Shown piece after piece: positions 1 through 64,000 of a DNA stretch of 64,000 bases. Every line of letters begins with the position of its first letter. Positions within the stretch are counted from its first letter, which is position 1. The DNA lies in NCBI GenBank assembly GCA_963621825.1, contig CAVFFP010000004.1:71718-135717 (forward strand), in the 5' to 3' direction. A model generated the notes under the pieces. It saw only the letters and a list, made by a program, of their open reading frames with translations. It was not told where the DNA came from and did not search any database. Origin of the DNA: a bacterium (GTDB lineage Bacteria; Bacillota_I; Bacilli_A; RFN20; CAG-288). The translations under genes were made by a program, and so were the position numbers.

Positions 1-1
1 T

Positions 2-910
2 GTCATGGGCGACAAGAAGGATTCTGATTTCTCTGTTCTTTCCAGACTCTGGAAGGGTATCACCCAGGCAAAGGCTAACTCTGTCGCTGATGGCCGTTAT
101 GGCAGTGAAATCGTTCTTACCGCTGAGGAAGAACAGTGGCTTAGAGACAATGACATTCTTCCTTCTGACAGCTCCCAGGATGCTACTGCTTCCGGTACAT
201 TGATGGGTAAGGTTCTCTCCGATGAGAAGAAGCTCGAAGATGGCAGAGACAACATTCATCAGGTCGATACTTCCTTAGAGAGCACTTATACTGGCTCTTA
301 TGCCTATGATTATAAGACTGGTGTCAGAAAGGCTATCGATGATATCGCCACAAAGAATCTTGTCACCGAAGGCATCTATCTTTCCTCCGGCGGCATCTCC
401 TCTATCCCGAGCGATTTGTCCTCCCGTATCTTCTCTTCTAAGATTACCACTGATAAGTCTACTGTTGAATTGATGAAACAGGATGCTCAGGAAGGTAAGA
501 CTGTCAGACGTGATATCACCGTCTATGGAAAGGATGGCTTCCGCTATCTCACCACAAGTGATACACTTACCGATTCTATCGATAATCTCTATTACTATGA
601 TTCCTCTTCCAAAACCTACTATCTCACCCGTATCTTAGATGTTGTCAGCTCTTCTGCTCTCTCTACCACTTCTACAACTTCCATCTATGATTCCGCTGAG
701 AAGAAGGAACAGATTGCCCGTGAAGTCGCATACACCATGTCAACCACCGGTTCCTATAAGACGAACTCCATCGTCTATTGGCTCAGCCGTACTGACATCA
801 AGTACTCCGACGAAGACTTCCTCGAATACATCAAGTCCAATTACAAGGATGTCTTCAAGACTGACAACCCGTATTCCTCTGAAGACAAGATTACTCTTCC
901 TACCGCCTAA
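2..910 (+). CDS. 5'-truncated CDS: C-terminal part of a Ser/Thr-rich protein of unknown function, possibly surface-associated
   Basis: Open frame runs to the window edge; the Met at 5 is unlikely to be the true start. The composition is Ser/Thr/Asp-rich and I recognise no catalytic motif. Confidence 0.4.
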   Translation, partial: VMGDKKDSDFSVLSRLWKGITQAKANSVADGRYGSEIVLTAEEEQWLRDNDILPSDSSQDATASGTLMGKVLSDEKKLEDGRDNIHQVDTSLESTYTGSYAYDYKTGVRKAIDDIATKNLVTEGIYLSSGGISSIPSDLSSRIFSSKITTDKSTVELMKQDAQEGKTVRRDITVYGKDGFRYLTTSDTLTDSIDNLYYYDSSSKTYYLTRILDVVSSSALSTTSTTSIYDSAEKKEQIAREVAYTMSTTGSYKTNSIVYWLSRTDIKYSDEDFLEYIKSNYKDVFKTDNPYSSEDKITLPTA

Positions 911-969
911 AACTAATTAAGAGAAGGCCTATGTGCCTTCTCTTTTTCAAAAAAACATAGGAGAAAATT

Positions 970-1395
970 ATGGATAATAAAAAAGACAATTCTTGTATTT
1001 TCTGTAAAATCGCAAACGGAACAATCCCTTGCTACAAAGTCTATGAAGATAGCGAGATCATCGCTTTCCTCGATGTCAATCCTGCTAGCCGAGGTCATAC
1101 CCTTGTCCTACCAAAAGAGCACTTCACTAGCATGCTGACTTGCCCGAAGAACATTCTTGACCATGCTTATGAGGTGGCTCAGTTGATCGCTCAGGCACAG
1201 ATTTCACAGCTTGGAGCGACAGGATGCAATATCTTAACCAATGCAGGTCGTTCTGCCGGTCAGACCGTTCCTCATTTCCACATCCATGTCATTCCTCGTT
1301 ATGAGGATGATGGACTGAAATTGGAATTCCCTCCTCGTCAGTTGGAGGATTCCGAGATGAAGAACGTCCTTTCTTCCATCAAGAAAGGATTCTGA
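970..1395 (+). CDS. HIT-family (histidine triad) nucleotide hydrolase
   Basis: 141 aa. Histidine triad motif VPHFHIHVIPR. RBS-like AGGAGAAAA lies upstream of the ATG. Confidence 0.85.
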   Translation: MDNKKDNSCIFCKIANGTIPCYKVYEDSEIIAFLDVNPASRGHTLVLPKEHFTSMLTCPKNILDHAYEVAQLIAQAQISQLGATGCNILTNAGRSAGQTVPHFHIHVIPRYEDDGLKLEFPPRQLEDSEMKNVLSSIKKGF

Positions 1396-1410
1396 ACTCT
1401 TCACTTTCTG

Positions 1411-1442
1411 TCCCACTCGGAAATCCCGGGTGGGATTTTCTT
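1411..1442 (+). terminator. Rho-independent terminator after the HIT gene
   Basis: 10-bp stem (tcccactcgg/cccgggtggga, one G-U pair), 5-nt loop, followed by TTTTCTT. Confidence 0.55.
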
Positions 1443-1612
1443 AACTCAATAAAACGCATTATTTTCCATCTTATTTCCGAGTTTGTTCCGTCTAACTTTC
1501 TCAGAATATTACGAAAATCATCCGTTTTTTATCGTTTTTGTTGCTCTGTTTTCTTATTGTGAATAAAATACTATAGTTATCATAAATATTGCTATATGTT
1601 TGGAGGGCTGTT

Positions 1613-2434
1613 ATGGATAAACTTATCATTTCTCATATTGCCTGTGAGGCGGAAGGCAAAGAGATTCTCAGCGATGTTTCTCTTTCTGTCACTAAGGGAG
1701 ACTGCATCGCTTTATTAGGACCGAATGGTCACGGAAAATCTACGCTTCTCAACGTTCTGATGGGAAGTCCGAAATACAAAGTCACAAATGGTTCTGTCTC
1801 TTTGGATGGGGAAGACATTCTTTCTCTTTCTACCGATGAAAGAAGCAAGAAAGGTATCTTCATGGCCTTCCAGAATCCTCCGGAAGTTCCTGGTGTTGTC
1901 ACGATGGATTTTTATCGTGCCATGCTTAATGCAAGAAGTGAAAAGCCGATTTCTTTGATCAAGTTCTACCGTGATACCACTTCTTCGTATGAAAAGGTCG
2001 GACTAGATTCTGCTATGGCAAGCCGTCATCTCAACGAGGGTTATTCTGGCGGTGAGAAGAAGAGAAATGAAATCCTTCAGATGCTTATGCTCACTCCATC
2101 TTTGGCATTAATCGATGAAATCGATTCCGGCTTGGATGTCGATGCACTCAATGTCATCTCTGATGTCATCAACGAGATGAAGGAAAAAGGAACTACCTTT
2201 ATCATCATCTCTCATTACGATAGACTTTACGATCTTGTCCATGTCAACCGAACTGCTATCATGGTCAACGGCAAAATCGCTTTGGAAGGCGATGCTTCTT
2301 TAGCAAAGAGAATTTCCAAAGAAGGATATTCTTTCTTGCAGAAGGAATACAACATCAAGATCACCAAGGATGAGAAGACAGCCAATGATGTCTCCATCGG
2401 TTCCTGTGGTGTGAAGCAGATCATCGAAAAGTAG
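1613..2434 (+). CDS. sufC: Fe-S cluster assembly ATPase SufC
   Basis: Walker A GPNGHGKST and ABC signature YSGGEKKR. GGAGGG RBS sits 8 nt upstream of the ATG at 1613, so the ORF-track start at 1589 is probably too early. First gene of the suf operon. Confidence 0.9.
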   Translation: MDKLIISHIACEAEGKEILSDVSLSVTKGDCIALLGPNGHGKSTLLNVLMGSPKYKVTNGSVSLDGEDILSLSTDERSKKGIFMAFQNPPEVPGVVTMDFYRAMLNARSEKPISLIKFYRDTTSSYEKVGLDSAMASRHLNEGYSGGEKKRNEILQMLMLTPSLALIDEIDSGLDVDALNVISDVINEMKEKGTTFIIISHYDRLYDLVHVNRTAIMVNGKIALEGDASLAKRISKEGYSFLQKEYNIKITKDEKTANDVSIGSCGVKQIIEK

Positions 2435-2441
2435 GTGACAG

Positions 2442-3116
2442 ATGAAAAGCGTTTTTAGAAACCCAGAATCTTTTTCTTCCACTTTGATGATTACGGAAGA
2501 TACGCATCTGGTATATTTCATCTCGGAAAGAGACAAGAAGGATACCTTCAAAATGGATATCTCTGTTTCGGAAGGAGTCTCTTTGAAACTGACATACATC
2601 GATTTTTCTCTTTCGGATGTCGATGCTGATTTTGAAATCTCCCTTAACGAAAGTTCCAGCGCTGAAATCTCTTTGGCGTCTTTGAATTCCTCCTGTGAAA
2701 AACTTTATCGAATCAATGTCTATCATAATGGCATGAAATCCTATTCCAGAACAAAGATGGGTGGAATCAACTCCGGAACCGGAGTCATGAAATTCTTAGG
2801 ATGCTCCTTTATCAAGAATGGAGCTCATAAGAGCGATACAAGACAGGAAGGAAAGATTACCAATCTCTCTCCTGACTGCAAGAGTGAAGTCTCACCTTCC
2901 CTTTTGATCAAAGAAAATGACGTTAAAGCAAGCCATGGTGCTGCTTTAGGCGCATATAATCCGGATCATCTCTATTACCTGATGAGCCGTGGTCTTACTA
3001 TGGATGAGAGTAAGAGATTAGTCACATATGGTTCTCTTCTTCCTATGATTGAATCCGCTGAGGATGAAGGACTTATCGAAGAAGCGAAGAATGCATTAGG
3101 AGCTTTGACAATATGA
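2442..3116 (+). CDS. sufD: SufD-like Fe-S assembly protein, unusually short (224 aa)
   Basis: C-terminal SufB/SufD motif [13 protein letters not shown]. It sits between sufC and sufS and overlaps sufS by ATGA. Confidence 0.7.
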   Translation: MKSVFRNPESFSSTLMITEDTHLVYFISERDKKDTFKMDISVSEGVSLKLTYIDFSLSDVDADFEISLNESSSAEISLASLNSSCEKLYRINVYHNGMKSYSRTKMGGINSGTGVMKFLGCSFIKNGAHKSDTRQEGKITNLSPDCKSEVSPSLLIKENDVKASHGAALGAYNPDHLYYLMSRGLTMDESKRLVTYGSLLPMIESAEDEGLIEEAKNALGALTI

Positions 3117-4348
3117 AATTCGATCCCTATCAGTACCGTCATGATTTCCCGATGTATGAGGAACACAATAGCCTGTTCAAGGGCCTTCCTTTAGTGTATC
3201 TCGATAATTCTGCAACGACATTCAAACCTTATTCTGTCATTGAGGCGGAAAACCACTACTATAAAGACATCACTGCAAACACAAGAAGAGGAGATTACTC
3301 TCTTGCTCATGAAGCGGATGTCGCCTTAGAAGAATCCAGAAAGACAGTAGCCCGTTTTCTGAATGCTAACGAGGAAGAGGTCTGTTTCACCTCTGGTGAT
3401 ACGATGGCGATGAATGAAGTAGCGTATGGCCTTATCCCACATCTGAAAAGCGGAGATGAGATTCTCCTTTCCATGGAAGAGCATGCTTCCAATGTCCTTC
3501 CTTGGTTTCAAGTAGCCAAGATCACAGGCGCAAAAATTACTTATATTCCCTTTGATGAAAACGGAAGACTTACCGTTGAAAACTTTAAAAAATCTTTGAC
3601 AGATCATACCAAGGTCGTCTCTTTGGCCTCGGTAAGCAATGTGTTAGGTTATTCTCTTCCTGTGAAGGAGTTTGTAAGACTCGCTCATGAAAAAGGCGCC
3701 ATCTACGTCGATGATGCAGCACAGAGCGTTCCCCATATGAAGATTGATGTCAAAGATAGCGATGTGGATTTCCTTGCTTTCTCTGGACACAAGATGGTCG
3801 GACCTACAGGCACTGGTGTCTTATACGGAAAGAAGGAGATGCTAGAGAAGATTTCTCCGACTTTCTATGGCGGAGAGATGAACGCTAGATTCGATTCTAC
3901 TGGGTATCTTTCTTTGGATGATCTTCCTTATCGTCTGGAAGCCGGAACACAGAACGTCGCTGGTATTCTAGGTTTGGCAAAGGCCTGCGAATATCTGACT
4001 GCTATCGGATTCGATAGGATTCACGAGCATGAGCTTCAATTGAGAAACTTAGCCGTGGAAGGACTGAAGAGAAACGGAAACGCCGTTTTATACAATGAGG
4101 ATGCGGATAGTGGCATTGTCACATTCAACATCAAGGATGTTTTTGCACAGGATGTCGCCACTTATCTTTCTAGCAAAGGAGTCTTTGTCAGAAGCGGACA
4201 GCATTGCGCAAAGATTCTTCCTGAGTATCTGAAGACACAGGGTACCGTTCGTGCCTCTTTCTATCTCTACAACACGGAAGAAGATGTTGAAGCCTTTGTC
4301 AAGGCTTGTTCTACAGCGGAGGATTTCTTAGATGCCTTTTTCAATTAA
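3113..4348 (+). CDS. sufS: Cysteine desulfurase SufS (PLP-dependent, class V aminotransferase fold)
   Basis: 411 aa. SGHKMVGPTGTGVLYG PLP-lysine region. Located in the suf operon. Confidence 0.9.
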   Translation: MKFDPYQYRHDFPMYEEHNSLFKGLPLVYLDNSATTFKPYSVIEAENHYYKDITANTRRGDYSLAHEADVALEESRKTVARFLNANEEEVCFTSGDTMAMNEVAYGLIPHLKSGDEILLSMEEHASNVLPWFQVAKITGAKITYIPFDENGRLTVENFKKSLTDHTKVVSLASVSNVLGYSLPVKEFVRLAHEKGAIYVDDAAQSVPHMKIDVKDSDVDFLAFSGHKMVGPTGTGVLYGKKEMLEKISPTFYGGEMNARFDSTGYLSLDDLPYRLEAGTQNVAGILGLAKACEYLTAIGFDRIHEHELQLRNLAVEGLKRNGNAVLYNEDADSGIVTFNIKDVFAQDVATYLSSKGVFVRSGQHCAKILPEYLKTQGTVRASFYLYNTEEDVEAFVKACSTAEDFLDAFFN

Positions 4349-4784
4349 CGATCCCGAAATCATGAGGGAAATCATTGTCGATAACTATCAGAACCCGAGA
4401 AACTTCAAAGAAGTGGATGATAATAGATATATCACAATCCATATGGACTCTGCTTCCTGCATTGATGACATTTACATTCAAGTCCTTTTTGAAGGCGATG
4501 TGGTAAAAGACTGCAAGTGGCACGGAAAAGGTTGTGCCATCTCTACTGCCTCTACCTCTATCATGAGTGAGATGATATTAGGAAAAAGCAAAGAGGAAGC
4601 CTTAGCTATGATGGATGAGTTTAATAAGATGCTTGCCGGCCAGGATTTCAACGAAGAACTCCTTGGCGACGCTATCTGCTTTGTCAACGTCAACAGACAG
4701 CCCTCTAGAATCACATGTGCCAACATCTCTTGGCGCGGATTGCAGAAAGCCTTTTTAGAAGAGGAGAAGAAAGAACATGAATGA
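4332..4784 (+). CDS. sufU: SufU/IscU-type sulfur transfer/scaffold protein
   Basis: 150 aa. NifU/IscU-like conserved Cys and Asp positions (DSASCID ... GKGCAIS). GGAGGA RBS 8 nt upstream. Overlaps the sufS 3' end. Confidence 0.8.
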
Positions 4785-6186
4785 GAAGGAGAAAGAACTG
4801 CTCGATCAGGATGATCGTGCCAAATATGAGTTCCGCGATAAGGATATCGCCATCTATCGTACTCCGAAAGGATTGAACGAAGATATCGTCCGCGAAATCT
4901 CACAGATTAAGAATGAACCGGATTTCATGTTGGAGTTCCGTCTGAAATCCTATCGTGAATTCGTCAAACATCATCAGCCCCATTTCGGACCGAATCTCAA
5001 TTGGATCGATTTCCAGGATTACACCTACTATACAAGAGTCTCTGAAAAGATTGCTCAGGACTGGAAAGATGTTCCGGATGAAGTCAAAAACACCTTTGAC
5101 AAATTAGGCATTCCGGAAGCGGAACAGAAGTTCCTTTCCGGTGTCACGACGCAGTATGAGTCGGAGGCTGTCTATAGCAACATGCTTAAGGAAGTTACGG
5201 ATAAGGGGGTTGTCTTCCTCGACACGGATACAGGACTAAAAGAATATCCGGAGCTTTTCAAAAAGTATTTCGGAAAACTTGTTCCTCCTCAGGATAACAA
5301 ATACGCTGCTTTGAACTCCGCAGTCTGGAGCGGTGGCAGTTTTATCTATGTCCCCAAAGGGGTGAAACTGGATAAACCGTTACAGTCCTATTTCCGTATC
5401 AACAATAAGAGAAGTGGACAGTTTGAAAGAACTCTCATCATTGTGGATGATGATGCTGAACTCAATTATGTTGAAGGCTGCACAGCTCCGATGTATTCGG
5501 AGGAGTCTCTCCATGCCGCCATCGTTGAAATCTTTGTTGGAAAGAGAGCGAAGATGCGTTATACCACAATCCAGAACTGGTCGAACTCCATTCTGAATTT
5601 AGTCACACAGCGTGCCATTGTCGATGATGATGGATTGATGGAATGGGTCGATGGAAACATTGGATCCAAGCTCTGCATGAAATATCCATGCTGTGTCTTA
5701 AAAGGCGAAAGAAGCAAAGGCTCTGTCATCTCGGTCGCCGTTGCCGGAGAAGGACAGTTCCAGGATACGGGTGCCAAGATGATTCATTTAGGTAAGGAAT
5801 CCTCTTCTACCATTATCTCCAAGTCTATCGCCAGAAATGGCGGAACGAGCAATTTCCGCGGTCAGATCCACATTGCAAAGACTGCTCTCAATTCCAAAGC
5901 GCATGAAGAGTGCGATACCTTGATTCTTGATGATCACTCCTATTCGGATACGATTCCGAACAATGTCGTTGAGAATGCGTCCTCTTATCTCGAACATGAG
6001 GCAAGCGTATCTCAGATCAATGAAGATCAGCTCTATTATCTCATGAGCAGAGGCTTGAATAAGGCTAGTGCGACTCAGATGATCGTCATGGGATTCTTAG
6101 AACCGTTCAGTAAGGAACTTCCGATGGAATATGCGGTAGAACTGAACCAGCTCATTAAATTTGATATGTCAGGTTCGATAGGATAA
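4777..6186 (+). CDS. sufB: Fe-S cluster assembly protein SufB
   Basis: 469 aa. C-terminal [11 protein letters not shown] motif. Last gene of the suf operon. Confidence 0.85.
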
Positions 6187-6188
6187 TT

Positions 6189-8075
6189 ATGTTCAATATC
6201 ATCAAAAAAGAATATGATGTCATCGTCGTCGGTGGAGGTCACGCGGGAACCGAGGCATGCTATGCCGCGAGTCAGATGGGACTGAAGACACTCTTGTTGT
6301 GCCTTAATTTTAAGATGGTCTCCAATATGCCCTGCAATCCCCATATCGGCGGCAGTGCGAAGGGCATTGTTGTAAGAGAAATCGATGCCTTAGGTGGCAT
6401 CATGGGAAAGATGGCCGATATGAAAGGCTCGCTTCTTCAGATCAAGGAACTGAATACTTCCAAAGGACCTGGTGTGCGTTGCCTTCGTGCCCAAGAGGAT
6501 AAGATCGGTTATCCTAGAAATGTGCAGAATCATCTGCTCACTTTGAACAATCTAGATATCAAAGAAGCGGAAGCGAAGAAGATCGTTGTTGAAGATAACG
6601 TTGTGACTGGAATCGTTTTGGAAGATAACACTTTCATCAAATGCAAAGCGATTGTTCTTGCTACTGGCACCCATATGGAGTCTAGAATCCTCCGCGGACA
6701 CGAAATCAAGGACGAAGGCCCTGATGGCGAGAAATCTTCTCATGGACTTTCTGCTTCTATCGCCTCATTAGGCTTGAATATGCTCCGCTTAAAGACAGGA
6801 ACCCCGCCTAGACTCGATCCTTCTACAATCGATTACAGTGATTTATCCATCGAACTTGGAAATGAGGGAAGACACGCTTTCTCTTATGATACAACTGAGT
6901 TTATGTCTTTAGAGGATATGCTTCCCTGCTACTTGACCTATACGAATGAAACGACGCATGAAATCATCCGTGAACACCTCAAAGAATCTAGCATGTACGG
7001 TGGCGTAGTCGAAGGCATCGGTCCTCGTTACTGTCCGTCGATTGAAGATAAAGTAGTCCGCTTCAAAGATAAAATCCGTCATCAGCTTTTCTTAGAACCG
7101 GAGAGCAAGGAATTTTCTTCCTGCTATGTGGATGGATTATCTACTTCCATGCCTCAGTATGTTCAGGAGATGATCGTCCATTCCATCCATGGATTGGAAC
7201 ATGCTCAATTTTTGAAGTACGCTTATGCGATTGAATATGATGCAATTGAACCGAGTCAGCTTCTGCACTCTCTTCAGGTCAGAGGAATCAAAGGACTCTA
7301 TGTCTCCGGTCAGATTGCGGGCACTTCCGGCTATGAGGAAGCGGCTGCATTAGGACTGATGGCTGGAATCAACGCTTCTCTTTCCATTTTAGGAAGAGAA
7401 CCTTTTGTCTTAAAGAGGGATGAAGCCTATATCGGAATCATGATCGATGATATTGTCACTAAAGGAACAAAAGAACCATACCGACTTCTTTCTTCCAGAA
7501 GTGAATTCCGTCTTATCACAAGGAGTGACAACGCGGATAGTAGACTCGCTAAGTTCGGATATGAGGTAGGTCTCAACTCTAAAGAGAGATATGATAGACT
7601 GAACTCCAGAACAGAGAAGGTGATGATGGCGATTGAGGAACTGAACTCTCATCAGGTCGCTTCCAATGGTAAACTGAGAGAGTACATCAAGTCGTTAGGC
7701 TTCCCGGAACCAAACGGAAATGAAACGATGAAACAAACGCTCAGAAGACAGGGAGCCAAATATGAAGAGATACGAAAGTGTGTCGACTTCCTTCCTGTCC
7801 TCGATGAGGAAGAACAGTTCAAGTGCGAGACGGAAGTCAAGTATGAGGGCTATATCCTCGCCGAAAGAAAAGAAGCAAAGAGAAGAGAAGATTATCAGGA
7901 ACTCGAACTTCCGGAAAACCTGGATTACAAGAATATGCAGGGGCTTTCCTTGGAAGCGAGAGAAAAACTTACTCTCTATCGTCCGAAGACCTTAGGAGAA
8001 GCGATGAGGATTACGAATGTCCATCCTTCTGATATCGATGTTCTCTCCTTCTATGTAAGACATCACGGAAAATAA
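6189..8075 (+). CDS. mnmG: tRNA uridine 5-carboxymethylaminomethyl modification enzyme MnmG (GidA)
   Basis: 628 aa. N-terminal FAD-binding motif YDVIVVGGGHAGTEA and MnmG-typical NPHIGGSAKG. Confidence 0.95.
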   Translation: MFNIIKKEYDVIVVGGGHAGTEACYAASQMGLKTLLLCLNFKMVSNMPCNPHIGGSAKGIVVREIDALGGIMGKMADMKGSLLQIKELNTSKGPGVRCLRAQEDKIGYPRNVQNHLLTLNNLDIKEAEAKKIVVEDNVVTGIVLEDNTFIKCKAIVLATGTHMESRILRGHEIKDEGPDGEKSSHGLSASIASLGLNMLRLKTGTPPRLDPSTIDYSDLSIELGNEGRHAFSYDTTEFMSLEDMLPCYLTYTNETTHEIIREHLKESSMYGGVVEGIGPRYCPSIEDKVVRFKDKIRHQLFLEPESKEFSSCYVDGLSTSMPQYVQEMIVHSIHGLEHAQFLKYAYAIEYDAIEPSQLLHSLQVRGIKGLYVSGQIAGTSGYEEAAALGLMAGINASLSILGREPFVLKRDEAYIGIMIDDIVTKGTKEPYRLLSSRSEFRLITRSDNADSRLAKFGYEVGLNSKERYDRLNSRTEKVMMAIEELNSHQVASNGKLREYIKSLGFPEPNGNETMKQTLRRQGAKYEEIRKCVDFLPVLDEEEQFKCETEVKYEGYILAERKEAKRREDYQELELPENLDYKNMQGLSLEAREKLTLYRPKTLGEAMRITNVHPSDIDVLSFYVRHHGK

Positions 8076-8130
8076 AATAGCTTCTATGGTTTATGCAATT
8101 AAGCACATTCCATAGAAGCTTTTCTTTTAG
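8069..8130. terminator. Bidirectional Rho-independent terminator between convergent mnmG and the 8127-9875 gene
   Basis: Perfect 11-bp inverted repeat agcttctatgg / ccatagaagct (8079-8089 and 8110-8120). An A-run lies upstream and a T-run downstream. Confidence 0.6.
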
Positions 8131-9875
8131 TCTTCGATTTTGGACGGATCCAAATAGGTGTGTTCTAAAGGAGAGAGAAGCCTTGCGTTGACATAGGCTT
8201 GTTTCGAGGTGAGTATTGTCTGGCCTTGATAGTTTCCGCTCTGTGTCTTTTCTACTAGTAAAACAGCTTCGATTCCTTTGTTGCTATTGAATTCCAAAGG
8301 AAGCATCATCGAAATCACATTCCTAGTAGGGAAGAAAGATGCTAATGCGGTTCGATAATCGTATTCTACCATTCTTTTTGCCTTGGCAATGGTATTGTCT
8401 AAGCTTGTCTTCAATAACGTGTAGAGAAGGCTGTTTTTCTCGATGCTGGCTTCTAGTTTACGATAGAGTCTCTCTTGTGCAATCTCATTCTTTGCTTTCT
8501 TGATCGATTCTAAGATGGATTTTTCCTCTGCAAAAGGAGCGACCATCGTAGAAAGGTAATCGAGCGGGAAACGATCAATGTTGTCTAATATGATATGTTT
8601 CTCATCGGTGTGGATTTCTTTGCTGGTATCAAAATAGACCTCATCGGGATTATCGATGTAGGTGGCTCTTTTCGGAAGAGGATTGAAGTGCTCGACGATG
8701 ATCTTTCCTAAGCCCTGGCTTGCAGAGACGGTGAAACCTTGGAATAGATATTTCTCTTGGATTGTCTTGTCTTTGCTAAGCAAAAGAACAGCATAGATGT
8801 CTTCGTATTCTTCTGTTTTCAGTCCGGTGTTGAAAGCCGCAAAGCCACTTTTGCTGTCTAAGAAGATTCTCTTCTGACTCTCTAATCTGTAATAGGTGTA
8901 CTGAAGATAGATTTTCAGTATGATGTAGGGGTCTTTGGAATGACGGTATCCCCATTTCTCTTTCTTGGCAAGGAGAGAGAGTTCTTTGATGCTTTTGTCA
9001 TAATCGGTGAAATGAATATCGTTCTTCAGTGCGTTCTTCGGTTTCTCTCTGTCCGCTCCTAAGAAGTTGATCAGATACTTGTACTCGTTTTTTCCGTCCG
9101 TCTTTTTGATACTGGCAATCAGAGTCTCTTTGTCTTTGCTTAAGAAGGAAAGCGGGAAGATGTAGCAGTCATCCTTCAGAGTCACCTTTCCCTCTTTTCT
9201 GCTTTTCAGATAGTCCTTTAGGACCTGAGTTTTTAAAGAGGAATTGTCTAATCCTAAGTCGGTGAAATCCTTGATGGATAGGCATAAGGAGTCAGGGAAA
9301 AGGAGTTCCTTGGCGTTGATGACAGGGAACTCTTTCTCTTTCTTGTTTTCCTTTTTTGTTACCTTCTTGATGCTTTTTCCTTCGACAAGAATGACAGAGA
9401 CAATGTGTGTCTTTTTGTCTTCGGCAATCTGAACATCAGGAGCGAATTCATGGAGAAGATTTTTGATTTTAGAGTATCCATACTCTTTGTAGTTGATTCC
9501 AGAATCCAATAGGAATTGACCGACATGGGAAAGCGGATAGGGAGTATTCGGCTCATATTTGGTTCTGAGCAGAGAAGAAATCTTCTCTTTTTCTTTCTCT
9601 GTCAGTGTTTTTTTGTTGTCCTTCGTTTTTTCTCCAACCGAAAAATTATGAATGACAACGTAGACATCCTCATGACCCTTTGCCTTACGCGTTTTCAGAG
9701 AGAGGAATTCCAAGTCATTGAGCAATGACTTCATTTTTTTATAACCGAATTCCATATAGTCGATGTTCTTGCTTTTTAAATATAAAGCGAGTGAAGCAAG
9801 AGGGATATCGACTCCTTTCTCAAAATTCTCCAGCAAAAGGCCATAAATGTCTTTCTTTTGTTTTAAAGTTAACAT
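8127..9875 (-). CDS. Hypothetical 582-aa protein with two tandem N-terminal ~75-aa repeats resembling OST-HTH/LOTUS domains and a DUF3825-like C-terminal region
   Basis: Internal repeat DIYGLLLENFEKGVDIPLASLALYLKSKNIDYMEFGYKKMKSLLNDL versus ISSLLRTKYEPNTPYPLSHVGQFLLDSGINYKEYGYSKIKNLLHEF. AAAGAGG RBS 7 nt upstream of the ATG. The family assignment is from memory of the domain patterns only. Confidence 0.45.
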   Translation of the reverse strand: MLTLKQKKDIYGLLLENFEKGVDIPLASLALYLKSKNIDYMEFGYKKMKSLLNDLEFLSLKTRKAKGHEDVYVVIHNFSVGEKTKDNKKTLTEKEKEKISSLLRTKYEPNTPYPLSHVGQFLLDSGINYKEYGYSKIKNLLHEFAPDVQIAEDKKTHIVSVILVEGKSIKKVTKKENKKEKEFPVINAKELLFPDSLCLSIKDFTDLGLDNSSLKTQVLKDYLKSRKEGKVTLKDDCYIFPLSFLSKDKETLIASIKKTDGKNEYKYLINFLGADREKPKNALKNDIHFTDYDKSIKELSLLAKKEKWGYRHSKDPYIILKIYLQYTYYRLESQKRIFLDSKSGFAAFNTGLKTEEYEDIYAVLLLSKDKTIQEKYLFQGFTVSASQGLGKIIVEHFNPLPKRATYIDNPDEVYFDTSKEIHTDEKHIILDNIDRFPLDYLSTMVAPFAEEKSILESIKKAKNEIAQERLYRKLEASIEKNSLLYTLLKTSLDNTIAKAKRMVEYDYRTALASFFPTRNVISMMLPLEFNSNKGIEAVLLVEKTQSGNYQGQTILTSKQAYVNARLLSPLEHTYLDPSKIED

Positions 9876-9959
9876 TTTATAACCTCTTTGTCTTTAGGGT
9901 TTTAAAGACAATTCATTATAACGCTTTTGGCAATGATTTCAAAACGGGAAAGAAAAGAC

Positions 9960-11360
9960 CTAGATGTTACCTAATACCGAGCTTGTGCTTTCTTCTCCCT
10001 TCTTTAAAATTTTTGGGAAGACAATCAAGAAAACAATAGTGGAAACAATGGCGGAAATGGCATCGGCGATCGGCTCAGCCAAAAATGCTGTCGTCGCATC
10101 ACTGGTGCAATATGGGATTAGAATGGTCAATGGAATGAGAAGAACAATCTTTCTGTTCAAAGATAACCATAAGGAGATATTCGCTTTTCCAAGACCGGTC
10201 AGTCCATCGACAAGGGTATACTGGAGAGTAAGGAGGATGATCGGCATCATATAGTAATGAATGTATTTGACGGAATGTTCGATGATGGTTTCCGCATTGG
10301 TGGCGGAGGAAGAGAAAGATAGGAACAAAGATGCAAAAGGCTTGGCGACAAAGAAGGAAAGAATAAAGCAGATAGCAGTGAAGATAAGTCCGCATGCTGT
10401 AATCTGTTTCTCCGCCTTTTTGACTAAGTCCATCTTCTTTGCACCGTAAAGATAGCCCAAAACAGGCTGAGTTCCCGAGGATATGCCTAAAAGCGGTCCT
10501 GTGACTAAAGAGAAGAATGCTTGAACGATAGTAGAACATTCGATATAGAAATCTCCGTTTCCGTTACCGAACTTCTGAAGGACGGCATTGAGAACAATGA
10601 CAATGACAGCATCGGTCGATAGAATGATGAAAGGAGAGATGCCGTATCTCATCATCCTGAGAATGACTTTGATGGAATATCCTTTGAAGGCGGGTTTGAT
10701 TCTCGCCTTTTTATAGATGAAGAACAGCGCTAATAAGAAAGAGAAGAACCAGGAGATAGAAGTCGCAATCGCTGCACCCTTAATGCCAAGATTGAAAACA
10801 AAAAGAAAGACCGGATCGAGAATGACATTCATGATGCTGGCAAAGATTGTACTTGCCATCGCATAACCGGAATATCCCTGAGACATCAGAAACTGAATGA
10901 GACCGATGGCTAAGAAGGCAAAAGGAACACCGATGAGATAATAGACCATGTATTCCTTTGCGTAGATGAAACTTTCTTCACTTGCGCCGAAGGTGTAAAG
11001 CATCGGTTTCAGACAAAGGTAGAAGATACCCATGATGACAAAGGAGAGGATGAATAAGGCAAGAAGGGCGTTTGAGAAGATTTTCTTGGCATCCTTATCG
11101 TTTTTCTGTCCTAGTGAGATGGAGAAAAGAGGAGCGCCGCCTAAAACGATGAGATAGGCAAAAGACGTGCATAATGTCGTAATCGGTGCACAGACACCAG
11201 CCCCGATAAGGGAAATGTTTCCGACTTCCGGAATGTTACCGATGTACATACGGTCGATGATGTTATATAACACTGTCGCAAGCTGAGATATCATCGCTGG
11301 TATCATCAGCCTTAATACGCTGTTTAATGTGTTAGAGGAACCTAAATCTAGTTTTTTCAT
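9960..11360 (-). CDS. MATE-family multidrug/oligosaccharidyl-lipid efflux transporter
   Basis: About 12 predicted TM helices with MATE-like composition. The ORF-track start at 11384 is a GTG codon; the ATG at 11360 (MKKLDLGSS...) is more plausible. Confidence 0.75.
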   Translation of the reverse strand: MKKLDLGSSNTLNSVLRLMIPAMISQLATVLYNIIDRMYIGNIPEVGNISLIGAGVCAPITTLCTSFAYLIVLGGAPLFSISLGQKNDKDAKKIFSNALLALFILSFVIMGIFYLCLKPMLYTFGASEESFIYAKEYMVYYLIGVPFAFLAIGLIQFLMSQGYSGYAMASTIFASIMNVILDPVFLFVFNLGIKGAAIATSISWFFSFLLALFFIYKKARIKPAFKGYSIKVILRMMRYGISPFIILSTDAVIVIVLNAVLQKFGNGNGDFYIECSTIVQAFFSLVTGPLLGISSGTQPVLGYLYGAKKMDLVKKAEKQITACGLIFTAICFILSFFVAKPFASLFLSFSSSATNAETIIEHSVKYIHYYMMPIILLTLQYTLVDGLTGLGKANISLWLSLNRKIVLLIPLTILIPYCTSDATTAFLAEPIADAISAIVSTIVFLIVFPKILKKGEESTSSVLGNI

Positions 11361-11487
11361 AATCAAGCCGATAGATTTTAGCACTTTATAGGATAAAGAG
11401 TAAGACGTGGAAAGCGATATCTATGTAACTTTTGAAATGTTTCAGTTTTCGATTTCTTTTTCGCTTCTCAGATGCTAGAATGAAGGC

Positions 11488-12153
11488 ATGAAAAAGCTAG
11501 GAATATTTCTGTTTTTATCGCTGTATCTAATGATATCTATCATCCACCTTTCCTTTTGTGCAAAGGATAACAGTCATATTGTAAGAAAAGTGACAAAACC
11601 GTTCCTTCTTTTATCCCTAGGTTTATCCCTTTGCTTTTATGTTCCGCAATATCCGTTGATTATCATCGCATGCTTTTTAGCATGTATTGGAGATATCCTG
11701 TTGATCTTTGAAAAGAGCAAAGTCCTTTTCATCATTGGTGCGACCGGTTTTGGTGCAAGCCATGTTTTGAATGTTTTGACACAGATTCAGATCATCGGAC
11801 ATCCCTTATCCTGGTGGATGTATCTACTTGTCTTTCTTCCTATCCCGTTATCTGGAATTCTTGGTTATTTGTTTATTCAACGAGAAACGTTCTCCTTATT
11901 CAAGTTCTCGTTCTCGATGTGTCATATCATCAATGTCATCTTTACTATTGTCATGATGGCTAGTGGAACCTTTGCAAGCGGAATGATGATCTTTTTCGGA
12001 TATCTTTCCTGTATCATAAGTGACATCATATTGGCAAAGAACCTTGGAAAAGAAGAAAAAGGTGACGTCAATTTTGCAATTATGCTCACATATCTTTTCG
12101 GACAGCTTCTGACCTACTTTGGCCTAGCGTTCGGTGTACTGAATGTATTCTAA
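11488..12153 (+). CDS. Integral membrane protein, YhhN-family-like (lysoplasmalogenase fold)
   Basis: 221 aa, about 7 TM helices. Motifs CIGDILLIF and GFGASHVLN resemble the YhhN-family GD and AxSH positions. Confidence 0.4.
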   Translation: MKKLGIFLFLSLYLMISIIHLSFCAKDNSHIVRKVTKPFLLLSLGLSLCFYVPQYPLIIIACFLACIGDILLIFEKSKVLFIIGATGFGASHVLNVLTQIQIIGHPLSWWMYLLVFLPIPLSGILGYLFIQRETFSLFKFSFSMCHIINVIFTIVMMASGTFASGMMIFFGYLSCIISDIILAKNLGKEEKGDVNFAIMLTYLFGQLLTYFGLAFGVLNVF

Positions 12154-12362
12154 ATTTTAAGGTTATATCAATGTTGCTGTTGTAAAAGTAAGCCCTTTCA
12201 TAACTTTGTGATATTTTGTATTTTTCTCGGTTTCATAGAAAAATATCAACTTTTTACAAAAAACATCGGATATAAGGATACTCTTGACAAAATAAGATAA
12301 AATTTCACTTTTCATTCTTTTCAATAAAACTTTATAATTTCTTTAGTAAGTGAGGATAAAAA

Positions 12363-15215
12363 ATGAAAAAGAACAAAACCATGCTTCTTGTCTCCCTTCT
12401 TGCTTTATTGGCAACGGGCTGTGGAACTGTGACTTCTAATGACACAACAGCAACGGACAGCACGAAAGAGACAGAGAAAAAGACAGAATCTACTGACGTC
12501 AAGACAACTGACTATTATTTAGCAGGAAACATTGATTTAGGAGCGGATTCTGAAAAGAAATTCTCTTATGATGACGCTACTAAGACTTATCAGTTGGAAG
12601 GTATCTCTTTAAAGAGAGGAGATGCCTTTGTCATACGTGGAAGTGAAGGATTGGCAACAATCAACTTTGATTCCTTGATTTCTCAGACAGGATTTGAAAA
12701 GGGAAATGGTAATTATATTTCTGTTCTCAATGAAGGCATCTATACCTTGACCATTCAGGAAGGTTCTTTGGTTTTAGTCAAGACAGGATCTAACTATCAC
12801 AGTGTTAAGGTGGTCTATGAAGACGGAAGAGAGTCTCTTGATTTTGTCATGCAGGATGATTTCACCTTCACCCTTTCCGATGCTCCTATCCGTTACCGTC
12901 AGAAGTTCTATATCGACTTAGATGGTGAGAAACTTGGCTTTGATAGTCTTGCTTTCAACGAAGCCTATTATAAAGCGTTCCGCTTTGATGATAATTCCAT
13001 CGAATCCATCAAAAAGGGAAATTATGATTTCACAATCGACTTCTCTTTGAAGCAGCCTCTTGTCATCAGCTCTGAAGAGATTCAGGATGAGAATACAGCA
13101 CCTGTTGATGGTGATGCCTACTATCGCTATATCAAGCAGTTTGATGATCAGTTTGCTTCTAAGGGAAGCAAGTTCACATTGACATCTGAAACGACAACCG
13201 GAGATACCGTCTCTAAGAAAGTTGTAGAGGAAACATTGGATCTCAATCAGCATTACATCCATAGCGAATCCTATACCTATTCCGCAGATCAGACAAAAGA
13301 CGATGCAATTACAGAAGAAAAAGGAAAAGAGAAAGCATCTATCGACAAGAAAGAGGCTGTCATCACCGATACAAACTATTATCAGATCGCAACCTATGAC
13401 GGAACCTCTACAAACAAGCCTAGTGTAGATGGTGCTATCCTTGCTGAGGATGATATGGAAGATGAAGTTACCGAGGCAGAAGAAAACACGATGGTCTATC
13501 TTGACAGAAAGTATGTCACAAAGGATCAGGCGTACTCCAACATGATTTCCTATCAGTCCGAATACAAAAACGTAAATAGTTATTTAAACTATATGCTCGG
13601 ACATGCGCATGTTTCCGGAAGCTCAACATTATCTGACCAGCAGATCAGAGACAATCTTCAGGTTGAATATGAATATGTAGGAGATATCGGCGATGAGATG
13701 AAGGTCACATTCACCAACTATGAAATGGTCTATGTTTCCTATGGCACCTCTTATTATGCTACGGATGAGTTACAGATCACTGTCTCCGAAGAAGGACTTA
13801 TTACTGATGGTGTCTACAGCGTCAATGTATACTCCGGAAAAGTCTTTGATGATGATAAGAAACCGGTTGAAAATCTTGATGCGTTCCTCACTAAATCCGA
13901 GAAACATACCTTCCATATGGACTATGAGGCCAGAAAAGAAGTCAGTGAATTTGAAATCTCCGTGGAAAAGAATGTCGCATCTGAGATCGAAGCAGTCACG
14001 GAAGAAAAGAATGTCTCTTCTAAGACAACGAGCCTTCAGGCCTCTGACTTCGGTATTCTTGCCGTAACTCCTGCTGCTCCTCTTGATATCGGTAACTTCA
14101 AGATCATGGCTTATGATTCTAAGTTCTTCACCGAGAACTATAACAAGTCCTTAAGCGGAAGAGGTGTTGTCGGAACAACGGTCATCACAATCGGTAACGA
14201 ATACAATATGGTCACTTGCGATGTCACTGTCAATCTCACCTATGAAGAATACACAAGCAATAGCCAGTTCGGTTCCTTATACTGCGACAACAAATCCTTC
14301 ACCGGTGGCTATGTCGATGAAACTTATGATTTGGTTTTGACTCCTTATGCAGGTTATGATCCTACGGATATTCAAATCACGGCATCCAGCGATGCTATCA
14401 CCATCTCGGATATGAACTCCGATGAGGATAAGAAGACCACAGGAAAGATTACATTCAAGCTCACTATGAATAGAGCGGAGAGCGGTGTCACATTGAATTT
14501 AGTCTCTAAGAGCAAACCGTCTATCTCTAAGTCCATCGCTTTGACAATCAGCGAACCTTGGACAACGGAGAAGGCTGCTGGTGTCTACTGCAACTCCTCT
14601 ATTTATAGCATTACGATGAGCGAAGTCGTTCTGAATTCCGATGGAACAGGAACGATGAAAGTCGGTACAAGCTTCACTTCCTATATAGAGCACTCTTTCC
14701 AGTATGCTATCGATGGGGCAGGTGCAATCAGCTTAGTCTCTTCCGATACGATCACAGAACTCTCTATATCCATGCAGACTTCGAAGTCTATCTCTGCTGA
14801 TAGTACAGGCAGTACAAAACTCGAACATAAAACACTCAAGGTATCTAAAGTAGTCATCGATGGTGAAAATAAGGCATCTGGATACAATAACACCTTCAAT
14901 CAGATTGCTCCGATATTCAATACTGCAAACTATGTCATCACAGACGATTCTGGTGTGACGTATACCTTTGTCAAATGCGAGATGAGTGAGTGGTATACAG
15001 GTGTCATCTACTTCACCGATGGTACAAAGACTAGCAAGTTTACAATGAAGACACCGAGCAGCGAATATTCTTCCTACGGATGCAATCCTACCAATTACTA
15101 CGAAGATAGCACAAGTTCTAGTTATACGAAATATTCAGGAACCTACACTTATACGTCTGGTGTCTATACTGTCACATTCGATTCTAAGAAGTTCATCTTC
15201 ACTCCTAGAAGCTAA
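12363..15215 (+). CDS. Large surface lipoprotein (950 aa), function unknown
   Basis: Signal peptide with lipobox LLATGCG. Ser/Thr/Asp-rich extracellular protein. Confidence 0.7.
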   Translation: MKKNKTMLLVSLLALLATGCGTVTSNDTTATDSTKETEKKTESTDVKTTDYYLAGNIDLGADSEKKFSYDDATKTYQLEGISLKRGDAFVIRGSEGLATINFDSLISQTGFEKGNGNYISVLNEGIYTLTIQEGSLVLVKTGSNYHSVKVVYEDGRESLDFVMQDDFTFTLSDAPIRYRQKFYIDLDGEKLGFDSLAFNEAYYKAFRFDDNSIESIKKGNYDFTIDFSLKQPLVISSEEIQDENTAPVDGDAYYRYIKQFDDQFASKGSKFTLTSETTTGDTVSKKVVEETLDLNQHYIHSESYTYSADQTKDDAITEEKGKEKASIDKKEAVITDTNYYQIATYDGTSTNKPSVDGAILAEDDMEDEVTEAEENTMVYLDRKYVTKDQAYSNMISYQSEYKNVNSYLNYMLGHAHVSGSSTLSDQQIRDNLQVEYEYVGDIGDEMKVTFTNYEMVYVSYGTSYYATDELQITVSEEGLITDGVYSVNVYSGKVFDDDKKPVENLDAFLTKSEKHTFHMDYEARKEVSEFEISVEKNVASEIEAVTEEKNVSSKTTSLQASDFGILAVTPAAPLDIGNFKIMAYDSKFFTENYNKSLSGRGVVGTTVITIGNEYNMVTCDVTVNLTYEEYTSNSQFGSLYCDNKSFTGGYVDETYDLVLTPYAGYDPTDIQITASSDAITISDMNSDEDKKTTGKITFKLTMNRAESGVTLNLVSKSKPSISKSIALTISEPWTTEKAAGVYCNSSIYSITMSEVVLNSDGTGTMKVGTSFTSYIEHSFQYAIDGAGAISLVSSDTITELSISMQTSKSISADSTGSTKLEHKTLKVSKVVIDGENKASGYNNTFNQIAPIFNTANYVITDDSGVTYTFVKCEMSEWYTGVIYFTDGTKTSKFTMKTPSSEYSSYGCNPTNYYEDSTSSSYTKYSGTYTYTSGVYTVTFDSKKFIFTPRS

Positions 15216-15226
15216 TCGTTAAACAT

Positions 15227-15324
15227 AAAAGCCTTGATGAATGTTCTCTATGTCTAGAACACACCTTCAAGGCTTTTCTTGTGCACTGAAAAAGCACCTT
15301 TCGTTTTTTGTGAAAGGTGCTTTT
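15227..15324. terminator. Two Rho-independent terminator hairpins between convergent lipoprotein genes
   Basis: aaaagccttga...tcaaggctttt followed by TTTTCTT (15227-15280). Perfect 13-bp stem aaaagcacctttc / gaaaggtgctttt (15290-15324) with T-runs on both strands. Confidence 0.6.
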
Positions 15325-15327
15325 AAT

Positions 15328-17016
15328 TTATTTATCTGTAAGAGAAGTTAAGAAACTATCCATGATAGGGGAAGAGGCTTTATTGAAATTCGTGTATGCG
15401 TACTTGCTGTACTGATAGGTAAGACTTCCGTTATAGGTGAATAATCCACCGATATTGGCGATAGAGGAATTTGGATTGCTTTCCGAATAGTCTAAGTGGA
15501 GAAGAATACCTGCACTCTTTAAGTTGCTATCTAACTCAAGATAGGAGGCGAAGAGTTCTTCTGTGATGCTAGCGCCGATAGGAGAGTAGGAAGCGAATTC
15601 ACCTGTGATGAGTGCTTCGCTGGTTTTCACCGATTCAAAGGTGTAGAAATCCGGTTCAAGCATCTCTAAGATCAAGGTGATGTTCTCATAGAACTCATAC
15701 CAATGACTATAGAATTTGCCCTGATCATTTAAGACGCGGCTACCTAATACGACATTGCCGTCTGTGATGGTGAACTCATAGCATCCATCTTCATATTCGG
15801 TCTTTCCATAGATATCGATGTATCCATGGGATACGAGCGGATTCTCGGTATAGGATTCTTTTGTTTCCTCGATATACTCATCGTTATACTGAACTAAGAC
15901 GTAGTTCTCCGTAAAGATTCCGCTTCCGATCGGGATAGTCTTATCCAAACCGGTATAGGTGCCTAAATCACGGACATAATTATGACTCTTGCTGAGTTCA
16001 TAAAGCTTTGTGATGTTGGAGTAAATTTCAGGATAAGCGGGAGTGTTGTTTTCTAAGTAGTTATCGATGACAGGGCATGTGCTCTCTTCGATGCTCTTGA
16101 TAGAGAGTGTGATAGTGGTCGCGATATCGATATCATCCTCTTCCTTTGTTCCAAAGCCGAGAGTTGCAGTAAAAGCGTATTCGTTAACGACAGTCATGTC
16201 TAAGGACACGATGCTCTTCTGCAATTCCGTCATGAAGTCAGTCTGTGTTTCTGACACAAACTGCGTTCCCATCAGGAAGTATAAGGCTTCTAAGTAAGTG
16301 ACAGCAGAAGAGGTAGTCATATCGTAAGTGTTGTCTTCTCTTAAATCCATCTGGTAATAGTTGCTAGAAAGAGTACTAAGACCATAATAGCTGCTAGTCA
16401 AGGCTACTGTCTGATTGCGAAGAATCATTGCATCATCGATTTCATCATTATCATTTGCAGTATAGCTGAACAATTTATCTTCGTAGTAACCGATGCCGCA
16501 GTTCTGAATGAAGTCCTTGTGATTCTCAGAATGATAATAGATTCCGTTAGAATAGACTTCATAGCTATAGGTAGGACTGGACATGCTATCGTAAGCGCCG
16601 CCATCTCCAGTGACAGTGACTTGATAGCTTCCTTTTGAGATACGGCCAACAACAGAGGACAAAGCCCAACTCTCTGTAATAGACATATCGAATTTTGCGG
16701 TATGTCCATTATAAGTGGCAGTGATGGTGACATCGCCTAAAGCGAGGCCTTTTACCATACCTTTTGTAGAGATAGTAGCGATTTTCTTGTTGGATGTCGA
16801 CCATTCCGGAGAGACGACACGTCCACCGATTGTACAGGTGAGAGTCGTATATTCACGGATGCCGATATGATTGATACCGGAGATTTCAAGTTCTTCCTGT
16901 TTCTCTCCGCTTTCCGTCGTTTCACTAGGAGCAGTAGTGCTCTCTGTTGTTTCAGAGCAGCCACTTGCAAGAAGCGCAAGAGATAAGAAGACAGGTAATA
17001 TTCTCTTTTTCATCAT
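15328..17016 (-). CDS. Surface lipoprotein with Big_2-like (bacterial Ig-like) domain
   Basis: Lipobox LLASGCS. The segment ISGINHIGIREYTTLTCTIGGRVVSPEWSTSNKKIATIS...GDVTITATYNGHTAKF resembles a Big_2 domain. Overlaps the upstream gene by 4 nt. Confidence 0.7.
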   Translation of the reverse strand: MMKKRILPVFLSLALLASGCSETTESTTAPSETTESGEKQEELEISGINHIGIREYTTLTCTIGGRVVSPEWSTSNKKIATISTKGMVKGLALGDVTITATYNGHTAKFDMSITESWALSSVVGRISKGSYQVTVTGDGGAYDSMSSPTYSYEVYSNGIYYHSENHKDFIQNCGIGYYEDKLFSYTANDNDEIDDAMILRNQTVALTSSYYGLSTLSSNYYQMDLREDNTYDMTTSSAVTYLEALYFLMGTQFVSETQTDFMTELQKSIVSLDMTVVNEYAFTATLGFGTKEEDDIDIATTITLSIKSIEESTCPVIDNYLENNTPAYPEIYSNITKLYELSKSHNYVRDLGTYTGLDKTIPIGSGIFTENYVLVQYNDEYIEETKESYTENPLVSHGYIDIYGKTEYEDGCYEFTITDGNVVLGSRVLNDQGKFYSHWYEFYENITLILEMLEPDFYTFESVKTSEALITGEFASYSPIGASITEELFASYLELDSNLKSAGILLHLDYSESNPNSSIANIGGLFTYNGSLTYQYSKYAYTNFNKASSPIMDSFLTSLTDK

Positions 17017-18743
17017 GCTAAGGATCCAGCAGAATCGGTTTCATAATCGGAAATCGTCTTGGAGAAGAACTTATTTCCGTTTGTGAAGCCATCACCGACT
17101 TCTGTATTACCGTTTACGAATGTATCGGCTTCAAAATAGAGATTGACAGTGCCAGTGGTAGCGTAGACGGTTCTGAAAGCGACAGAACCGATGCTTGTTA
17201 CAGACTTAGGAAGGAAGACGTAAGTTAACTTCGTGCAGCAGAAGAAGGCACTGTCTTTGATTGTAGTGACGCTATTAGGGATGAGGACTCTTCTCAGCTC
17301 AGAGCAGCTGTTGAAGGAACTGGTTCCAATCTCGAGGAGTGTCTCAGGGAGAGTGATTTCCATCATTGCGGAGCAACCCATGAAGCAAGTATCAGCGATA
17401 GTAGTAATCTTTGTCTTGGATAAGTCGAGAGTGGATAAAGAGGTGCATCCATTGAAGGCGGAGACACCGATCTTGGTGATGTTTTCACCTAAATCGATTG
17501 AGGTAAGAGCACGGCAGTTTGCGAATGTCTTATCACCGATCTCGGTGATTGCAGAAGGAATGTTGATGGACTTTAAGCTAGTGCAGGCATTAAAGGCTTC
17601 ACTTCCGAGTTCTGTGATAGACTCCGGAAGAGATAAGGTGGTAAGACCGACATCTCCTGCGAAGGCTCTTGAACCAACGCGAGTGATAGAGTTGTTCAAA
17701 GTGACGCTAGTGAGCTTGGAACAGTTCATGAAGCAGTCATCCGGAATTTCAGTATAAGTGCCTTTGATGGTGACATTGACAAGAGCGGAATCGTAATAGA
17801 AGAGACCTTTAGAAAGTTTTGTAAGGCTTTCCGGGAGGGTGACTTTCAAGATGGAAGTATTTTCGCTTAAAGCTAAATCTTCTACTTCTGTAAGTTGAGT
17901 CGCTTTATCAAGGGAAAGGCTTGTCAAAGATCTGACAGCAGCAATCGAACGATAGCCTAAATGCTTCAGATTGCTATCCTTGCTGATGGAGATTGCAGTG
18001 AGCACCGTATTTCCGTAGAAGGCGTAATCGGCAATGTACTCGACTTCGCTAGGAAGATCGAAAGAGGTGAAGTTCAATCCGGCAGGATAGACATAGAGAG
18101 TCTTTTTGTCGTTGCTATAAAGAACGTTGCTCTCCGTAAGGAAGTGTTCGCTTCCGCTAGCGACTTTGATCTTCTTGATGTTGAAATCGAGGTTGAAGAC
18201 ACCAGATCCTAATTTCTTCAAAGATTTCGGAAGGGTGATTGTAGTAAGGCTTGGGCAGTATTTGAAGGCGGAATCATCGATTTCCTCAAGTCCTTCCGGA
18301 AGGGTCAGCTCGTCGAGCTTACTGTCTGAGGAGAGACCTAAGAAGGCTTCTTTTCCGATCTTTCTCAAAGAGCGAGGAAGAGTGAGAGAGTCGATGGTCG
18401 AATAACGGAATGCGGCTTCTCCAATCTCTTTGACTGGTAATCCCTGGTAGATATCCGGAATGACAATGTCGTATTCGACTGAGAGGTAGTCTGTGACGAT
18501 ATAGTAAGATTCTGTCTCATCCAGAGTCATGACAATACCGCCGGTCATGTCCTCTTCCGGAATGATAGATTCTGATGTGGTATCTTTGCCAGTGGTATCG
18601 GTGTTAGTTGTATCGCTGACCTGATTATTACTAGTGGTAGGATTTGTGCTCTCTTTGTTTCCGCATGCGATTAAAGATAAGGAAAGGAGAGATAGTGCGA
18701 CAATTCCAAATTTCTTGTTTTTCATAATAATTGATCCTTTCAT
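17013..18743 (-). CDS. Surface lipoprotein with BspA-type leucine-rich repeats
   Basis: Lipobox LSLIACGN. Repeated units of the form LPESITELGSEAFNACTSLKSINIPSAITEIGDKTFANCRALTSIDL (LRR_5/BspA type). An alternative start at 18724 (MKNKKFG) has an AAAGGA RBS. Confidence 0.75.
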   Translation of the reverse strand: MKGSIIMKNKKFGIVALSLLSLSLIACGNKESTNPTTSNNQVSDTTNTDTTGKDTTSESIIPEEDMTGGIVMTLDETESYYIVTDYLSVEYDIVIPDIYQGLPVKEIGEAAFRYSTIDSLTLPRSLRKIGKEAFLGLSSDSKLDELTLPEGLEEIDDSAFKYCPSLTTITLPKSLKKLGSGVFNLDFNIKKIKVASGSEHFLTESNVLYSNDKKTLYVYPAGLNFTSFDLPSEVEYIADYAFYGNTVLTAISISKDSNLKHLGYRSIAAVRSLTSLSLDKATQLTEVEDLALSENTSILKVTLPESLTKLSKGLFYYDSALVNVTIKGTYTEIPDDCFMNCSKLTSVTLNNSITRVGSRAFAGDVGLTTLSLPESITELGSEAFNACTSLKSINIPSAITEIGDKTFANCRALTSIDLGENITKIGVSAFNGCTSLSTLDLSKTKITTIADTCFMGCSAMMEITLPETLLEIGTSSFNSCSELRRVLIPNSVTTIKDSAFFCCTKLTYVFLPKSVTSIGSVAFRTVYATTGTVNLYFEADTFVNGNTEVGDGFTNGNKFFSKTISDYETDSAGSLA

Positions 18744-20249
18744 TTATTCATGTGGAACGCAGAAGGAAGGGATGGTAGTTGTGTTGTAATCTTTGATTGT
18801 AGTTGTATAGGTACGTGTTGCGTAGACGGTCGTTGTGGAATCATCAAGATAGTAATTTCCAGTCAAAGAGTTTTCGAAATTCTTAAATGTTCCGTCCTTG
18901 TTCAGATTGATTGTGAAGTCACCGCTTGTCGGCTGATTGATGTATTCCTCAAAGGTGTTCATGGAAAGCATGGCAAGAGTTTTGTAAGTAGTATATGGAG
19001 TAAAGGAGTTGTCCAAGTTGTCTTTGAAGCATTCGACAGCAAGACTTCCGATCTTCGGCGCACAGTCGAGGAAGCTATCTCCGATTTCAGAGTCAGAGGA
19101 GATACCCCAATATTTCTTCAGTTCATCTTTTCTTACGAAAGCGTGAGTGTCATCCGCCATATAACGGTAGATGTAGGTCTTTCCGCCTTCAAACTGATAG
19201 GCGAGATTGTACTTGTATTCCGTATATTCGTCATCATCTGTTTCTGGAGCGATGAGACCGGTGAACTCATAGGTGTTATAGATGATCTGGTTTTCGAAAT
19301 CGACTAAGAATTCATAGGAGGTTCCACTAAGCTGAGAAACATCATAGCTGACATCGATATGCATGGTGTAGTTCTTCATATCGGTATTGTCATAGCGATA
19401 CGGTTTTAAAGCCTCAGAGAGAGTATCATGACCGTCTGTATGCTCTAAAGGCACGATTTCACGAGGCTCTGTCATTCCAAGGTCAGAAACATCGAGTTCG
19501 AACATGACACCTTCATAATAGTAGGTTCCATCATCTTCGCTGATTTCAAGCTCAAGGATGAAACGGAACTGATCGATTTCATCTCCGTTGAAATGGAGAG
19601 CGAACTCGCTGACAGTCGGAGTGTAATCATAATCTCCGTAATAAGGGTGACTTGGTGTATATCCAGGAAGTCCAGTAGTCTGATATCCAGTGAGATAGTA
19701 GACAATCTGGGAGGCGAGAGTGCTGTATTTTGTGGAAATGAGATACCAGTTCGGTTTTTCACGGATGGCGCTGAGGCATTCGACCTTCAGTTCACGGAAA
19801 GGTGTATCCATGACTTCCGCATATTTCTGAGAGGTCTTAGTCTCTACGATCTCATTGTCGAGAGGATTGAGCGTTCTTGAATAAAGGTAGCCGTCATCAC
19901 CGGCGAAGAAATTTTCTTCTGTTAAGGTTTCACCTGTGATGTAATCTGCCTCTGAATAATAGTAAGCAGTGGAATCGATCTCTGCGAGAACATCATACTC
20001 ATTTTGAGTATCATTGGTTCCGTCATAGGTCTGATGGCTGAGCTTTCCGGTCAAGGTGAAGCTTTGAGTGAGATCTTCTAATGCATAGGTGAGCTGCTCG
20101 TAAACATTCGGTTTTCTGCTGCTGGATGCGGATTCCGATTGTTTGTCGGTGGTTTCCTGAGAATCGATAGCAGAGTCACTGTTTGTGGTACCTTGACATG
20201 CACATAGTGCAAGCATTGTAAGTATCAACGGGATTTTGTTTTTCTTCAT
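18744..20249 (-). CDS. Lipoprotein (501 aa), function unknown; first gene of a three-gene lipoprotein operon
   Basis: Signal peptide MKKNKIPLILTMLALCACQG. AAAGGAGG RBS upstream. Its stop abuts the start of the next gene. Confidence 0.7.
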   Translation of the reverse strand: MKKNKIPLILTMLALCACQGTTNSDSAIDSQETTDKQSESASSSRKPNVYEQLTYALEDLTQSFTLTGKLSHQTYDGTNDTQNEYDVLAEIDSTAYYYSEADYITGETLTEENFFAGDDGYLYSRTLNPLDNEIVETKTSQKYAEVMDTPFRELKVECLSAIREKPNWYLISTKYSTLASQIVYYLTGYQTTGLPGYTPSHPYYGDYDYTPTVSEFALHFNGDEIDQFRFILELEISEDDGTYYYEGVMFELDVSDLGMTEPREIVPLEHTDGHDTLSEALKPYRYDNTDMKNYTMHIDVSYDVSQLSGTSYEFLVDFENQIIYNTYEFTGLIAPETDDDEYTEYKYNLAYQFEGGKTYIYRYMADDTHAFVRKDELKKYWGISSDSEIGDSFLDCAPKIGSLAVECFKDNLDNSFTPYTTYKTLAMLSMNTFEEYINQPTSGDFTINLNKDGTFKNFENSLTGNYYLDDSTTTVYATRTYTTTIKDYNTTTIPSFCVPHE

Positions 20250-20419
20250 AAGTCCTCCTTTGGATAATTTATGAATTATATAGTTTATAATTATAAATTA
20301 TAGATTATTCACACATTTAATATTTTATTGAAAACGAAAAAAGGAAAAAAGATAAAAATTAAACTTAATTCAAGAAAAATATAAAAAATATCTCAAAATG
20401 TATATCAACATTAAATGAA

Positions 20420-20456
20420 AATTGAAAGCTTCAAAAACTTGATAGCGCTTTCAATT
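20420..20456 (-). terminator. Possible terminator hairpin downstream of the 20505-21590 gene
   Basis: Inverted repeat aattgaaagc / gctttcaatt with a 17-nt loop and a T-run on the minus strand. Confidence 0.3.
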
Positions 20457-20504
20457 GAAGACGATTACACGATAAAAACGATGTGATTTTAGATTTCGTA
20501 TTCC

Positions 20505-21590
20505 TTATCCGTTATAGATGGAAATATCGATATATTTTTCTTCGTCGCTGCTTCCGGCGTGAGTGGATTTCATATGTGGGACATCATAGGCTTGAAGGAA
20601 AGATGAACTATCCTTCGAAATAAGAAGGAAATCTCCTAATAAGGAACGGAATTCTGTGCATTCTTCTCCATATCCGAAGATGTGATTTTCAATCGTCTCT
20701 TCTTTGGAAAGAATATAGAAATGCTCCCCGTAGTGTTTTATAGCTGCTTGCTTGAACTGCTCTTCCATTCCCTCCTTAACATAAAAGAAGGCTGCTCTTG
20801 GTTCACAGGCAAAATGCTTGATTCTTAAAGCAGAATAGAAATCGTCATATTCATCGATCTTATAGTCTTTGATATTGAGATGACCGTGGTCTGCAATGAC
20901 GATGAATAGGGTATCTTTGTTTCTTTCGGAAAGTTCTTTGATGCCATCATCAAATTTCTGAATGATAGAAGCGACCTCATCACTTGAAACTCCGTATTTA
21001 TGGAGAGAGGAATCCGGTTCACAGCTATAAGCGTAGACAAAATCATTCTCCTTAAGACAGAGTTCTGTCTCCATAAGGAAAGTCTCTGGTTTCTGATCCT
21101 TCAATAAGAAAGATTGAATCTTAGAAGTACGGATTCCCTTTTCTTCCATCTTCGTGAAGATGGTCTCATAAGGTAACAGGGAATAAGTGGATTCCGGTGT
21201 TGTCTCAATCGGTTCCTGAGCGAAAGTGGATGCAAACATAGTGACCGCTCTTTCGTACTGTGGGAACTGTTCCGTCCAGCCTAACCAACCTGTCTCAGAC
21301 GGAAATAAATCTGTAATCAGAGCAGTAGTGGCAGCTACCGTTGTCGGTGGGAAGACAGATGTGATCTGAGTTAGATAATGGTCATTGATATCTTTGCATT
21401 CTTTATGATAGACGCTTCGGATATAACTTCCTAAGCCATCCAAAAGAACAAGGCAGATTTTCTTATCTGTTTTGTCTAACACTTCATCTAGTGCAGGTAA
21501 GGAAGGGTGATTTGGTTTTATCTTATAATGTCGAAGCAAGGAAGAGGAGAGATTGACAAGGCAATTGTTTTTATCAAATAGTTTTTTCAT
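20505..21590 (-). CDS. Alkaline-phosphatase-superfamily protein (type I phosphodiesterase / nucleotide pyrophosphatase-like)
   Basis: 361 aa. LVLLDGLGSY metal-ligand region and ADHGH motif typical of the AP superfamily. Confidence 0.55.
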   Translation of the reverse strand: MKKLFDKNNCLVNLSSSLLRHYKIKPNHPSLPALDEVLDKTDKKICLVLLDGLGSYIRSVYHKECKDINDHYLTQITSVFPPTTVAATTALITDLFPSETGWLGWTEQFPQYERAVTMFASTFAQEPIETTPESTYSLLPYETIFTKMEEKGIRTSKIQSFLLKDQKPETFLMETELCLKENDFVYAYSCEPDSSLHKYGVSSDEVASIIQKFDDGIKELSERNKDTLFIVIADHGHLNIKDYKIDEYDDFYSALRIKHFACEPRAAFFYVKEGMEEQFKQAAIKHYGEHFYILSKEETIENHIFGYGEECTEFRSLLGDFLLISKDSSSFLQAYDVPHMKSTHAGSSDEEKYIDISIYNG

Positions 21591-21616
21591 GAGGATATCT
21601 TAGCCTATCTTCAAAG

Positions 21617-21668
21617 AAGAAAGCAAGAAAGAAAAAGCATATGCCACAGATTATGACATATGCTTTTA
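21617..21668 (-). terminator. Rho-independent terminator ending the CooC/Hgd-like operon
   Basis: Stem aagcatatg / catatgctt with a 13-nt loop, followed on the minus strand by a T-rich run. Confidence 0.5.
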
Positions 21669-21669
21669 T

Positions 21670-22377
21670 TCATTGATTTGCTTTATGAATCGCTCTCATA
21701 CCTTCGATTTCATCGCAGATATCGCGGAAGGAACAGGTTCTGCAGTCCATCTTCAGCTTCTTCATGATGTGATCTAAGGTGACTGTGATTCTTTCGCTCT
21801 CCTTGGAGAGTTCAAGAAGCTTGTTGTGCGGGAAATTAGGAGCAGTGATGAAGACCTGACGGACATAGCGGACATGAGCTTCCTTCTTGAACTGCTTGAG
21901 GAAGGACATTCCGATATCCTTGAAAGAGAGACCATCCTTAATCGCATCATCGGATACACAGGCACCTTCTCTTAGAAGATTGGTGTTCACCTTCAGCATA
22001 TAGCCTTCTGGATTGACTTTATAGCGTCTGTATTCAATGTTGCGGAAGATACGGTAATACTCCTGATCCTTAACATCATTCTCATTGTCGATTTCAAAGA
22101 GATAGATGTGGGAGAAAGGAACATCTCCTTTTAAGTCTTTCAGGTCATTGCCGATCAAGGCGATGGAATCCTTGCCTAAAGCGTTAGTCTGACTTGTGTA
22201 TCCGTAGAAATAGGATGACGGAAGAGAAGAATCACCTAAATGAATCCTGCAGTCCTCAGAAAAGAGGAATACTTTGCTCTCGCTTTCCTTCCAAGAAGAT
22301 TCAAGAGGAAGTTCTTTCGTTTCGAAAGGAGAAGTAAGAGAGAGGACATCATCGATGCATTTCTGATAGAGTTCCAT
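21670..22377 (-). CDS. Hypothetical 235-aa protein, last gene of the CooC/Hgd-like operon
   Basis: I recognise no family. C-terminal CRTCSFRDIC. Its start lies 2 nt after the stop of the upstream small ORF. Confidence 0.5.
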   Translation of the reverse strand: MELYQKCIDDVLSLTSPFETKELPLESSWKESESKVFLFSEDCRIHLGDSSLPSSYFYGYTSQTNALGKDSIALIGNDLKDLKGDVPFSHIYLFEIDNENDVKDQEYYRIFRNIEYRRYKVNPEGYMLKVNTNLLREGACVSDDAIKDGLSFKDIGMSFLKQFKKEAHVRYVRQVFITAPNFPHNKLLELSKESERITVTLDHIMKKLKMDCRTCSFRDICDEIEGMRAIHKANQ

Positions 22378-22378
22378 A

Positions 22379-22558
22379 TTACTCTAAATGGCGGTTTCTC
22401 TTTCTCTTATCGTATTTCTTATTGATCCACTTTTGAATCGGAACGAGCATTTTGCTGTCGAGGTTGAAGAAATAGACGACGAAGAGAAGAAGGAAGACTA
22501 AAAGGATGAAGCCGAGAATGGAGCCTAATACAATCAGTAAAATTACCCACCAAGCCAT
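22379..22558 (-). CDS. Putative small membrane protein (59 aa), not in the ORF track (below length cutoff)
   Basis: Translation MAWWVILLIVLGSILGFILLVFLLLFVVYFFNLDSKMLVPIQKWINKKYDKREKPPFRV has one strongly hydrophobic TM helix plus a basic tail. It exactly fills the gap between the activase stop and the start of the next gene (TAA-T-ATG). Confidence 0.35.
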   Translation of the reverse strand: MAWWVILLIVLGSILGFILLVFLLLFVVYFFNLDSKMLVPIQKWINKKYDKRKRNRHLE

Positions 22559-22559
22559 A

Positions 22560-23357
22560 TTAGTTTGCCATGCCTTTCTGTCTAGCGTATTCGGCAGCGC
22601 CTAAAGCACCCATGAGCTGAGGATCGATAGGAAGATCTTTCACCTTGATGTGAAGGACCTGTTCGATTGCCTTCTTCAAACCGAGGTTCTTAGCGCAGCC
22701 ACCAGTCAAAGCGATGGAGTCGGTAGCACCGGCTTTCTTAGCCATGACGAAGCAGCGCTTTGCAACGGAAGCCATGATGCCAGCGGCAATCTCTTCCATC
22801 GGTTTGCCTTCTCCGACAAGGGAGATGACTTCCGATTCACAGAAGACGGTGCACTGTGAGGTGATCGGAATGACGTTCTTTGCGGTCAAAGACAACGAAC
22901 AGAAGTCATCGAGATCCATCTCGAAGCTTCTGGCCATAGCCTCGAAGAAACGACCAGTACCGGCAGAGCATTTGTCGTTCATGGCAAAGTTCATGACGGT
23001 GCCATCCTTAGGATCGATGGCGATGCCTTTGACGTCCTGACCGCCGATATCGATGATGCTGGTGATTGTAGGATCAGAGACATGGACACCCATAGCGTGG
23101 CAGGAGATTTCGGAGATGTTTTCATCAGCGAAAGGAACCTTGTTTCTTCCGTATCCGGTACCGATGAGGTAGGTGAGGTCTTCAATCTTGTTGATGCCAT
23201 CGACCTGAGCGATGGTTTCTTCAAGAGCAATTCTTGCACTTTCGACAGGATTGATTTTGGACTTTAAGGTCTTGTTGGCGACCATTTTTCCATTTTCATC
23301 TAAGATAACGCATTTTGTATAGGTTGAACCTGCGTCGCATCCACCAAAATATTTCAT
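22560..23357 (-). CDS. HgdC/HadI-type ATP-dependent [4Fe-4S] activase of 2-hydroxyacyl-CoA dehydratase (BadF/BadG/BcrA/BcrD ATPase family)
   Basis: 265 aa. Near-colinear similarity to HgdC: DAGSTYTKCVIL, CHAMG, IIDIGGQDVK, NDKCSAGTGRF, LTGGCAKN. AAAGGAG RBS upstream. Confidence 0.9.
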   Translation of the reverse strand: MKYFGGCDAGSTYTKCVILDENGKMVANKTLKSKINPVESARIALEETIAQVDGINKIEDLTYLIGTGYGRNKVPFADENISEISCHAMGVHVSDPTITSIIDIGGQDVKGIAIDPKDGTVMNFAMNDKCSAGTGRFFEAMARSFEMDLDDFCSLSLTAKNVIPITSQCTVFCESEVISLVGEGKPMEEIAAGIMASVAKRCFVMAKKAGATDSIALTGGCAKNLGLKKAIEQVLHIKVKDLPIDPQLMGALGAAEYARQKGMAN

Positions 23358-23371
23358 GTTGTTTTACTCCT

Positions 23372-24919
23372 TTACCAACGATTGACATCGTCCATATCGA
23401 CTAAGGATTCATCGAGAGGTGTTTCACGAAGAACCGTCTTCATGTAACGGTTGACATCTTCTCTCATATCTTTTCTCGTGGCCTTTGTCGGATTCATCAA
23501 GGCGTGATAGACCCAAACGATATGGATGCCTCTCTTTCTGCCTTCCTCTTCCAACAAGCCGTGATAGCCAGCCATGGATTTGCATCCGATGTGTTCATAC
23601 ATGATGACCATGTCGGCTTTGTATTCTTCACAATACTGCCAGAGCTGTTCGACACCGACTTCATAACCGCCATTGGAGTGGTTACGCATAATCATATTCA
23701 TATTGTATTCGCCTAAGTCGAGAAGTGCCTGGTCATGGTCTTCGTAGTTGATCGGCTTGGTGAGAGTGAAGGAGAGCATGTCGCAAAGACAAACGATACC
23801 CCAGCAGTTGGAAAGCCACTGGTTGAAGGCGGTATAGTACTGAGCGTGAACACCCCAGACAAGAGCGCGGTGACGGATTTCCTTGATCGGGAGATGCTTT
23901 TCCTTGTAGGCTTTCTTTGCAATGTCCGTGATCTGCTGATCAAGCTTTAAGAAGGACGGATCTCTTCCAGAGATGACCATGTATTCGGCATCGCGGTAGA
24001 GCATGATGTTGTTGTTGACGACCTGCGGGTATTCGGTCTTGTTCATTTCCATCCACTCTTCGAAGAGTTTGTTCTGGGCATTGTATGTCTTCATGTTCTT
24101 AGCGAAGGCATCCCAATCCCATTTTTCACCGGTATGCTTTTCAATGAATTTGATGGCTTCGACAATCTGATCTCTGGAATAGGCTAAGACGGATTTCTGC
24201 TGATGACGCATCGGAGCGGCCATGGTGAAGGAGGGAAGATCATCGTGTCTGTCTTCAATCTGGTTACCCATCAAAGAGCCGTCGCAAGTTGTGTTGCAGT
24301 GAACGGCACAGACACCGCAGATCGGATAATCCTCATCGATGGCACAGCCTAATTCTGCACAAGGCATCGGGCAGACATCGGAAGGAATCTGGAACTCTTC
24401 AGCGACTTCGATGTAGTGAAGGACACCGTCCTGAGCAATGGTGCTTCCGGTGTAGATAGCAGGAACTTCCTTTGAGAGGAACTTCAGGTTCGGGAAGCCG
24501 GTCGCAATGACCATCATTCCGTTTTCATCCATGATGACGAGCTTCTTATTCAGTTCATCATATTTTCCCTTTTTGTTTCCGATTCTCTTATCACATTTGA
24601 ATAAGGTGTCCATTGTCTGAGTTAGATGTTCGACAATGGAGTCGTATTGGATGTGTCCAATTCTAAGCTGCGGACCTCTTACACCTTCTAAGTGTCTATC
24701 GATATAGTCGAAGGCGGCAAGATAGTTGCCGAACCAACGGTAAGTGAACATCGCCTTGAGAGTCGTTGGCTTCATGATGAATTTTCCCATGACCATGAGG
24801 TTCTTCAGCCAACGGGAGAAATCATACATTGTATCTTTGAAACCACGCCATTCACGATGGGTCGCTGTCTTCTTGCCAGGCTTATTGGTGCTGCCTAGTC
24901 CTTTTTTCTTCTTATCCAT
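23372..24919 (-). CDS. 2-hydroxyacyl-CoA dehydratase / benzoyl-CoA reductase family subunit (HgdA-like, 515 aa) with a Cys-dense motif
   Basis: HgdA/HadB-like length and composition. Motif CPMPCAELGCAIDEDYPICGVCAVHCNTTCDG has 7 Cys in 31 residues. AAGGAGG RBS upstream. Confidence 0.75.
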   Translation of the reverse strand: MDKKKKGLGSTNKPGKKTATHREWRGFKDTMYDFSRWLKNLMVMGKFIMKPTTLKAMFTYRWFGNYLAAFDYIDRHLEGVRGPQLRIGHIQYDSIVEHLTQTMDTLFKCDKRIGNKKGKYDELNKKLVIMDENGMMVIATGFPNLKFLSKEVPAIYTGSTIAQDGVLHYIEVAEEFQIPSDVCPMPCAELGCAIDEDYPICGVCAVHCNTTCDGSLMGNQIEDRHDDLPSFTMAAPMRHQQKSVLAYSRDQIVEAIKFIEKHTGEKWDWDAFAKNMKTYNAQNKLFEEWMEMNKTEYPQVVNNNIMLYRDAEYMVISGRDPSFLKLDQQITDIAKKAYKEKHLPIKEIRHRALVWGVHAQYYTAFNQWLSNCWGIVCLCDMLSFTLTKPINYEDHDQALLDLGEYNMNMIMRNHSNGGYEVGVEQLWQYCEEYKADMVIMYEHIGCKSMAGYHGLLEEEGRKRGIHIVWVYHALMNPTKATRKDMREDVNRYMKTVLRETPLDESLVDMDDVNRW

Positions 24920-24921
24920 GG

Positions 24922-26118
24922 TTACTTGGCCTCCTTGTCTTTCTGAATCTTCTTGATTTCAAGCGCTTCGATGAAGGCCTGGATTCTTGTTCTCAACTGA
25001 CCGGACTGACCGACGTTGTATGGGCGGTCGATGGAAAGAGTCTGATAACCATATTCATTCTGCATGACAGCGTTCATGAAGGCTCTTCCATATCCCCAAT
25101 AATCACAGAATTTGATCTGTTCGATGATAATGCCGTCGACATGATATTCTTTGCCAATCTTATCGACATAGGCGTGTCTTTCGTTGACTTTCTCCGTTGT
25201 GAGGAAACGAGGGCACTGTCCGCTTTCCATATAATAGCGGCAGACCTGAGTAAGAGCATCTTCCTCATCGTTGAGGATGATTTCCTGTCTTCCCGGAAGG
25301 GAGCCAAAGCAATATCTGTCAGCGACGACGACAAGTCCGCAGTCCTCTGCCAATTTGATCAGCTGCGGATCATCGATTTCACTGCCGACCATAGCGACAC
25401 GGCAACGATAGGTACCCTTCTTGTCCGGGACACGGTTTCTGACCTCTTCCAAAGTCTCCGTGAGTTTCTCGATGAGTTTATCCTTCGGGCAGCAGTATGT
25501 CGCTAAGCAAAGGACAGCAAACTCATAACCGGTGATTCTAGGGCATTCTTCTTTTCTGAAGTCGCCGATTTCGGTGATGAGCTTGGAAATCTTATTTTGC
25601 TCTTCGACAGCTTTTCTGATGGCTGCATCACTGATATCGATATTGTAGTGTTCGTTAAGAGGCTTTAAGACGTGTTCCTGCATCTGAAGGATATAGTGCT
25701 TCAATGTGACGTCATCTGATTTCATCGGAACATCGACATAGGAAGCGAAGAATCCTTCCTTCGGGCAGCAATCGAGATGCTCGATGTTTTCGACACATCG
25801 GTTCATCATTGCACATGCTTCCGGTGCGATGATGCCATCAAGGAAACGGAATCCGCCTTCTAGTGCTCTCTCTAAGATGGCACGACAGGCTTCACAGAAA
25901 ATAGGGGAAAGATAATAGTTTCCCATTTCCGTAGAACCTGTTCTTGGAGCACGAAGTCTTACAGAGAAGATGCCAGGGAGGTTAAGAAGAGGTTCCGGAA
26001 TCTGATAGCAGACATGTCCGATTGCCTTTCTTCCTTCGTTCTGTGCTTCTTCGATGAGATCGTTGTTGGAATTCTCTAACAGCTTTTCAAAATAGTATAG
26101 GTGCTTCAGGTCTCTCAT
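24922..26118 (-). CDS. 2-hydroxyacyl-CoA dehydratase / benzoyl-CoA reductase family subunit (HgdB-like)
   Basis: About 398 aa from the ATG at 26118 (AAAGGAGAG RBS). The ORF-track start at 26133 is GTG. Multiple conserved Cys, including CxxC. Confidence 0.7.
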   Translation of the reverse strand: MRDLKHLYYFEKLLENSNNDLIEEAQNEGRKAIGHVCYQIPEPLLNLPGIFSVRLRAPRTGSTEMGNYYLSPIFCEACRAILERALEGGFRFLDGIIAPEACAMMNRCVENIEHLDCCPKEGFFASYVDVPMKSDDVTLKHYILQMQEHVLKPLNEHYNIDISDAAIRKAVEEQNKISKLITEIGDFRKEECPRITGYEFAVLCLATYCCPKDKLIEKLTETLEEVRNRVPDKKGTYRCRVAMVGSEIDDPQLIKLAEDCGLVVVADRYCFGSLPGRQEIILNDEEDALTQVCRYYMESGQCPRFLTTEKVNERHAYVDKIGKEYHVDGIIIEQIKFCDYWGYGRAFMNAVMQNEYGYQTLSIDRPYNVGQSGQLRTRIQAFIEALEIKKIQKDKEAK

Positions 26119-26129
26119 ATGCTCTCCTT

Positions 26130-26891
26130 TCACTCTTGAAGTATATGAATTTTAGTTAATGCTTCTTTGGTACCCTTGACGATGCTGCTGTCCTTAGGAA
26201 GATAGAAGACATTCTCACCTTCCATATCATAACGGGCAAGTTCATCATCAGAAGGAATCTTGGACAATACCTTCATATTGTCAAAGTGATAATCCTCTTC
26301 CATAGCCTGTGAGGAGAGGCGGTTTAAGATGACACCAATCTCTTCATACATGACAAGGTCATCGGCAACAGTCTTGATGGTCTTGATGACCTGCTGACCC
26401 TTTTTGGACTGATCACTGATCAAAAGGAGATGGGTAACCTTTTCCATGACTCTTCTGTTAATCTGCTCAATGCCGGCTTCTCCGTCGATGACGACAAAAT
26501 CATAATGGGAAGAGATAGAAGAGATGACATCCTTGAGATAAGTGTTGATTTTGCAGTAGCATCCGCTTGCCTCCGGTCTGCCGATGGCAATAAAGGTAAA
26601 ACCGTTGGAATGAACCATAGCCTCTTCGATGGAATAGCTTGCGTTTCCTAAAACTTCAACAACGGCATTTTTGCCCTGTTCGCTTGCAGCGATGGCCTCT
26701 TTTCTTACATCATCGATTGTCTTATCGTATTCGATTCCAAGTGCGGTGGATAAACCGACTGCGGGATCTGCGTCAATAGCCAAAATCTTCTTGTCCGGAT
26801 AATTGTCGACCAAAAGTCTGACAATGCACGCGGCGATGGAAGTCTTTCCGACTCCACCTTTTCCAGCAACTGCAATAATAGATGTTTTCAT
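26130..26891 (-). CDS. CooC-type MinD/ParA-superfamily ATPase (metallocentre insertase-like)
   Basis: Deviant Walker A AVAGKGGVGKTS at the N-terminus of the 254-aa form starting at 26891 (AAAGGA RBS). CxC motif GCYC, as in CooC/AcsF Ni-insertases. The ORF-track start at 26981 is probably an upstream extension. Confidence 0.65.
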   Translation of the reverse strand: MKTSIIAVAGKGGVGKTSIAACIVRLLVDNYPDKKILAIDADPAVGLSTALGIEYDKTIDDVRKEAIAASEQGKNAVVEVLGNASYSIEEAMVHSNGFTFIAIGRPEASGCYCKINTYLKDVISSISSHYDFVVIDGEAGIEQINRRVMEKVTHLLLISDQSKKGQQVIKTIKTVADDLVMYEEIGVILNRLSSQAMEEDYHFDNMKVLSKIPSDDELARYDMEGENVFYLPKDSSIVKGTKEALTKIHILQE

Positions 26892-27029
26892 CGCGAATAC
26901 AGTCCTTTCAATTTGAGTATAAGAATATGATACAAAAAGGGCTTTCAATTTGAAAGAGGTTTCACGAAAAATTTTGCGCATTTGTGCAATAAAATGTTCA
27001 AAATTTTATATTTGAATCTTTTTATTTCC

Positions 27030-27060
27030 ATGAAAAAAGGAGCCAAATGGGCTCCTTTGA
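27030..27060 (-). terminator. Rho-independent terminator after the dipeptidase gene
   Basis: 9-bp stem aaaggagcc / ggctccttt with a 5-nt loop. On the minus strand a T6 run follows. Confidence 0.6.
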
Positions 27061-27062
27061 TC

Positions 27063-28535
27063 TTAATTATCCGATCTGGAGTAGCTGTTTTTCATGTGAC
27101 AGCTAGCTTCATAAAGGATTTTGCTTAAGGCACTATCTGTCTTTTCCTTAGCCATATCGGCAATCTTCTGATTGTATTCGTCAATCAGAACATGGATATC
27201 CTTACTCTCATCCTTCTCAATCTCATTGATGAGCTGATGGGAGGAAGAACTTACTGCATTCTGATATCTTTCCACAAAGATGGAACAGGTGTTATAGTGA
27301 CTATCTACCAAAGCGGAGATAAGGCGGCTAGCCCAATAGAAGTTGTCTGTAGATACATTCAGTGTTGTGTTGGAATAGTAGGAAGGTACCTTTCTTGTTC
27401 TCGGGAAGAAAGGAACAAGCGCATTGAAGGCGTTGCTAGCAAAGCAGAACCATTCAATCGGTCTTAATTCTTCTTTTCCATACGGTCTTATCTGAATGAT
27501 GGCAAGGAAGGAAGTTCTGCTGATACCGATAGGACGATAGGCACCTTTGTCCTCCTTGTTTCCGAATCTCTTATAGGGATCATATGGTGTTCCCTGATAG
27601 TGAGAGGAGAGGACGTATTTGACATCTTCGATCGTGATCTTTCTTTCCGGCATTCTAGACCAGGGGATATCATCGCTTTCCGGTGTATAGTCAGCATCGA
27701 TTCCATCCCATTTGTTACTTCTTGGGTTGAAATATCTTTCCATGAACCAGGCGCGCGGTGTGTTATAGACATGGTCAGAATCATCATGGCTTCCAAAGGC
27801 AAGACGGGGATTGAATTCATGGCCTTCTAAATCTAATGCCAAATGATTATCGTTGATGAATTCTAGAAGGTCACTGCTACAGAGGTTATCCTTCTTTTCA
27901 TTGAATGCGTCATCAAAATCGAAGTTATCCAAACCGAACTGGTTGGGCATGACGACATAGCTGTCATCCGGTACTCTTTTTGCAATCCAGTGATGTCCGC
28001 CGATCGTCTCAAGCCACCAGATTTCATTCTCGTCGTTAAAGGCGATGCCGTTAGATTCATACGTTCCGTACTTTTCTAACAATTCTCCTAAACGTAAGAC
28101 GCCCTCTTTTGCGGAATGGATATAAGGCAAGACTAAAAATACCAGGTCTTCTTCTCCGATTCCACCGACTTTTTCTTCCTGTCCTTTCTTTTTCGGGACA
28201 TAGTTGACCAAGGGGTCGGCACCTAAGACGCGGGCGTTGGAAGTGATAGTCTCTGTTGCTGTCATTCCGACATTCTTTTCATTGACACCACAGGCAGCCC
28301 ATAAGCCTTCCTTCTTGTCGACATTGGGCATCATGGAAAAGTCGAGCGCTTCCTTAGGAAGCTCTACTTTCACATGGGAAAGGACGGAGGTATAGGTATC
28401 CTTCATGTCTTCTTTTTTAAAGACGACTAATTTCTTTTCTGTGAAGACTCCGCTCGGGGAATCATCGTTTCTTCCAATGATGGTGGAACCATCATAGCTT
28501 GCTTTTTTACCGACTAATAATGTTGTACAGGGCAT
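27063..28535 (-). CDS. Peptidase family C69 dipeptidase
   Basis: 490 aa. N-terminal MPCTTLLVGKKASYDGSTIIGRNDDS, typical of C69 dipeptidases with an N-terminal Cys nucleophile. AAGGAGA RBS upstream. Confidence 0.8.
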   Translation of the reverse strand: MPCTTLLVGKKASYDGSTIIGRNDDSPSGVFTEKKLVVFKKEDMKDTYTSVLSHVKVELPKEALDFSMMPNVDKKEGLWAACGVNEKNVGMTATETITSNARVLGADPLVNYVPKKKGQEEKVGGIGEEDLVFLVLPYIHSAKEGVLRLGELLEKYGTYESNGIAFNDENEIWWLETIGGHHWIAKRVPDDSYVVMPNQFGLDNFDFDDAFNEKKDNLCSSDLLEFINDNHLALDLEGHEFNPRLAFGSHDDSDHVYNTPRAWFMERYFNPRSNKWDGIDADYTPESDDIPWSRMPERKITIEDVKYVLSSHYQGTPYDPYKRFGNKEDKGAYRPIGISRTSFLAIIQIRPYGKEELRPIEWFCFASNAFNALVPFFPRTRKVPSYYSNTTLNVSTDNFYWASRLISALVDSHYNTCSIFVERYQNAVSSSSHQLINEIEKDESKDIHVLIDEYNQKIADMAKEKTDSALSKILYEASCHMKNSYSRSDN

Positions 28536-28738
28536 AATTGTCTCCTTAGTAAATGATCGGTATCCATTTTAAATGTTTTCTCGTTTTATATCTATGTATT
28601 TGATAAATCAAATAAAAGTAGAACAGCAAAAGCGCTTTTTCATAAAAGTTTTTTAATGAAATGAGAGAAAACACTTGAAGTGATGTTGAAAATATTATAT
28701 ACAATACAAGTTTTAAGGTTCAATTAAGGAGAATGTAT

Positions 28739-30871
28739 ATGAAAAACAAGATAAAGATTATGTTGTTGCCGCTTCTTGCTCTGATGAGTCTCACTGTCGT
28801 ATCCTGCGGAGGAAACAGTGACTCCAGCAAGCCTTCCGATTCCGAAAGTCAGACCACTGCAGATAAGGAATCTGAATCCAAGAAGGAAGAGACAAAATAC
28901 CAGGTCAGCTTCAATAAGTCCGACAAGGTCGAACTTTCTGTCACTGGATTAGAGAGCGATAAAGCTCTTCCGGGAAGTGAAGTCACCTTCACTGTCACAA
29001 GTCAGGAGGAAGAAATCCTTTCTGTCGATTCTTCCGTTGCTCATTTGGATTATGAGAATGGTGTCTATTATTTCACCATGCCGAATCATGATGTCACAAT
29101 CGATGTCGTTTCTGAGGCCTATGGAGATCCTTCTATTCTTGATGTTAAGGATGTCGATACTACCTCTCTTCCGAACAACGTTTCTTCTTTTACCGCATAT
29201 TTAGAAAAGTCGATGGCTGTGGAAGGCACATATTTCTCTTCCGCTCATGTTGTAAACAACAACTTCAATGGAACTGCTGCCTGGTACGATTACAACGTCA
29301 AAGCCGCTAAGAATGATATGGTTCTCATCTCTGGACATAAGAAGAACTACCTCAGTGATACCATGAGTACGTTCTACTCCAAGGAAATCGGAAGAGAAAA
29401 TGATATCTATTACACTATCACATCTACAACATCTTTAGGTTCCTCTGCTAATACAATTGCCAATGATTATGTATTCAAAAACATCATTTCCGATGATGCT
29501 GCAGCCGTTGGCGTTAATCAGATTAAGGAAAGTGATGCAAAAGCCGAATACTCATCCTATCAGGGCGCCGCTGTTATTTATAACTTTTTCTTCAGCGAGA
29601 ATGCTTCTTTTAAGCTGAATGAATGGACACATGAGTTACAATCCTATACTTATTATCTAAAGGATATGGAAAAGACCGTATCCGATGATAAAAAGTCAAT
29701 CCGTTTTGATTTGACTGCACTTTTTTGTAATTGGAACGGAACTTCAATTTTTAATATATCGTTGGAGTTTGACGGCGACAATTTCATGCAGAATGCTAGC
29801 ATTAGCAAGACAGACTACGACTCCGCCGATTGTGATTCCACGACAAAGATGCCTCTAGATGGCAAAACTGGAAAACTGATGGCAACCTACAATCTTGAAA
29901 TGACTCGTGGTTATAAGTCCACGATGGAAAAAACTGATATCTCTTCCTTTGCAATGGATAGTTATGATGTTTCTATCTCCTACTCCATTAACGGGGAAGA
30001 AAAAGAAACAGATAGCAATGATGTTGTTGTTGATAATGGTTCTGAACTCAAGTTTGCTTTTAACTCCAATGATGATAAGGCAACCTTCGTTGAACCTACA
30101 TTGAAGGAGGTTGAGGAAGAAGATGATTACGTCGATTTGAAAACACTCACCGTTCTCAAAGAGGGTGAATTCACTTTAGTTTTCGACAATGGATTCGGTG
30201 TAGAGAAGAAAGTTAAAATCAAATCCGTGAAGCCGAAAGCGGCCTCCATCTCTGTCAGTGCACCTTCTAGTGTCTATCTGAATGAAACAAAAAACATGAC
30301 AGTCTCTATTCTCCCTGAGAAAGCAAATCAGGATGTCACCTTCACAAAGAAGGATACTTCTGTTGGTGACGCAACCATCACTAAGAATGATGATGGCACC
30401 TACGCGATTCAGGGTGTAAAACTCGGCGAAGTTTCCTATACCGTCACCAGCGTTGGAAATGATGAGATTACAGAAGAGTTCACATTCAATGTCATTGAAA
30501 AACCGGATGCCGAAACTTTTAAAAACAATGTTTTCACAAAGACTTTCTACGGTGAATCTACAAGCTACAAGGCCGTTGCTAATTTCAATGAGGAAGGCTC
30601 TGGCGAATTCAAGACTGCTTCTAATGGTTATTATTCTTACTATGAAGCCGTAAGAACGTTCCATTGGACATTCGACGAAGCTTCTTTGACCTTCACTATC
30701 ACGGATGCTACTGGAAGCTATTATGATGGAAGAGGCTTCTTTACCTTCTCTGCTGTCACAGCAGAAGAAGCTATCGGTTCCTTCGTTGAATATAACTATT
30801 ATGGCAATAAGACAGAGTTCACTCTCAATATGACTTCTCAGGACAGAAAAGATCTTTCTGAATTCAACTGA
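28739..30871 (+). CDS. Surface lipoprotein with C-terminal Big_2-like domain
   Basis: Lipobox LTVVSCGGN. AAGGAGA RBS favours the ATG at 28739 over 28733. Ig-like segment near residues 480-570. Confidence 0.7.
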   Translation: MKNKIKIMLLPLLALMSLTVVSCGGNSDSSKPSDSESQTTADKESESKKEETKYQVSFNKSDKVELSVTGLESDKALPGSEVTFTVTSQEEEILSVDSSVAHLDYENGVYYFTMPNHDVTIDVVSEAYGDPSILDVKDVDTTSLPNNVSSFTAYLEKSMAVEGTYFSSAHVVNNNFNGTAAWYDYNVKAAKNDMVLISGHKKNYLSDTMSTFYSKEIGRENDIYYTITSTTSLGSSANTIANDYVFKNIISDDAAAVGVNQIKESDAKAEYSSYQGAAVIYNFFFSENASFKLNEWTHELQSYTYYLKDMEKTVSDDKKSIRFDLTALFCNWNGTSIFNISLEFDGDNFMQNASISKTDYDSADCDSTTKMPLDGKTGKLMATYNLEMTRGYKSTMEKTDISSFAMDSYDVSISYSINGEEKETDSNDVVVDNGSELKFAFNSNDDKATFVEPTLKEVEEEDDYVDLKTLTVLKEGEFTLVFDNGFGVEKKVKIKSVKPKAASISVSAPSSVYLNETKNMTVSILPEKANQDVTFTKKDTSVGDATITKNDDGTYAIQGVKLGEVSYTVTSVGNDEITEEFTFNVIEKPDAETFKNNVFTKTFYGESTSYKAVANFNEEGSGEFKTASNGYYSYYEAVRTFHWTFDEASLTFTITDATGSYYDGRGFFTFSAVTAEEAIGSFVEYNYYGNKTEFTLNMTSQDRKDLSEFN

Positions 30872-32757
30872 TGAAAAAGAATTGTATTGGATTATCGTTT
30901 CTTGTTCTGTCACTAGTCGCCTGTCAAGGTGGAGGAGATTCCTCCGCCTTGAAACCGACGGAATCCGCAAATGCGGAGAAAACGGAGACAACAGGCGAAA
31001 CAACTTCTCAACAAAAAGAGAAACTTGAATTTGAACCAGCTAAGACAATCAGTAATCTTTTCGACTATCTGAATACAACAGGAAGAGAAATAGAGAATAC
31101 GGATGGTATCATCTTTGACAGAAACTATTATTCCTATGAGGTCGGATATTATACGTTCAATACGATAGAGAAGAGTGAGAATGGTGAGTCTTTTGATAAT
31201 GATTCCTATTTCGTTTATGGAACGGAGTCTAAGACAACCACTTATGACTATAAGGATGATGTCGATAAGGTAGAAGACTACTATATGTGCCTGAATCAGT
31301 TGGATGGAAATGACTACTACTCCATTGTGGATTATGATGATGGCAAAGATAGAGATACGGCAAACAAAGAGACAGTTTTGGTGACAAATAGGGATTCCTA
31401 TTTGGCAAAGACGAATCTTAATGCTTTGGATTCCCTTTATACTTTCTATAAATCGAAAGTCTCCAAGAACATCATCAAAGGCGTCGATGATATCACACCG
31501 AATATCACGGATAAAAATACGGTTGAGTATCATATCGCTCAGGGATGGGAAGAGACAATCGGCGATTACAAGTATAAGTATGCCGCTATCATCGATCTTT
31601 CTTTGGATTACAAGGGAAGACTGACCAAGTATAGTTATAACTTCAAAGAATATCAGCCCTCTACGGAAGAAGGCGGCAATGATTTTCTTCTCAGTGAAAT
31701 CAAGGATGAAGTCGAAATCCAGTTCGGAAATAAGATCACATACGATTATTTCGAAAAGGTCCAAAATGGTGAAAAAGCAATTGATCCTCTTGATTACTTC
31801 ATGACGGATTACACTCCGGTATTGTTGTCCTGGGATGGTGTCGGAACAGAGAAGACTAAAGAGGATGCTCTTAGTTTCCCTATCAACATGTATGTTGAGG
31901 CTGAGGCCACAGAGATTGTTCCTGAAAAGGCTTTGGATACGAAGTTGACTGTCACTGATAGCACGGATAAAAGTGTTATCTCTGTCACATCTTCTGGTAT
32001 TGTAAAAGCAGTCGGATTAGGTGAAACCACCCTTACCATTCAATCGGAATCCGGTGTCACTACGAAGATGAATGTCAAGGTTGTCTCTCCTGCTTTACAG
32101 GAGATTGTCGCTAAAACTTATTCTACGTATCATTTCAAAGGGGATACCGATACTCTCTATATCTATAAGACTCCTTCGAATTCCTTAGAGGAGATTGAGG
32201 TCGTCTCATTGACAGAGGATGTCATTGAAGTTGTCAAAGACAAAGATGGTGATTATGCTTTGCATAACATCGGAGTCGGAGAAGGAACCGTCGAAGTAAG
32301 AAGCAAGACGAATCCTACAGTGAAGTGCACGGTCTCTTATTCTGTCGTAGAGAAGAAGACAGTCGAAGAAGTCAAAGCCAATGTCGTCGGAACATGGGAT
32401 GGAGACCTTCCGAATACTAGTGGTACAGGGATGGTAAAGGATGCCGCTACAGTTATCTATAATGATGATGGCACCGGTAGCTTCACTTTGAATAGTTCCG
32501 ATACGGGTTACACCTTTGAAGTCGGAAAAGCCTATCCATTTACCTATACCTTCTTAGAAAACGGAAGATATGTGGATAGACCTGTCTCCCTTACGATGTC
32601 TACGATTACTTTGGATCATGGACAGGTTGTCTGGACGTATTCCGCAAATGCTGCTGACTTCTATTACACGGGCGAGAACGCAAATATCATCTTCGCAACG
32701 GGAAATTCAGAAGAATACGGCGCAATGGTGCAGTTATCTGCAAGACGTGTCGCTTAA
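30871..32757 (+). CDS. Surface lipoprotein with two Big_2-like domains
   Basis: Lipobox LSLVACQGG. Its start overlaps the previous stop by 1 nt (TGATG). Repeated VTxxDxxVISVTSSGxVKAVGLGETTLT-like segments. Confidence 0.7.
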   Translation: MKKNCIGLSFLVLSLVACQGGGDSSALKPTESANAEKTETTGETTSQQKEKLEFEPAKTISNLFDYLNTTGREIENTDGIIFDRNYYSYEVGYYTFNTIEKSENGESFDNDSYFVYGTESKTTTYDYKDDVDKVEDYYMCLNQLDGNDYYSIVDYDDGKDRDTANKETVLVTNRDSYLAKTNLNALDSLYTFYKSKVSKNIIKGVDDITPNITDKNTVEYHIAQGWEETIGDYKYKYAAIIDLSLDYKGRLTKYSYNFKEYQPSTEEGGNDFLLSEIKDEVEIQFGNKITYDYFEKVQNGEKAIDPLDYFMTDYTPVLLSWDGVGTEKTKEDALSFPINMYVEAEATEIVPEKALDTKLTVTDSTDKSVISVTSSGIVKAVGLGETTLTIQSESGVTTKMNVKVVSPALQEIVAKTYSTYHFKGDTDTLYIYKTPSNSLEEIEVVSLTEDVIEVVKDKDGDYALHNIGVGEGTVEVRSKTNPTVKCTVSYSVVEKKTVEEVKANVVGTWDGDLPNTSGTGMVKDAATVIYNDDGTGSFTLNSSDTGYTFEVGKAYPFTYTFLENGRYVDRPVSLTMSTITLDHGQVVWTYSANAADFYYTGENANIIFATGNSEEYGAMVQLSARRVA

Positions 32758-32818
32758 ATGATATAATGGAAAGGCTGCTGAAAAATCAGTAGTCTTTTCT
32801 GTTGTTAGGGGGAGAACC

Positions 32819-34405
32819 ATGTTAACAGTCAATAATCTATCGATGCAGTTCGGAGGAAGAGTCCTCTTCAAAGATGTCAATATCGCCTTTACACCTGGTG
32901 AATGTTATGGAATCATCGGTGCAAATGGTGCGGGTAAATCTACGCTTCTCCGTATCATATCCGGAGAATTAGAGCCGACCAGCGGCAATGTCGCGTTAGA
33001 TCCAAGAGAGCGTATGTCCATTTTAAGACAGGACCACAATGCCTTTGATGAGGTAGAGGTGTTAAGGACCGTCCTTTTAGGTTACAAGAGACTTGTCGAT
33101 GTCATGGATGAGAAAGATGCTCTTTATCAGAAAGCAGACTTTACGGATGCAGATGGTGAAAAAGCTGCACTTTTGGAAACGGAGTTTGCGGAGATGGATG
33201 GATGGAACGCAGAGACCAATGCTCAGGAACTGCTTCAGTCCTTAGGAATCGGAGAAGAATACTATTATCAGAAGATGAAGGATCTTGATGCAAGAATGAA
33301 GGTCAAGGTTCTTTTGGCCCAGGCTTTATTCGGAAATCCGGATATCCTTATTCTCGATGAACCTACTAACAACTTAGATGCACATACCTGTAATTGGTTA
33401 GAAGAATATCTTATCAATTTCCCAAATACTATCCTTATCGTCTCTCATGACCGTTACTTCCTCAACCGTGTCTGCACTCGAATTCTGGATGTCGACTACA
33501 AGGAGATCAATCAGTTTGTCGGAAACTACGATTTCTGGTATTCATCCAGCCAACTGATTCAGTCTCAGATGAAGGATCAGAACAAGAAGAAAGAAGAGAA
33601 AATCAAGGAATTGAAAGACTTCATCGCCCGCTTCTCTGCAAACGCTAGCAAATCACGTCAGGCGACCAGTAGAAAGAAAGCGTTGGATAAGATTGTCTTG
33701 GACGATATCAAGCCATCATCCAGAAAGTATCCGTTCATCGATTTCCGTTCTGAATTCCAACTTGGAAATGATGTCCTCTTTGTCGAACATCTTACAAAGG
33801 ATGATTACTTCAAAGATTTGAACTTTACTTTGAAAAACACGGATAAGGTTGCATTCTTAGCGGATAATTCCTTGGCTATCACAAAGTTATTCGATATCCT
33901 GGATGGAAGAGACAAAGAGTATAGCGGCAGTTTCAAATACGGCATTACAATCCATGAGCAGTATATTCCTTCCGCACTTACGGAGTTCGACAATGTCGAA
34001 ACCAACCTTGTCAATTACCTTAGACCATATTCAAAAGAAAACCTGGACTCCTATATTCGTGGATATTTAGGAAGAATGCTCTTCTCCGGTGAGGAAGCGT
34101 TAAAACAGGTCAAAGTTCTCTCTGGCGGTGAGAAGGTAAGACTCCGTTTTGCTCGCATCATGCTTGCTCCTGGAAATCTCCTCATGTTAGATGATCCGAC
34201 AAACCATCTCGATTTGGAATCCATTGAATCTCTTAACCGTGCCATGCAGGAAACAAAGAGCGTTCTTCTCTTTACTTCCCATGATAGACAGCTTCTCAAC
34301 TCTATCGCCAATCGAATCATCTATCTGAAAGCAGATGGCACCTATGTCGATAAATACATCACTTATGATGAGTTTGAAGAGTTAGAGGAAAAACACGCCA
34401 TTTAA
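32819..34405 (+). CDS. ABC-F family ATPase (EttA/Uup/YheS-like) with two ABC domains and no TMD
   Basis: 528 aa. Two Walker A motifs (GANGAGKST, and a degenerate second) and two signature motifs (LSGGEKVR). Confidence 0.9.
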   Translation: MLTVNNLSMQFGGRVLFKDVNIAFTPGECYGIIGANGAGKSTLLRIISGELEPTSGNVALDPRERMSILRQDHNAFDEVEVLRTVLLGYKRLVDVMDEKDALYQKADFTDADGEKAALLETEFAEMDGWNAETNAQELLQSLGIGEEYYYQKMKDLDARMKVKVLLAQALFGNPDILILDEPTNNLDAHTCNWLEEYLINFPNTILIVSHDRYFLNRVCTRILDVDYKEINQFVGNYDFWYSSSQLIQSQMKDQNKKKEEKIKELKDFIARFSANASKSRQATSRKKALDKIVLDDIKPSSRKYPFIDFRSEFQLGNDVLFVEHLTKDDYFKDLNFTLKNTDKVAFLADNSLAITKLFDILDGRDKEYSGSFKYGITIHEQYIPSALTEFDNVETNLVNYLRPYSKENLDSYIRGYLGRMLFSGEEALKQVKVLSGGEKVRLRFARIMLAPGNLLMLDDPTNHLDLESIESLNRAMQETKSVLLFTSHDRQLLNSIANRIIYLKADGTYVDKYITYDEFEELEEKHAI

Positions 34406-34415
34406 ATAGCGGAAT

Positions 34416-34456
34416 CAAAAATAGTCTTGCCAACGATGAGGCAAGACTATTTTTGT
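34416..34456. terminator. Bidirectional Rho-independent terminator
   Basis: Perfect 14-bp stem aaaatagtcttgcc / ggcaagactatttt with an 8-nt loop, flanked by A- and T-runs. Lies between convergent genes. Confidence 0.65.
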
Positions 34457-34461
34457 AACTC

Positions 34462-34770
34462 TTATTTCTTTTTCTTTTTGTTCTTCTTTTCAGCACGTCT
34501 TTGCTGTCTGTTCGGTTTGACTGCGTTATTTCCTAAATCGTATCTGTCACTAGGAAGGACAGCCGCTTTAGAGCGGGCAATATCATAGGATTTATGGAAT
34601 TCTTCCAAAGAGGCTTCCTGATTCTCTTTCTTCAGATGAATCCATTCCAATGCCATGGAGGTATCCCAGAAATTGAGCTCTAATGCTTCTTTTGCTTCTT
34701 TCTTTGTACAGGATTCTCCTGCCATAGAACGCAGCAGTTTGAGTCTACCTCTCTGATCGCTATTTAACAT
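34462..34770 (-). CDS. Small basic protein (102 aa) with EF-Ts N-terminal/UBA-like segment and poly-Lys tail
   Basis: GRLKLLRSMAGESCTKKEAKEALELNFWDTSMALEWI resembles the UBA/Ts-N fold. C-terminal RRAEKKNKKKKK. Confidence 0.45.
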   Translation of the reverse strand: MLNSDQRGRLKLLRSMAGESCTKKEAKEALELNFWDTSMALEWIHLKKENQEASLEEFHKSYDIARSKAAVLPSDRYDLGNNAVKPNRQQRRAEKKNKKKKK

Positions 34771-35088
34771 GATATTATCCTCCGTGATTGTCTGTGCTTA
34801 TTATATCATGGTTTGAATATGTGGCTGATAAAAATAAGACGCCGACTAGGATGAAAAGAGTGCTTTTCCATAAAACTCCTATCGATGTTTTAGATATACT
34901 CAAGAAAGATGGTTATTCTGTATAGGTAATAAGAATACTTCGGTTTTATGTTTGTTTAATGCTTATATTTTCATTAATATTCATAATGGATTGCATGATA
35001 TTGTCCAAAACCTTATTATCCATCTCTGTTTATGTGGATTATAATCTTGTACAGTATATTTTGATGGATAGAGAAGGAGATAGGAAGA

Positions 35089-35723
35089 TGAAGAAAGCAG
35101 TTATCTTTGATTTGGATGGTGTCATCTGTTCTACGGATCAATATCATTATCAGGCATGGAAATATATTGCAGAGAAGGAAGGCATCTATTTTGATGAGAT
35201 CATCAATAATCGCCTTCGCGGTATTTCAAGAATGGATTCTCTGAATATCATTCTTGAGCGATCAAGTAGACAATATTCAGAAGATGAAAAGATAGCTTTA
35301 GCACAAACGAAAAATCAAATCTATCGTGGTTTATTGAAGAATATGAAACCGGATGATGTCTCTGATGATGTTCTGAAAACACTGAGTGAACTGAAAAAGA
35401 GAAACTATCGCCTTGCTATAGGTTCTGCAAGCAAAAACACGAAGTACATTTTAGAAAGAATCGGTTTAATCTCAACTTTTGATATTGTTGTGGATGGAAC
35501 GATGATTTCTCAGTCTAAACCGGATCCGGAAGTGTTTCTGAAAGCGAGAGATTTGCTTGGGCTTAGCAGTGATGATTGTTATGTCGTTGAAGATGCAAAA
35601 TCCGGTATTGAAGCTGCATATCGTGGTGGGTTTACAACGATTGGAATACAAGATGCAAAAGGATATATCCATACAAATTATGGAATCGATAAGATATCGG
35701 ATATCTTGTTGATTGTCGAATGA
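35089..35723 (+). CDS. HAD-superfamily hydrolase, beta-phosphoglucomutase-like
   Basis: DLDGV motif I (AVIFDLDGVICST), HAD motifs II/III and VEDAKSGIEAA (motif IV). GGAGATAGG RBS favours this start over the ORF-track start at 34959. Confidence 0.75.
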
Positions 35724-35833
35724 GATACTAGATTTTCTCTTGTTACAGACCTTTCATAACAAGACAATCCAAAGGATTGTACTTATTTTTGATTGCCTCA
35801 ATGTTATATAATGATTAGTCCGGAGGTAGACAC

Positions 35834-36454
35834 ATGAAAGTACTGTTATTGAATGGTTCCGTTCATGAGGATGGAAATACATTTATTGCATTAGAAGAGA
35901 TTGGAAAACAACTAGAAAAACAAGGAATTGAATACGAGATATTCCAAATTGGAACAAATCCGATCCGTGACTGTCAGGCATGTCTCAAGTGTAAGAGAAA
36001 TGGTTGTTATTTTGATGATGATATCTGCAATGCTTTTATCGAAAAAGCAAAAGAAGCGGATGGGCTTGTATTTGGATCTCCTGTCTATTACGCACATCCT
36101 AGCGGAAGAATCCTCTCTCTTTTAGATCGTGCTTTCTATTCTGGCTCTTCTGCCTTTGCCTATAAGCCATATGCAAGTGTAGCAGTCTGTAGAAGAGCAG
36201 GCGCAGACACTACCTTTGATGTTCTGAACAAATATGCAACTATCAATAACATGTTCTTAATCGGTTCCTCTTATTGGAACAGCGTCTTCGGTGCAAGAAA
36301 AGGCGAAGCAAAGATGGATGAAGAAGGATTGCAGACTATGAGAAATTTAGCCAATAACATGGCATATATCCTCAAGTGCATGGAGGCTGGAAACAAGAAC
36401 GGTGTTGAGAAACCAGAAAGAGAACATTCTCATTATATGAATTTTATACGCTGA
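35834..36454 (+). CDS. NAD(P)H-dependent FMN reductase-fold flavoprotein with compact Cys motif (iron-sulfur flavoprotein Isf-like)
   Basis: Flavodoxin-like MKVLLLNGSVHEDGNT. CQACLKCKRNGC cluster (CxxCxxCx5C). Extended -10-like TGTTATATAAT lies upstream. Confidence 0.65.
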   Translation: MKVLLLNGSVHEDGNTFIALEEIGKQLEKQGIEYEIFQIGTNPIRDCQACLKCKRNGCYFDDDICNAFIEKAKEADGLVFGSPVYYAHPSGRILSLLDRAFYSGSSAFAYKPYASVAVCRRAGADTTFDVLNKYATINNMFLIGSSYWNSVFGARKGEAKMDEEGLQTMRNLANNMAYILKCMEAGNKNGVEKPEREHSHYMNFIR

Positions 36455-36477
36455 TACTATACTAGGAGGCTATTGAT

Positions 36478-37992
36478 ATGGCGATAGAAGTACAACCTTA
36501 TCTTCCTGACGAAGATTATGATAATCCAGCAATGGTGACGGATTTTTATGAATTCACCATGGCAAATTGCTTATACCTTCACGGATATAAAGATACTGTG
36601 ATGGTTTTTGATATGTTCTTTAGAAAGAATCCGGATAACTTAGGATATTCTATATCCTGTGGACAGAGAAAACTGACGAAGTTCTTGATGGAATATCACT
36701 TCACTGAAAAAGATATCCTTTGGCTCAGACATAAAGGGATGAGCGAAGAGTTTCTTGAATATCTGAAGAATTACAGATGGAAAGGGACGATGTACGCTTT
36801 AAAGGAAGGTACGGTCTGTTATCCTCAGGTGCCTATGGTCAGAATCGAATGCGATATGGTCGGTGCCATCCTGATTGAAACCTATCTCCTTCAGACGATG
36901 AATTTCCACTCTCTGATTGCAACAAAGGCGACGAGAATCTCTGGTCTTGCCACACACAGCAAAAGACAGGTGATGGAATTCGGAACACGCCGTGCACAGG
37001 GAGAGAGTGCCGGAAACGATGGTGCCTATGCTGCTGTCTTAGGTGGATGCATTGCAACGGCAAACTGCTTAGCGGAGATGAAATATGGAGAGGATGTCAA
37101 AGCGGTCGGAACGATTGCACACTCCTTCATCGAATTCTTCCCGGATGAGCTGAGCGCATTCCGCGCCTATGCGGAAACCTATCCAAATAGTGTCTCCCTT
37201 CTTTTGGATACCTATAACGTTTTTGAATCGGGACTTGTCAATCTGATCAAGGTGGACGATGAGATGATTGTAAAGTATCCGAATGATCCAAATAAGAGAG
37301 TTAAAGCGGCTAGAATCGACTCCGGAGATTTGGCAAGAAGTTATAAGAGACTTAGAAAAGCGTTGGATAAAGCAGGCAAGCCTTATATCAAACTCGTAGC
37401 CAGCAATTCTCTCGATGAGACAAAGATGGCAAATATGGAAATCTATGAGGATGCCCATTTTGACAGTTATGGTGTCGGTGAAAATCTGATCACATCCAGA
37501 ACGGATCCTGTCTTCGGAGGTGTCTATAAGCTCGTCGCTGTCAAGGAAAAGGACGGAAGCTATACACCGAAGATGAAATGTTCGGAATCCTCTTCGAAGG
37601 CGATCATCCCCGGTAAACTGATGGCTTATCGTTTCTTTGATGAGGAAGATAAAGGCCAGTGTGATGTCATCTGTCTCGATGATGAAATCATCGAAGAGAA
37701 GAAACCAATCAAAGTCTATAATCTCGATCGAGATGATTTCAGAACGTATCGCATTCTGACTCCGAACAGAGTCGAAAAGCTTTTGGTTCCTTATCTTGTC
37801 GATGGTGAACTTGTCATAGATCTTCCCTCTATCAAAGAGAAGAAAGAATATATCAAAGATCAGCTAGAACATCATGTCTGGGAGAGTGAACTGAGAAAGG
37901 AAATGCCTCATGTCCACTATGTTAATCTCAGCGAAAAAGTCTACCGGATGAGAGAAAGCATGTATAAGAAGCTCCACGGAGGAAATCTCTGA
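36478..37992 (+). CDS. pncB: Nicotinate phosphoribosyltransferase
   Basis: 504 aa, NAPRTase-family length and motifs. Operon context with nadD and nadE. Confidence 0.8.
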   Translation: MAIEVQPYLPDEDYDNPAMVTDFYEFTMANCLYLHGYKDTVMVFDMFFRKNPDNLGYSISCGQRKLTKFLMEYHFTEKDILWLRHKGMSEEFLEYLKNYRWKGTMYALKEGTVCYPQVPMVRIECDMVGAILIETYLLQTMNFHSLIATKATRISGLATHSKRQVMEFGTRRAQGESAGNDGAYAAVLGGCIATANCLAEMKYGEDVKAVGTIAHSFIEFFPDELSAFRAYAETYPNSVSLLLDTYNVFESGLVNLIKVDDEMIVKYPNDPNKRVKAARIDSGDLARSYKRLRKALDKAGKPYIKLVASNSLDETKMANMEIYEDAHFDSYGVGENLITSRTDPVFGGVYKLVAVKEKDGSYTPKMKCSESSSKAIIPGKLMAYRFFDEEDKGQCDVICLDDEIIEEKKPIKVYNLDRDDFRTYRILTPNRVEKLLVPYLVDGELVIDLPSIKEKKEYIKDQLEHHVWESELRKEMPHVHYVNLSEKVYRMRESMYKKLHGGNL

Positions 37993-38606
37993 TGAAGGCT
38001 CTCTTCTTCGGAGGTGCCTTCAATCCACTGACTAATGCCCACCTCTTTCTAGCCGAAGAGGTTAAGGATGCTTTTTCTTTTGACAAAGTGTTCTTTGTTC
38101 CGACGAAGTCAAAGTATATACTGAAGACAGAAGAGAAAGAGTTCTCTTTTTCAGAAGAAGAGAGATTATCTATGCTAAAGGATGCTGCTAATGCCCATGA
38201 CTTTATTCAAGTGAGTGATATTGAAATAAAAGAGAAAGAACAGCCTAGAACCTATCTCACTATGAAAAAGATTCAGAAAGAAGGATATGATCTTACATTG
38301 ATGATTGGATCGGATTGGTTATCTTCTCTCCGTACCAAGTGGATGTATATCGATGAGATACTAGAGGAGTTCTCACTTCTGGTCATCCGAAGAAATCATG
38401 ATGATATCGATAAGATCATAGCTGATGATCCCTATCTCTATGAGAGAAGAAATAAGATGAGATTCTATGATCCGAAAGGAGACTATCAGAATGTATCCTC
38501 TTCTTATGTCCGTACACTATTGAAGGATTTCAGAAAAAATGAAGAAGAGATCAAATCTCTTGTTCCAATTCAGGTCTATGATGATATAAGGAGAATGCGA
38601 AGATGA
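37992..38606 (+). CDS. nadD: Nicotinate-nucleotide adenylyltransferase
   Basis: FGGAFNPLTNAH nucleotidyltransferase (H/T)xxH motif. TGATG overlap with pncB. Confidence 0.85.
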   Translation: MKALFFGGAFNPLTNAHLFLAEEVKDAFSFDKVFFVPTKSKYILKTEEKEFSFSEEERLSMLKDAANAHDFIQVSDIEIKEKEQPRTYLTMKKIQKEGYDLTLMIGSDWLSSLRTKWMYIDEILEEFSLLVIRRNHDDIDKIIADDPYLYERRNKMRFYDPKGDYQNVSSSYVRTLLKDFRKNEEEIKSLVPIQVYDDIRRMRR

Positions 38607-40552
38607 AAAACAGCATGCTGAAAGTTAGCCTTGTCGTTCCGAAGATGAAAGTCGGTGATGTGACCTATAATGCAAATGAGATCATCTCTATGCTGCATCA
38701 GATATCCAATAATACTGCCATTGCTCTTTTTCCGGAACTTTCCTTGACTGGATATACGGCTCAGGATCTCTTTTTTCAGTTGCCATTACTAAATGAGACG
38801 GAACAAGCGATTCATCTAATTAAAAAAGAAACGAAAAGTTTAGATACCCTTGTTGTCATCGGTGCCCCTTTAAGAAAAGGAAATAAGTTATATAACTGTG
38901 CTGTCTTTATTCATCATGGAAAAATCATTGCGGTAGTTCCGAAATCCTATGTTCCAAATTATGGTGAATTTTATGAAAGACGTTGGTTTGATTCCGGGAA
39001 AGACATTAAGAAGGATACGATTGCTATTCTCAATGATGTCGTTCCTTTTGGAACTGATATCCTTATTGAAGATAGTAATAGTGTAGCTAGAATCGGTGCT
39101 GAAATCTGTGAGGATCTTTGGGTTGTGGATAAGCCGAGCAATCACATCGCTTTAGCGGGTGGAAATATCATCCTGAATCTTTCTGCTAGTGATGAGACAA
39201 TTCAGAAATCAGAATACAGAAGAAACTTAGTTTCCGTTCAGTCTGCAACGACGTATTCCGCTTATCTATATTGTTCCTCTGGAAATGAGGAAAGCAGTAC
39301 TGACCTTGTCTTTTCCGGTCACTGCATGATTGCAGAGAACGGAACAATGCTGAAAGAAAAGAAATACAGTGAAGCTGGTTCTATTCTTACTGCAATCATC
39401 GACTTAGATAAGATTGAATACAATCGACTTCATCAGATGACCTTTGAAAACAGCAAGGAAGAATATCGACATATTTCTGTTTCTCTTCCTTCTTATTTTT
39501 TAGGTGATGGTGTCGTTGAGAAAGCGAAACAGTTAAACGAGGATTCTTATCCTATCTCCCGTTATCCTTTCGTTCCTAGTAAAGAGGAAGAGAGAAAGAA
39601 CCGTTCTCTTGAAATTCTTCAGATTCAGGCACATGGTTTAGCGACTAGAGTCAAGAACACAGGGCTGAAGAATCTTGTCATCGGTATATCTGGCGGACTA
39701 GATTCGACATTGGCTCTTCTTGTTGCTAGCGAAGCAAAGAAGATCATTCCGGATATCCATATCATCGGTGTCACGATGCCAAATACTGGAAATACCTCCT
39801 CTGTCACATATGAGAATTCTTTATCCCTGTTAGATCAGTTAGCGGATGAGAAGAAAGAAGTAGTCATCACAAGGACAGTAAAAGACCATCTCGAAGATAT
39901 CGGACATTCCTTAGACTATAACGGAGAAGGAGATGTCGCCTATGAGAATGCACAGGCAAGATATCGTACTTATGTGTTGATGGACTTGGCCAATATGAAT
40001 CATGGCCTTGTAGTCGGTACCGGGGATTTAAGTGAGCTCGCTTTAGGCTGGTGTACTTATAACGGAGACCATATGTCGATGTACGGAGTCAATTCCTCCG
40101 TTCCAAAGACACTAGTCAAATACATTGTAGAAACCTACGCAAACTATTTAAGCTCTGAGAAGCTGAAGAACACACTTTTAAGTATTATCGATACTCCAAT
40201 CTCTCCGGAACTTACTCCGAACAAGGACGGAAAGATTGAACAGAAGACAGAGGATAAGATTGGAAAATATGATTTGAATGATTTCTTCCTCTATTATGTT
40301 CTTCGTTATGGGTATGACGCAGAGAAGATAATCGTCTTTGCTCTTGCTGCCTATCCGGAATTGAATTTAGAGACAGTAAAAGATGCTTTGATCCGTTTCT
40401 TTCAGAGGTTTTATTCCCAACAATTCAAGAGAAGCTGTCTTCCGGACGGGGTGAAAGTTGGTAGTGTTACTCTTTCTCCTCGCGGTGACTTCAGAATGCC
40501 AAGTGATGCTAGTAGCAGAATGATGGTTGAAAAAATCAAAGATTGTAAGTGA
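38603..40552 (+). CDS. nadE: Glutamine-dependent NAD+ synthetase (nitrilase domain + NAD synthase domain)
   Basis: 649 aa. SGGLDST PP-loop motif in the C-terminal half and an N-terminal CN-hydrolase domain. Overlaps nadD by 4 nt. Confidence 0.9.
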   Translation: MKNSMLKVSLVVPKMKVGDVTYNANEIISMLHQISNNTAIALFPELSLTGYTAQDLFFQLPLLNETEQAIHLIKKETKSLDTLVVIGAPLRKGNKLYNCAVFIHHGKIIAVVPKSYVPNYGEFYERRWFDSGKDIKKDTIAILNDVVPFGTDILIEDSNSVARIGAEICEDLWVVDKPSNHIALAGGNIILNLSASDETIQKSEYRRNLVSVQSATTYSAYLYCSSGNEESSTDLVFSGHCMIAENGTMLKEKKYSEAGSILTAIIDLDKIEYNRLHQMTFENSKEEYRHISVSLPSYFLGDGVVEKAKQLNEDSYPISRYPFVPSKEEERKNRSLEILQIQAHGLATRVKNTGLKNLVIGISGGLDSTLALLVASEAKKIIPDIHIIGVTMPNTGNTSSVTYENSLSLLDQLADEKKEVVITRTVKDHLEDIGHSLDYNGEGDVAYENAQARYRTYVLMDLANMNHGLVVGTGDLSELALGWCTYNGDHMSMYGVNSSVPKTLVKYIVETYANYLSSEKLKNTLLSIIDTPISPELTPNKDGKIEQKTEDKIGKYDLNDFFLYYVLRYGYDAEKIIVFALAAYPELNLETVKDALIRFFQRFYSQQFKRSCLPDGVKVGSVTLSPRGDFRMPSDASSRMMVEKIKDCK

Positions 40553-40729
40553 TATACATCCTTATCTGGGAATCATATGGAATCTTCTTCCGTATTCTTA
40601 ATCTTCTCAGTATTAGCGGTATTGTCACATCCTTAGTGCTTTTCCTAGAAAACAGAAAAATGTGATTGGCTGAAACATCAAAAAAGACTGCCACAATTGC
40701 GTAGCAGCCTTTTTAGGTTCTGAGTTAGA

Positions 40730-41875
40730 TTACATCAACTTCATGAAGAGAGCCTTGACATCATCGTGAGTGGCTTCTCTCGGGTTGCCAGGATAGCAGG
40801 CATCCTTAAGAGCATCACGTGAGATGTTGTCAAGGTCTTCAACTTTGATTTCAGCGCACTTTTCAGGGATGCCGACATCCTTGGACAACTGCTTAACAGC
40901 GTTGATGGCTGCAAGGCGGTATTCATCTTGAGTCATAGCATCGACATTCTTGACGCCTAAGGCAATGGCGATGTCTTTGTACTTGGTTCCAGAGACAGGA
41001 GCATTGAATTCCATGGCGATAGGAAGAAGCATGGCACATGCTTTTCCATGTGGAACATCATAATAGGCAGAAAGGGTATGAGCCATAGCATGATCGATAC
41101 CTAAGCCGACATTGGAGAAGCCCATGCCAGCAATATACTGACCTAAAGCCATTCCTTCTCTTCCGTCAGGATCATTGTTGACGGCAGCTCTAAGGTTCTT
41201 TCCGATGATTTCGATAGCCTTGATGTGGAACATATCGGACATCTCCCAAGCACCTCTTGTGATATAGCCTTCAATGGCGTGAGTCAAGGCATCCATGCCG
41301 GTGAAAGCGGTGAGGCCCTTCGGCATAGAGGACATCATATCAGGATCGACGAAAGCGACAACAGGAATGTCATGAACATCGACGCAGACGAACTTTCTGA
41401 CCTTTTCGGTATCGGTGATGACATAGTTGATGGTAACTTCAGCGGCAGTACCGGCAGTTGTCGGAACGGCGAAGATCGGAAGGGCAGGCTTCTTTGTCGG
41501 AGCAACACCTTCCAAGGAGCGGACATCGGCGAATTCCGGGTTGGTCATGATGATACCGATAGCCTTGGCGGTATCCATGGAGGAACCACCACCGATAGCT
41601 AAGAGATAATCAGCTCCTGCTTTTTTGCAGGCTTCGACACCGGATGTGACGTTTTCGATGGTCGGATTGGGTTTGATGTTGGTGTAGAGTTCATAGTCGA
41701 GGTTGGCCTTGTCGAGGAGGTCGGTGACCTTCTTGCTGACACCGAACTGAACTAAGGACGGATCTGTGCAGACAAGTGCTTTCTTGAAACCACGTGTTTT
41801 GGCTTCCGTGACGATGTTTTCGATTGCACCATGTCCGTGATAGGAGACTTCATTCAAAACAAAACGATTTGCCAT
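40730..41875 (-). CDS. fucO: Lactaldehyde reductase / 1,2-propanediol oxidoreductase (Fe-dependent ADH)
   Basis: 381 aa. Near-colinear with E. coli FucO: MANRxxLNE, GADYLxAIGGGS, IGIIxxNPEFADVRSLEG, TGxDALTHAIEGYITRGAW, GNPREAT. AAAGGAG RBS upstream. Confidence 0.9.
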   Translation of the reverse strand: MANRFVLNEVSYHGHGAIENIVTEAKTRGFKKALVCTDPSLVQFGVSKKVTDLLDKANLDYELYTNIKPNPTIENVTSGVEACKKAGADYLLAIGGGSSMDTAKAIGIIMTNPEFADVRSLEGVAPTKKPALPIFAVPTTAGTAAEVTINYVITDTEKVRKFVCVDVHDIPVVAFVDPDMMSSMPKGLTAFTGMDALTHAIEGYITRGAWEMSDMFHIKAIEIIGKNLRAAVNNDPDGREGMALGQYIAGMGFSNVGLGIDHAMAHTLSAYYDVPHGKACAMLLPIAMEFNAPVSGTKYKDIAIALGVKNVDAMTQDEYRLAAINAVKQLSKDVGIPEKCAEIKVEDLDNISRDALKDACYPGNPREATHDDVKALFMKLM

Positions 41876-41956
41876 AATTGGCTCCTTTCTATTGGATACT
41901 GCTATTATAGTCGACTGATTTCTTGTTTGCTAATAAAGATTTGGGGATAGAATGGC

Positions 41957-41980
41957 TTTATAATTGTTAACAATTATAAA
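41957..41980. promoter_or_regulatory. Perfect 24-bp palindrome upstream of fucO (candidate operator)
   Basis: tttataattgttaacaattataaa equals its own reverse complement. It lies about 80-105 nt upstream of the fucO ATG. Confidence 0.4.
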
Positions 41981-42103
41981 TAAATTCGCATTGAAAAAAA
42001 CTTGATCTTTTACAAGGCAGGGACAATGATTTGAGGTATTCTTTATCTTTAAAATGCTTAGTCTAGTTTGATGAGATTACAAAAGCAATTAGTGTTTTTA
42101 CGG

Positions 42104-42862
42104 TCAGTATATCAACGTAATGTTGTTTTCTTTGCAAAATTCGATATATTTGTCGTCTGGTTTCTTGTCTGTGATCAGGTAATCGACTTTAGAAAGCGGA
42201 CATGTCAAAAAGAATCCTTTCTTTTCAAATTTTCCGGATTCGCATAAAAGAATGGTACAGTCGCTGTTCTCCATCATTTTCACTTTGATTTCTGCCTGCT
42301 CCTGAGTAGTTTCCATGACACCATAATCCAAATTCACACCAGTACAGGACATGATTGCGTAATTGCAGTGTATTCTAGACAGTGTGGATATGACCATGTT
42401 TCCGACGACGGATACGCTCCTTGAATTCAGATAGCCAGGCAAAAGGAGAACCTGAGAACTGGTTTCCTGTGATAATAGTAATGCGCCTTTTACACCATTG
42501 GTGACGACGTTTAGGTTGTGGCAGCTCTTGAAGAAAGGAACCAAAAATGTGACAGTACTGGATGAATCTAAGAAAATGGAGGAATTGTCTTTGATTAATT
42601 CGGAGCATAACTCACACATATATCTCTTTTCTTTGATGTTTGTGTTTTCACGGAAGAGAATGGAAGATTCCTCATTCGGTGATTCCTGAAGGATGACGCC
42701 TCCGAATGTTCTCTGGACTAGGCCTCTTTTTTCCATATGTGTGAGATCTCTTCGAATCGTTGCACTGGAAACGTAGAGAAGCTTGGTTAGCTTTTCAACA
42801 GAAATGGATTTTTTCTCCTTGAGAATTTCGAGAATCTTTTCTTGTCTCTCTAAATCGTACAT
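42104..42862 (-). CDS. DeoR-family transcriptional regulator (RhaR-like, sugar catabolism)
   Basis: 252 aa. N-terminal HTH (ISVEKLTKLLYVSSATIRRDL) and a DeoR C-terminal sugar-binding domain. Divergent from rhaA. Confidence 0.8.
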   Translation of the reverse strand: MYDLERQEKILEILKEKKSISVEKLTKLLYVSSATIRRDLTHMEKRGLVQRTFGGVILQESPNEESSILFRENTNIKEKRYMCELCSELIKDNSSIFLDSSSTVTFLVPFFKSCHNLNVVTNGVKGALLLSQETSSQVLLLPGYLNSRSVSVVGNMVISTLSRIHCNYAIMSCTGVNLDYGVMETTQEQAEIKVKMMENSDCTILLCESGKFEKKGFFLTCPLSKVDYLITDKKPDDKYIEFCKENNITLIY

Positions 42863-43163
42863 GATTTCATTATAATTTATAATTGATAAAAATCAATCAC
42901 ATATTGAAGTACAAATCGAACAAAGAATGCAAATTTAGGCATTATGTAACATATAACGTGATTATATATAATTGAATGTGATTGAAATATGAGTGCTTTA
43001 AGATTGTTTATCTATGCCACAAACAAATATATAACGAATCATTCCTATCGAATATAATAAAAGAACCATAAGGGAACAGCTGACTGGTTTTATTCCATCA
43101 AAGAATGATGAAGAGCTAACTAGGTTCAGCGAACGAATGTGGTTAAAAAGGAGAAAACAAAGT

Positions 43164-44420
43164 ATGGATGCAAAAATTGAGGAAAAGTATCTTCTTGCCA
43201 AAGAAGAATACACCAAGATCGGTGTAGACACCGATGAAGCAATCAGAAAACTGTCAGAGCAGAGAATCTCTTTACACTGCTGGCAGGGTGATGATGTTCG
43301 TGGCTTCTTGTTCAATAAAGAGGCGAGCGGGGGCATTCAGGCAACCGGAAATTACCCTGGAAGAAGCAGAACAATCTCTGAACTGAGAGCAGATATCAAG
43401 GAAGTATTGTCTTTGCTCCCGGGTAAATATAAACTCAATTTGCATGCTATCTATGCAGATACCGATGAAAAGATCGATTTGGATGAAATCGAACCGAGAC
43501 ATTTTGCTTCTTGGGTTGACTTTGCAAAAGAAAATGATTTAGGACTCGACTTCAATCCCACCTGTTTCTCTCATCCGATGGCAGATACTGGATTCACCCT
43601 TTCTTCTAGCGATGATACCATCCGTAATTTCTGGATTGAACACTGCAAAAGAAGCAGAAAGATCGGTGAATACTTCGGTAAGGAATTAGGTATCCCCTGT
43701 GTTACCAACATCTGGATTCCGGATGGAATGAAAGATGTTCCCTATAACCGTCTTGATCCTAGAAAGAGATTAGAAGCATCCTTGGATGAAATCTTGAAGG
43801 AAAAAATCGATACAAAATACAATATTGACTCTGTTGAATCTAAGCTCTTCGGTATCGGCTTGGAATCCTACACCGTTGGAAGCAATGAATTCTATTTAGG
43901 ATATGCGGTCAAGAATCAGACCTGTCTTACTTTGGATAGCGGACATTTCCATCCGACGGAAGTCATCAGCGATAAGATTTCTTCTGTCTTGCTTTATGTC
44001 CCGCACCTTCTTCTCCATGTTTCCCGTCCTGTCAGATGGGATTCTGACCATGTTGTCTTATTCGATGATGAACTCAATGAGATTGCACGCTCTTTAGTCA
44101 GAAGCGGATTGATTGAAAAGACCTCCATCGGTTTGGATTACTTCGATGCGTCCATCAACCGTATTGCAGCATGGACTGTCGGCGTCCGTTCCACTTTGAA
44201 AGCATTATTGAAAGCTTATCTTGAACCTGTTGCGGAGTTGAATGAGATTGAAAGAAAAGCAAATTATACAGACAGAATGATTTTGACGGAAGAGATGAAA
44301 TCTATGCCGTTTGGTGATGTCTTCAACTATTATCTGGCTAAGAACAATGTTCCTGTCGGACTCGATTTCATGAAAGAAGTTCATCGTTACGAAGAAGAAG
44401 TCTTATCTAAGAGAAAGTAA
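43164..44420 (+). CDS. rhaA: L-rhamnose isomerase
   Basis: 419 aa from the ATG at 43164 (AAAAAGGAGAAAA RBS). SLHCWQGDDVRGF matches the RhaA N-terminal region. The ORF-track start at 43137 is less likely. Confidence 0.9.
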   Translation: MDAKIEEKYLLAKEEYTKIGVDTDEAIRKLSEQRISLHCWQGDDVRGFLFNKEASGGIQATGNYPGRSRTISELRADIKEVLSLLPGKYKLNLHAIYADTDEKIDLDEIEPRHFASWVDFAKENDLGLDFNPTCFSHPMADTGFTLSSSDDTIRNFWIEHCKRSRKIGEYFGKELGIPCVTNIWIPDGMKDVPYNRLDPRKRLEASLDEILKEKIDTKYNIDSVESKLFGIGLESYTVGSNEFYLGYAVKNQTCLTLDSGHFHPTEVISDKISSVLLYVPHLLLHVSRPVRWDSDHVVLFDDELNEIARSLVRSGLIEKTSIGLDYFDASINRIAAWTVGVRSTLKALLKAYLEPVAELNEIERKANYTDRMILTEEMKSMPFGDVFNYYLAKNNVPVGLDFMKEVHRYEEEVLSKRK

Positions 44421-44430
44421 GGAAAACAGA

Positions 44431-45246
44431 ATGAAAAATATTTTAGAAAATCCAATCGTCGAAGAAGCGATTGAAATCATTGACAATATGTATCGTTTGG
44501 GCTGGGATGAAAGAAACGGCGGAAATGTATCCTATCTTCTGAAGGAAGAGGAAATCAAAGACTATCTTGATCTGAATCATGTCCTCCGCACTTTTCCGCT
44601 TCATCTCGATGCTAGTGCAGTGAAAGGCAAATATTTCCTTGCAACAGGCACCGGGAAATACTTCAGAAACACCAAGAGAAAACCGGACGAATGCTTAGGC
44701 ATCTTCCGTATCTCTGAAGACGGAAAAGATGCTGAGCTCCTTTGGGGTTATTCCGATGGCGGAAGAGCAACAAGCGAACTCTATGCTCACCTTCTTTGCC
44801 ATATTGAAAGACTGAAAACAAATCCGAATCAGAGAGTTGTCATCCATACCCATCCGACCAATACTGTTGCGTTAAGCCACGTCCTTCCGAATGACGAACG
44901 AATCTGGACAAGAACCTTATGGAAGATCATGTCCGAAAGTATCGTTGTCTTCCCGGAAGGTGTCAGTGTTCTTCCTTGGATGCTATGCGGAACCTATGAA
45001 ATCGGTGCTGCTACAGCCGAAAAGATGAAAGAATCCAGAATCGTCATTTGGGGATTACATGGAATCTATGGTGCTGGTGATACGATTGATGAGGCTTTTG
45101 GATTGATTGAGACAGTGGAAAAAGCTGCTGAAGTCTATCTCAAATACGCCAATCTGAACTGTGTCAATGATATCTCTGATGCAGGTTTGAAGGAACTTGC
45201 TGACTTCTTCAAAGTCACACCTAAGAAAGGATATCTTGACCTTTGA
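44431..45246 (+). CDS. rhaD: Rhamnulose-1-phosphate aldolase (class II aldolase)
   Basis: 271 aa. GWDERNGGN and GTGKYFRN match E. coli RhaD. Conserved HTH metal ligands. Confidence 0.9.
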   Translation: MKNILENPIVEEAIEIIDNMYRLGWDERNGGNVSYLLKEEEIKDYLDLNHVLRTFPLHLDASAVKGKYFLATGTGKYFRNTKRKPDECLGIFRISEDGKDAELLWGYSDGGRATSELYAHLLCHIERLKTNPNQRVVIHTHPTNTVALSHVLPNDERIWTRTLWKIMSESIVVFPEGVSVLPWMLCGTYEIGAATAEKMKESRIVIWGLHGIYGAGDTIDEAFGLIETVEKAAEVYLKYANLNCVNDISDAGLKELADFFKVTPKKGYLDL

Positions 45247-46559
45247 TGAAAGGCTATATCGCTATTGACATCGGTGCTTCAAGCGGTAGACATATCTTTT
45301 ACTATCAGAAAGATGGTAAATGGGAAGGCTTTGAATTACATCGATTCAAAAATGAAATCATAAAAAAAGATAATCATCTATTTTGGAATACCAAACAGCT
45401 TGAAAAAGAACTGATTGTCGGATTGAAGAACGCAAAAGAAAAAGACTTGGAAGTTTTGTCTATCGGTATCGACACATTCGGTGTCGATTACGCTCTTCTC
45501 GATTCAGATGACAGTTTAGTCCGCGAAGTTTACTGCTATCAGGATAGAGCGAATATTGAAAGCAAAGAAGAAGTACTTTCTGATTTTAAGGAAGAAGAAC
45601 TCTTTACCCTTTCTGGCACCTACCCTCAGTATTTCAATACTCTGTTTCAGCTGAAGAGAGATCAGAAAGAAGGCTACTTAAAAAAGACAAAGACGATTCT
45701 CTTCTTTGCATCCTATCTCTATTTCCTTCTTACCGGAAAGAAATACAATGAATTGTCTTTTGCTTCGACCAGTGGACTTTTAGAAAAGGGCACCGGTGAT
45801 TATTCTTCTGTTCTTCTTGCCTATTTAGGATTAGAAAAGAATCAGTTTGCCCCCTTCCTTAAACCAGGTGAAGAAATCGGTCTATTGAAGAATGAGATTA
45901 CTGAGAAAATCGGTTATCAGTGTAAGGTCATTATGACCTATACGCATGATACTGCTGCTTCTTGCTTTGGTGCTGATATCAAGAAAGGCGAACTCTTCCT
46001 TTCAAGTGGTACCTGGTCTTTACTTGGTGCGATGGAAAAAGAGTATCATATCGAGCAACAATCCTTTGATAACGGATTTACAAATGAACTGAATGATCAA
46101 GACCAAATCCGTTTCTTAAAGAACATTGTAGGTATGAAGTTGATCAATCAGGTCAAAGAGGAAGTCTGTCCTGACAAAGATATCACGGAAATAGTGAAAG
46201 AAGCCGAACAAGGAAAAGATTATCCATATACGTTTGATGCCTCCGATTCAAAATTCCTTTCGCCTGTTTCTATGAAAGAAGAAATTCTTTCTGACTTTAA
46301 AACCAACAATGTTCCGCTTCCGGAAAACGATGCTCAATTATTCTATGCGATATATCATTCCTTGGCTTTGCAGTATAAAAAGGCCGTAGAAGAAATCGAA
46401 AAGATAACGGGAAAGAGTTATTCTACACTCTGTATATTCGGTGGTGGAAATAAGAATCTCTTATTGGATAAAATGACAGAAAAACTGACTTGTAAAAAAG
46501 TCAGATTAGGTCCTAGTGAAGCGACATCATTCGGGAATCTCTTAGGACAGATAAAGTAG
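45243..46559 (+). CDS. rhaB: Rhamnulokinase (FGGY-family carbohydrate kinase)
   Basis: 438 aa. FGGY N-terminal IAIDIGASSGR and C-terminal GGG motif. Overlaps rhaD by 4 nt. Confidence 0.8.
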   Translation: MMKGYIAIDIGASSGRHIFYYQKDGKWEGFELHRFKNEIIKKDNHLFWNTKQLEKELIVGLKNAKEKDLEVLSIGIDTFGVDYALLDSDDSLVREVYCYQDRANIESKEEVLSDFKEEELFTLSGTYPQYFNTLFQLKRDQKEGYLKKTKTILFFASYLYFLLTGKKYNELSFASTSGLLEKGTGDYSSVLLAYLGLEKNQFAPFLKPGEEIGLLKNEITEKIGYQCKVIMTYTHDTAASCFGADIKKGELFLSSGTWSLLGAMEKEYHIEQQSFDNGFTNELNDQDQIRFLKNIVGMKLINQVKEEVCPDKDITEIVKEAEQGKDYPYTFDASDSKFLSPVSMKEEILSDFKTNNVPLPENDAQLFYAIYHSLALQYKKAVEEIEKITGKSYSTLCIFGGGNKNLLLDKMTEKLTCKKVRLGPSEATSFGNLLGQIK

Positions 46560-46605
46560 TTAGACTTAAGGTATTCATTAAATGAATACTTAATGACATT
46601 TCAAT

Positions 46606-46636
46606 CAAAAAGCGGAGATTGCTCTCCGCTTTTTTG
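46606..46636. terminator. Bidirectional Rho-independent terminator
   Basis: Stem agcggaga / tctccgct with loop ttgc, flanked by A5 and T5 runs. Lies between convergent rhaB and the SDR gene. Confidence 0.65.
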
Positions 46637-46649
46637 AAGATAGATTGGT

Positions 46650-47438
46650 TTAGATGCAGGTATATCCGCCGTCGACAGCGATGATCTGACCGGTGACATA
46701 AGAGGACTCTTCTGCGCCTAAGAAGCAAGCACAGGAATTGAGTTCGCCTTCTTTACCATATCTCTGCATCGGAACAGACTGTTTTGCAAAAGCCTGGAAG
46801 TAGTCGCTGTCAAGAGTTGCAGTGGTAAGCTCTGTATAGAAATAACCAGGGCAGATAGCGTTGACGGTGATGCCAGTAGTGGCAAGTTCAGCGGCTAAGC
46901 CACGTGTGAAGTTGACAACGGCACCCTTGGATGTGTGATAGGCGATAGTCGGAATGGCAGTGTTGCCGACAAGTCCGAAGATGGAAGCGATGTTGATGAT
47001 ACGTCCATAGGACTGTGTTTTATTGTCGATGTTGGTCTTCATGAGATTTCCGAAAGCGCGGGAAACACGGAAGACAGAGGTGAGATCGAGATTCAATGTG
47101 AAGAGCCAGTCTTCATCCTTGTAATCTAAGGCCTTTGTTCCGGTACCTTTTTCACCGCCGGCGTCATTGACTAAGACTTCAGCATGTCCGAAGTGGTCCT
47201 TGACTGCTTTGACAGCATCATCGATAGATGCGTTATCGGTGATGTCGCAACGGACAGCGATGGCATCGACTCCGTATTTGTCCTTGAGTTCGGTAGAGAG
47301 AGCCTCTAATCTTTCGACTCTTCTTGCTAAAAGGGCTAAGGATGCTCCCTGTTTAGCGAATCCTTCGGCCATTTGTTTTCCAAGGCCAGAAGAAGCGCCG
47401 GTGATGACAACGACTTTTCCTTTGTAGTCAAACATGAA
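46650..47438 (-). CDS. Short-chain dehydrogenase/reductase (SDR) family oxidoreductase
   Basis: TGASSGLG cofactor motif and YxxxK catalytic motif. AGGAGG RBS 8 nt upstream of the ATG at 47438; the ORF-track extension to 47513 is rejected. Confidence 0.8.
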   Translation of the reverse strand, partial: FMFDYKGKVVVITGASSGLGKQMAEGFAKQGASLALLARRVERLEALSTELKDKYGVDAIAVRCDITDNASIDDAVKAVKDHFGHAEVLVNDAGGEKGTGTKALDYKDEDWLFTLNLDLTSVFRVSRAFGNLMKTNIDNKTQSYGRIINIASIFGLVGNTAIPTIAYHTSKGAVVNFTRGLAAELATTGITVNAICPGYFYTELTTATLDSDYFQAFAKQSVPMQRYGKEGELNSCACFLGAEESSYVTGQIIAVDGGYTCI

Positions 47439-47656
47439 ATGTATACCTCCTTGACTATTTAGATACTTAATATATAACACATTAGAAGTCGAAATTGAAT
47501 CGATTTTAGACAAATCTTGTGTGCTTGTTCAACATTAAAATTAAGTTGTTATTTTTGTCTTTTATGGTTTGTTCTTTACTTTTACCGATAATGAATGATG
47601 AAATTTGTTTTCTGTTTTTCTATAATTGTTCTTGTGTATTCATAGGAAGGTATTGT

Positions 47657-48466
47657 ATGAAAAACAAAAGAACTGGAAGAGTCGTATTGATCACAGGGGA
47701 GTCTTCTGGCTTTGGACTAGAGATGGCAAAGTTGTTTGTGAGGAATGGAGATATCGTATGTGGATTATCCACACACGAATTTGTCATGGATAACGTTTAC
47801 CATCAGGTCGGAGATATTTCTAAAGAGGAAGATTGCCATCGAGTCATTTCGAATATCATAGAGAAATACGGAAAAATCGATATCCTCATGAACAATGCTG
47901 GATTTGGAATCTTCTCCCCGATAGAAGAGACAAGCGTAGAAAAAGCAAAAAGACAGATGGATGTCACTTTCTTTGGCGCCTTTCTCATGGCAAAGGAAGT
48001 GCTTCCCTATATGAGAAAGCAAGGTGGCGGAAAAATCATCAACACCTCCTCTATCGGTGCTTTGATTCCTCTTCCGTTTCAGGCCTTCTACTCTGCTTCC
48101 AAAGCAGGAATGGATGTACTTTTTGATGCTTTAAGAGCGGAAGTCTATCCTTATCATATTCAGATCTGTTCTATTAAACCTGGGGATGCTAAGACTGAGT
48201 TTACAAAGAAAAGACAGAGTGAACTCACAAATCCAGATAGTCCCTATAAGGATGCGTTTGAGCATTGCCTGAAATCAGTCTCGAAAGATGAACAGAACGG
48301 AACACCAGCAAAAGTAATTGCATATCGTGCGTTTAAAGTATCAAAAAGAAGGAAACTGCCCTATACGATGAAGATTGGTGCAAAGGATGCCTTCTTATCT
48401 TCCTTGTATCATATCCTTCCTAGGAAGACGAGAAATTATCTTCTTTATAAGATTTACGCGAGTTAA
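47657..48466 (+). CDS. Short-chain dehydrogenase/reductase (SDR) family oxidoreductase
   Basis: VLITGESSGFGLEMAK, NNAG and YSASKAG motifs. Start at the ATG with GGAAGG upstream; the ORF-track start at 47519 is rejected. Confidence 0.75.
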   Translation: MKNKRTGRVVLITGESSGFGLEMAKLFVRNGDIVCGLSTHEFVMDNVYHQVGDISKEEDCHRVISNIIEKYGKIDILMNNAGFGIFSPIEETSVEKAKRQMDVTFFGAFLMAKEVLPYMRKQGGGKIINTSSIGALIPLPFQAFYSASKAGMDVLFDALRAEVYPYHIQICSIKPGDAKTEFTKKRQSELTNPDSPYKDAFEHCLKSVSKDEQNGTPAKVIAYRAFKVSKRRKLPYTMKIGAKDAFLSSLYHILPRKTRNYLLYKIYAS

Positions 48467-48503
48467 AAACAAAACGGCTGTCTTTAGACAGCCGTCATTT
48501 TTA
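48466..48503. terminator. Bidirectional Rho-independent terminator
   Basis: Stem acggctgtc / gacagccgt with a short loop, flanked by A- and T-runs. Lies between the convergent SDR gene and tcdA. Confidence 0.6.
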
Positions 48504-48513
48504 TATTGCCAAC

Positions 48514-49344
48514 TTATAGATTATGAGCGGAAGGTTTACTATCTGTTTTAAATGGATTATCCCCTCTGATGTTTTCAGTTTTGTCTTTCGTTTCCATCAG
48601 ATCATTTGCAACCTGATATCCGATTAATGTGCCAGCAACCGGAGGGACAAAGCTTGTGGATCCCGGGATATCTCTTCTGTCTGTGCACTTGCGTTTGGTT
48701 CCTGGAGGACAGACGCAATGGTAAAGGCAGGAGTCTTCGGTCTCATCTTCTCTTGGTCTTGTCGGTAATTCAGTGGAGGAGACGACCTTCAAGGATTTGA
48801 TTCCTCTTTTACGGAGTTCTTTTCTCATGATTTTGCTGAGAGGATCTCCTTTTGTATCAAAGACATCACAAAGGACGAGTTTTGTAGGATCTAATCTGTT
48901 TCCACATCCCATGGCAGAGATGACAGGGACATTGGCTTTCTTAGCGTTTTCGATGATATCTAGTTTTGCGGTTACGGTATCGAGTGCATCGATAACGTAA
49001 TCGAACTTGGAGAAATCGAATTCATCTTTCTTATCCGGCAAATAGAACGTTTTATGTTTGTTGACGATGATCTTCGGATTGATGTCATGGATTCTTTCTT
49101 CTGCGACATCGACTTTGTATTGACCGTATGTTTTTCTTGTGGCCAGTATCTGTCTGTTGATATTGGTAAGGCACACTAAATCATCATCGACAAGGTCAAA
49201 GGAACCGACTCCGAATCTAGCTAGGGATTCTACGACACTGCCGCCGACTCCTCCGATACCGAATACGATGACTCTCTTGTTCCAGAGCTTCTGTAGTTTT
49301 TCTCTTCCTACTAATAATGAGGTTCTTGAATATTGATTGAGCAT
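48514..49344 (-). CDS. tcdA: tRNA threonylcarbamoyladenosine dehydratase (ThiF/MoeB E1-like family)
   Basis: 276 aa. VIVFGIGGVGGSVVESLARFGVGSFDLVDDD Rossmann/E1-like motif, as in TcdA/CsdL. Confidence 0.75.
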   Translation of the reverse strand: MLNQYSRTSLLVGREKLQKLWNKRVIVFGIGGVGGSVVESLARFGVGSFDLVDDDLVCLTNINRQILATRKTYGQYKVDVAEERIHDINPKIIVNKHKTFYLPDKKDEFDFSKFDYVIDALDTVTAKLDIIENAKKANVPVISAMGCGNRLDPTKLVLCDVFDTKGDPLSKIMRKELRKRGIKSLKVVSSTELPTRPREDETEDSCLYHCVCPPGTKRKCTDRRDIPGSTSFVPPVAGTLIGYQVANDLMETKDKTENIRGDNPFKTDSKPSAHNL

Positions 49345-49503
49345 AACGATAAAAATTTTACCTTGTTTTGTTTCAATTACAAGGAGAAAATGATCAAACG
49401 ATAGAACTATCCTTGATAAAGTGCTTGCCTAATTCATTTAGAGTTGACAATGAAGAAAGAAAAACGCACTATATAATTTGATTGTTTAGGAAGAACAAAG
49501 AAA

Positions 49504-52074
49504 ATGAAACAGAAAAATACGATAGATATCAAAAGAATAAATCCGGATATTCATTCAGGACTGAATGAAAAAGAAACAGAGGAAAGGAAGAAGGCGGGAC
49601 TGGATAACAGAAACAAGAACCATGTCGAGAAATCTTATCTGAGAATCATCTTTGATAATTTCTTCAACTCTTTCAATCTTGTTCTGATCGGAATCGGCTT
49701 GATGTTCCTCTTCTTTGTCATCTATCTGACTCAGACAGGACATAAGGATGTAGCGGATAAGTATTTCGGATTTTCGAAATTTCTCTTTCTCATTCCAGTT
49801 ATACTTAACTCATTGATTGGAACAGTACAGGAATGCCGTTCTAAAAGGATTCTGCATAAAATAAACATCGTCAATAAGGCAAAGTGCACAGTAGTAAGAG
49901 ATGGCCAGGAAAAAGAAATCATTACGGATGACATCGTCATCGATGATATCGTCTGCTTAAAAGCCGGAAACCAAGTCTGTTGTGATATGGAAGTCAAAGA
50001 AGGGACATTAGAAGTTGATGAATCCTTATTGACTGGTGAATCTGATTTGGTGAAGAAAACAAAAGGAGACACTCTATATTCCGGATCTAGCGTGATTGTC
50101 GGTTCTGGATACGCTCAGGTCATGAAAGTTGGAGATGATACTTATGCCTCGAAATTATCGGACAAAGTCAAAAAGCTGAGCAAGCAGAAATCGGAGCTGA
50201 TGACGAATATCTATAAACTGATTAAGATACTTGGCTTCATCCTGATCGGTGTTGTCGTGATTGTGCTCTCTACCTTAATCTATAAGGTAAACCGTTGGGG
50301 TAGTGATCCTTCTGTTTGGTCCGAAGCGTTGGATACGACATACTCCTTAAAGGATGCGACGACCTGGTCTAGGATCATGCTGACAGTCGGTGCCTTCTCG
50401 ATCGGCATTATTCCGACTGGCTTAGTCCTGCTCACTTCGTTGACTTTAGCCGTCTCCATTGCAAAACTTGCAAAACAGAATACCTTGATCCAGGATCTCT
50501 TCTCTTTGGAGAACCTGTCCCGTGTCGATACGATCTGTTTGGATAAGACAGGAACTCTTACCGATGGAAGCATGAAAGTATCTCACTTAACATGCTTTGT
50601 CGATGAGAATGACGTACTTCGATACATCAAGGAATTCAATACCGTCTCAACGGAATCCAATCCTACTGCCCTTGCTTTAAAGGAAGAATATGGAGCTATA
50701 GAAGGTGTCCATGCAACTTACGTACCGTTTTCCAGTCAGACAAAGAGTTCCTCGATAGAGTATGAAAATGGTCTGAAACTTACTCTTGGTGCTCCGGAAT
50801 ATCTGATGGATATCCATTCAAAAGAATATGAAGAGGTGACAGAGGAAGCAAAACAGGGAAACAGAGTCCTTGCTTTTAAGAGAAACGAAGAGGTTATCGC
50901 ACTCTTTGTTCTGAAGGACAATATCCGTACTTCTGCAAAGGATACGATAGAGTATTTCTATGAAAATGGATTGGATGTCAAAATCATCTCCGGTGACAAC
51001 CCACTTACTGTAAGCAAGATTGCAAATCTCTGTTCTGTAAAGAATACAGATAAATACATCTCATTGGAGAATGTCTCATTAGAAGAGATTCCGTCTCTTG
51101 TAGAAGAATATACAATCTTTGCAAGAGTTTCTCCGGAACAGAAGAAAGCGATTGTAGAATCTCTTCAGGAAAAGGGAAGAAAAGTAGGAATGACAGGAGA
51201 TGGTGTTAACGATATTCTTGCTCTTCGTAAAGCAAACGCCTCCATCACATTTGGTAAAGCGACCGATGCTGCAAAAGCGTGTTCTGACGTTGTGCTGATG
51301 GATAATGACTTTGTCCATCTAAGAGAAGTCATCTCTCAGGGTAGACGAGTAGTCAACAACGTTCAAAGAACGGCAACTCTCTTTTTGATGAAGACAACCT
51401 GTTTCCTCTTATTGACTCTACTTCTCATTCCTTTTAAAAGGGGACAGATGTGGTTCAGTGTGGAAAACCTGTATCTGATGCAGAATAGCGTCATCGCAAT
51501 CGGCGGTCTTCTTCTTTCCTTGGAAGGGACGAAGGAACCGATACGTGGGACCTTCCGAAGAAACGTACTTCCTAAAGCAATCTTCTCCGGTGTGTTTATC
51601 ACAATGGGTGCCTTTGTACCTATCTTGTTGAATCAGATTCCTACCTTCTTTGGAAAGACTCCGCTTCTTGCTCAGTCCAATGTCAGCTCTATGATTTCAC
51701 TTCTTACGGCATTATCTGGTTTCATCGTTCTATTTGTCATGTGTTATCCGTTTAGCAAATACAGAATGATTGTGTTTGGTATCTCCTTGCTTTCTGCTCT
51801 TTTCTTCTGCTTTGCGTTTCCGACTTCCGTCATCGGTGGAAAGGTCTCTACCTTCTCGATGTTTCATTCTGCCGACGGCAATATCTTCCACAGTACCTTC
51901 TTCCATGAATTCTTCCAGCCTTGGAATAGTTCTACGGTCAAAGACATAAACAGTCAGCCGTTAGCCTGTTATCTGACAATGGGATTATATCTAGTTATCG
52001 TTGCACCGATTTATGTTTTCTCCTTGCGTTTCTTTACAAAGCGTATGGAAGAAAAGAAAGAGAAACAAAAGTAA
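49504..52074 (+). CDS. P-type cation-transporting ATPase (specificity undetermined; Ca2+/Mg2+-type architecture, no N-terminal heavy-metal domain)
   Basis: 856 aa. TGES actuator motif, phosphorylation site ICLDKTGTLT, hinge TGDGVNDILAL, about 10 TM helices. Confidence 0.85.
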   Translation: MKQKNTIDIKRINPDIHSGLNEKETEERKKAGLDNRNKNHVEKSYLRIIFDNFFNSFNLVLIGIGLMFLFFVIYLTQTGHKDVADKYFGFSKFLFLIPVILNSLIGTVQECRSKRILHKINIVNKAKCTVVRDGQEKEIITDDIVIDDIVCLKAGNQVCCDMEVKEGTLEVDESLLTGESDLVKKTKGDTLYSGSSVIVGSGYAQVMKVGDDTYASKLSDKVKKLSKQKSELMTNIYKLIKILGFILIGVVVIVLSTLIYKVNRWGSDPSVWSEALDTTYSLKDATTWSRIMLTVGAFSIGIIPTGLVLLTSLTLAVSIAKLAKQNTLIQDLFSLENLSRVDTICLDKTGTLTDGSMKVSHLTCFVDENDVLRYIKEFNTVSTESNPTALALKEEYGAIEGVHATYVPFSSQTKSSSIEYENGLKLTLGAPEYLMDIHSKEYEEVTEEAKQGNRVLAFKRNEEVIALFVLKDNIRTSAKDTIEYFYENGLDVKIISGDNPLTVSKIANLCSVKNTDKYISLENVSLEEIPSLVEEYTIFARVSPEQKKAIVESLQEKGRKVGMTGDGVNDILALRKANASITFGKATDAAKACSDVVLMDNDFVHLREVISQGRRVVNNVQRTATLFLMKTTCFLLLTLLLIPFKRGQMWFSVENLYLMQNSVIAIGGLLLSLEGTKEPIRGTFRRNVLPKAIFSGVFITMGAFVPILLNQIPTFFGKTPLLAQSNVSSMISLLTALSGFIVLFVMCYPFSKYRMIVFGISLLSALFFCFAFPTSVIGGKVSTFSMFHSADGNIFHSTFFHEFFQPWNSSTVKDINSQPLACYLTMGLYLVIVAPIYVFSLRFFTKRMEEKKEKQK

Positions 52075-52118
52075 TACATCAAAAAAGTGCAGTCTAATAT
52101 AAAGGCCTGCACTTTTTC
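52071..52118. terminator. Probable bidirectional terminator between the ATPase gene and the PTP-like lipoprotein gene
   Basis: Arms aaaaaagtgcag / ctgcacttttt around a long (about 24 nt) loop. T-run follows. Confidence 0.4.
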
Positions 52119-52145
52119 TATTTCTCATTTGATTTTCGCGTCTTT

Positions 52146-53273
52146 TTATTTTGTGATCAATGTGATGAACTCGTCGATTTCGTTATCGGTCATTCCACCG
52201 CTACGAAGATAGTTTTTAGCACCTTCCGAATAGGAGGAAAGATTCTTATTTCCGCTATCCTCACTGCCTACGATACAATCGATGAAGGAGTCGAAGTATA
52301 AAGAGACAATGGCATCATATTTGTCTTTTGTCTCTTCTTTGCTGATCTTGTAGTAGTTCTTGTAAGTCATCATATAGTCAGCGCACATCTCGTCGTAAGT
52401 GGCACCAGCCAAGGCTTCGATCAGAGTGCAGACAAACCCGGTTCTGTCTTTTCCTTCCATACAATGGATATAGAAAGGAGAAGAGTTCTTGCTCATAAAT
52501 TTGAAACCATCTACAACACTCTTCTTGTAATCATCTCTTGTATATCCAGAACCCATAGCCAAGAGGATGATGCTTTTATCTTCGAATAATCCTTTTGTGT
52601 AGTCGGAAGAGAAATCATCCTGGGCTAGATAGTTATTCATATCGTCATCACTGTCGGCTAAATCGATGATGGTCTTGACATTGTTCTCCTTTAAAAGAGT
52701 ATCCGTGTATTTGGCTCTGTTTCTGCTATTGTCTACAGGACTTGCACCACGGAAAATATAATTCTCCTTTAAAGCACCTCCAGTCAGAGAACGGAAGTTG
52801 ACAAATTCTTCATCCGAAGCGTACTGGTTTCTGTCTAAGGAATAACTTTGGCTTAATGCCTCTTGTGTCGAAATGTATTTCTTCTTCTCTACGAGTTTGA
52901 TGTCTACAGTGTCAGTGTTCTTTAAGGATAAGTCATCCCAGATTCCGATATTGTTGAATGTGATGGAGATATTGGTGCTGGACGGGTATCCGACAATGAC
53001 GGGATTTCCATTTTTGACATAGTATCCGTTGTAGTAGGGAACATCCTCTAACGTTTGTCCGTTGCTGAAGGATACGGTACAGCTATCTCCGAATGAGAAA
53101 CCTAAGGCGTTGAAGTCATCGATAGAGATATCGACAACTGCAGATTTGAATTTGCTGTCTTCGAAGATGGAGGCTTTGGATAAGATCACCTCTTTGTTTC
53201 CGTTACAGGAGAAAAGAGAGAACGAGAGAAAGGCAAAGGAGAAAAATGACGTGAGTTTCTTTGTGTGTGTCAT
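52146..53273 (-). CDS. Lipoprotein with protein-tyrosine/dual-specificity-phosphatase-like domain (Y_phosphatase3-type CX5R)
   Basis: Lipobox LFSCNG. P-loop HCMEGKDRTG (HCxxGxxRT/S). Overlaps the upstream TetR gene stop/start by 4 nt. Confidence 0.65.
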   Translation of the reverse strand: MTHTKKLTSFFSFAFLSFSLFSCNGNKEVILSKASIFEDSKFKSAVVDISIDDFNALGFSFGDSCTVSFSNGQTLEDVPYYNGYYVKNGNPVIVGYPSSTNISITFNNIGIWDDLSLKNTDTVDIKLVEKKKYISTQEALSQSYSLDRNQYASDEEFVNFRSLTGGALKENYIFRGASPVDNSRNRAKYTDTLLKENNVKTIIDLADSDDDMNNYLAQDDFSSDYTKGLFEDKSIILLAMGSGYTRDDYKKSVVDGFKFMSKNSSPFYIHCMEGKDRTGFVCTLIEALAGATYDEMCADYMMTYKNYYKISKEETKDKYDAIVSLYFDSFIDCIVGSEDSGNKNLSSYSEGAKNYLRSGGMTDNEIDEFITLITK

Positions 53274-53788
53274 AAGCTTTGTCCTTGGAATTTATTCTGG
53301 ATGTCGATGAAAGGCTTAGATACTTCTTCGATAGGATCTTTGCAATCTCCATCTAACCAATGAATTAGTACGTTGTATAAAGCACCTGCGACAAAATAAG
53401 CGAGATATTTATCTAGCTTGACAGGAAGATTATCTAAGAATTCGGTGGAAAGGAAGTTGAGAAGGACACCATCCAGTTTTGCTTTTCGTAAGCATTTGTT
53501 TGCTTTGATGTTGGACTTGAAGAAGAGGAAAAGTGCAAGAATGGTGACATCGTTGTTTTCTGAAGAATATCCGGAAGAGACATTGACCGTATTCATGAAA
53601 CGGTTCTTAGTCAGTTCAAAGTAACGGATGACGATATCTTCCTTTGTCTTGAAGTAGCGGTAATAGGTCACACGGCTCACACCTGCTTTCTCAACAATCT
53701 CTGTGATGGTGATATCATCAAAGCTTTTTTCATCCATAAGTTTCAGTAATGCATCGGCAATCTTATTCTCAACATCGTTCTTCTTCAT
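53270..53788 (-). CDS. TetR/AcrR-family transcriptional regulator
   Basis: N-terminal HTH ITITEIVEKAGVSRVTYYRYFKTKEDI. 172 aa. Confidence 0.8.
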   Translation of the reverse strand: MKKNDVENKIADALLKLMDEKSFDDITITEIVEKAGVSRVTYYRYFKTKEDIVIRYFELTKNRFMNTVNVSSGYSSENNDVTILALFLFFKSNIKANKCLRKAKLDGVLLNFLSTEFLDNLPVKLDKYLAYFVAGALYNVLIHWLDGDCKDPIEEVSKPFIDIQNKFQGQSL

Positions 53789-53904
53789 TCTCTATCCTCC
53801 TAATCAATCGATTTAAATTTGTAATGTTTTAATACTACCGTTTAATATAATACAATTATCTGTTTCTAGTTGCAATATCTATGAAACATGTTTATTAAGT
53901 TTGT

Positions 53905-53938
53905 AACTTTAAAAGCCGCCTGACTAGCAAGCGGCTTA
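53905..53938 (-). terminator. Probable terminator after the membrane protein gene
   Basis: Stem aagccgc / gcggctt with an 11-nt loop and a T-run on the minus strand. Confidence 0.45.
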
Positions 53939-53959
53939 TGTTTGATGGTTTAGATTTTA

Positions 53960-54484
53960 CTAATTGGCTTTTCCGGCATCGCCGGTTCCGATGTACTTGG
54001 AATCTCCGAAGCCAAGGATGAGGACGAAGATGAGAGGGAGTAAGACAAGACCGACTGTGAATCCAGCACCATGACCGAAGGCTTTGGAAAGCTTGTGCAT
54101 GAGAAGGATTTCAACGACTAAGAGAGCAATCATGATGATGTAATGACAGATGTCTAAGATTTTAATGTAACTGTCAGCCATATTATTGTAACTGAAGACG
54201 GCGCTGAGTGTGGAGAGAAGGATGCTAGCGAAGATGAAGGCTACCATGCATGCGAAGTACTTCTTTCCGGAAACGCACTTGGCGAGGATGTAGATGTTGT
54301 AGACGGGAATTAAGACCTTCCAACCTTTTTCACCCATCTTTGTGAACATCTTCCAACAGGCGATGCAGTAGAGAAGGTAGATGAATAAAAGGACACCGAA
54401 GTAGACGGCCAAGAAAGCAATAAGGACGGCGCTTCCTTCCAGTTCAGGAAAGAACTGCTTAATGTAGTCTAACTGATTTGACAT
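53960..54484 (-). CDS. Small integral membrane protein (174 aa), function unknown
   Basis: Three to four hydrophobic helices. Conserved-looking GEKGWKVLIPVYNIYIL segment. No family assigned. Confidence 0.5.
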   Translation of the reverse strand: MSNQLDYIKQFFPELEGSAVLIAFLAVYFGVLLFIYLLYCIACWKMFTKMGEKGWKVLIPVYNIYILAKCVSGKKYFACMVAFIFASILLSTLSAVFSYNNMADSYIKILDICHYIIMIALLVVEILLMHKLSKAFGHGAGFTVGLVLLPLIFVLILGFGDSKYIGTGDAGKAN

Positions 54485-54746
54485 ATGGACATTCTCCTTT
54501 CTAGATATGTTTGATTTATACTAATCTCCCGTATATCAATTGTCAACAAACCGCCATCCTTTTGTTTAGAATCTTGATGGAATAAGGGTATGAAATAGCA
54601 AAATATTGAATTAACTTTAAAAAATAGGATGCCTCTTGATATCGAAACGGATAGAGAACCTATACGCTTAGACAGAAGAGAAAAAACATCTTGTCATATT
54701 CAACAATAAACTACTCTTTGATTTCCGTTTTTGTTAAACTATAGGA

Positions 54747-56630
54747 ATGAAAAAGTTTAAGTCTTTTCTTGGATTTTTATCTACCTGCTTTGTACTTGCC
54801 TCGTGCAGCCAAGGTTCATTAAAGAAAAGCACATTCAAATATCCTCAGGCATCGGAAAATGACTATGTCGGCACCGCCTATTTCAGTGATGACTATTTTA
54901 TTGAGGATTCCACAGTATATAACAACTCTTTGGCGACTTGCTCTATCGCATTTGCCATGTCCAGTTTTGCAAGCAATGTCAATAAGGATAATCCTACTCA
55001 TCGATATCTGAATGCGGAAGCGTTTCTGAAAGAGAACGGTTTCACGGATATCGACGTCAATTCCTACTATAAAGTCAAATCCACAACCGATTCTCTGGGT
55101 ATGATCTTCGGTCAGAAGAAGATTGGCAATGAAACTTTGATTGCTGTCGGTTTAAGAGGCCAGAACTATGAGATGGAGTGGGCTGGGAATGTCACAGTTG
55201 GTGATGGAAAAGAGAATCCACAGCATAAAGGCTTTTATGATGCTTCGACAATCTATCTCGATAGCCTTAAGGAGTATGTGAAAAACAGTTCCGTAAAAGG
55301 TGAAGTGAAGTTATGGACAGTCGGCTATTCTAGAGCGGGTGCTTCCAATAATCTTGCAATCGGAAGATTAGATCAAGAGATTTCCAAAGGAAACAACATA
55401 TTCGATAATCAGATTTCACTCAAGAAAGAGAATATCTACTGTTATTGTTTTGAGCCTCCGATGGGAGCCTCTTACTTAGAGGAGATATCACCAAGAGCGG
55501 ATATCTATTCCAACATTCATAACATTGTCAACAGCAATGATCCTGTTCCAATGGTCGCTATGAAAGAGTATCGCTTTACAAGATATGGAGTGGATTACTA
55601 TCTTCCTGATCAGGTCAGAAACAAGGATTTCGATTCTCTTCTTCATCCTGTCCTGACGTTCTATAATTCGATGGACAACCATGAGAACTTAGGCGAATAC
55701 TATCTCTCTAAGTTTGTAAATGGAGGAAGCTTCTTCTCTAATTCGAATTCGCAGATGACAGTGGATGAAATCGGCAGCAACAAAATCAACTGGACAAGTG
55801 GACTTTATTTATCGGAACTGATATCTAGTCTTGCGACAATCGGTATTACATCGAGAGAGGAATATGTAGAGAAACTGCAGACTGGGCTTAGAAACATTTT
55901 CCAAATCGTATATAAGAACGGGTCACCGAAGTTCTCGTTTATGACACTTGGTGTTTCCCTTCTTTCCTATCTTCTTAACTCGACCAATGTCGATATTCTG
56001 ATCAATAATCTTCTCCATGATACGGATGCTTTTGTCAAAGACTTCATCGTTTTGTGTCACCGAGTCATGTCGGATTTAGGCATGGATATTTCCCCCTCAG
56101 ATCTTTCTTCCTGTATCGAAGGCCTTCTTTCTGCTCTGGCTAAAGTGTTTCTGAACAACTTAGAGCTTTTCTTTACTCTTCTTAGCACGGACAATGTTCA
56201 TTCTCTTGCCGCGGCTCATTATCCTGAACTGTGTTTTGCCCATTTGATGAGTCAAGATGTGAATTACGGATCTCATCCGAAGGAATACAATAGCGATGGA
56301 AGCTACTATTATCTTGAAGTTAACGATGTTACAGATAGCACCTTTGTCAGAATCGAGGACAATACTGGAAAGAGCGTGGCCTCTTTATTCAATGGTGTTT
56401 TGGATAAATCCGGTGACATTACGTATGGTTCTAATGGTTCTACCTTCTTTGCTTATATCCCTGTGGAAGTGGAATATCATATCGTTATGAGGGATGCTTC
56501 CTCTTATCATCTTACCTATTTCGACCAGAGACAGGAGAACATGGTCTCCTATAAGGACGGAGATGTTCCTGCTTCGGAAGAAAAAGAAATCGTGACGGAG
56601 ACGTATCCGGAGAAAAAGGCAACGCTATGA
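54747..56630 (+). CDS. Lipoprotein, putative alpha/beta-hydrolase (lipase class 3 / DUF2974-like)
   Basis: Lipobox VLASCSQ. Candidate nucleophile elbow G-Y-S-R-A-G-A. Fold assignment is tentative. Confidence 0.45.
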   Translation: MKKFKSFLGFLSTCFVLASCSQGSLKKSTFKYPQASENDYVGTAYFSDDYFIEDSTVYNNSLATCSIAFAMSSFASNVNKDNPTHRYLNAEAFLKENGFTDIDVNSYYKVKSTTDSLGMIFGQKKIGNETLIAVGLRGQNYEMEWAGNVTVGDGKENPQHKGFYDASTIYLDSLKEYVKNSSVKGEVKLWTVGYSRAGASNNLAIGRLDQEISKGNNIFDNQISLKKENIYCYCFEPPMGASYLEEISPRADIYSNIHNIVNSNDPVPMVAMKEYRFTRYGVDYYLPDQVRNKDFDSLLHPVLTFYNSMDNHENLGEYYLSKFVNGGSFFSNSNSQMTVDEIGSNKINWTSGLYLSELISSLATIGITSREEYVEKLQTGLRNIFQIVYKNGSPKFSFMTLGVSLLSYLLNSTNVDILINNLLHDTDAFVKDFIVLCHRVMSDLGMDISPSDLSSCIEGLLSALAKVFLNNLELFFTLLSTDNVHSLAAAHYPELCFAHLMSQDVNYGSHPKEYNSDGSYYYLEVNDVTDSTFVRIEDNTGKSVASLFNGVLDKSGDITYGSNGSTFFAYIPVEVEYHIVMRDASSYHLTYFDQRQENMVSYKDGDVPASEEKEIVTETYPEKKATL

Positions 56631-58717
56631 AAACATCATTCAACGAGGTCCTTTATCAAAAGAGAATGGAAAAAGGCATGTCCAAAAAGGCATTTGCTAA
56701 GTTTTTAGGTGTCCCAACACTCTTCTACCGATATTATGAAAACGGATATGTCAAACCAGGAAAGAAATATATTGAACGTATTTCGGACAAACTTGACATC
56801 GATTATTCACTGAATTTTGTCGGTGCTGCCTCTTATCCGAGCGAACTTCCGGAGCGGATGACACGATTTGAAAAGTGGTATCGAACATTATTATCCAAAC
56901 TTTGGGTCAAGATTGTCTTTGTCGTCTTCCTTCTTCTCTCTATCGCGACAATCGGTGTCAGCTTCTCAAAGAACAACGAGATCACAACTCATGCGGATCA
57001 GTTCTACAGCGAGAAATATCTTCAGTTTATCAGTGAGGTACGAGAAAACGGTACGATGACCTTTTCTCTTCTTCATGAACTGACAAGACCAGAGATCCAT
57101 ATCTCTGATGACGAGAAGTATGTGTCGATATCTGCGTCCAGTGAGACATTTGCACTCCGCGATATCAATGCCTATATCCGATATAAAGGGGATAACAGCA
57201 GTCTCTATTATATTGTTCCGAATAGTGCAACTGGTGCTTTGTCTTATCTCTCTGTTCAGTATATAGACTATGTCACCTTGGAAAAGTATATTTCTACTTT
57301 CAATATTGTCGATTCTAAATTTGTCTTCTCTAATGAAATCCGTATGGAAGACGGAAATACATTAGACGCCGCTTCTGATTTATATCCAACAATAAAAGAG
57401 AAGATGTTAAGCAAGATTGATCATGTGAATTCCGACTTTAACACTTTGATCAAGGAAAAGACAGGTATGGAATATGATTTCTATGGCGAACTGCTTGTCG
57501 ATCATAAAGAGGGGGCAAATAAGAACCTCTTTGCTGAGATCATGTCCTTGACTATGGGTATCATCGGTATCGGACTTACCGGACTATTCCTCTTTGCTAT
57601 CCTCTTCTCCTTCTTCTTTGGAATCAAGGAAGAAAAGAAGAAACTGGAACTTGAAAGAGTAGATGCGAAAGTTAATGATGAGGGCTCTGACAATGCAAGA
57701 GGATCGCCTGAAAAAGTCACCGCAAAACAGAAAGAGAATATAGCGATGATGAAAAAAGATATTCCTTTCTTCCCCTTCCTTCCTGAAACCGTCTTGGAAA
57801 TCATCGGTATCTGTCTTATCGCGTTAGGATCGGTTCGAATCTTCCTGAACCTTGAGATGCTCTTCTATAGCTCTGGTGTCACACAGGAAATGTATAACCA
57901 GACCTCTACGAATCTCTTCCGTCTATTCACGGTCGGCATGTTCTTACTCTACTTCATCGACTTCGATATCTTCTTGGACGATAGCCGAAGCTTAAGAAAC
58001 TTCTTCCTCTATGGAATTGTATTCTTCGGTCTCTACTTCATTGAATGCATATTGATTGAATATCTCTCAAAGACAAGAGGACTTATCTTCATATTACGAG
58101 ATTATTATGTTGTTCCGAATAACTTTGGTACCATCTCCTGTTATTTCGGTATCATGTTCTTCCTCTTCTATACTCCAAAGGGAATCAATACAAAAAAGAA
58201 GACAGTCATCTTTAGACTTCTGTCTTTGATACCAATCGCATGGATTCTTGTCTCATCTGTCATCTTTGAGAATTACAAAGCCTTCGGATTGGAATTCAAT
58301 ACCTGGCAGCTTTACTTCTTCGATTCAGAAAGACCGCAGTTCTCATTGCTTTGTGTCTCGTATCTTGTCGGACTCTATCTGATAAGACTTTACTTCAAGA
58401 AAAAATACGGAGAAGAAGCGGCAAGAAGATTCTTCAATGGAAATAGATTCTACTACATCAAGAATATCTTCATCTGTCTGATTGTTACTGCGATTGCTGT
58501 AAACGAGTACTGCCTTAGAAATTACACAAGCAACATCAAAGGTATAGGTAGCTATTATCAGATTGTTTACCTGATTCCATTGCTCCTTTTCTATCATCCA
58601 CACTTGGGAAAACGTTGCAAACCGTTAGATTACTTCACTCTGATTCTGTATGGTCTCTTCTTCAGTTTTGGATATCTCTTAGCTGCTATTCTTATCCTTG
58701 CCATGGTATTAAGATGA
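56627..58717 (+). CDS. XRE-type HTH domain fused to a large polytopic membrane domain (membrane-anchored one-component regulator candidate)
   Basis: N-terminal LYQKRMEKGMSKKAFAKFLGVPTLFYRYYENGYVKPGKKYIERISDKLDIDY (HTH_XRE-like). After that: 1 TM, an extracytoplasmic region of about 180 aa, then at least 8 TM helices. ATGA overlap with the upstream lipoprotein gene. Confidence 0.55.
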   Translation: MKTSFNEVLYQKRMEKGMSKKAFAKFLGVPTLFYRYYENGYVKPGKKYIERISDKLDIDYSLNFVGAASYPSELPERMTRFEKWYRTLLSKLWVKIVFVVFLLLSIATIGVSFSKNNEITTHADQFYSEKYLQFISEVRENGTMTFSLLHELTRPEIHISDDEKYVSISASSETFALRDINAYIRYKGDNSSLYYIVPNSATGALSYLSVQYIDYVTLEKYISTFNIVDSKFVFSNEIRMEDGNTLDAASDLYPTIKEKMLSKIDHVNSDFNTLIKEKTGMEYDFYGELLVDHKEGANKNLFAEIMSLTMGIIGIGLTGLFLFAILFSFFFGIKEEKKKLELERVDAKVNDEGSDNARGSPEKVTAKQKENIAMMKKDIPFFPFLPETVLEIIGICLIALGSVRIFLNLEMLFYSSGVTQEMYNQTSTNLFRLFTVGMFLLYFIDFDIFLDDSRSLRNFFLYGIVFFGLYFIECILIEYLSKTRGLIFILRDYYVVPNNFGTISCYFGIMFFLFYTPKGINTKKKTVIFRLLSLIPIAWILVSSVIFENYKAFGLEFNTWQLYFFDSERPQFSLLCVSYLVGLYLIRLYFKKKYGEEAARRFFNGNRFYYIKNIFICLIVTAIAVNEYCLRNYTSNIKGIGSYYQIVYLIPLLLFYHPHLGKRCKPLDYFTLILYGLFFSFGYLLAAILILAMVLR

Positions 58718-58774
58718 ATAGACAAATCTATATAAAATAGATAGGTTGTCTGCTATAGAAGTGCCGGATCATAC

Positions 58775-58800
58775 AAAAAGCCCTCATCGGAGGGCTTTTT
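58775..58800. terminator. Bidirectional Rho-independent terminator
   Basis: Stem aaaaagccctc / gagggcttttt with loop atcg. Lies between convergent genes. Confidence 0.65.
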
Positions 58801-58807
58801 AATATCA

Positions 58808-60574
58808 TTATTTGATTGCAGTTTCGAGCTTATCGACATCGTAGAAGGAAGTGTAATCGATAGCGATATCGACATCCTGTCCACCATCGACATTCTTTCC
58901 GTTAGAAGTGATGGAATAGTTAGAGGACATCGCCCAAATTCCACCATCGACAGCAACACTCGGAATGACGGCACAGTCGCCGCCACCGGATTTCTGACCG
59001 ATGATTTTGGCATAGCCTTTGTCTTTTGCAATACAGGGGAATGCGTTCGCACAGGAGAAGGAGAAACCAGAGGTTAGGATATAGAAGTTGTATTTTCCAC
59101 TGTAAGAATCATTGTCAGCTGTGCTTCCGTCAAGGTTGTTATCATAATTGACTGCTTCTGTGATTACAGCACCTGTCTGCGTGTTGGTGACAGTGATTTC
59201 AATCGGATCATCGGTTAAGAAGGATAAGGCTTCTGCCAGTGCCTGAGCGGCGCCTCCGCCATTGAGACTGATGTCGAAGATGACGTTTTTGACAGAGGTT
59301 TCTGTGGAAATTTTCTGGAAGGAATTGTAGAAGTTTGCGAATGTGCTGATTGTATCCTCCGCAACATTGTCTTTTGACAAAGTCGTAGCATGCGTGTTAA
59401 AGGAATCAAAATGGATGACAGCAGTTTGTTTAGAAGCGGAAAATTCCAAAAGTTCCGTGTCTTTTTTGCGGAGTGCGGTTAATGTCGTATACGTCTGCAT
59501 TGTGGTCGTGTATCTTGTATCATAGTTGAGTATCAATGCCATAAGACCTTTGTCGATTGTATAGTCGAATGTACTTGTCAATCCACGATGATAGAAGATA
59601 GTGTGTCCGCCATCATGGAATATCTCAATGACCGCTTTTGCCAGTGCTGCATTCGCAACATCGGAATCCGTGGATAAAAGTCCTTCCTTCAATCCGAGTT
59701 GAGATAACTTCTGATCGAGGTCAGAGATATTCAAACGAGAGAGGTGACCGTTGTAGTTCTCCATCTCGAAGAGGAAGCTTCCGTAGAAGTAGTTCACATA
59801 AGAGGGAGTGCGTGTCTTATTGCTGAGGCATCCGGAATAGAACATCTTTCCGAAGTTATTGAGCTCCTTGGTCGTGCTATCGACAAAGCCAGTAGGTGTG
59901 ACGAGATAATAGTCATCTCCATTGAATGCGCTGCGCATGAAAATCGGAGAGAGAACGATGTTCTCTAATACAGCGAAAGGCGCATAGATCTTGTCGTTGT
60001 AGGAGACAAGCTTCATGGAATAACGGTTTAAATCAAAGGTGATTTCTTTTCCTTTTGTATAGACCGTCTTTGCTGTATCTAGCTTTGCGATGCTATCGGT
60101 TGCGGCATCCACCATATCGATGGGGGTCTTTAAGGATGATGTGTAATTGGTGAACTGATCTAGATCCGATGTGGTAAGCTTGTTGTTCTTTACATCGAAG
60201 ACAAGGGAGGTGTCAGAGAAACGATTGGTTACAACACCATTAGAGACATCGAAGAAATCCGGTGAGTTTTCCATCAAGGATTTGGAGAAGAAGTTGACGA
60301 AGAAATCGTTCAGCTCGATGTAAGGGACGTCTCCAATCTCTGTGAAGAAGACAGTGGGAAGCGTGACTTTCGTCACTTCATTGAAATAGAATTTTGCGTT
60401 ATCGAGTTTCTTTGAGATGTGATAGTCGGATGTTGCTGAGGTAGAAGAGGTTTCTCTTTTCTGTGTATCACTATTTCCGGTTGTCTGACTATCTGTTGTT
60501 ATCGAATCTTTGTTGGACTGACAGGAGATGAGTAGGAAGGGGATAAAACTGATGATCCATAATTTGTGTTTCAT
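58808..60574 (-). CDS. Peptidase S41-like (C-terminal processing protease family) lipoprotein
   Basis: Lipobox LLISCQSN. VIFDISLNGGGAAQALAEALSFL matches the S41 (DxRxNxGG) region. Confidence 0.6.
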   Translation of the reverse strand: MKHKLWIISFIPFLLISCQSNKDSITTDSQTTGNSDTQKRETSSTSATSDYHISKKLDNAKFYFNEVTKVTLPTVFFTEIGDVPYIELNDFFVNFFSKSLMENSPDFFDVSNGVVTNRFSDTSLVFDVKNNKLTTSDLDQFTNYTSSLKTPIDMVDAATDSIAKLDTAKTVYTKGKEITFDLNRYSMKLVSYNDKIYAPFAVLENIVLSPIFMRSAFNGDDYYLVTPTGFVDSTTKELNNFGKMFYSGCLSNKTRTPSYVNYFYGSFLFEMENYNGHLSRLNISDLDQKLSQLGLKEGLLSTDSDVANAALAKAVIEIFHDGGHTIFYHRGLTSTFDYTIDKGLMALILNYDTRYTTTMQTYTTLTALRKKDTELLEFSASKQTAVIHFDSFNTHATTLSKDNVAEDTISTFANFYNSFQKISTETSVKNVIFDISLNGGGAAQALAEALSFLTDDPIEITVTNTQTGAVITEAVNYDNNLDGSTADNDSYSGKYNFYILTSGFSFSCANAFPCIAKDKGYAKIIGQKSGGGDCAVIPSVAVDGGIWAMSSNYSITSNGKNVDGGQDVDIAIDYTSFYDVDKLETAIK

Positions 60575-60778
60575 GGTTTGTTTCCTTTCTAGGGTTATTC
60601 TATTTTACTAAAAATCAACATATAATGAAAGATTCATTTAATGTTGTCTGAGGATGGAAAATCAACTTTTAAGTAAGCGCTTTACTGAATGCGGAGAATT
60701 AATAGACAATCATTATTCTTTAAACCAACCTTAAAAATATGATATATTAGCGCGTAATTAATTAATAAGGAGAGAATG

Positions 60779-63028
60779 ATGTCAAAATTCAAAACTGCGA
60801 TTTCATTCGGTCTTTCTTTCTTATTGTTTGCTACAGCCTCTTGTTCTGGAAACGATACCTCTTCTCATATCAGTGAGACAGAGAAGAATCAGACTACAGG
60901 ACTGACTGTCACAGCACTGAAAAAAGAATATGACCAATACGAGACTTTCCTCTATTCTTCATTGAAAGTCGACAAACTCTATTATACCGATGGCACATTG
61001 ACAAAGACGGAAGAAAACTTCAAGGATTTCACCGTCATTGACAAAAATGGAACTGTCATCAAAGACAAGGATAAGATCACTTCCGATATCTTCGGAGAAG
61101 AGGTTGAATTCTATGTTCAGGCTACAGGATGCGAAAAGCAAAGTTTCAAACTGACAATCAACAGAGCCAAGAAGTTCTCTCAGACTCTGAAGGTCACTGC
61201 TCCTAGTAAGAGCCAGTACAAGATTGGTGATAAAGTTGATCTGACAGGTCTTACCGTTCAGGTGGAAACCAGTTACTATACTGGAACGGACAACTATAAG
61301 AACAGAATCGATACCTTGACAGATGATGAGTATACGATCGATGTCAACGGAGATTCCATCGATTCCTTCACTGTGGATGGATATGGAGTCTATACGGTCA
61401 ACATCGGATATTCCTCCTTCTCCTCAGTCGGTCAGGAAAAGCTTCTCCATTCCGAGTTCTATCTCTATTGTGCTCATGAGTCGATCTCGACAGAACCTGT
61501 CGATTACTCCGACAGAACTGATAACGATTGGGAAGATGACAATCGCGAAGTCACCATCGAAATCAAGAACACGAACAAGAACAATACTGACAAAGGTTAT
61601 CTCTCTCCGGATGAGATAGCCACGCCGAAGAATCTCTTCGACTATGGACAGAATAATGCACAGAACTGGCAGTATTCTCCTGGTACCGGTAATGTTCCTT
61701 TCCTGATTATCCCTGTCGTCATCCCTGGCTATGATAGATTAGCCACATCTGACTTATGGAATACGATCAACAACGCCTTCTTTGCGGATAGCAACGACAT
61801 CCCATTTGAATCCTTGAGATCCTATTACTCTAAGTCCTCTCATGGGAAACTCAATATCACAGGAACGGTCACGGATTACTTCTTCCCTGAGAGGGAGACA
61901 GAAGACTTCAGCACTTACTTCGACTTTGCAAATCCGACCAAGCATATGGAGGATTTCATCGAGGAGGCGCTTGACTGGGCTAAGAACACCTATGATCTCG
62001 ATCTTACCAAATACGATAGCGATCATAACGGAATCATCGATGGAGCCTGGTTTGTCTATGTCTATGATCAACAAAGCACGGACATCATGAATTTCTGGGC
62101 CTATTCTTCTACAACGGGAATTGTCGGAACTCCGGAAGATCCGAAGATCAACAACTTCGGATGGTTAGGAAGCACGTTCTTACTCAATTCCGCAGGCGAA
62201 GACAAAGGAAATGACGGACATGTCATCATCCATGAATCCGGACATATGTTCGGCTTATCCGACTATTACTCCTACAATCAGACAACGAACGACCGCTATG
62301 CTCCGTTAGGAAGAGCGGATATGATGGATAACAACTGCTCCGATCAGAATCCTTTCTCTAAACTGATGATGGGATGGCAGAAGCCCTATGTCGTAACCGG
62401 TAACTGCACCATCACACTGAAAGCGGATCAGAACTTAGATCAGTGCATCCTCATCCCTTATGATGATCTTGATTATTCTTCCTCCTCTTATCAGAAAGAT
62501 GATCTTACGGATATCAACCTCTTTGATGAATATCTTCTCATCGATTTCTATACGGACAAGAATCTGAATGAGAAAGGATATGAGCAGTATTCTGTCGACT
62601 CCATCAAAGGATATGGTGTCAGAATCTATCATGTCGATAACCGTCTTGCAAAAGTTCTGACTAGAAGAAGTGATGATACCTATGAATCCGAACTCGTTTC
62701 TCCGGAAGAGGGTCTTAGACTCTTAGGAGAGAACAATCATGACATCATCAAAGCAATCAGCAATACGGAAAGCGGAGAAAGATGTGAATCGACACGCTTT
62801 GGACTTCCTTCTACTGCAAATTATTATGATGAGATTCGTCTCATCTATGCGGACAAGAGTTATGCCTCTTACCGCAATTATGCGAAGACTTCCTCTCTCT
62901 TTGCTCCCAATGGAGACCTCTCAGTCAATTCTACTTTCAGCTTAGAAGACTATAAGAGTCAGTTCGTCGATGGAAAGTTTGATTCCGGAAAAGACTTCAA
63001 TTATACCGTGAATATCTTGAACTACTAA
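60779..63028 (+). CDS. Zinc metalloprotease lipoprotein, immune inhibitor A (M6)-like
   Basis: Lipobox FATASCSGN. HExxH in VIIHESGHMFGLSDYY, close to the InhA HEFGHxLGLPDEY pattern. Alternative ATG at 60776. Confidence 0.6.
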   Translation: MSKFKTAISFGLSFLLFATASCSGNDTSSHISETEKNQTTGLTVTALKKEYDQYETFLYSSLKVDKLYYTDGTLTKTEENFKDFTVIDKNGTVIKDKDKITSDIFGEEVEFYVQATGCEKQSFKLTINRAKKFSQTLKVTAPSKSQYKIGDKVDLTGLTVQVETSYYTGTDNYKNRIDTLTDDEYTIDVNGDSIDSFTVDGYGVYTVNIGYSSFSSVGQEKLLHSEFYLYCAHESISTEPVDYSDRTDNDWEDDNREVTIEIKNTNKNNTDKGYLSPDEIATPKNLFDYGQNNAQNWQYSPGTGNVPFLIIPVVIPGYDRLATSDLWNTINNAFFADSNDIPFESLRSYYSKSSHGKLNITGTVTDYFFPERETEDFSTYFDFANPTKHMEDFIEEALDWAKNTYDLDLTKYDSDHNGIIDGAWFVYVYDQQSTDIMNFWAYSSTTGIVGTPEDPKINNFGWLGSTFLLNSAGEDKGNDGHVIIHESGHMFGLSDYYSYNQTTNDRYAPLGRADMMDNNCSDQNPFSKLMMGWQKPYVVTGNCTITLKADQNLDQCILIPYDDLDYSSSSYQKDDLTDINLFDEYLLIDFYTDKNLNEKGYEQYSVDSIKGYGVRIYHVDNRLAKVLTRRSDDTYESELVSPEEGLRLLGENNHDIIKAISNTESGERCESTRFGLPSTANYYDEIRLIYADKSYASYRNYAKTSSLFAPNGDLSVNSTFSLEDYKSQFVDGKFDSGKDFNYTVNILNY

Positions 63029-63042
63029 AAAGGAGAAAAAAC

Positions 63043-64000
63043 ATGAAAAGAAAGAATCTGAAACTCATTTCCCTTCTTGCTCTTGTCACCATGATGGCAT
63101 CCTGTGGCGAGAAGACATCCGACACCACGTCTAACAACACAGGAAACACTGCTGACACCACCACAACCGATAAGAAGCACACTTACGACAATACGATCTA
63201 TGGTATCACCGATTACCTGATTGATGCTGCCAATGCGGACAACTACACCGTCAGCTATTATTACGAGGATGAAGAAGCCTACTTCAAGTATGATTCCTAC
63301 TATGTCTATGGTTCTTTGATCGATGGCGGATACATTGTCGTTGACAATTTCTTCTCTGAGGGAGAAGGAGCTTTATTCTCTTTTTCCAACAACGAAGAAG
63401 AGAAGTCTGTCGACTTAGGAACTATCTACGCTCTTCAGTCTTCTGGAAAGGTCTATTATCCTGGCTCGACATTGACCGTCAATCCTTTGAAGTATTACAC
63501 CGCCGAAGATGGCATTGGCGGTTTGATCTATGACTCTCTCTTCACCGAAGAGAACGGAAAGATCATCTCTACCGATAAGACTTTCAACTATTATCTTGCT
63601 GCCTTAAGCGGATATCAGAGCTATATCGAGGAAGGAGATTCCCCGGCTATCTCTCTGAAGTATCAGAACAATACTCTCATCTGCAACCTTATGGTTTACG
63701 ATGAGGACAATACAACACTCATCGATTATCAGGGTGCCGACTTCGTTATCTCTGATGTCGGAACAACAACATTCGCAAACGGCTCTAACTTCCTGAAGTA
63801 CAGCGCCGCTGACTTTGCTTCCTCCCCGGCGTTCGAAAACAAGAACTGCCCGGAACTTCTCTCTGACAAGTGGTCTTTGGATATCACCCGTTCCACAATC
63901 AACAAGGACAATTCCAAGTCTGTCACCGCTACCGTTCAGTACAATTTCGATAACGAGACAGAGAAGAAGGGTGTCAGCTGGGAACAATTCGATAAGAACG
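63043..64000 (+). CDS. 3'-truncated lipoprotein gene (runs off the window end)
   Basis: AAAGGAGAAAAAAC RBS then ATG. Signal peptide MKRKNLKLISLLALVTMMASCGEK. The frame stays open to 64000. Confidence 0.6.
   Translation, partial: MKRKNLKLISLLALVTMMASCGEKTSDTTSNNTGNTADTTTTDKKHTYDNTIYGITDYLIDAANADNYTVSYYYEDEEAYFKYDSYYVYGSLIDGGYIVVDNFFSEGEGALFSFSNNEEEKSVDLGTIYALQSSGKVYYPGSTLTVNPLKYYTAEDGIGGLIYDSLFTEENGKIISTDKTFNYYLAALSGYQSYIEEGDSPAISLKYQNNTLICNLMVYDEDNTTLIDYQGADFVISDVGTTTFANGSNFLKYSAADFASSPAFENKNCPELLSDKWSLDITRSTINKDNSKSVTATVQYNFDNETEKKGVSWEQFDKN

Follow-up and report, generated by a model that had tools for sequence, protein, structure and literature searches.

Results

Organization and conservation of the operon

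The window, i.e. the whole 64-kb stretch of DNA analysed here, contains six minus-strand genes between positions 21670 and 26891, which the initial annotation had described as a tightly packed operon with terminators on both sides. The open reading frames (ORFs) were confirmed, with junctions that comprise, in the direction of transcription, a 4-nt overlap followed by gaps of 2, 14, 1 and 1 nt (a spacing of -4 to +14 nt), and a hairpin was found on either side, in good agreement with that description:

27036..27058, minus strand: hairpin that terminates the preceding C69 peptidase gene (9-bp stem with 5 G-C pairs, then TTTTTT)
26927..26954, minus strand: candidate sigma-70-type promoter, TTCAAA-16-TATCAT (weak, 9/12 consensus matches)
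26130..26891, minus strand: CooC/AcsF-type P-loop ATPase (253 aa)
24922..26133, minus strand: β subunit of the HGD-D family, BzdN type (403 aa)
23372..24919, minus strand: α (catalytic-type) subunit of the HGD-D family (515 aa)
22560..23357, minus strand: ASKHA activase of the HgdC/HadI/MbdQ type (265 aa)
22379..22558, minus strand: small membrane subunit (59 aa)
21670..22377, minus strand: truncated acetyl-CoA synthase, mini-ACS (235 aa)
21633..21667, minus strand: intrinsic terminator at the end of the operon (a 16-bp stem and a 3-nt loop, with the T-tract TTTTCTTTCTT after it)

Judging from the sequence, the hairpin at 27036..27058 is the upstream boundary of the operon. Promoter-like sites of the kind found at 26927..26954 are as numerous in the region as expected from shuffling, and the one argument for this candidate is that it lies downstream of the terminator and ahead of the start codon. 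For the CooC-like gene we chose the ATG that gives MKTSIIAVAGKGGVGKT (253 aa) rather than the alternative upstream ATG at 26981, because the orthologues have 253-255 aa. All 45 plausible ORFs of 150 aa or more that the window contains were scanned against Pfam, and no CoA-transferase, acyl-CoA dehydrogenase (ACAD), CODH or full acetyl-CoA synthase (ACS) was detected, as the initial annotation had also noted.

All six genes are present in the same order in 49 of the 51 loci from species-representative genomes that had enough upstream DNA to be counted, and the flanking genes are unrelated, hence the arrangement is not due to chance and the previously noticed pairing of a CooC-type ATPase with HgdAB-like subunits is a recurrent one. 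The gene for mini-ACS was found in at least 286 species, and the cassette is conserved across hundreds of species of anaerobic bacteria, most of them from the gut. Its carriers, which are mostly MAGs with unreliable taxon labels, comprise Bacilli-type MAGs, Christensenella, Oscillospiraceae, Lachnospiraceae, Treponema, Vallitalea and Clostridium algidicarnis DSM 15099. No published description of such an operon was found in the literature, of which our coverage is incomplete; to this extent the earlier statement that the pairing had not been described stands.

The reductase core and the membrane peptide

The families and the α/β labels assigned in the initial annotation proved correct. The β subunit matches HGD-D with an E-value of 8.5e-79, and its best match in the PDB is BzdN (8S02_B, 2e-23), whose cluster ligands C36, C73, C100, C263, C293 and C327 align with C42, C80, C107, C275, C307 and C343 of β, all six invariant in 52 orthologues. 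An [8Fe-9S] double-cubane cluster is therefore predicted for this subunit. The α subunit (HGD-D, 5e-39) exhibits a conserved N-terminal helical extension of ~110 residues, three invariant cysteines (C183, C212 and C446) and a near-invariant one (C372). In comparisons of its AF2 model (pLDDT 84) with solved structures, HadB (3O3M_A), BzdO (8S02_A) and MbdO rank above the β-type chains, HadB being the best structural match; α is thus a catalytic subunit of the HadB/BzdO type, with a predicted [4Fe-4S] site formed by three cysteines, which it retains like BzdO and HadB. Six BzdN-type ligands in β together with three cysteines in α indicate a core that resembles benzoyl-CoA reductase (BCR) and not a classic dehydratase, which bears out the earlier suggestion of a double-cubane-type reductase. 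The top NCBIfam match for both α and β is the double_cubane model, with 126 and 49 bits against a cut-off of 350, and the scores of the cassette proteins in the Bzd/Bcr equivalog models are far under the cut-offs.

The activase matches BcrAD_BadFG (5e-52) and TIGR00241 (216.9 bits, cut-off 125.4), and among proteins of known structure MbdQ (1e-59), HadI (4e-57) and HgdC (3e-56). Its C130 and C169, invariant in 59 orthologues, are predicted to ligate the bridging [4Fe-4S] cluster. The 59-aa peptide comprises a single N-terminal hydrophobic helix, a conserved Y-F-x-N-L-D-x-K motif and a basic tail, with Y29, N32, D34 and K36 invariant in 62 orthologues; its ORF exists even in loci where phmmer missed it, and in 16 loci it is duplicated alongside a second α-β pair.

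The 235-aa protein is a truncated acetyl-CoA synthase

The protein encoded by the last gene, which the initial annotation had left as unknown, is a previously unrecognised, cut-down relative of ACS that comprises the middle (A2) domain and a part of the cubane motif of the A-cluster. Its ancestry is supported by three independent routes. Pfam CdhC is matched by 9 of 13 close homologues; a profile of 98 mini-ACS sequences retrieves only ACS/CdhC chains from the PDB (E-values 1e-11 to 1e-9), with C212 and C215 aligned with the A-cluster ligands C506 and C509 of ACS; and all 22 top Foldseek matches of the AF2 model (pLDDT 92) are ACS/CdhC, with no other protein matched below E 0.1.

The C-terminal motif DC212xxC215x5C221D...H231 (CxxCx5C) is predicted to bind a [4Fe-4S] cluster. 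Its three cysteines are the only residues invariant among the 98 diverse members, while the position of the fourth ligand varies (His in 78 of the 98 representatives and Cys, Asp or Arg in the others), and the C-terminal hairpin is flexible in the model (pLDDT 56-76). The protein ends before the position of the Cys-Gly-Cys motif, with which ACS binds its two Ni atoms, and so lacks it; nor are Arg383, His386 and Trp405 conserved, to which acetyl transfer and CoA stacking have been assigned in the ACS of C. autoethanogenum. Mini-ACS evolves fastest of the six proteins (31-35% identity where the activase has 73-80%), which fits an accessory role and weakens any claim of catalysis.

The CooC-type ATPase and its probable partnership with mini-ACS

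The product of the first gene contains a deviant Walker A motif (GKGGVGKT) and C111-Y-C113, both invariant across 52 orthologues. In Pfam and NCBIfam it reaches only generic models (CbiA, AAA_31, MinD, ParA), below family-specific cut-offs, with weak matches to Fer4_NifH and, below the cut-offs, to ParA/NUBPL. Among proteins of known structure it is closest, along its entire length, to CooC1 of C. hydrogenoformans (3KJE, 1.3e-15), which leads the next match, ArsA (5e-7), by eight orders of magnitude, and the CYC of the ATPase aligns exactly with the Ni-binding CYC of CooC1. The assignment to the CooC type, with a predicted CxC metal site, is thereby upheld.

In more distant cassettes the gene order differs, with five other arrangements, and the genes for mini-ACS and the CooC-like ATPase remain neighbours. 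They are adjacent or overlapping in loci L086, L088, L089, L091 and L092 and on contig P0146, all of which vary in the number of α-β pairs, the number of activases and gene order, and the CooC-like proteins whose genes adjoin mini-ACS in other architectures are 44-55% identical to the one studied here. Locus L092 (a 4.4-kb contig) contains a DUF8180-CooT-CooC-miniACS module with no α-β genes, and L079 only CooC, the activase and mini-ACS, with no α-β genes nearby. The two genes are thus the tightest unit of the cassette, and since they stay together where the rest is rearranged, the CooC-type ATPase most likely serves mini-ACS and not the HgdAB-like subunits.

Nickel-related genes were found in a minority of loci, and the surroundings of most loci are free of nickel-trafficking genes. 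CooT (PF10133; 60.5 and 52.8 bits, cut-off 27) lies beside the cassette in four of them (L040, L068, L074, L090), paired with a small His-rich protein; in L090 and L092 it is directly upstream, with 2 nt between its end and the start of the CooC gene in L090. ABC transporter genes of the SBP_bac_5 type occur near the cassette in L024, L030, L057 and L090, and one CooT-bearing locus also has a Nik/Opp-type transporter.

In L081 the cassette is directly followed by a flavoprotein gene (Fer4 + Fer4_20 + Pyr_redox_2) and then by HypA-HypB, and a flavoprotein with the same domains adjoins the cassette in L032, L050, L057 and L090. A comparable orphan Ni-chaperone set, HypA/HypB, accompanies the putative isoprene reductase IsrA of Acetobacterium wieringae, an Fe-S reductase of unsaturated compounds. 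IsrA and the cassette belong to unrelated protein families, and the neighbour is called IsrA-like by its domain content and HypAB neighbours alone; the nearby HypA/HypB probably belong to this flavoprotein and not to the cassette.

Discussion

Comparison with known systems

Class I BCRs of the Bzd/Mbd type (BzdNOPQ, MbdONPQ; 8S02, 9GAI) resemble the cassette in the six-Cys [8Fe-9S] β subunit, the three-Cys [4Fe-4S] site of α and the delivery of electrons by ASKHA ATPases. However, their activase is a P/Q heterodimer, as opposed to the presumed homodimer encoded by the single activase gene of the cassette, their loci contain genes for CoA ligase, ferredoxin and downstream ring cleavage that are missing from the window, and the published accounts covered here mention none of the additional components, i.e. 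the membrane peptide, mini-ACS and the CooC-type ATPase. The double-cubane cluster protein DCCP of C. hydrogenoformans, with DCCP-R as its reductase (6ENO, 7YYL), is similar in its single-gene activase partner and its double-cubane cofactor, but it forms a homodimer whose subunits each bear the full Cys motif, in contrast to the heterodimer of the cassette, whose α has only 3-4 of those cysteines, and it lacks CooC or ACS-like partners.

The 2-hydroxyacyl-CoA dehydratases (HgdAB-HgdC, HadBC-HadI, FldBC-FldI, LcdAB) share the α-β HGD-D heterodimer and the single homodimeric activase; they differ from the cassette in the [4Fe-5S] site that takes the place of the double-cubane ligands in β, in their CoA-transferase/dehydrogenase context and in lacking the three extra genes that are conserved with the core. 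The bacterial plasmalogen synthase PlsA/PlsR, likened here at the superfamily level only, consists of large fused proteins with BCR/HAD family and activase domains and no CooC or ACS-like partners; its substrate, a non-CoA membrane lipid, shows that enzymes of this family can act at the membrane, a location that the conserved transmembrane peptide suggests for the cassette as well.

The other half of the cassette resembles AcsB/CdhC with AcsF as nickel insertase, mini-ACS exhibiting the fold of the ACS middle domain and the first two cubane cysteines, and the CooC/CooT/CooJ maturation set, with the CooC fold and CxC site in the ATPase and CooT in some genomes. Unlike ACS, mini-ACS has no A1 domain, A3 body, Cys-Gly-Cys Ni site or conserved acetyl-transfer residues, and unlike ACS systems, the cassette has no CODH, corrinoid protein or methyltransferase, its CooC/mini-ACS pair being linked to enzymes of the BCR/HAD type.

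Alternative interpretations

Mini-ACS could be a plain [4Fe-4S] electron carrier to the activase or β, with a nickel-independent CooC-like ATPase that acts, for instance, as an assembly chaperone or loads Fe-S clusters in the manner of Mrp/NBP35. The restriction of invariance to three cubane cysteines, the loss of Cys-Gly-Cys and the scarcity of nickel-trafficking genes agree with this possibility, as does the constant need of the net reductases of the family for low-potential electrons. BCR clusters often encode a ferredoxin of their own, and in L088 and on the P0146 contig the next gene is of the Fer4 family. We nevertheless consider it rather unlikely, for the CxC is strictly invariant and aligned with the Ni site of CooC1, CooT stands directly upstream in two loci, a 235-aa ACS fold would be an odd choice for a simple ferredoxin, and the ParA/NUBPL matches are weak and under the cut-offs.

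In the initial annotation the HgdAB-like subunits were proposed as the target of the CooC-type ATPase, a dedicated maturase that would assemble or insert their clusters; the 235-aa protein would then be a bystander or scaffold. Such a maturase might fuse two cubanes as NifH does for the P-cluster, CooC and NifH both being of the SIMIBI class; the ATPase gene overlaps that of the double-cubane β subunit by 4 nt, the two are paired in 49 of 51 loci, and a three-Cys cluster with a variable fourth ligand on a flexible hairpin would suit a carrier or scaffold. In the five other architectures, however, the ATPase gene adjoins mini-ACS and not β, α-β genes are missing nearby in L092 and L079, the accounts of DCCP and BzdNO covered here, both proteins with the same double cubane, mention no CooC-type factor, and the association with CooT favours nickel over Fe-S assembly. 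We regard this proposal as improbable, and less likely than service to mini-ACS.

There is little to recommend an ordinary 2-hydroxyacyl-CoA dehydratase of the Hgd/Had/Fld/Lcd type with its CoA-transferase and dehydrogenase encoded elsewhere and the extra genes incidental, despite the HGD-D and activase matches, the public annotation of these proteins as '2-hydroxyacyl-CoA dehydratase', and the CoA ligase, acyl-CoA dehydrogenase and thiolase-like genes that adjoin distant relatives of the cassette. All six double-cubane ligands are present in β, as opposed to the [4Fe-5S] cluster of HadC, the HadB and HadC equivalog models give 30 and 86 bits where 750 and 700 are required, no CoA-transferase or ACAD recurs across the more than 50 cassette loci surveyed or lies in the window, and the six genes are conserved as a set. 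Finally, that the ATPase serves in positioning or partition like a generic ParA/MinD protein and stands by chance beside a metabolic operon, as the generic Pfam and NCBIfam matches would allow, is effectively refuted by the conservation data, given the aligned and invariant CxC, the lead of CooC1 among solved relatives, the linkage kept in 49/51 loci and in other architectures, and the overlap of the ATPase stop codon with the start of the β gene.

A model of the system

On balance we favour, with moderate confidence, a self-contained, ATP-driven, low-potential Fe-S radical enzyme of the BCR/2-hydroxyacyl-CoA dehydratase superfamily, with an ACS-derived metallocentre module as its accessory. 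The activase dimer would be reduced by reduced ferredoxin or by mini-ACS, and ATP hydrolysis would push an electron into the double cubane of β, which would store and relay electrons onward to the α cluster, where the substrate would be reduced or dehydrated via radical intermediates. Since the double cubane is complete, the reaction would more probably be a net reduction, like that of BzdNO, than a redox-neutral dehydration. The 59-aa peptide may anchor the α-β pair to the membrane on its cytoplasmic side. At the expense of ATP, and in some genomes with the help of CooT, the CooC-type ATPase would load the cluster site of mini-ACS with a metal, for which nickel is the most plausible candidate, the two proteins being putative descendants of an AcsF/ACS maturation pair. 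Mini-ACS itself would be an accessory subunit that the reductase cannot do without, involved in electron entry or in the handling of a ligand or cluster. The six-gene operon may mark a metalloenzyme system that has not been described to date.

Organization of the cassette

The cassette consists of six genes on the minus strand, which encode, in order of transcription, a CooC-like ATPase, beta and alpha subunits, an activase, a transmembrane (TM) peptide and a 235-aa protein referred to here as mini-ACS, a cut-down acetyl-CoA synthase (ACS).

Features of the cassette (positions in the window)
27036-27058, hairpin with T-run at the end of the preceding C69 peptidase gene
26130-26891, minus strand, ORF of the CooC-like ATPase (253 aa)
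24922-26133, minus strand, ORF of the beta subunit (403 aa)
23372-24919, minus strand, ORF of the alpha subunit (515 aa)
22560-23357, minus strand, ORF of the activase (265 aa)
22379-22558, minus strand, ORF of the TM peptide (59 aa)
21670-22377, minus strand, ORF of mini-ACS (235 aa)
21633-21667, terminator with a 16-bp stem, 3' of the last cassette gene

The first two genes overlap by 4 nt and the later junctions leave 2, 14, 1 and 1 nt between genes; for the CooC-like gene the shorter version, with the ATG at 26891, agrees with its orthologues of 253-255 aa. With the ORFs, the tight junctions and the flanking hairpins all found, the six-gene operon proposed in the initial annotation stands, as does its remark that CoA-transferase and dehydrogenase partners are missing, since none is present in the window and none recurs in loci retrieved from other genomes. 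Neither the window nor seven related loci yielded a riboswitch or leader RNA at the Rfam gathering score; in the 5' region of the cassette there are sub-threshold sRNA matches only, which overlap the upstream terminator hairpin.

The surroundings of the cassette in the window comprise genes for a C69 peptidase, a phosphodiesterase, surface proteins, NAD salvage and rhamnose, and a SUF operon. The latter is complete (1589-6186, plus strand; SufC-like ABC ATPase, SufD, SufS cysteine desulfurase, SufU/NifU_N and SufB) and is followed by mnmG (6189-8075). Large secreted or lipoprotein-like ORFs (950, 562, 576, 501, 712 and 628 aa), most of them with no Pfam match, are located in 12363-20249 and 28733-32757, and include a Big_2 domain protein (15328-17016) and a BspA-type LRR protein (17013-18743); this run suggests a host-associated surface repertoire. 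An FMN reductase gene is followed by the NAD salvage genes for NAPRTase, a NadD-like protein and NadE (35834-40552), and a DeoR-regulated rhamnose cluster encodes RhaA, a class II aldolase and an FGGY kinase (42104-46559).

Conservation and modular structure

A scan of one genome per species identified relatives of mini-ACS in 286 genomes. Eighty of the loci were retrieved, and gene order was judged on the 51 that include at least 5.3 kb of upstream DNA. The order CooC-beta-alpha-activase-TM peptide-mini-ACS is found in 49 of these, so that the pairing of a CooC-type ATPase with an HgdAB-like enzyme, noticed in a single genome by the initial annotation, does recur; the two that differ are L043, which has its alpha-beta genes divergent, and L079, with CooC, activase and mini-ACS only. 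Record titles, which for several of the MAGs clearly cannot be trusted, place among the carriers uncultured Bacilli, Candidatus Enteromonas, Christensenella, Oscillospiraceae, Lachnospiraceae, Treponema, Vallitalea and Clostridium algidicarnis DSM 15099. Since the flanking genes vary between lineages, the cassette behaves as a unit. The ORF of the TM peptide is always present, with an invariant Y-x-x-N-x-D-x-K motif after the hydrophobic helix.

A second beta-alpha-TM triplet is found near the cassette in 16 loci, mostly labelled Oscillospiraceae (L041, at 10754-13766, and L045, L047, L051, L056, L058, L059, L066, L067, L068, L069, L070, L072, L073, L074 and L076), and in none of the 16 is it accompanied by a second CooC, activase or mini-ACS. 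The second-copy proteins are 46-48% (beta) and 32-34% (alpha) identical to those of the window; their beta subunit retains the six Cys residues assigned below to a double-cubane cluster and is missing a seventh invariant Cys (C298). Duplication of these triplets without the remaining genes suggests two modules, a catalytic one (alpha, beta and TM peptide) and a shared service one (CooC, activase and mini-ACS).

The subunits diverge to different extents. At 73-80% identity of the activase, identity is 55-64% for CooC, 52-60% for beta, 36-57% for alpha and 31-35% for mini-ACS. In close Bacilli-type relatives, alpha is 87-97% identical to that of the window (23372-24919 compared with L001, L002, L007, L009, L010 and L018) and mini-ACS 48-67%, or 88% in L007. 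This conservation of alpha, the catalytic subunit, is unusual, and purifying selection on it is very strong. At 90% identity alpha forms more than 1000 clusters.

The reductase core

The beta and alpha subunits match the Pfam HGD-D family at 8.5e-79 and 5e-39, respectively. The activase, of the ASKHA fold, matches BcrAD_BadFG (Pfam, 5e-52) and TIGR00241 (NCBIfam, 216.9 bits vs a cut-off of 125.4), and its closest solved relatives are MbdQ, HadI and HgdC (E 1e-59 to 3e-56); its two Cys for the bridging cluster, C130 and C169, occur without exception in 59 orthologues, in the contexts NDKCAAGTGRF and CTVF(A/C)ESE common to HadI, HgdC and MbdQ. The family calls made earlier, an HGD-D alpha-beta pair with an HgdC-type activase, are therefore in agreement with the domain databases and the solved relatives.

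According to the BzdNO paper, the [8Fe-9S] cluster is liganded by Cys36, Cys73, Cys100, Cys263, Cys293 and Cys327 of BzdN, and the [4Fe-4S] cluster by Cys95, Cys128 and Cys380 of BzdO. In a phmmer alignment C42, C80, C107, C275, C307 and C343 of beta fall exactly on the six BzdN positions, and neither 52 orthologues nor the paralogous second copies deviate at any of them. In alpha the only invariant Cys residues are C183, C212 and C446, with C372 conserved at 95%; from their spacing and the alignment with the double-cubane cluster protein (DCCP) we infer that the three would correspond to C95, C128 and C380 of BzdO. The AlphaFold model of alpha (pLDDT 84), predicted with an alignment of database homologues, matches HadB, BzdO and MbdO ahead of DCCP and beta-type chains. 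With six double-cubane Cys in beta and a three-Cys alpha whose model is HadB/BzdO/MbdO-like, the core has its cofactor sites laid out as in class I benzoyl-CoA reductases (BCR) of the Bzd type: a predicted double cubane that would store electrons, and an open-site catalytic cubane.

The subunits nonetheless score far under the NCBIfam cut-offs of the characterized equivalogs (HadB/C, BzdN/O, BcrB/C and double_cubane): 85 bits vs 454 for bzdN, 16 vs 449 for bzdO, 30 vs 750 for HadB, 86 vs 700 for HadC, and 125.9 and 49.2 vs 350 for NF040772, the double-cubane cluster protein. Bzd-type BCRs possess two distinct ATPase subunits, whereas the window cassette has one activase gene, as in dehydratases and DCCP. 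DCCP itself carries the full Cys motif in its catalytic chain, of which the cassette alpha has just three to four Cys. Public records name alpha and beta '2-hydroxyacyl-CoA dehydratase', and such dehydratases also combine an HGD-D alpha-beta pair with an HgdC-type activase; however, they have a [4Fe-5S]-type beta subunit and a CoA-transferase/dehydrogenase context, in contrast to the six double-cubane Cys of the cassette, which has no such neighbours in the window and none that recur in the retrieved loci.

The CooC-type ATPase

The ATPase has the SIMIBI P-loop of CooC/AcsF nickel-insertion ATPases, with a deviant Walker A motif (KGGxGK[ST]) with the signature lysine (GKGGVGKT, residues 10-17), invariant in 52 orthologues. 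Its best full-length solved relative is CooC1 (3KJE) at E 1.3e-15, all others being at 5e-7 or weaker, and in this search against solved structures CooC1 leads ArsA, MinD and Soj by eight orders of magnitude; the protein is closer to CooC than to MinD, ParA, ArsA, Mrp or NifH. C111-Y-C113 coincides in the alignment with the CYC by which CooC1 binds nickel, and is likewise invariant in 52 orthologues. In the CooC/AcsF family this metal-binding Cys-x-Cys is situated at the dimer interface. Pfam and NCBIfam return generic CbiA, AAA_31 and MinD models and no CooC-specific match, and public records name the protein 'AAA family ATPase' or 'CO dehydrogenase maturation factor'. The CooC1 match and the aligned, invariant CxC bear out the earlier assignment to the CooC type, in substance at the expense of a generic ParA/MinD or Mrp placement. 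The ATPase is constantly linked to an ACS-derived protein, with neither a CODH nor a full ACS present as a client in the window or in the retrieved loci.

Mini-ACS, a fragment of acetyl-CoA synthase

Direct Pfam and NCBIfam scans of the 235-aa and 59-aa proteins found nothing at E 0.01 or better, and the ACS link of the former emerged only via family-wide scans and profiles. A word-indexed search returned only 12 clusters of mini-ACS homologues; an exhaustive search returned 548 representatives at E <=1e-3 and 325 at E <=1e-10, nearly all of them stand-alone proteins of 225-260 aa. The Pfam CdhC family (PF03598) is matched by nine of 13 close homologues at E <1 (best 3e-6), with the window protein at 14.3 bits, below the gathering cut-off of 24. 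A profile of 98 sequences compared with the PDB retrieves every ACS/CdhC entry at E 1e-11 to 1e-9 and nothing else below E 1, the match spanning ACS residues about 311-488 (325-488 in a match at about 1e-11), i.e. the middle (A2) domain. The AlphaFold model (pLDDT 92) gives 22 top Foldseek matches that are all ACS/CdhC with probability 1.0, the next one being at E 0.13. The protein left as unknown in the initial annotation is thus ACS-derived; in public records it is a 'hypothetical protein' (NCBI) or, by automatic rule, a 'CO-methylating acetyl-CoA synthase' (UniProt).

A profile of the C-terminal third places the family motif MDC212xxC215 on Y-S-C506-V-L-C509 of the M. thermoacetica enzyme, where C506 and C509 supply the first two of the A-cluster cubane ligands, C509 also forming the bridge to the proximal nickel. 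C212, C215 and C221 are the sole invariant residues across 98 diverse members. The third Cys follows at x5, vs x8 in the four-Cys site of ACS (C506, C509, C518 and C528); His231, at x9 after C221, has the spacing of C518-x9-C528 and is kept in 78 of the 98 representatives and in all 81 cassette orthologues, being elsewhere replaced by Cys228, Asp or Arg. There is no counterpart of the Ni-binding Cys595-Gly596-Cys597, as mini-ACS ends 14 residues past C221 with no further Cys.

In the recent acetyl-CoA complex structure of C. autoethanogenum ACS, Arg383, His386 and Trp405 are assigned to acetyl transfer and adenine stacking. The corresponding positions of mini-ACS, read from the profile alignment, are Y116, Y119 and G138 (Gln in the family profile), and only a basic RVSK motif is kept. 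Lack of conservation of the catalytic Arg, His and Trp speaks against ACS-style CoA/acetyl chemistry, which has been downgraded as a candidate function. By its sequence and predicted structure, mini-ACS is a protein that shares the ACS fold and part of the cluster site, but fails the defining features of ACS.

Distant architectures and the probable client of CooC

Mini-ACS and a CooC-like ATPase also occur together in gene clusters built differently from the cassette.

Distant architectures with mini-ACS and CooC-like genes
L086/L087: 610-aa protein, three HGD-D genes, two activases, mini-ACS, CooC-like
L088: GMC oxidoreductase, 496-aa protein, two HGD-D genes, two activases, mini-ACS, CooC-like, followed by CoA ligase, ferredoxin, AOR, then thiolase-like genes
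L091: like L088, plus sigma-54 regulators, SDR, CoA ligases, acyl-CoA dehydrogenase
P0146 contig: two activases, mini-ACS, CooC-like, HGD-D, Fer4, HGD-D, activase
L089: mini-ACS, CooC-like
L092: DUF8180, CooT, CooC-like, mini-ACS (4.4-kb contig w/o alpha-beta)

The two genes are adjacent or overlapping in every one of these, and at least five arrangements beyond the cassette combine the pair with BCR-like enzymes. The distant CooC-like proteins are 39-55% identical to the window ATPase and retain GCYC, and the beta subunits of the distant clusters have Cys at the six double-cubane spacings. Mini-ACS and CooC are the most tightly linked unit. The initial annotation had CooC maturing the clusters of the HgdAB-like subunits; since the pair stays together across differently built clusters, mini-ACS is the more probable client.

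Two groups of unassigned proteins with no Pfam match may be further cassette components: those of ~830-890 aa directly upstream of the cassette (L060, 2120-4786, and 11 other Oscillospiraceae loci), and helical proteins of 496-610 aa upstream in the two-activase cassettes (L088, 3363-4853; L091, 4314-5813; L086, 550-2382).

Neighbouring genes and a possible link to nickel

As pathway clues most flanking genes were set aside, being lineage-specific housekeeping genes (e.g. QueA, ThiI, Tex, SMC, TRCF and MCP). Only four flanking types recur: enoate-reductase-like OYE+FAD proteins (13 loci), an IsrA-like flavoprotein (5), CooT (5) and SBP_bac_5 transporters (4).

The OYE (Oxidored_FMN) + Pyr_redox_2 protein, enoate-reductase/FadH-like, is encoded directly ahead of the CooC-like gene. 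Its gene shares the strand of the cassette in Vallitalea and C. algidicarnis (L034 and L077), where it stands behind a TetR gene, and is divergent in L040, L041, L050, L052, L074 and L082; such a neighbour would fit an unsaturated product or a redox pathway common to both.

In L090 the gene for CooT (PF10133) ends 2 nt before the CooC-like start, with a DUF8180 protein just upstream of CooT, and downstream lie genes for TetR, an ABC transporter of the Opp/Nik type (SBP_bac_5), HypB and an Fe-S flavoprotein. Three more loci, L040, L068 and L074, have CooT at the side of the cassette; two of these CooT proteins score 60.5 and 52.8 bits in Pfam vs a cut-off of 27. Their N-terminus reads MC..., with Cys2 as the residue that binds Ni in CooT. 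Immediately upstream of CooT there is always a small His-rich protein (DUF8180-like; e.g. MHDHDHSHG..., HNRHHAEELHELAH), which looks like an uncharacterized metal-binding partner of CooT.

Sites of the His-rich small protein upstream of CooT
L040, 10807-11238
L068, 651-1231
L074, 11558-11989
L090, 5016-5430
L092, 950-1355

SBP_bac_5 transporter genes are also found near the cassette in L024, L030 and L057. The CooT and transporter associations concern a minority of loci and are circumstantial.

A flavoprotein of 890-970 aa with Fer4, Fer4_20 and Pyr_redox_2 domains adjoins the cassette in L081 (6034-9982), L050, L057, L032 and L090, and in L081 it directly follows the cassette and is itself followed by HypA-HypB. 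This trio mirrors the published neighbourhood of the putative isoprene reductase IsrA, which has HypA/HypB beside the reductase. HypA/HypB were accordingly discounted as nickel evidence for the cassette, as they follow the IsrA-like flavoprotein and are attributed to it; the cassette and the flavoprotein may form a 'nickel island', with the latter as a second orphan reductase linked to nickel.

Proposed mode of action

Comparison of sequences and structures supports the cofactor-binding residues and the folds, whereas the steps of the mechanism are what we infer. The activase dimer would take up one electron and, on ATP hydrolysis, deliver it to the double cubane of beta, from which electrons would pass to the three-Cys cluster of alpha, the putative site of substrate binding. 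Because the double cubane is complete, net reduction, as in BzdNO, would be favoured over redox-neutral dehydration. The TM peptide would anchor alpha-beta at the membrane, N-out/C-in by the positive-inside rule, a tether that recalls PlsAR, a lipid-modifying member of the family. CooC, with CooT where present, would load a metal beside the mini-ACS cubane via C215, and mini-ACS would then serve the reductase in electron entry or as a ligand- or cluster-handling subunit.

The overall picture of a double-cubane reductase with a CooC-loaded mini-ACS accessory subunit is one that we favour by a little. That the metal is specifically nickel is less likely than not. Rather improbable, in our estimate, is the most far-reaching version, an unrecognized class of Ni-Fe-S enzymes in which a cut-down ACS would carry a Ni-[4Fe-4S] centre built by CooC (and CooT), with the missing thiolates supplied by a partner protein, and would be poised or fed by the ATP-driven double-cubane reductase for organometallic or very-low-potential chemistry, possibly on a membrane-associated substrate. 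The carriers are gut anaerobes, and neither a CODH nor a full ACS is encoded in the window or in the retrieved loci.

Significance

Full-text literature searches, in which the subscription literature is thinly covered, found no published description of the cassette or of the mini-ACS family; the matches concerned CODH surveys, the SAO selenoprotein locus, IsrA and the crystallography program Coot. The core enzyme belongs to a known superfamily. Its combination with a CooC-type ATPase, a membrane peptide and a fragment of ACS, conserved as it is, is to our knowledge new, and there is a real chance that the cassette represents a new class of nickel enzymes. If mini-ACS and CooC do build a metal site, the ACS fold and the nickel-insertion machinery would be used outside the Wood-Ljungdahl pathway, for which we found no description, and, nitrogenase aside, no biological reductant system is known that is stronger than the one to which they would be coupled. 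This would account for CooC genes in loci without CODH, and would correct the 'hypothetical' and 'CO-methylating acetyl-CoA synthase' labels of the 235-aa protein. One carrier is in culture, Clostridium algidicarnis DSM 15099 (L077), with mini-ACS WP_104409775.1 and CooC-like ATPase WP_104409778.1; upstream of its cassette, and on the strand of the cassette, are genes for a TetR regulator and an enoate-reductase-like protein. The finding would also flag a widespread gut activity, with mini-ACS encoded in at least 286 species. Finally, BCR-like enzymes of the two-ATPase kind, encoded in degradation clusters with CoA ligases, have mini-ACS and CooC beside them too, so that anaerobic metabolism of aromatic or alicyclic compounds may in part depend on this pair as well.

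Follow-up and report, generated by a model that had tools for sequence, protein, structure and literature searches.

A six-gene operon of a probable double-cubane HGD-D enzyme with a CooC-like ATPase and a truncated acetyl-CoA-synthase-like protein

Gene content and distribution of the operon

The 64,000-nucleotide stretch of DNA analysed here (the window) carries on its reverse strand a six-gene operon that encodes, in order, a CooC-like ATPase, two paralogous HGD-D subunits (beta and alpha), one activase, a membrane peptide, and a 235-aa protein resembling acetyl-CoA synthase (ACS). A promoter-like region upstream of the operon on the same strand (26927..27030), found by consensus scan and by reading of the sequence, is preceded by the terminator of an upstream dipeptidase gene (27036-27058), and a terminator-like hairpin with a 16-bp stem followed by a T run (21633..21667, reverse strand) lies directly past the last gene; all three are assigned by pattern match only.

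The first gene (26130..26891, reverse strand) encodes a P-loop ATPase matching PF01656 (CbiA), 253 aa long from its likely start at 26891, where the ATG is preceded by the ribosome-binding sequence GAAAGGA; the mechanical open reading frame extends to 26981, and homologues are ~253 aa long. The best solved relative of this ATPase is CooC1 (3kje, E 1.5e-15), to whose CxC motif the GCYC of the window protein is aligned, and the first-pass annotation of the gene as CooC-like is thereby upheld. Both C141-Y-C143 and the Walker A sequence GKGGVGKT are invariant in 65 homologues. The genes of the 403-aa beta subunit (24922..26133) and of the 515-aa alpha subunit (23372..24919) come next on this strand, and those for the paralogous partner and for the ASKHA-type activase are adjacent to or overlap the 515-aa gene. 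The activase (22560..23357, reverse strand; 265 aa) is of the ATP-dependent HgdC/DCCP-R type, with 216.9 bits to TIGR00241 against a cut-off of 125.4 and 177 bits to PF01869. Its C130 and C169 are invariant, and their spacing resembles that of the cluster-bridging Cys C115 and C152 of DCCP-R (PMC9351452).

The small single-pass membrane peptide (22379..22558, reverse strand; 59 aa) was recognized as an open reading frame with positional homologues. It matched no Pfam family, and a homologous gene of 47-76 aa with a conserved Y.F.LD.KL motif occupies the same place at 61 of 84 loci and in sister clades. The last gene (21670..22377, reverse strand) encodes a truncated ACS-like protein of 235 aa, composed of the ACS middle domain and a C-terminal Cys/His motif, C212-x2-C215-x5-C221-x9-H231, and stopping four residues past H231. 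PF03598 (CdhC) matches the window protein weakly (E 0.037) and its homologue L002 more clearly (E 1.5e-7); furthermore, a profile of the family matches ACS residues 297-481 (E 9e-6), TIGR00316 is also matched over positions 16-180, and all 21 significant fold matches of the AF2 model (pLDDT 89.5) are ACS. The three Cys of the motif do not vary among homologues, at least 90% of which also have the His, and the Cys-Gly-Cys nickel motif (CGC) is absent from the window protein and from every homologue examined. Judged by its sequence, the protein is not able to act as a functional ACS.

The cassette was found in hundreds of anaerobe genomes, including those of the cultured strains Clostridium gasigenes DSM 12272, Emergencia timonensis SN18, Faecalicatena faecalis AGMB00832, and [Lactobacillus] rogosae CLA-AA-H255. 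All five partners are present at 39 of the 54 loci with enough flanking sequence, and the CooC-like, activase, and ACS-like genes are co-present or co-absent across loci; the window and each locus examined have a single activase gene. Sister clades with Ser or Thr at alpha position 208 carry the same six genes, the CooC-like and ACS-like ones included. A clade with C204 has no CooC, and a sister clade keeps a six-Cys beta subunit with no CooC nearby. Several other sister-clade sequences lie on contigs of only 2-6 kb, which do not reach into the flanking genes.

An IsrA-like reductase and HypA often adjoin the cassette, and large ene-reductase-type flavoenzymes are frequent neighbours. A relationship between the N-terminal region of the IsrA-like neighbour and the ACS-like protein was considered and rejected (hhalign probability 0.2%). 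No CoA-transferase or 2-hydroxyacid dehydrogenase gene was found in the operon, among the ~30 largest open reading frames of the window, or among the recurrent neighbours of the 84 loci; likewise, neither the operon nor the window contains a CODH or full ACS gene, and no nickel transporter was found in the window. Full-text literature searches returned no description of the six-gene cassette, which appears to be undescribed so far. A preprint on SAO and double-cubane proteins was set aside as such a description, being concerned with NF040772 proteins, which form another family. Plasmalogen synthase PlsA/PlsR, also a member of the BCR/HAD family, was rejected as an identity, as no family model or architecture match supports it.

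Cysteines and predicted clusters of the two HGD-D subunits

The 515-aa protein matches PF06050 (HGD-D) with 135.2 bits against a gathering cut-off of 28.4. The top Foldseek matches of its AF2 model (pLDDT 86) are BzdO, HadB, and MbdO (E 2e-13 to 2e-11), followed by DCCP, with beta-type chains lower. These matches confirm that the protein, initially labelled HgdA-like, is an alpha-type (catalytic-type) subunit of the HgdA/HadB/BzdO superfamily. C183, C212, and C446 align with BzdO Cys95, Cys128, and Cys380 and with the DCCP ligand positions, and are invariant in 117 family members and 22 distant relatives, with the exception of one truncated sequence. These three residues are most likely the canonical [4Fe-4S] ligands of the protein, for which a single cluster is predicted.

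Two of these ligands lie in a Cys-rich segment, residues 183-214 (24278..24373, reverse strand), the checked translation of which is CPMPCAELGCAIDEDYPICGVCAVHCNTTCDG. Seven of the 13 Cys of the protein (183, 187, 192, 201, 204, 208, and 212) fall within 30 residues here. Because only 17 of 100,000 residue shuffles of the protein placed seven or more Cys in any 31-residue window, this clustering is not due to chance, and the density pointed out in the first-pass annotation is thus real. Its conservation, on the other hand, is uneven. Across the family (>100 homologues), C183, C204, C208, and C212 are the only conserved Cys of the segment; of 117 homologues, 107 have Ala in place of C187, 98 have Val or Leu in place of C192, and 99 have Ile or Val in place of C201. 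By this alignment, C187, C192, and C201 stand in for Ala, Val, and Ile, respectively, in a clade-specific manner. The seven-Cys form is confined to the clade of the window (23 of 27 loci), whereas all other clades have four or five Cys; C187 and C201 are present at all 27 loci of the window's clade. Position 208 varies among sister clades, being occupied by Ser, Thr, Asn, Ala, or Gly. The extra Cys show no covariation as a set, and Cys has arisen repeatedly at differing positions (192, 201, and 203) in separate clades. The segment is of identical length at all 84 loci, and it therefore contains no insert.

In the AF2 model, the segment is an ordinary helix-loop-strand, with residues 184-194 forming a helix and 204-208 a strand. 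C208, four residues ahead of the ligand C212, stands at the cluster-facing end of this strand, which leads to C212, and is probably second-shell; C204 is probably a buried strand residue. The sequence C212-D213-G214-S215 is invariant. The loop after C212 has low model confidence; cofactor-binding loops are often low in model confidence. C204, C372, and C430 would be placed away from the cluster edge on the basis of topology. Since C204 and C208 are invariant and C372 and C430 nearly so within the family, alpha may contain a second small metal site.

The 403-aa beta subunit also belongs to PF06050 (266 bits), and its best solved relative is BzdN (8s02_B, E 2e-23). Its C42, C80, C107, C275, C307, and C343 align with BzdN Cys36, Cys73, Cys100, Cys263, Cys293, and Cys327, as compared with the published ligand lists of BzdN and BzdO (PMC11971306), and none of the six varies among 73 homologues or in five sister clades. 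As in BzdN, all six ligands are kept, and an [8Fe-9S] double cubane is therefore probably located in this subunit. In an alpha-beta alignment made by permissive local hhalign of the family profiles, usable for the C-terminal domain and unreliable for the N-terminal one, the three distal double-cubane ligand positions are not occupied by Cys in alpha: beta C275 and C307 fall opposite alpha S383 and approximately M411, and the first ligand position falls in an invariant DENMM loop of alpha.

Given together with the CooC-like gene, the dense stretch had been read at first as a hint of a more complex or additional metallocluster. The enzyme very probably does hold a cluster beyond a plain [4Fe-4S], but the stretch is neither evidence for it nor its probable site. 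The canonical ligands C183 and C212 lie inside the stretch, the three distal double-cubane ligands are missing from alpha, and the segment itself has regular structure. The possibility that an ordinary single-cluster homologue might have a similar cassette is partly borne out by HadB, which binds one [4Fe-4S] through three Cys (PMC7317905) and whose homologous 34-residue segment aligns with five Cys, including a C-x3-C before the ligand; a ferredoxin-like insert is, however, not what is found. DCCP, too, has a non-ligand Cys in alignment with C201. In addition, because cassettes with S208 or T208 keep their CooC-like genes along with the ACS-like ones, the Cys stretch is not what CooC is tied to, contrary to the link originally drawn between the two. 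The five remaining Cys of the stretch probably do not bind a further cluster. Overall, Cys density in this HGD-D segment is a poor predictor of cluster content, and the stretch alone carries little weight.

Proposed mechanism and alternative readings

We propose that the 515-aa protein is the BzdO/HadB-like catalytic-type subunit of an ATP-primed, low-potential iron-sulfur radical enzyme, in which C183, C212, and C446 would hold one [4Fe-4S] with one iron open for substrate or water. Driven by ATP, electrons would pass from reduced ferredoxin or flavodoxin to the [4Fe-4S] of the activase, and then through the double cubane of beta to the alpha [4Fe-4S] and on to the substrate. The operon includes the CooC-like ATPase, the truncated ACS-like protein, and also the membrane peptide as fixed parts, and the client of CooC is most likely a putative Ni/Fe-S site on the ACS-like protein rather than the Cys stretch; the lack of the Cys-Gly-Cys nickel motif in the ACS-like protein counts against this assignment. 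Taken as a whole, this account, with a single [4Fe-4S] in alpha, the double cubane in beta, and an ACS-like Ni/Fe-S site as the probable CooC client, is one in which we place considerable confidence. The frequent ene-reductase-type neighbours suggest a dehydration or reduction that either supplies a C=C reduction or comes after it.

A more far-reaching version, which we regard as doubtful, is that the cassette represents a branch of the benzoyl-CoA-reductase/2-hydroxyacyl-CoA-dehydratase radical enzymes that depends on nickel. The CooC-like ATPase would then load nickel onto a Cys-bridged [4Fe-4S] site of the truncated ACS-like subunit, giving an A-cluster-like centre with the proximal nickel only, possibly completed by residues of the alpha-beta core. 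ATP-energised electrons of the activase would, via the double cubane, bring this nickel centre or the alpha [4Fe-4S] to a very low potential, supporting organometallic or radical chemistry on a substrate common to the adjacent IsrA-like or OYE-like ene-reductases.

The CooC-like ATPase might instead have nothing to do with nickel, and might build or fuse the double cubane of beta, or tether the complex to the membrane with the peptide, the ACS-like protein being a scaffold or CoA-binding adaptor. NifH does an analogous job for the nitrogenase P-cluster. CooC belongs with NifH to the MinD/NifH class of P-loop ATPases (PMC7317905), the ACS-like protein is without Cys-Gly-Cys, the window has no nickel transporter, and the HypA/HypB of neighbouring loci may serve the IsrA-like enzyme rather than the cassette (PMC10134865). 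However, BzdNO was made in E. coli with no mention of a dedicated maturase (PMC11971306), DCCP has also been produced in E. coli (PMC7317905), a sister clade with a six-Cys beta has no CooC nearby, and the invariant CxC matches the metal-binding motif of CooC1, so that this reading seems unlikely.

Still less probable is the idea that the extra Cys of alpha are functional without being ligands, forming a relay of thiols or a protective shell, reinforced in the window's clade, close to the cluster with the open iron, for example for sulfide or persulfide delivery, cluster repair, or redox buffering. The repeated gain of Cys at positions 192, 201, and 203 in separate clades and the fixation of C187 and C201 at 27 of 27 loci fit this idea, as does the conserved seventh, non-ligand Cys that DCCP keeps beside its cluster (PMC7317905). 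The retention of the extra Cys across 27 species-level genomes of the clade could reflect selection rather than drift. On the other side, the residues replaced (Ala, Val, and Ile) are small and hydrophobic, as would fit neutral substitution in strict anaerobes, and beyond 204 and 208 no position is conserved across clades. That the dense stretch ligates an additional metallocluster or a larger one (another cubane, a double cubane, or a cluster with Ni), matured by the CooC-like ATPase, is improbable in our view: the family-invariant C204 and C208 beside two canonical ligands, the cluster-facing place of C208, the low-confidence loop past C212, and the tightly linked CooC-like gene speak for it, but only four of the seven Cys are conserved, the additional ones show no joint covariation, the segment is regular and without an insert, alpha lacks the distal double-cubane positions, HadB has five Cys here and one cluster, S208/T208 cassettes retain the CooC-like and ACS-like genes, and a clade with C204 has no CooC.

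The point of interest is the six-gene operon rather than the Cys stretch, in that it joins a probable double-cubane enzyme to a nickel-chaperone-like ATPase and a cut-down ACS-like protein. According to the review literature, DCCP and BzdN are the only solved examples of [8Fe-9S], and little is known of what double-cubane proteins do physiologically. The operon would provide a double-cubane candidate that is widespread, associated with the gut, and accompanied by constant partners, and it would take CooC-type chaperones and the ACS fold past carbon monoxide and acetyl-CoA metabolism. The frequent adjacency of the cassette to HypA/HypB-associated IsrA-like reductases, themselves unexplained, ties it to a further open problem. 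Because several cultured strains carry the cassette, it is directly testable.

Comparison with known systems

BzdNO, the core of the Bzd-type class I benzoyl-CoA reductase (PDB 8s02; PMC11971306), is likewise a heterodimer of two HGD-D paralogues, one of which uses six Cys for [8Fe-9S], all six matched in the 403-aa protein, while the other holds on three Cys a [4Fe-4S] in which one iron is open, matched by C183, C212, and C446 (PMC11971306). The window pair thus has the N-type six-Cys and O-type three-Cys pattern of the Bzd type, and among folds BzdO matches the 515-aa model best. There are also differences. The Bzd equivalog models score far below their cut-offs (TIGR03191, 16 bits against 449; TIGR03190, 85 bits against 454), and the catalytic His131 of BzdO lies three residues past its second ligand, whereas the window protein has no His there (C212-D-G-S). 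The Bzd type has both BzdP and BzdQ, unlike the window operon with its one activase gene, and alpha has an extra N-terminal helical extension of ~120 residues relative to BzdO. Compared with the Bzd operon, CooC-like, ACS-like, and membrane-peptide genes are added; hosts of the window cassette are gut fermenters, whereas Bzd hosts degrade aromatic compounds.

The (R)-2-hydroxyisocaproyl-CoA dehydratase HadBC with its activator HadI (PDB 3o3m), which together with HgdAB and FldBC represents the 2-hydroxyacyl-CoA dehydratases proper, is of the same fold class, with one [4Fe-4S] on three Cys in the catalytic subunit and a single homodimeric activase. HadC, however, has only three ligand Cys and a [4Fe-5S] where the window beta has six, the CoA-transferase and 2-hydroxyacid dehydrogenase genes of HadBC clusters are missing here, and the HadB equivalog NF052455 gives 30.2 bits on the 515-aa protein against a cut-off of 750.

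The double-cubane cluster protein DCCP (PDB 6eno, 7yyl) has a TTCDG ligand loop identical to that of the 515-aa protein, and the N-domain ligand spacing is 28 residues in alpha and 29 in DCCP. Its six ligands are kept by beta, and a single activase of DCCP-R type is common to both systems. DCCP is nevertheless a one-gene homodimer with a seven-Cys motif, whereas the window has two diverged paralogues, of which alpha is without three of the ligands; with the DCCP model NF040772, whose cut-off is 350 bits, alpha scores 49.2 bits and beta 125.9.

For AcsB/CdhC, homology to the 235-aa protein by profile and fold is limited to the middle domain; compared with ACS, the window protein is missing the N-terminal domain altogether and the A-cluster domain almost entirely. 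Its CxxC-x5-C-x9-H lies, by positional extrapolation, within a few residues of the place of the ACS A-cluster Cys. We take these to be C506-x2-C509-x8-C518-x9-C528, a numbering that is assumed except for Cys509. The equivalence stays positional, because the C-terminal Cys segment alone, when compared with solved structures, gave only chance matches and no direct ACS alignment. In ACS, Cys595-Gly596-Cys597 binds both nickels (PMC10299331), and the 235-aa protein has no such tripeptide. Finally, CooC1 and AcsF share the Walker A GKGGVGKT and the invariant CxC with the window ATPase; they are nickel-insertion ATPases of CODH/ACS, whereas the only related candidate client in the window is the 235-aa ACS fragment.

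The alpha subunit and its operon

The open reading frame at 23372-24919 on the minus strand encodes a 515-residue protein, alpha, with a single HGD-D domain (PF06050; 135 bits, cut-off 28.4). It stays well short of all curated equivalog cut-offs, with 49 bits on the double-cubane model (cut-off 350), 30 on that of HadB (750) and 16 on that of BzdO (449), and, judged by these scores, alpha lies outside every characterised family. An AlphaFold2 model built on an alignment of 52 homologues (pLDDT 86, pTM 0.88) is closest to the solved catalytic subunits BzdO (E 1.9e-13), HadB and MbdO, then to DCCP, with electron-transfer (beta-type) subunits ranking lower. Therefore, the "HgdA-like" label of the first-pass annotation is acceptable for the superfamily only, and does not extend to membership of a characterised family. 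Of 117 family members, 106 have Cys at residue 100, in the N-terminal extension (24620-24622, minus strand), where the window protein has Thr.

Six minus-strand genes, overlapping or separated by at most 14 nt, form the operon: a CooC-like ATPase (26891-26130), the beta subunit (26133-24922), alpha (24919-23372), an activase (23357-22560), a 59-residue membrane peptide (22558-22379) and a 235-residue protein resembling acetyl-CoA synthase (ACS; 22377-21670). The terminator of the upstream gene, promoter-like hexamers and a ribosome-binding site precede the ATG at 26891, and downstream of the last gene lies a 16-bp hairpin with a run of T. For the CooC-like gene, the mechanical ORF begins 30 codons too early (26892-26981, minus strand); ATG 26891 is taken as the start because the ribosome-binding site and homologues indicate it. 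The single-pass peptide carries a conserved Y.F.LD.KL motif, is not assigned to any family, and occurs with alpha and beta in all clades examined, also where CooC-like and ACS-like genes are missing.

By itself, the 235-residue protein has no significant Pfam match (best E 0.037); its homologues match PF03598, its family profile matches ACS residues 297-481 (E 9e-6), and the 21 fold matches of its model (pLDDT 89.5) are all ACS (E 8e-10 to 1e-5). At its C-terminus an invariant C212-x2-C215-x5-C221 is followed by H231, and by position these Cys would fall within a few residues of the start of the ACS A-cluster Cys series. Among solved structures the ATPase is closest to CooC1 (E 1.5e-15), whose CxC motif its invariant C-Y-C matches in the alignment. 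Its probable client is a metal site linked to the ACS-like protein. That protein is without the Cys-Gly-Cys motif that binds nickel in ACS (PMC10299331), which leaves some room for a non-nickel role of the ATPase; set beside its likeness to CooC1, such a role appears unlikely.

The beta subunit as the probable site of the complex cluster

Beta (403 residues, 24922-26133, minus strand) is an HGD-D paralogue encoded upstream of alpha, with BzdN as its nearest solved relative (E 2e-23). Its C42, C80, C107, C275, C307 and C343 align one-to-one with BzdN Cys36/73/100/263/293/327, the six [8Fe-9S] ligands (PMC11971306), and none of the six varies in 73 homologues or in five sister clades. Beta C83 and C298 are also invariant in the beta family; most sister clades have Ser, Thr or Ala at 83 and Val, Ala or Leu at 298. 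The activase scores 217 bits on TIGR00241 (cut-off 125), with C130 and C169 invariant.

Six BzdN-type ligands in beta and three cluster Cys in alpha together point to a BzdNO architecture, with a double cubane predicted for beta and an open-iron cubane for alpha. The complex cluster, which the first-pass annotation had sought in alpha, thus probably resides in beta.

The cysteine-dense stretch of alpha

Alpha residues 183-214 (24278-24373) read CPMPCAELGCAIDEDYPICGVCAVHCNTTCDG. Seven of the 13 Cys of alpha fall inside 30 residues, a density reached by 17 of 100,000 shuffles of its sequence, so the dense motif first noticed is real and its clustering non-random. In profile alignments to solved structures, C183 aligns with BzdO Cys95 and the DCCP ligand in NLCPL, C212 with BzdO Cys128 (within one residue, at a CC pair) and C446 with the third cluster ligand (BzdO numbering checked against PMC11971306, DCCP N111 numbering against PMC9351452). 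The model shows residues 184-194 as a helix and 204-208 as a strand, followed by a loop holding C212 whose TTCDG is identical to that of DCCP. The C183-C212 spacing is 28 residues, against 29 in DCCP, and the stretch therefore contains no insertion.

HadB holds one [4Fe-4S] cluster by three Cys (PMC7317905), and its homologous 34 residues contain five (DLC...GGC...LLCC-NNI-C), with the same C-x3-C as alpha; the DCCP Cys aligned to C201 lies outside the seven-Cys motif of DCCP. Cluster content therefore cannot be read from the Cys density of this segment. The case that the first-pass annotation named as refuting its reading, such a stretch as a common insert of single-cluster orthologues, is borne out in part: five Cys accompany one cluster in HadB. 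The stretch itself is ordinary.

Among 117 full-length alpha members, C183, C204, C212, C372 and C446 occur in all, C208 in 116 and C430 in 115. Three positions that are Cys in the window protein are usually otherwise: 187 is Ala in 107, 192 Val/Leu in 98 and 201 Ile/Val in 99. The length of the stretch is unchanged across all 84 fetched loci. Its seven-Cys form occurs only in the window's own clade (87-97% identity; 23 loci with seven, 4 with six); elsewhere the count is four or five, with an occasional extra Cys at changing positions.

Across 22 alpha-like representatives from further afield, Cys is universal at 183, 212 and 446 alone: C204 and Cys at 372 are each present in about half, Ser, Thr, Asn, Ala or Gly stands at 208, and 430 varies freely. 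On this comparison the extra conserved Cys do not behave as one site, and a Ser/Thr/Cys exchange at 208 would fit a second-shell position better than a ligand. A functional thiol shell is doubtful. An extra cluster in alpha, for which the density spoke, is likewise improbable: the three remaining double-cubane positions are without Cys in alpha, the first falling within the invariant DENMM loop, beta C275 pairing with alpha S383 and beta C307 with about M411.

The supposed link between the Cys stretch and the CooC-like ATPase failed a direct comparison. Two sister clades in the same six-gene cassette, L090 (alpha S208 and A372) and L093 (T208), carry a CooC-like gene with GCYC and an ACS-like gene with CxxCx5Cx9H. 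The more remote clade L091 has C204, with activase, peptide, beta and alpha present and no CooC-like or ACS-like gene at the locus. Therefore, this module does not track the extra Cys.

Distribution, gene neighbourhood and proposed function

At E <= 1e-5, alpha has more than 1,000 relatives (90%-identity clusters), nearly all of about 512 residues. A relative of alpha is encoded by at least 531 GTDB species-representative genomes. Among the matches listed, the carriers are mostly Lachnospiraceae, Oscillospiraceae, Christensenellales, Clostridium, Anaerovoracaceae, Erysipelotrichales, uncultured Bacilli and Treponemataceae. At 92-97% identity, the window has matches in gut MAGs that carry the label "uncultured Bacilli" or Candidatus Enteromonas. 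Six loci 88-97% identical to it (L006, L008, L011, L014, L019, L031) lie in bins labelled Alistipes, Prevotellaceae, Bacteroidales, Butyrivibrio, Phascolarctobacterium and Paludibacteraceae, probably through mistakes of binning or labelling within one MAG series, since uncultured Bacilli or Candidatus Enteromonas account for the rest of the close matches.

Fifty-four loci have 5 kb or more of sequence on either side; 39 of them have all five partner genes and 5 more miss only a detectable peptide. In nine Lachnospiraceae loci only beta is nearby, seven of them also with the peptide. CooC-like, activase and ACS-like genes co-occur or are co-absent, with one exception, and Christensenella-type loci keep the set together in shuffled order.

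A ~900-residue Fe-S flavoprotein (Fer4, Fer4_20, Pyr_redox_2 and an unassigned N-terminus) lies directly beside the cassette in 28 loci (L032-L064 and others), with HypA in 19 and HypB in 4; the flavoprotein gene often points the same way as the cassette. Examples are at L053:2893-5601 and L036:3837-4178. The usual order is GntR (divergent), [HypB], reductase, HypA, CooC, beta, alpha, activase, peptide, ACS-like. Sister cassettes adjoin OYE-type enoate reductases (Oxidored_FMN and Pyr_redox_2; L090:1809-4649, L091:1-3353), one also with an acetoacetate-decarboxylase-family gene, the other with an aldehyde:ferredoxin oxidoreductase.

The window has no IsrA-like reductase, HypA/HypB or OYE-type gene, and its ~30 largest ORFs include no CoA-transferase or nickel transporter. 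It does contain a SUF assembly cluster (1589-6186, plus strand; SufC-like ABC ATPase, SufS-type class-V aminotransferase, SufB/D) followed by MnmG, a 950-residue ORF (12363-15215, plus strand) with no Pfam match at E <= 1e-4, and an L-rhamnose utilisation cluster (42104-46559; DeoR regulator, RhaA isomerase, class II aldolase, FGGY kinase). Five large tandem genes flank the operon (15328-20249, minus; 28733-32757, plus), encoding Ser/Thr/Asp-rich proteins with lipoprotein-signal-like N-termini (a hydrophobic stretch, then Cys).

We favour, with reasonable confidence, a route in which the activase would supply ATP-energised electrons, the beta double cubane would hold and pass them on, and the open iron of an alpha [4Fe-4S] on C183, C212 and C446 would act on substrate; the other Cys of the stretch would be second-shell, buried or neutral. 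The enzyme probably carries out a reduction or dehydration that is coupled to the step of an ene-reductase.

A literature search found no description of the cassette. The ~900-residue reductase resembles the IsrA family, putative nickel-dependent isoprene reductases (PMC10134865), in size, architecture and HypA/HypB linkage; its place beside the cassette suggests that the cassette works as a pair with a putative nickel-dependent family of ene-reductases. Overall, the cassette combines a BzdNO-like core, here with a single activase gene, with an unprecedented accessory gene set.

Follow-up and report, generated by a model that had tools for sequence, protein, structure and literature searches.

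Which metalloenzyme does a CooC-like ATPase serve when its gene is accompanied by those of an HgdAB-like enzyme and by no CO dehydrogenase (CODH)? CooC1 of C. hydrogenoformans and CooC of R. rubrum are nickel-insertion ATPases for the C-cluster of CODH, and the CooC paralog AcsF inserts nickel into the A-cluster of acetyl-CoA synthase (ACS), maturing ACS in bona fide systems. To our knowledge, no member of this ATPase class other than CooC and AcsF has been characterised, and each of these two serves the nickel clusters of CODH/ACS. The gene studied here lies in a stretch of bacterial DNA of 64,000 nucleotides, analysed as a whole and referred to below as the window. A sequence-only reading of this DNA had proposed that the encoded protein is either an orphan CooC or has been recruited to another metalloenzyme.

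The ATPase gene heads a six-gene operon

The ATPase gene was located on the minus strand, with an ATG at 26891 and a stop codon at 26130. This ATG was taken as the start, a longer ORF reaching 26981 being passed over by the gene callers. The gene is the first of a six-gene operon that encodes, in order, the ATPase, a BzdN-like protein, a BzdO/HgdA-like protein, an HgdC-type activase, a 59-aa peptide and a 235-aa ACS-like protein. The six genes overlap or are at most 14 nt apart, and hairpins flank the unit on both sides. In the direction of transcription, the features are as follows.

26927..27058, minus strand: region upstream of the ATPase gene (171-nt intergenic); a hairpin at 27036-27058 closes the upstream dipeptidase gene
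26130..26891, minus strand: CooC-type P-loop ATPase by sequence, 253 aa (ORF with phmmer/PDB, Pfam CbiA/AAA_31 and family invariance)
24922..26118, minus strand: BzdN/HgdB-like subunit (PF06050), 398 aa; HGD-D 266 bits
23372..24919, minus strand: BzdO/HgdA-like subunit; PF06050 over residues 168-471, following an N-terminal extension of ~160 aa
22560..23357, minus strand: HgdC/HadI/MbdQ-type ATP-dependent activase (BcrAD_BadFG); TIGR00241 216.9 bits, cutoff 125.4
22379..22558, minus strand: 59-aa peptide; a single hydrophobic helix at the N-terminus, C-terminus basic
21670..22377, minus strand: ACS-like protein, 235 aa; ACS middle domain and an invariant C-terminal motif
21633..21667, minus strand: terminator-like hairpin (16-bp stem, then a T-rich tail) immediately after the ACS-like stop codon

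The hairpin at 21633..21667 marks the 3' end of the operon. Upstream of the ATPase gene, two weak promoter-like matches were found (27030-27003 and 26954-26927), a number no greater than in shuffled sequence, and a search of the same region for riboswitches and RNA regulators yielded no Rfam element at gathering score. A gene that opens a six-gene operon does not support the orphan alternative.

The three genes that follow the ATPase gene encode the parts of a putative ATP-driven reductase. For the BzdN-like subunit, the ATG at 26118 chosen by the gene callers was used, the mechanical ORF beginning at a GTG at 26133. Its top match in the PDB is BzdN (8s02_B, E 2e-23), and its residues C42, C80, C107, C275, C307 and C343 pair one-to-one with the BzdN double-cubane ligands C36, C73, C100, C263, C293 and C327 (ligand list from PMC11971306). 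These six are exactly the cysteines that are invariant across 66 homologs, and the subunit is predicted to carry an [8Fe-9S] double-cubane cluster. It scores far below the cutoffs of the NCBIfam equivalogs double_cubane (126 of 350 bits), BzdN (85 of 454), BcrC (70 of 421) and HadC (86 of 700), and is by profile score a superfamily member outside all named equivalogs. The BzdO/HgdA-like protein, the presumed catalytic subunit, has invariant cysteines at positions 183, 204, 212, 372 and 446 and matches PDB entries for DCCP (6eno) and MbdO (9g87) weakly. The activase matches MbdQ, HadI and HgdC in the PDB with E values of 1e-57 to 1e-60; its C130 and C169 are invariant and lie within the NDKC and CTVF motifs common to MbdQ and HadI. 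The 59-aa peptide is probably a membrane anchor.

With its two PF06050 subunits, its HgdC-type activase and all six BzdN double-cubane cysteines, the operon resembles the BzdNO, HadBC/HgdAB and DCCP systems. It differs from them in having a single activase gene in place of BzdPQ, in the 160-aa N-terminal extension of the catalytic subunit, and in lacking genes for a CoA ligase, a CoA transferase or a downstream pathway. We know of no BCR, HAD or DCCP system with CooC-like, ACS-like or membrane-peptide partners.

The ATPase is related to CooC and belongs by sequence to a separate subfamily

The 253-aa ORF contains AVAGKGGVGKTS, a deviant Walker A with the signature lysine (G10-KGGVGKTS) that had been recognised in the sequence-only reading and is invariant in homologs, together with the segment GCYCKIN and the switch motifs DADPA and DGEAGIEQ. 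When the protein was searched against the PDB with phmmer, the top match was CooC1 of C. hydrogenoformans (3kje, 61 bits, E 1.3e-15), the runners-up ArsA, MinD, Soj and Get3 all scoring at most 33 bits. In this alignment C111-Y-C113 falls column for column on C112-Y-C114 of CooC1, a register that was repeated in a multiple alignment including 20 canonical CooCs and that upholds the proposed identity of these cysteines with the CooC CxC. The CYC cysteines, the Walker A, DADPA and DGEAGIEQ show no variation among 80 homologs taken from genome loci and 38 from databases, which excludes a chance match for the CxC. The motifs G-x-CYC-x-x-N-x-(Y/F)-L and AGIE(H/Q) are common to this family and the canonical CooCs and are missing from MinD; a check of signature residues against MinD, NifH and Mrp/ApbC showed that the ATPase has the CxC and lacks the cluster cysteines of NifH as well as the CxxC of Mrp. 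By analogy, C111-Y-C113 is a predicted metal site at the ATPase dimer interface.

The ATPase shares with CooC1 and CooC a length of ~250 aa, the deviant Walker A, the CYC in register, the AGIE switch II and the best sequence match in the PDB. It differs in sequence, in clade and in never standing beside Prismane/CODH in the loci examined. Global identity of the family to canonical CooCs is ~26%, compared with 28% to P. furiosus MinD, and its switch I reads DADPAVG where the canonical form is D(G/A)DPD(S/A)C. The family is a tight clade (mean identity 65%), and a neighbor-joining tree with a single MinD outgroup separated it cleanly from a clade of canonical CooCs; as this single-outgroup tree is insufficient alone, the affinity to CooC was argued from motif sharing and phmmer scores. 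A predicted model (pTM 0.88) searched with Foldseek gave similar scores for all SIMIBI ATPases, with CooC1 at rank 26, and the fold is therefore not decisive on the subfamily. On sequence criteria, the protein is a CooC-type ATPase in a distinct subfamily of CooC/AcsF-type SIMIBI ATPases. The family has more than 7,400 database matches, and some sources label its members 'CO dehydrogenase maturation factor'.

The last gene of the operon encodes an ACS-like protein

The Pfam CdhC model (PF03598) matched the 235-aa protein of the window at 14.3 bits (E 0.037) and its orthologs at 27-33 bits, against a cutoff of 24. A profile of the family searched against the PDB retrieved ACS at E 1.3e-8, covering ACS residues 329-480. 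An AF2 model built on an alignment assembled from database matches (pLDDT 86) gave, with Foldseek, ACS structures as the top 22 and only significant matches, the next having an E value of 0.24. By profile and predicted fold, the protein is distantly homologous to the middle domain of ACS. The family comprises 548 clusters at 50% identity, and this partner carries the public annotation 'carbon monoxide dehydrogenase'.

The protein lacks the Cys-Gly-Cys nickel site and the N-terminal and C-terminal domains of ACS, with no PF19436 match. It ends in the invariant motif D-C212-x2-C215-x5-C221-D-x2-E-G-x4-H231, the chain stopping 14 residues past the third cysteine. This tail (C-x2-C-x5-C-x9-H) differs from the C-x2-C-x8-C-x9-C of ACS, and the match between the two is not statistically supported: Smith-Waterman comparison of the tail with the A-cluster cubane loop gave z ~0 against shuffles, so that its equivalence to the cubane ligands is one of position and spacing only. 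Unlike AcsB/CdhC, which it matches over the middle domain, the protein is stand-alone, without CODH, corrinoid protein or methyltransferase partners.

In a Pfam scan of essentially every ORF of at least 150 aa in the 64-kb window, no Prismane/CODH and no full-length ACS were found. The claim that the window contains neither CODH nor ACS thus stands for CODH and for the complete ACS, but has to be amended for the last operon gene, a homolog of the ACS middle domain.

The ACS-like gene is the constant partner of the ATPase gene

Gene linkage was counted in those species-level genome loci whose flanks were long enough, 50 in all. In every one of them the ACS-like gene lies beside the CooC-like gene; the activase gene accompanies it in 47, a homologous ORF of 55-59 aa occupies the position of the peptide in 47, and the HgdA and HgdB genes are both present in 45. 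The HgdAB-like context described earlier is real, two PF06050 proteins and a BcrAD_BadFG activase being encoded downstream, but the partner retained in 50/50 loci is the ACS-like gene and not the HgdAB-like pair. Several loci carry a two-gene module, in which the CooC-like gene is followed directly by the ACS-like gene (L046-48, L052 and L084) or the order is reversed (L103 and L142); these modules have unrelated genes as neighbours and are without HgdAB and membrane peptide. In one common human-gut contig type (L104-L118), the ACS-like gene stands without a CooC-like gene within 8 kb. When the ORFs of 160 loci were clustered all against all, no conserved neighbours emerged beyond the six genes.

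The same gene order was found in Bacilli MAGs, Christensenella-like bacteria, Acutalibacteraceae, Lachnospiraceae, Pseudobutyrivibrio and Dorea, and carriers of the family include common human and animal gut Firmicutes. No CODH was found beside a family member in ~130 related loci with flanks up to 10 kb. At the one canonical CooC locus checked as a control (P0174, D. gibsoniae), genes for CooC, CODH, ACS, CdhD and a second CbiA ATPase stand in a row. Recruitment to another metalloenzyme fits these data, because the ATPase gene is locked into a conserved operon (full set in 45/50 loci) and its clade is distant from the canonical CooCs (~26% identity), the one checked standing beside CODH/ACS.

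Nickel genes in the neighbourhood

The Pfam scan of the 64-kb window detected no nickel transporter, Hyp, urease or hydrogenase genes. At some Lachnospiraceae loci, the six-gene cluster is flanked by genes for a ~935-aa Fer4/Pyr_redox_2 (IsrA-like) protein with HypA, and for a CobW-family GTPase. HypA and CobW neighbours occur in 4-9 of the 50 loci; for the flanking genes as a set, the IsrA-like one included, the count is 7-9 of 50. All of them are missing from the window. Similar genes, for an IsrA-type oxidoreductase with HypA/HypB, occur in the putative isoprene reductase operon of Acetobacterium wieringae. These neighbours were considered as evidence that the operon uses nickel and were rejected, since they are found at few loci, accompany the IsrA-like oxidoreductase, and IsrA-like homologs independently associate with HypA/HypB, adjoining HypA in a reported 73% of cases (PMC10134865). 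For the nickel chaperones at IsrA-like loci, the simplest assignment is to the IsrA-like protein (PMC10134865), and the IsrA-like, HypA and CobW genes probably form a separate or auxiliary module. It is by homology only that nickel may be put forward as the metal of the ATPase.

Two loci, L075 and L085, are odd in that HypA is kept there without an IsrA-like gene.

Alternative roles for the ATPase

The CxC of the ATPase could serve iron-sulfur chemistry with no role in nickel, if the two motifs of a dimer bridged a [4Fe-4S] or [2Fe-2S] cluster as in NifH, BchL and Nbp35/ApbC. In that case the ATPase would supply clusters for building the complex Fe-S centres of the ACS-like protein or the reductase, or else would be a second donor of electrons driven by ATP. 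Such a role is consistent with the fold search, where BchL, NifH and MinD rank ahead of CooC1; the sequence profiles argue otherwise, Fer4_NifH (PF00142) matching residues 5-69 only (21.4 bits, cutoff 25), PF10609 (Mrp/NBP35/ApbC) residues 2-54 only (21.9 bits, cutoff 27.1), and the nifH, BchL and CfbC models of NCBIfam reaching 16-23 bits against cutoffs above 340. These matches to the NifH and ParA/NUBPL families are confined to the P-loop region, and the protein has neither cluster cysteines of the NifH kind nor a CxxC like that of Mrp. The remainder of the operon lends itself to the iron-sulfur explanation, all its other proteins being predicted to be Fe-S rich, the six-Cys double-cubane site included, the ACS-like protein retaining a cubane-like Cys3His and no nickel site, and the window being free of nickel-handling genes. 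The CYC segment is nevertheless shared specifically with CooC1, which binds Ni/Zn there (structures 3kje-3kji), and BzdNO and DCCP obtain their double cubanes without such a factor (PMC11971306). We regard the iron-sulfur explanation as rather unlikely.

A MinD/ParA-like function, in which the ATPase would localise or assemble the reductase, for example at the membrane through the 59-aa peptide, and deliver no metal, draws on the 28% identity to an archaeal MinD, on the conserved membrane peptide in the operon and on minD_arch (TIGR01969) as the top NCBIfam match. That match, however, falls far short of its cutoff (55 of 202 bits), as does ParA_partition (31 of 180); the invariant CxC and its flanking residues have no MinD counterpart, the operon encodes no MinC/MinE-like or ParB-like partner, and the two-gene modules dispense with the peptide. 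This makes a positioning role very unlikely. It is more improbable still that the protein is an ordinary CooC or AcsF for a CODH/ACS encoded elsewhere in the genome, with the HgdAB-like neighbourhood incidental. The label 'CO dehydrogenase maturation factor' given to the family in some sources would agree with this, but the gene order is the same from Bacilli MAGs to Dorea, the family is a tight clade remote from canonical CooCs, and none of the ~130 related loci, with flanks up to 10 kb, places a CODH beside a member, whereas the canonical control adjoins CODH/ACS.

Proposed model

The motifs, homologies, operon structure and gene linkage described above are the observations on which a model can be built. 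The reading we favour, and to which we give about even chances, is that the ATPase is an AcsF/CooC-like maturation factor of the six-gene metalloenzyme operon, with the ACS-like protein as its client and the BCR/HAD-type reductase as partner. In analogy to CooC1 and AcsF, ATP binding would close the ATPase homodimer, a metal ion or small metal cluster would be gripped between the two C-Y-C motifs at the dimer interface, and ATP hydrolysis would release the metal or cluster into a client. The best candidate for that client would be the 235-aa ACS-like protein with its C-x2-C-x5-C-x9-H site, which may work with the ATP-driven BCR/HAD-type reductase, serving either for electron entry or for the binding of substrate or CoA. 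The reductase itself would consist of the BzdN-like subunit with its predicted [8Fe-9S] cluster, the BzdO/HgdA-like catalytic subunit, the HgdC-type activase and the small membrane peptide. What we infer in this model is that the ACS-like protein is the client of the ATPase, which metal is bound, which types of cluster are present and in which direction electrons flow. Points that count against it are the missing Cys-Gly-Cys site of the ACS-like protein, the lack of nickel uptake genes in the window, the L104-L118 contigs in which the ACS-like gene has no CooC-like gene nearby, an identity to canonical CooCs that does not exceed the one to archaeal MinD, and a fold search that fails to set CooC apart from MinD, NifH or BchL.

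AcsF is conceptually the closest parallel, as here too a CooC-type ATPase is encoded beside an ACS-family protein (50/50 loci) whose metal site it presumably loads. The difference lies in the presumed client, a 235-aa fragment made up of the middle domain and a Cys3His tail, without Cys-Gly-Cys or the N- and C-terminal domains. For the double cubane there is no obvious need for a CooC-like protein, since in E. coli no dedicated factor is required for BzdNO to build its [8Fe-9S] cluster (PMC11971306).

A bolder and distinctly doubtful extension of the maturation-factor reading is that the CooC-like ATPase loads nickel or another heterometal on the Cys3His Fe-S site of the ACS fragment. An A-cluster-like Ni-Fe-S centre would then be assembled from separate polypeptides, as the catalytic or substrate-activating site of an ATP-driven double-cubane reductase. 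If true, a class of nickel enzyme that had gone unrecognised would be widespread among those gut Firmicutes that lack the Wood-Ljungdahl pathway.

Discussion

A literature search retrieved no paper in which a CooC-type gene is reported together with HgdAB/BCR-like genes or a stand-alone ACS-domain protein, and a study of CODH gene contexts (eLife 2026) mentions CooC-like genes inside CODH operons only. The constant pairing with an ACS-like gene, usually within an ATP-driven iron-sulfur reductase operon, suggests that gut bacteria commonly carry a metalloenzyme system not yet described. A separate, conserved CooC subfamily with a different partner would mean either a new client for nickel insertion or a CooC scaffold reused for metal-cluster assembly. 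The public names 'CO dehydrogenase maturation factor' and 'carbon monoxide dehydrogenase' would wrongly imply CO metabolism in the carriers, and the CooC-like/ACS-like pair offers a concrete and testable way in to a low-potential redox enzyme of gut microbes that is as yet uncharacterised.

Sequence and family of the CooC-like ATPase

The CooC-like ATPase gene runs on the minus strand from an ATG at 26891 to a stop at 26130 (253 aa), in agreement with the sequence-only reading, and independent gene calls on near-identical contigs also chose the start at 26891. The protein contains both AVAGKGGVGKTS and GCYCKIN. Pfam placed it in the CbiA/AAA_31/ArsA_ATPase group of P-loop ATPases, and it reached no NCBIfam model. 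A search of all PDB sequences returned CooC1 from Carboxydothermus hydrogenoformans as the top match (3kje, 61 bits, E 1.3e-15), followed by ArsA, MinD, Soj and Get3 at no more than 33 bits. In this alignment the C-Y-C falls exactly in register with C112-Y-C114 of CooC1. The Walker A motif, DADPA, GRPE..GCYC..N.YL and DGEAGIEQ were invariant across 80 genome-locus and 38 database homologs. Together, the CooC1 alignment and this invariance show that the motif is real rather than a chance occurrence, bearing out the earlier call of an ATPase with a deviant Walker A and a CxC motif.

A canonical CooC set was then recovered using the CooC1 sequence as query. It includes P0174 of D. gibsoniae, encoded immediately upstream of a Prismane CODH, a full-length acetyl-CoA synthase (ACS; CODH_A_N, CdhC and ACS_CODH_B_C), CdhD and a second CbiA ATPase. 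A joint alignment separated the window family and the canonical set into two clean clades, with identities of 65% and 62% within them, respectively, and 26% between them; the window family is 28% identical to P. furiosus MinD. Common to both clades and absent from MinD are G-x-x-CYC-x-x-N-x-(Y/F)-L and AGIE(H/Q)-x-x-R. Because a fold search with the CooC-like ATPase did not tell SIMIBI ATPases apart, its classification as a distinct subfamily of CooC type rests on signature motifs and best sequence match. Whereas canonical P0174 adjoins CODH/ACS genes, the window subfamily at the loci examined lacks this genomic context, a criterion of the CooC/AcsF family.

A six-gene operon with reductase-like subunits

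Six minus-strand genes, overlapping or at most 14 nt apart, form a compact operon headed by the CooC-like gene:

26891-26130, minus strand, CooC-like ATPase, 253 aa
26118-24922, minus strand, PF06050 protein (BzdN-like), 398 aa
24919-23372, minus strand, PF06050 protein (BzdO/HgdA-like), 515 aa
23357-22560, minus strand, BcrAD_BadFG activase, 265 aa
22558-22379, minus strand, hydrophobic peptide, 59 aa
22377-21670, minus strand, protein with no significant Pfam hit (ACS-like), 235 aa

A 16-bp hairpin with a T-rich tail (21667-21633) lies 3' of the last gene, and a hairpin at 27036-27058 parts the operon from a C69 dipeptidase gene upstream. No Rfam element was found in the operon leader. The two PF06050 proteins and the activase downstream of the CooC-like gene confirm the HgdAB-like context noted previously.

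For the 398-aa protein, the best match was BzdN of class I benzoyl-CoA reductase (BCR; 8s02_B, E 2e-23), ahead of HadC and the double-cubane cluster protein (DCCP). The [8Fe-9S] double-cubane ligands of BzdN are C36/73/100/263/293/327 (PMC11971306). Window residues C42/80/107/275/307/343 align with these one-to-one, and exactly these cysteines are invariant among 66 family members. The 515-aa protein, a divergent BzdO/HgdA-like subunit, has five invariant cysteines as well as a ~160-aa N-terminal extension. This extension (residues 1-160) is Trp-rich and lies outside the HGD-D domain; residues 183-212 are Cys-dense (CPMPC..GC..ICGVC..HC..TC), with only C183, C204 and C212 invariant there. The activase scores above the TIGR00241 cutoff, and its matches to MbdQ, HadI and HgdC have E values of 1e-57 to 1e-60. 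All three proteins score far under the cutoffs of the named NCBIfam equivalogs and thus form an uncharacterised branch of the superfamily comprising BCR, 2-hydroxyacyl-CoA dehydratases (HAD) and DCCP. Between the activase and ACS-like genes, a 55-59 aa ORF encoding one hydrophobic helix with a basic tail is conserved at 47 of 50 loci; it belongs to no Pfam family, and its features suggest membrane tethering of the complex.

The last operon gene encodes an ACS-like protein

At related loci, the ortholog of the 235-aa protein carries a PF03598 (CdhC) flag. On rescoring, two orthologs reached 33.3 and 27.1 bits, above the cutoff of 24, and the window protein scored 14.3 bits (E 0.037), below it. 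An 18-sequence family profile matched residues 329-480 of Moorella ACS, its middle domain, at E 1.3e-8 to 2e-8. ACS structures were the top 22 Foldseek matches of the AlphaFold model (pLDDT 86, pTM 0.83), at E 2.7e-9 to 1e-4, with the next match at E 0.24. At E 1e-3 or better, 548 clusters (50% identity) belong to the family, and the top 150 consist entirely of stand-alone proteins about 230-250 aa long.

Three Cys and one His are invariant at the extreme C-terminus, in D-C212-x2-C215-x5-C221-D-x2-E-G-x4-H231. A bona fide ACS, that of D. gibsoniae, ligates the A-cluster cubane through C508-x2-C511-x8-C520-x9-C530 and has its nickel site at C597-G-C599. Since C212 falls within ~3 residues of C508 in the HMM register (profile position 180 corresponds to ACS residue 473), the tail looks like a cubane-binding loop with its fourth ligand changed from Cys to His; direct alignment of the two tails was not significant, so this equivalence rests on position and spacing. 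Unlike ACS, the protein has no Cys-Gly-Cys nickel site, nor does it contain the remainder of the C-terminal domain.

When essentially every window ORF of at least 150 aa was scanned against Pfam, no Prismane (CODH) or full-length ACS gene turned up, nor did any gene for Ni transport, Hyp, urease or hydrogenase. The earlier statement that the 64 kb contains no CODH or ACS therefore stands for CODH and full-length ACS, but missed the ACS-middle-domain homolog that ends the same operon.

Gene linkage across loci

A genome-collection scan with the CooC-like protein yielded 80 loci, one genome per species, whose six-frame ORFs were searched with the window proteins. Linkage was counted at those 50 loci whose sequence extends 5.5 kb or more downstream of the CooC-like gene:

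ACS-like gene, 50/50
Activase, 47/50
Small peptide, 47/50
Both PF06050 subunits, 45/50
IsrA-like oxidoreductase, 7/50
HypA, 9/50
CobW, 4/50

Five loci, of which three belong to the counted 50, have the ACS-like gene directly after the CooC-like gene and nothing else of the set. The pair lies between PEPCK and MatE genes at L084, and occurs in reverse order at L103 and L142. Two Pseudobutyrivibrio loci, L075 and L085 (e.g. L085:9980-12952), carry CooC-like, activase, peptide, ACS-like and HypA genes but neither of the PF06050 genes nor the IsrA-like gene; HypA still adjoins the ACS-like gene.

A reverse search of metagenomes with the ACS-like profile gave 26 loci with adequate flanks: 12 with the full cluster, two with the CooC-like/ACS-like pair, one with the activase only, and 11 without any partner within 8 kb. 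Judging from near-identical match scores and source names, these 11 appear to be repeat samples of one abundant Oscillospiraceae-type human-gut contig, on which the ACS-like gene has only unrelated neighbours and encodes a protein that retains the Cys3His motif. The CooC-like gene was thus never seen without the ACS-like gene, an obligate pairing, but the reverse does not hold. This one-way dependence is the pattern expected of a chaperone and its client. No other gene families were found to recur around these loci.

The Oscillospiraceae/Clostridiales-type contig with the lone gene (L104-L118, L131, L135, L137, L161) is represented by at least 1000 contigs. The gene (e.g. L105:8001-8741) lies between TPM-domain and DegV genes, with no CooC-like, HgdAB-like or activase gene within 8 kb; close relatives L103 and L142 carry a CooC-like gene immediately downstream.

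Some Lachnospiraceae have an extended cluster, with a CobW-family GTPase upstream and a ~935-aa flavoprotein and HypA downstream (L001:7329-16399; also L003-L005, L031, L037, L069, L070, L073, L079, L082). The flavoprotein (Fer4/Fer4_20/Pyr_redox_2) resembles IsrA, a putative isoprene reductase of Acetobacterium wieringae, and is either a candidate electron-donor module or an independent neighbour.

Six 'cleanbin' MAG records with the Firmicutes-type cluster (L007, L010, L014, L015, L017, L065) are titled Alistipes onderdonkii, Escherichia coli, Paludibacteraceae, Prevotellaceae, Bacteroidales or Bifidobacteriaceae. At the protein level, their contigs share 62-98% identity with the Bacilli and Clostridia versions, and the labels look unreliable or the bins contaminated.

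Surroundings of the operon

Contigs of uncultured gut Bacilli MAGs are the closest relatives, at 98-99% identity. A complete SUF Fe-S assembly operon (1589-6186, plus strand) is followed by MnmG (6189-8075), and an L-rhamnose utilisation cluster occupies 40730-46559, near an NAD salvage set (36478-40552: NAPRTase, a cytidylyltransferase-like protein, presumably NadD, and NadE):

1589-2434, plus strand, SufC
2442-3116, plus strand, SufD-like
3113-4348, plus strand, SufS
4332-4784, plus strand, SufU/NifU_N
4777-6186, plus strand, SufB
40730-41875, minus strand, Fe-ADH (rhamnose cluster)
42104-42862, minus strand, DeoR regulator (rhamnose cluster)
43137-44420, RhaA (rhamnose cluster)
44431-45246, class II aldolase (rhamnose cluster)
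45243-46559, FGGY kinase (rhamnose cluster)

Six large ORFs (501-950 aa; 12363-15215, 18744-20249, 28733-30871, 30871-32757, 54747-56630, 60776-63028) matched nothing in Pfam at E 1e-5. In the three translations read (18744-20249, 28733-30871, 30871-32757), the protein begins with a lipoprotein-like signal peptide (Cys after a hydrophobic stretch). Such ORFs may encode surface proteins specific to this lineage of gut Bacilli.

Proposed function and implications

CooC1 and AcsF dimerise on ATP, hold a metal between two CxC motifs and deliver it to a client. By analogy, ATP would cause the CooC-like ATPase to dimerise and hold a metal between its two CxC motifs, and the dimer would hand this metal to the ACS-like protein, which would then serve the ATP-driven reductase. 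With no ferredoxin gene in the operon, electrons might enter through the ACS-like protein; alternatively, given the part that the ACS middle domain plays in CoA binding, this protein might be a subunit that binds CoA or substrate. We regard this maturation-factor model as evenly balanced between right and wrong. The earlier interpretation is partly supported: of its alternatives, an orphan CooC or one recruited to another metalloenzyme, recruitment fits and the orphan is not supported, the key partner being the overlooked ACS-domain protein.

Homology suggests nickel as the metal, a reading weakened by the lack of nickel genes in the window, by a client without the A-cluster nickel ligands, and by the HypA and CobW genes of some Lachnospiraceae, for which the IsrA-like oxidoreductase next to them is the better assignment (PMC10134865). 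A split, A-cluster-like Ni-Fe-S centre, and with it a new class of nickel enzyme, seems improbable to us. The main rival to the maturation-factor model is that the ATPase is an Fe-S carrier or NifH-like. In E. coli, BzdNO gains its double cubane unaided (PMC11971306), which speaks against double-cubane assembly as the primary role of the CooC-like protein.

Full-text literature searches returned no description of the CooC-like/HgdAB-like/ACS-like gene combination; the nearest reports concern CooC in CODH operons, the double cubanes of BzdNO and DCCP, and IsrA. The operon brings known modules together in an arrangement that we could not find described. The ATPase itself belongs to a known kind, and the novelty lies in the variant and its operon arrangement. 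Public records name the 235-246 aa ACS-like proteins 'carbon monoxide dehydrogenase' or 'hypothetical protein' (e.g. L004:8732-9448, L105:8001-8741) and the ATPases 'CO dehydrogenase maturation factor'. Such names could be misread as a sign of CO metabolism in gut Firmicutes.
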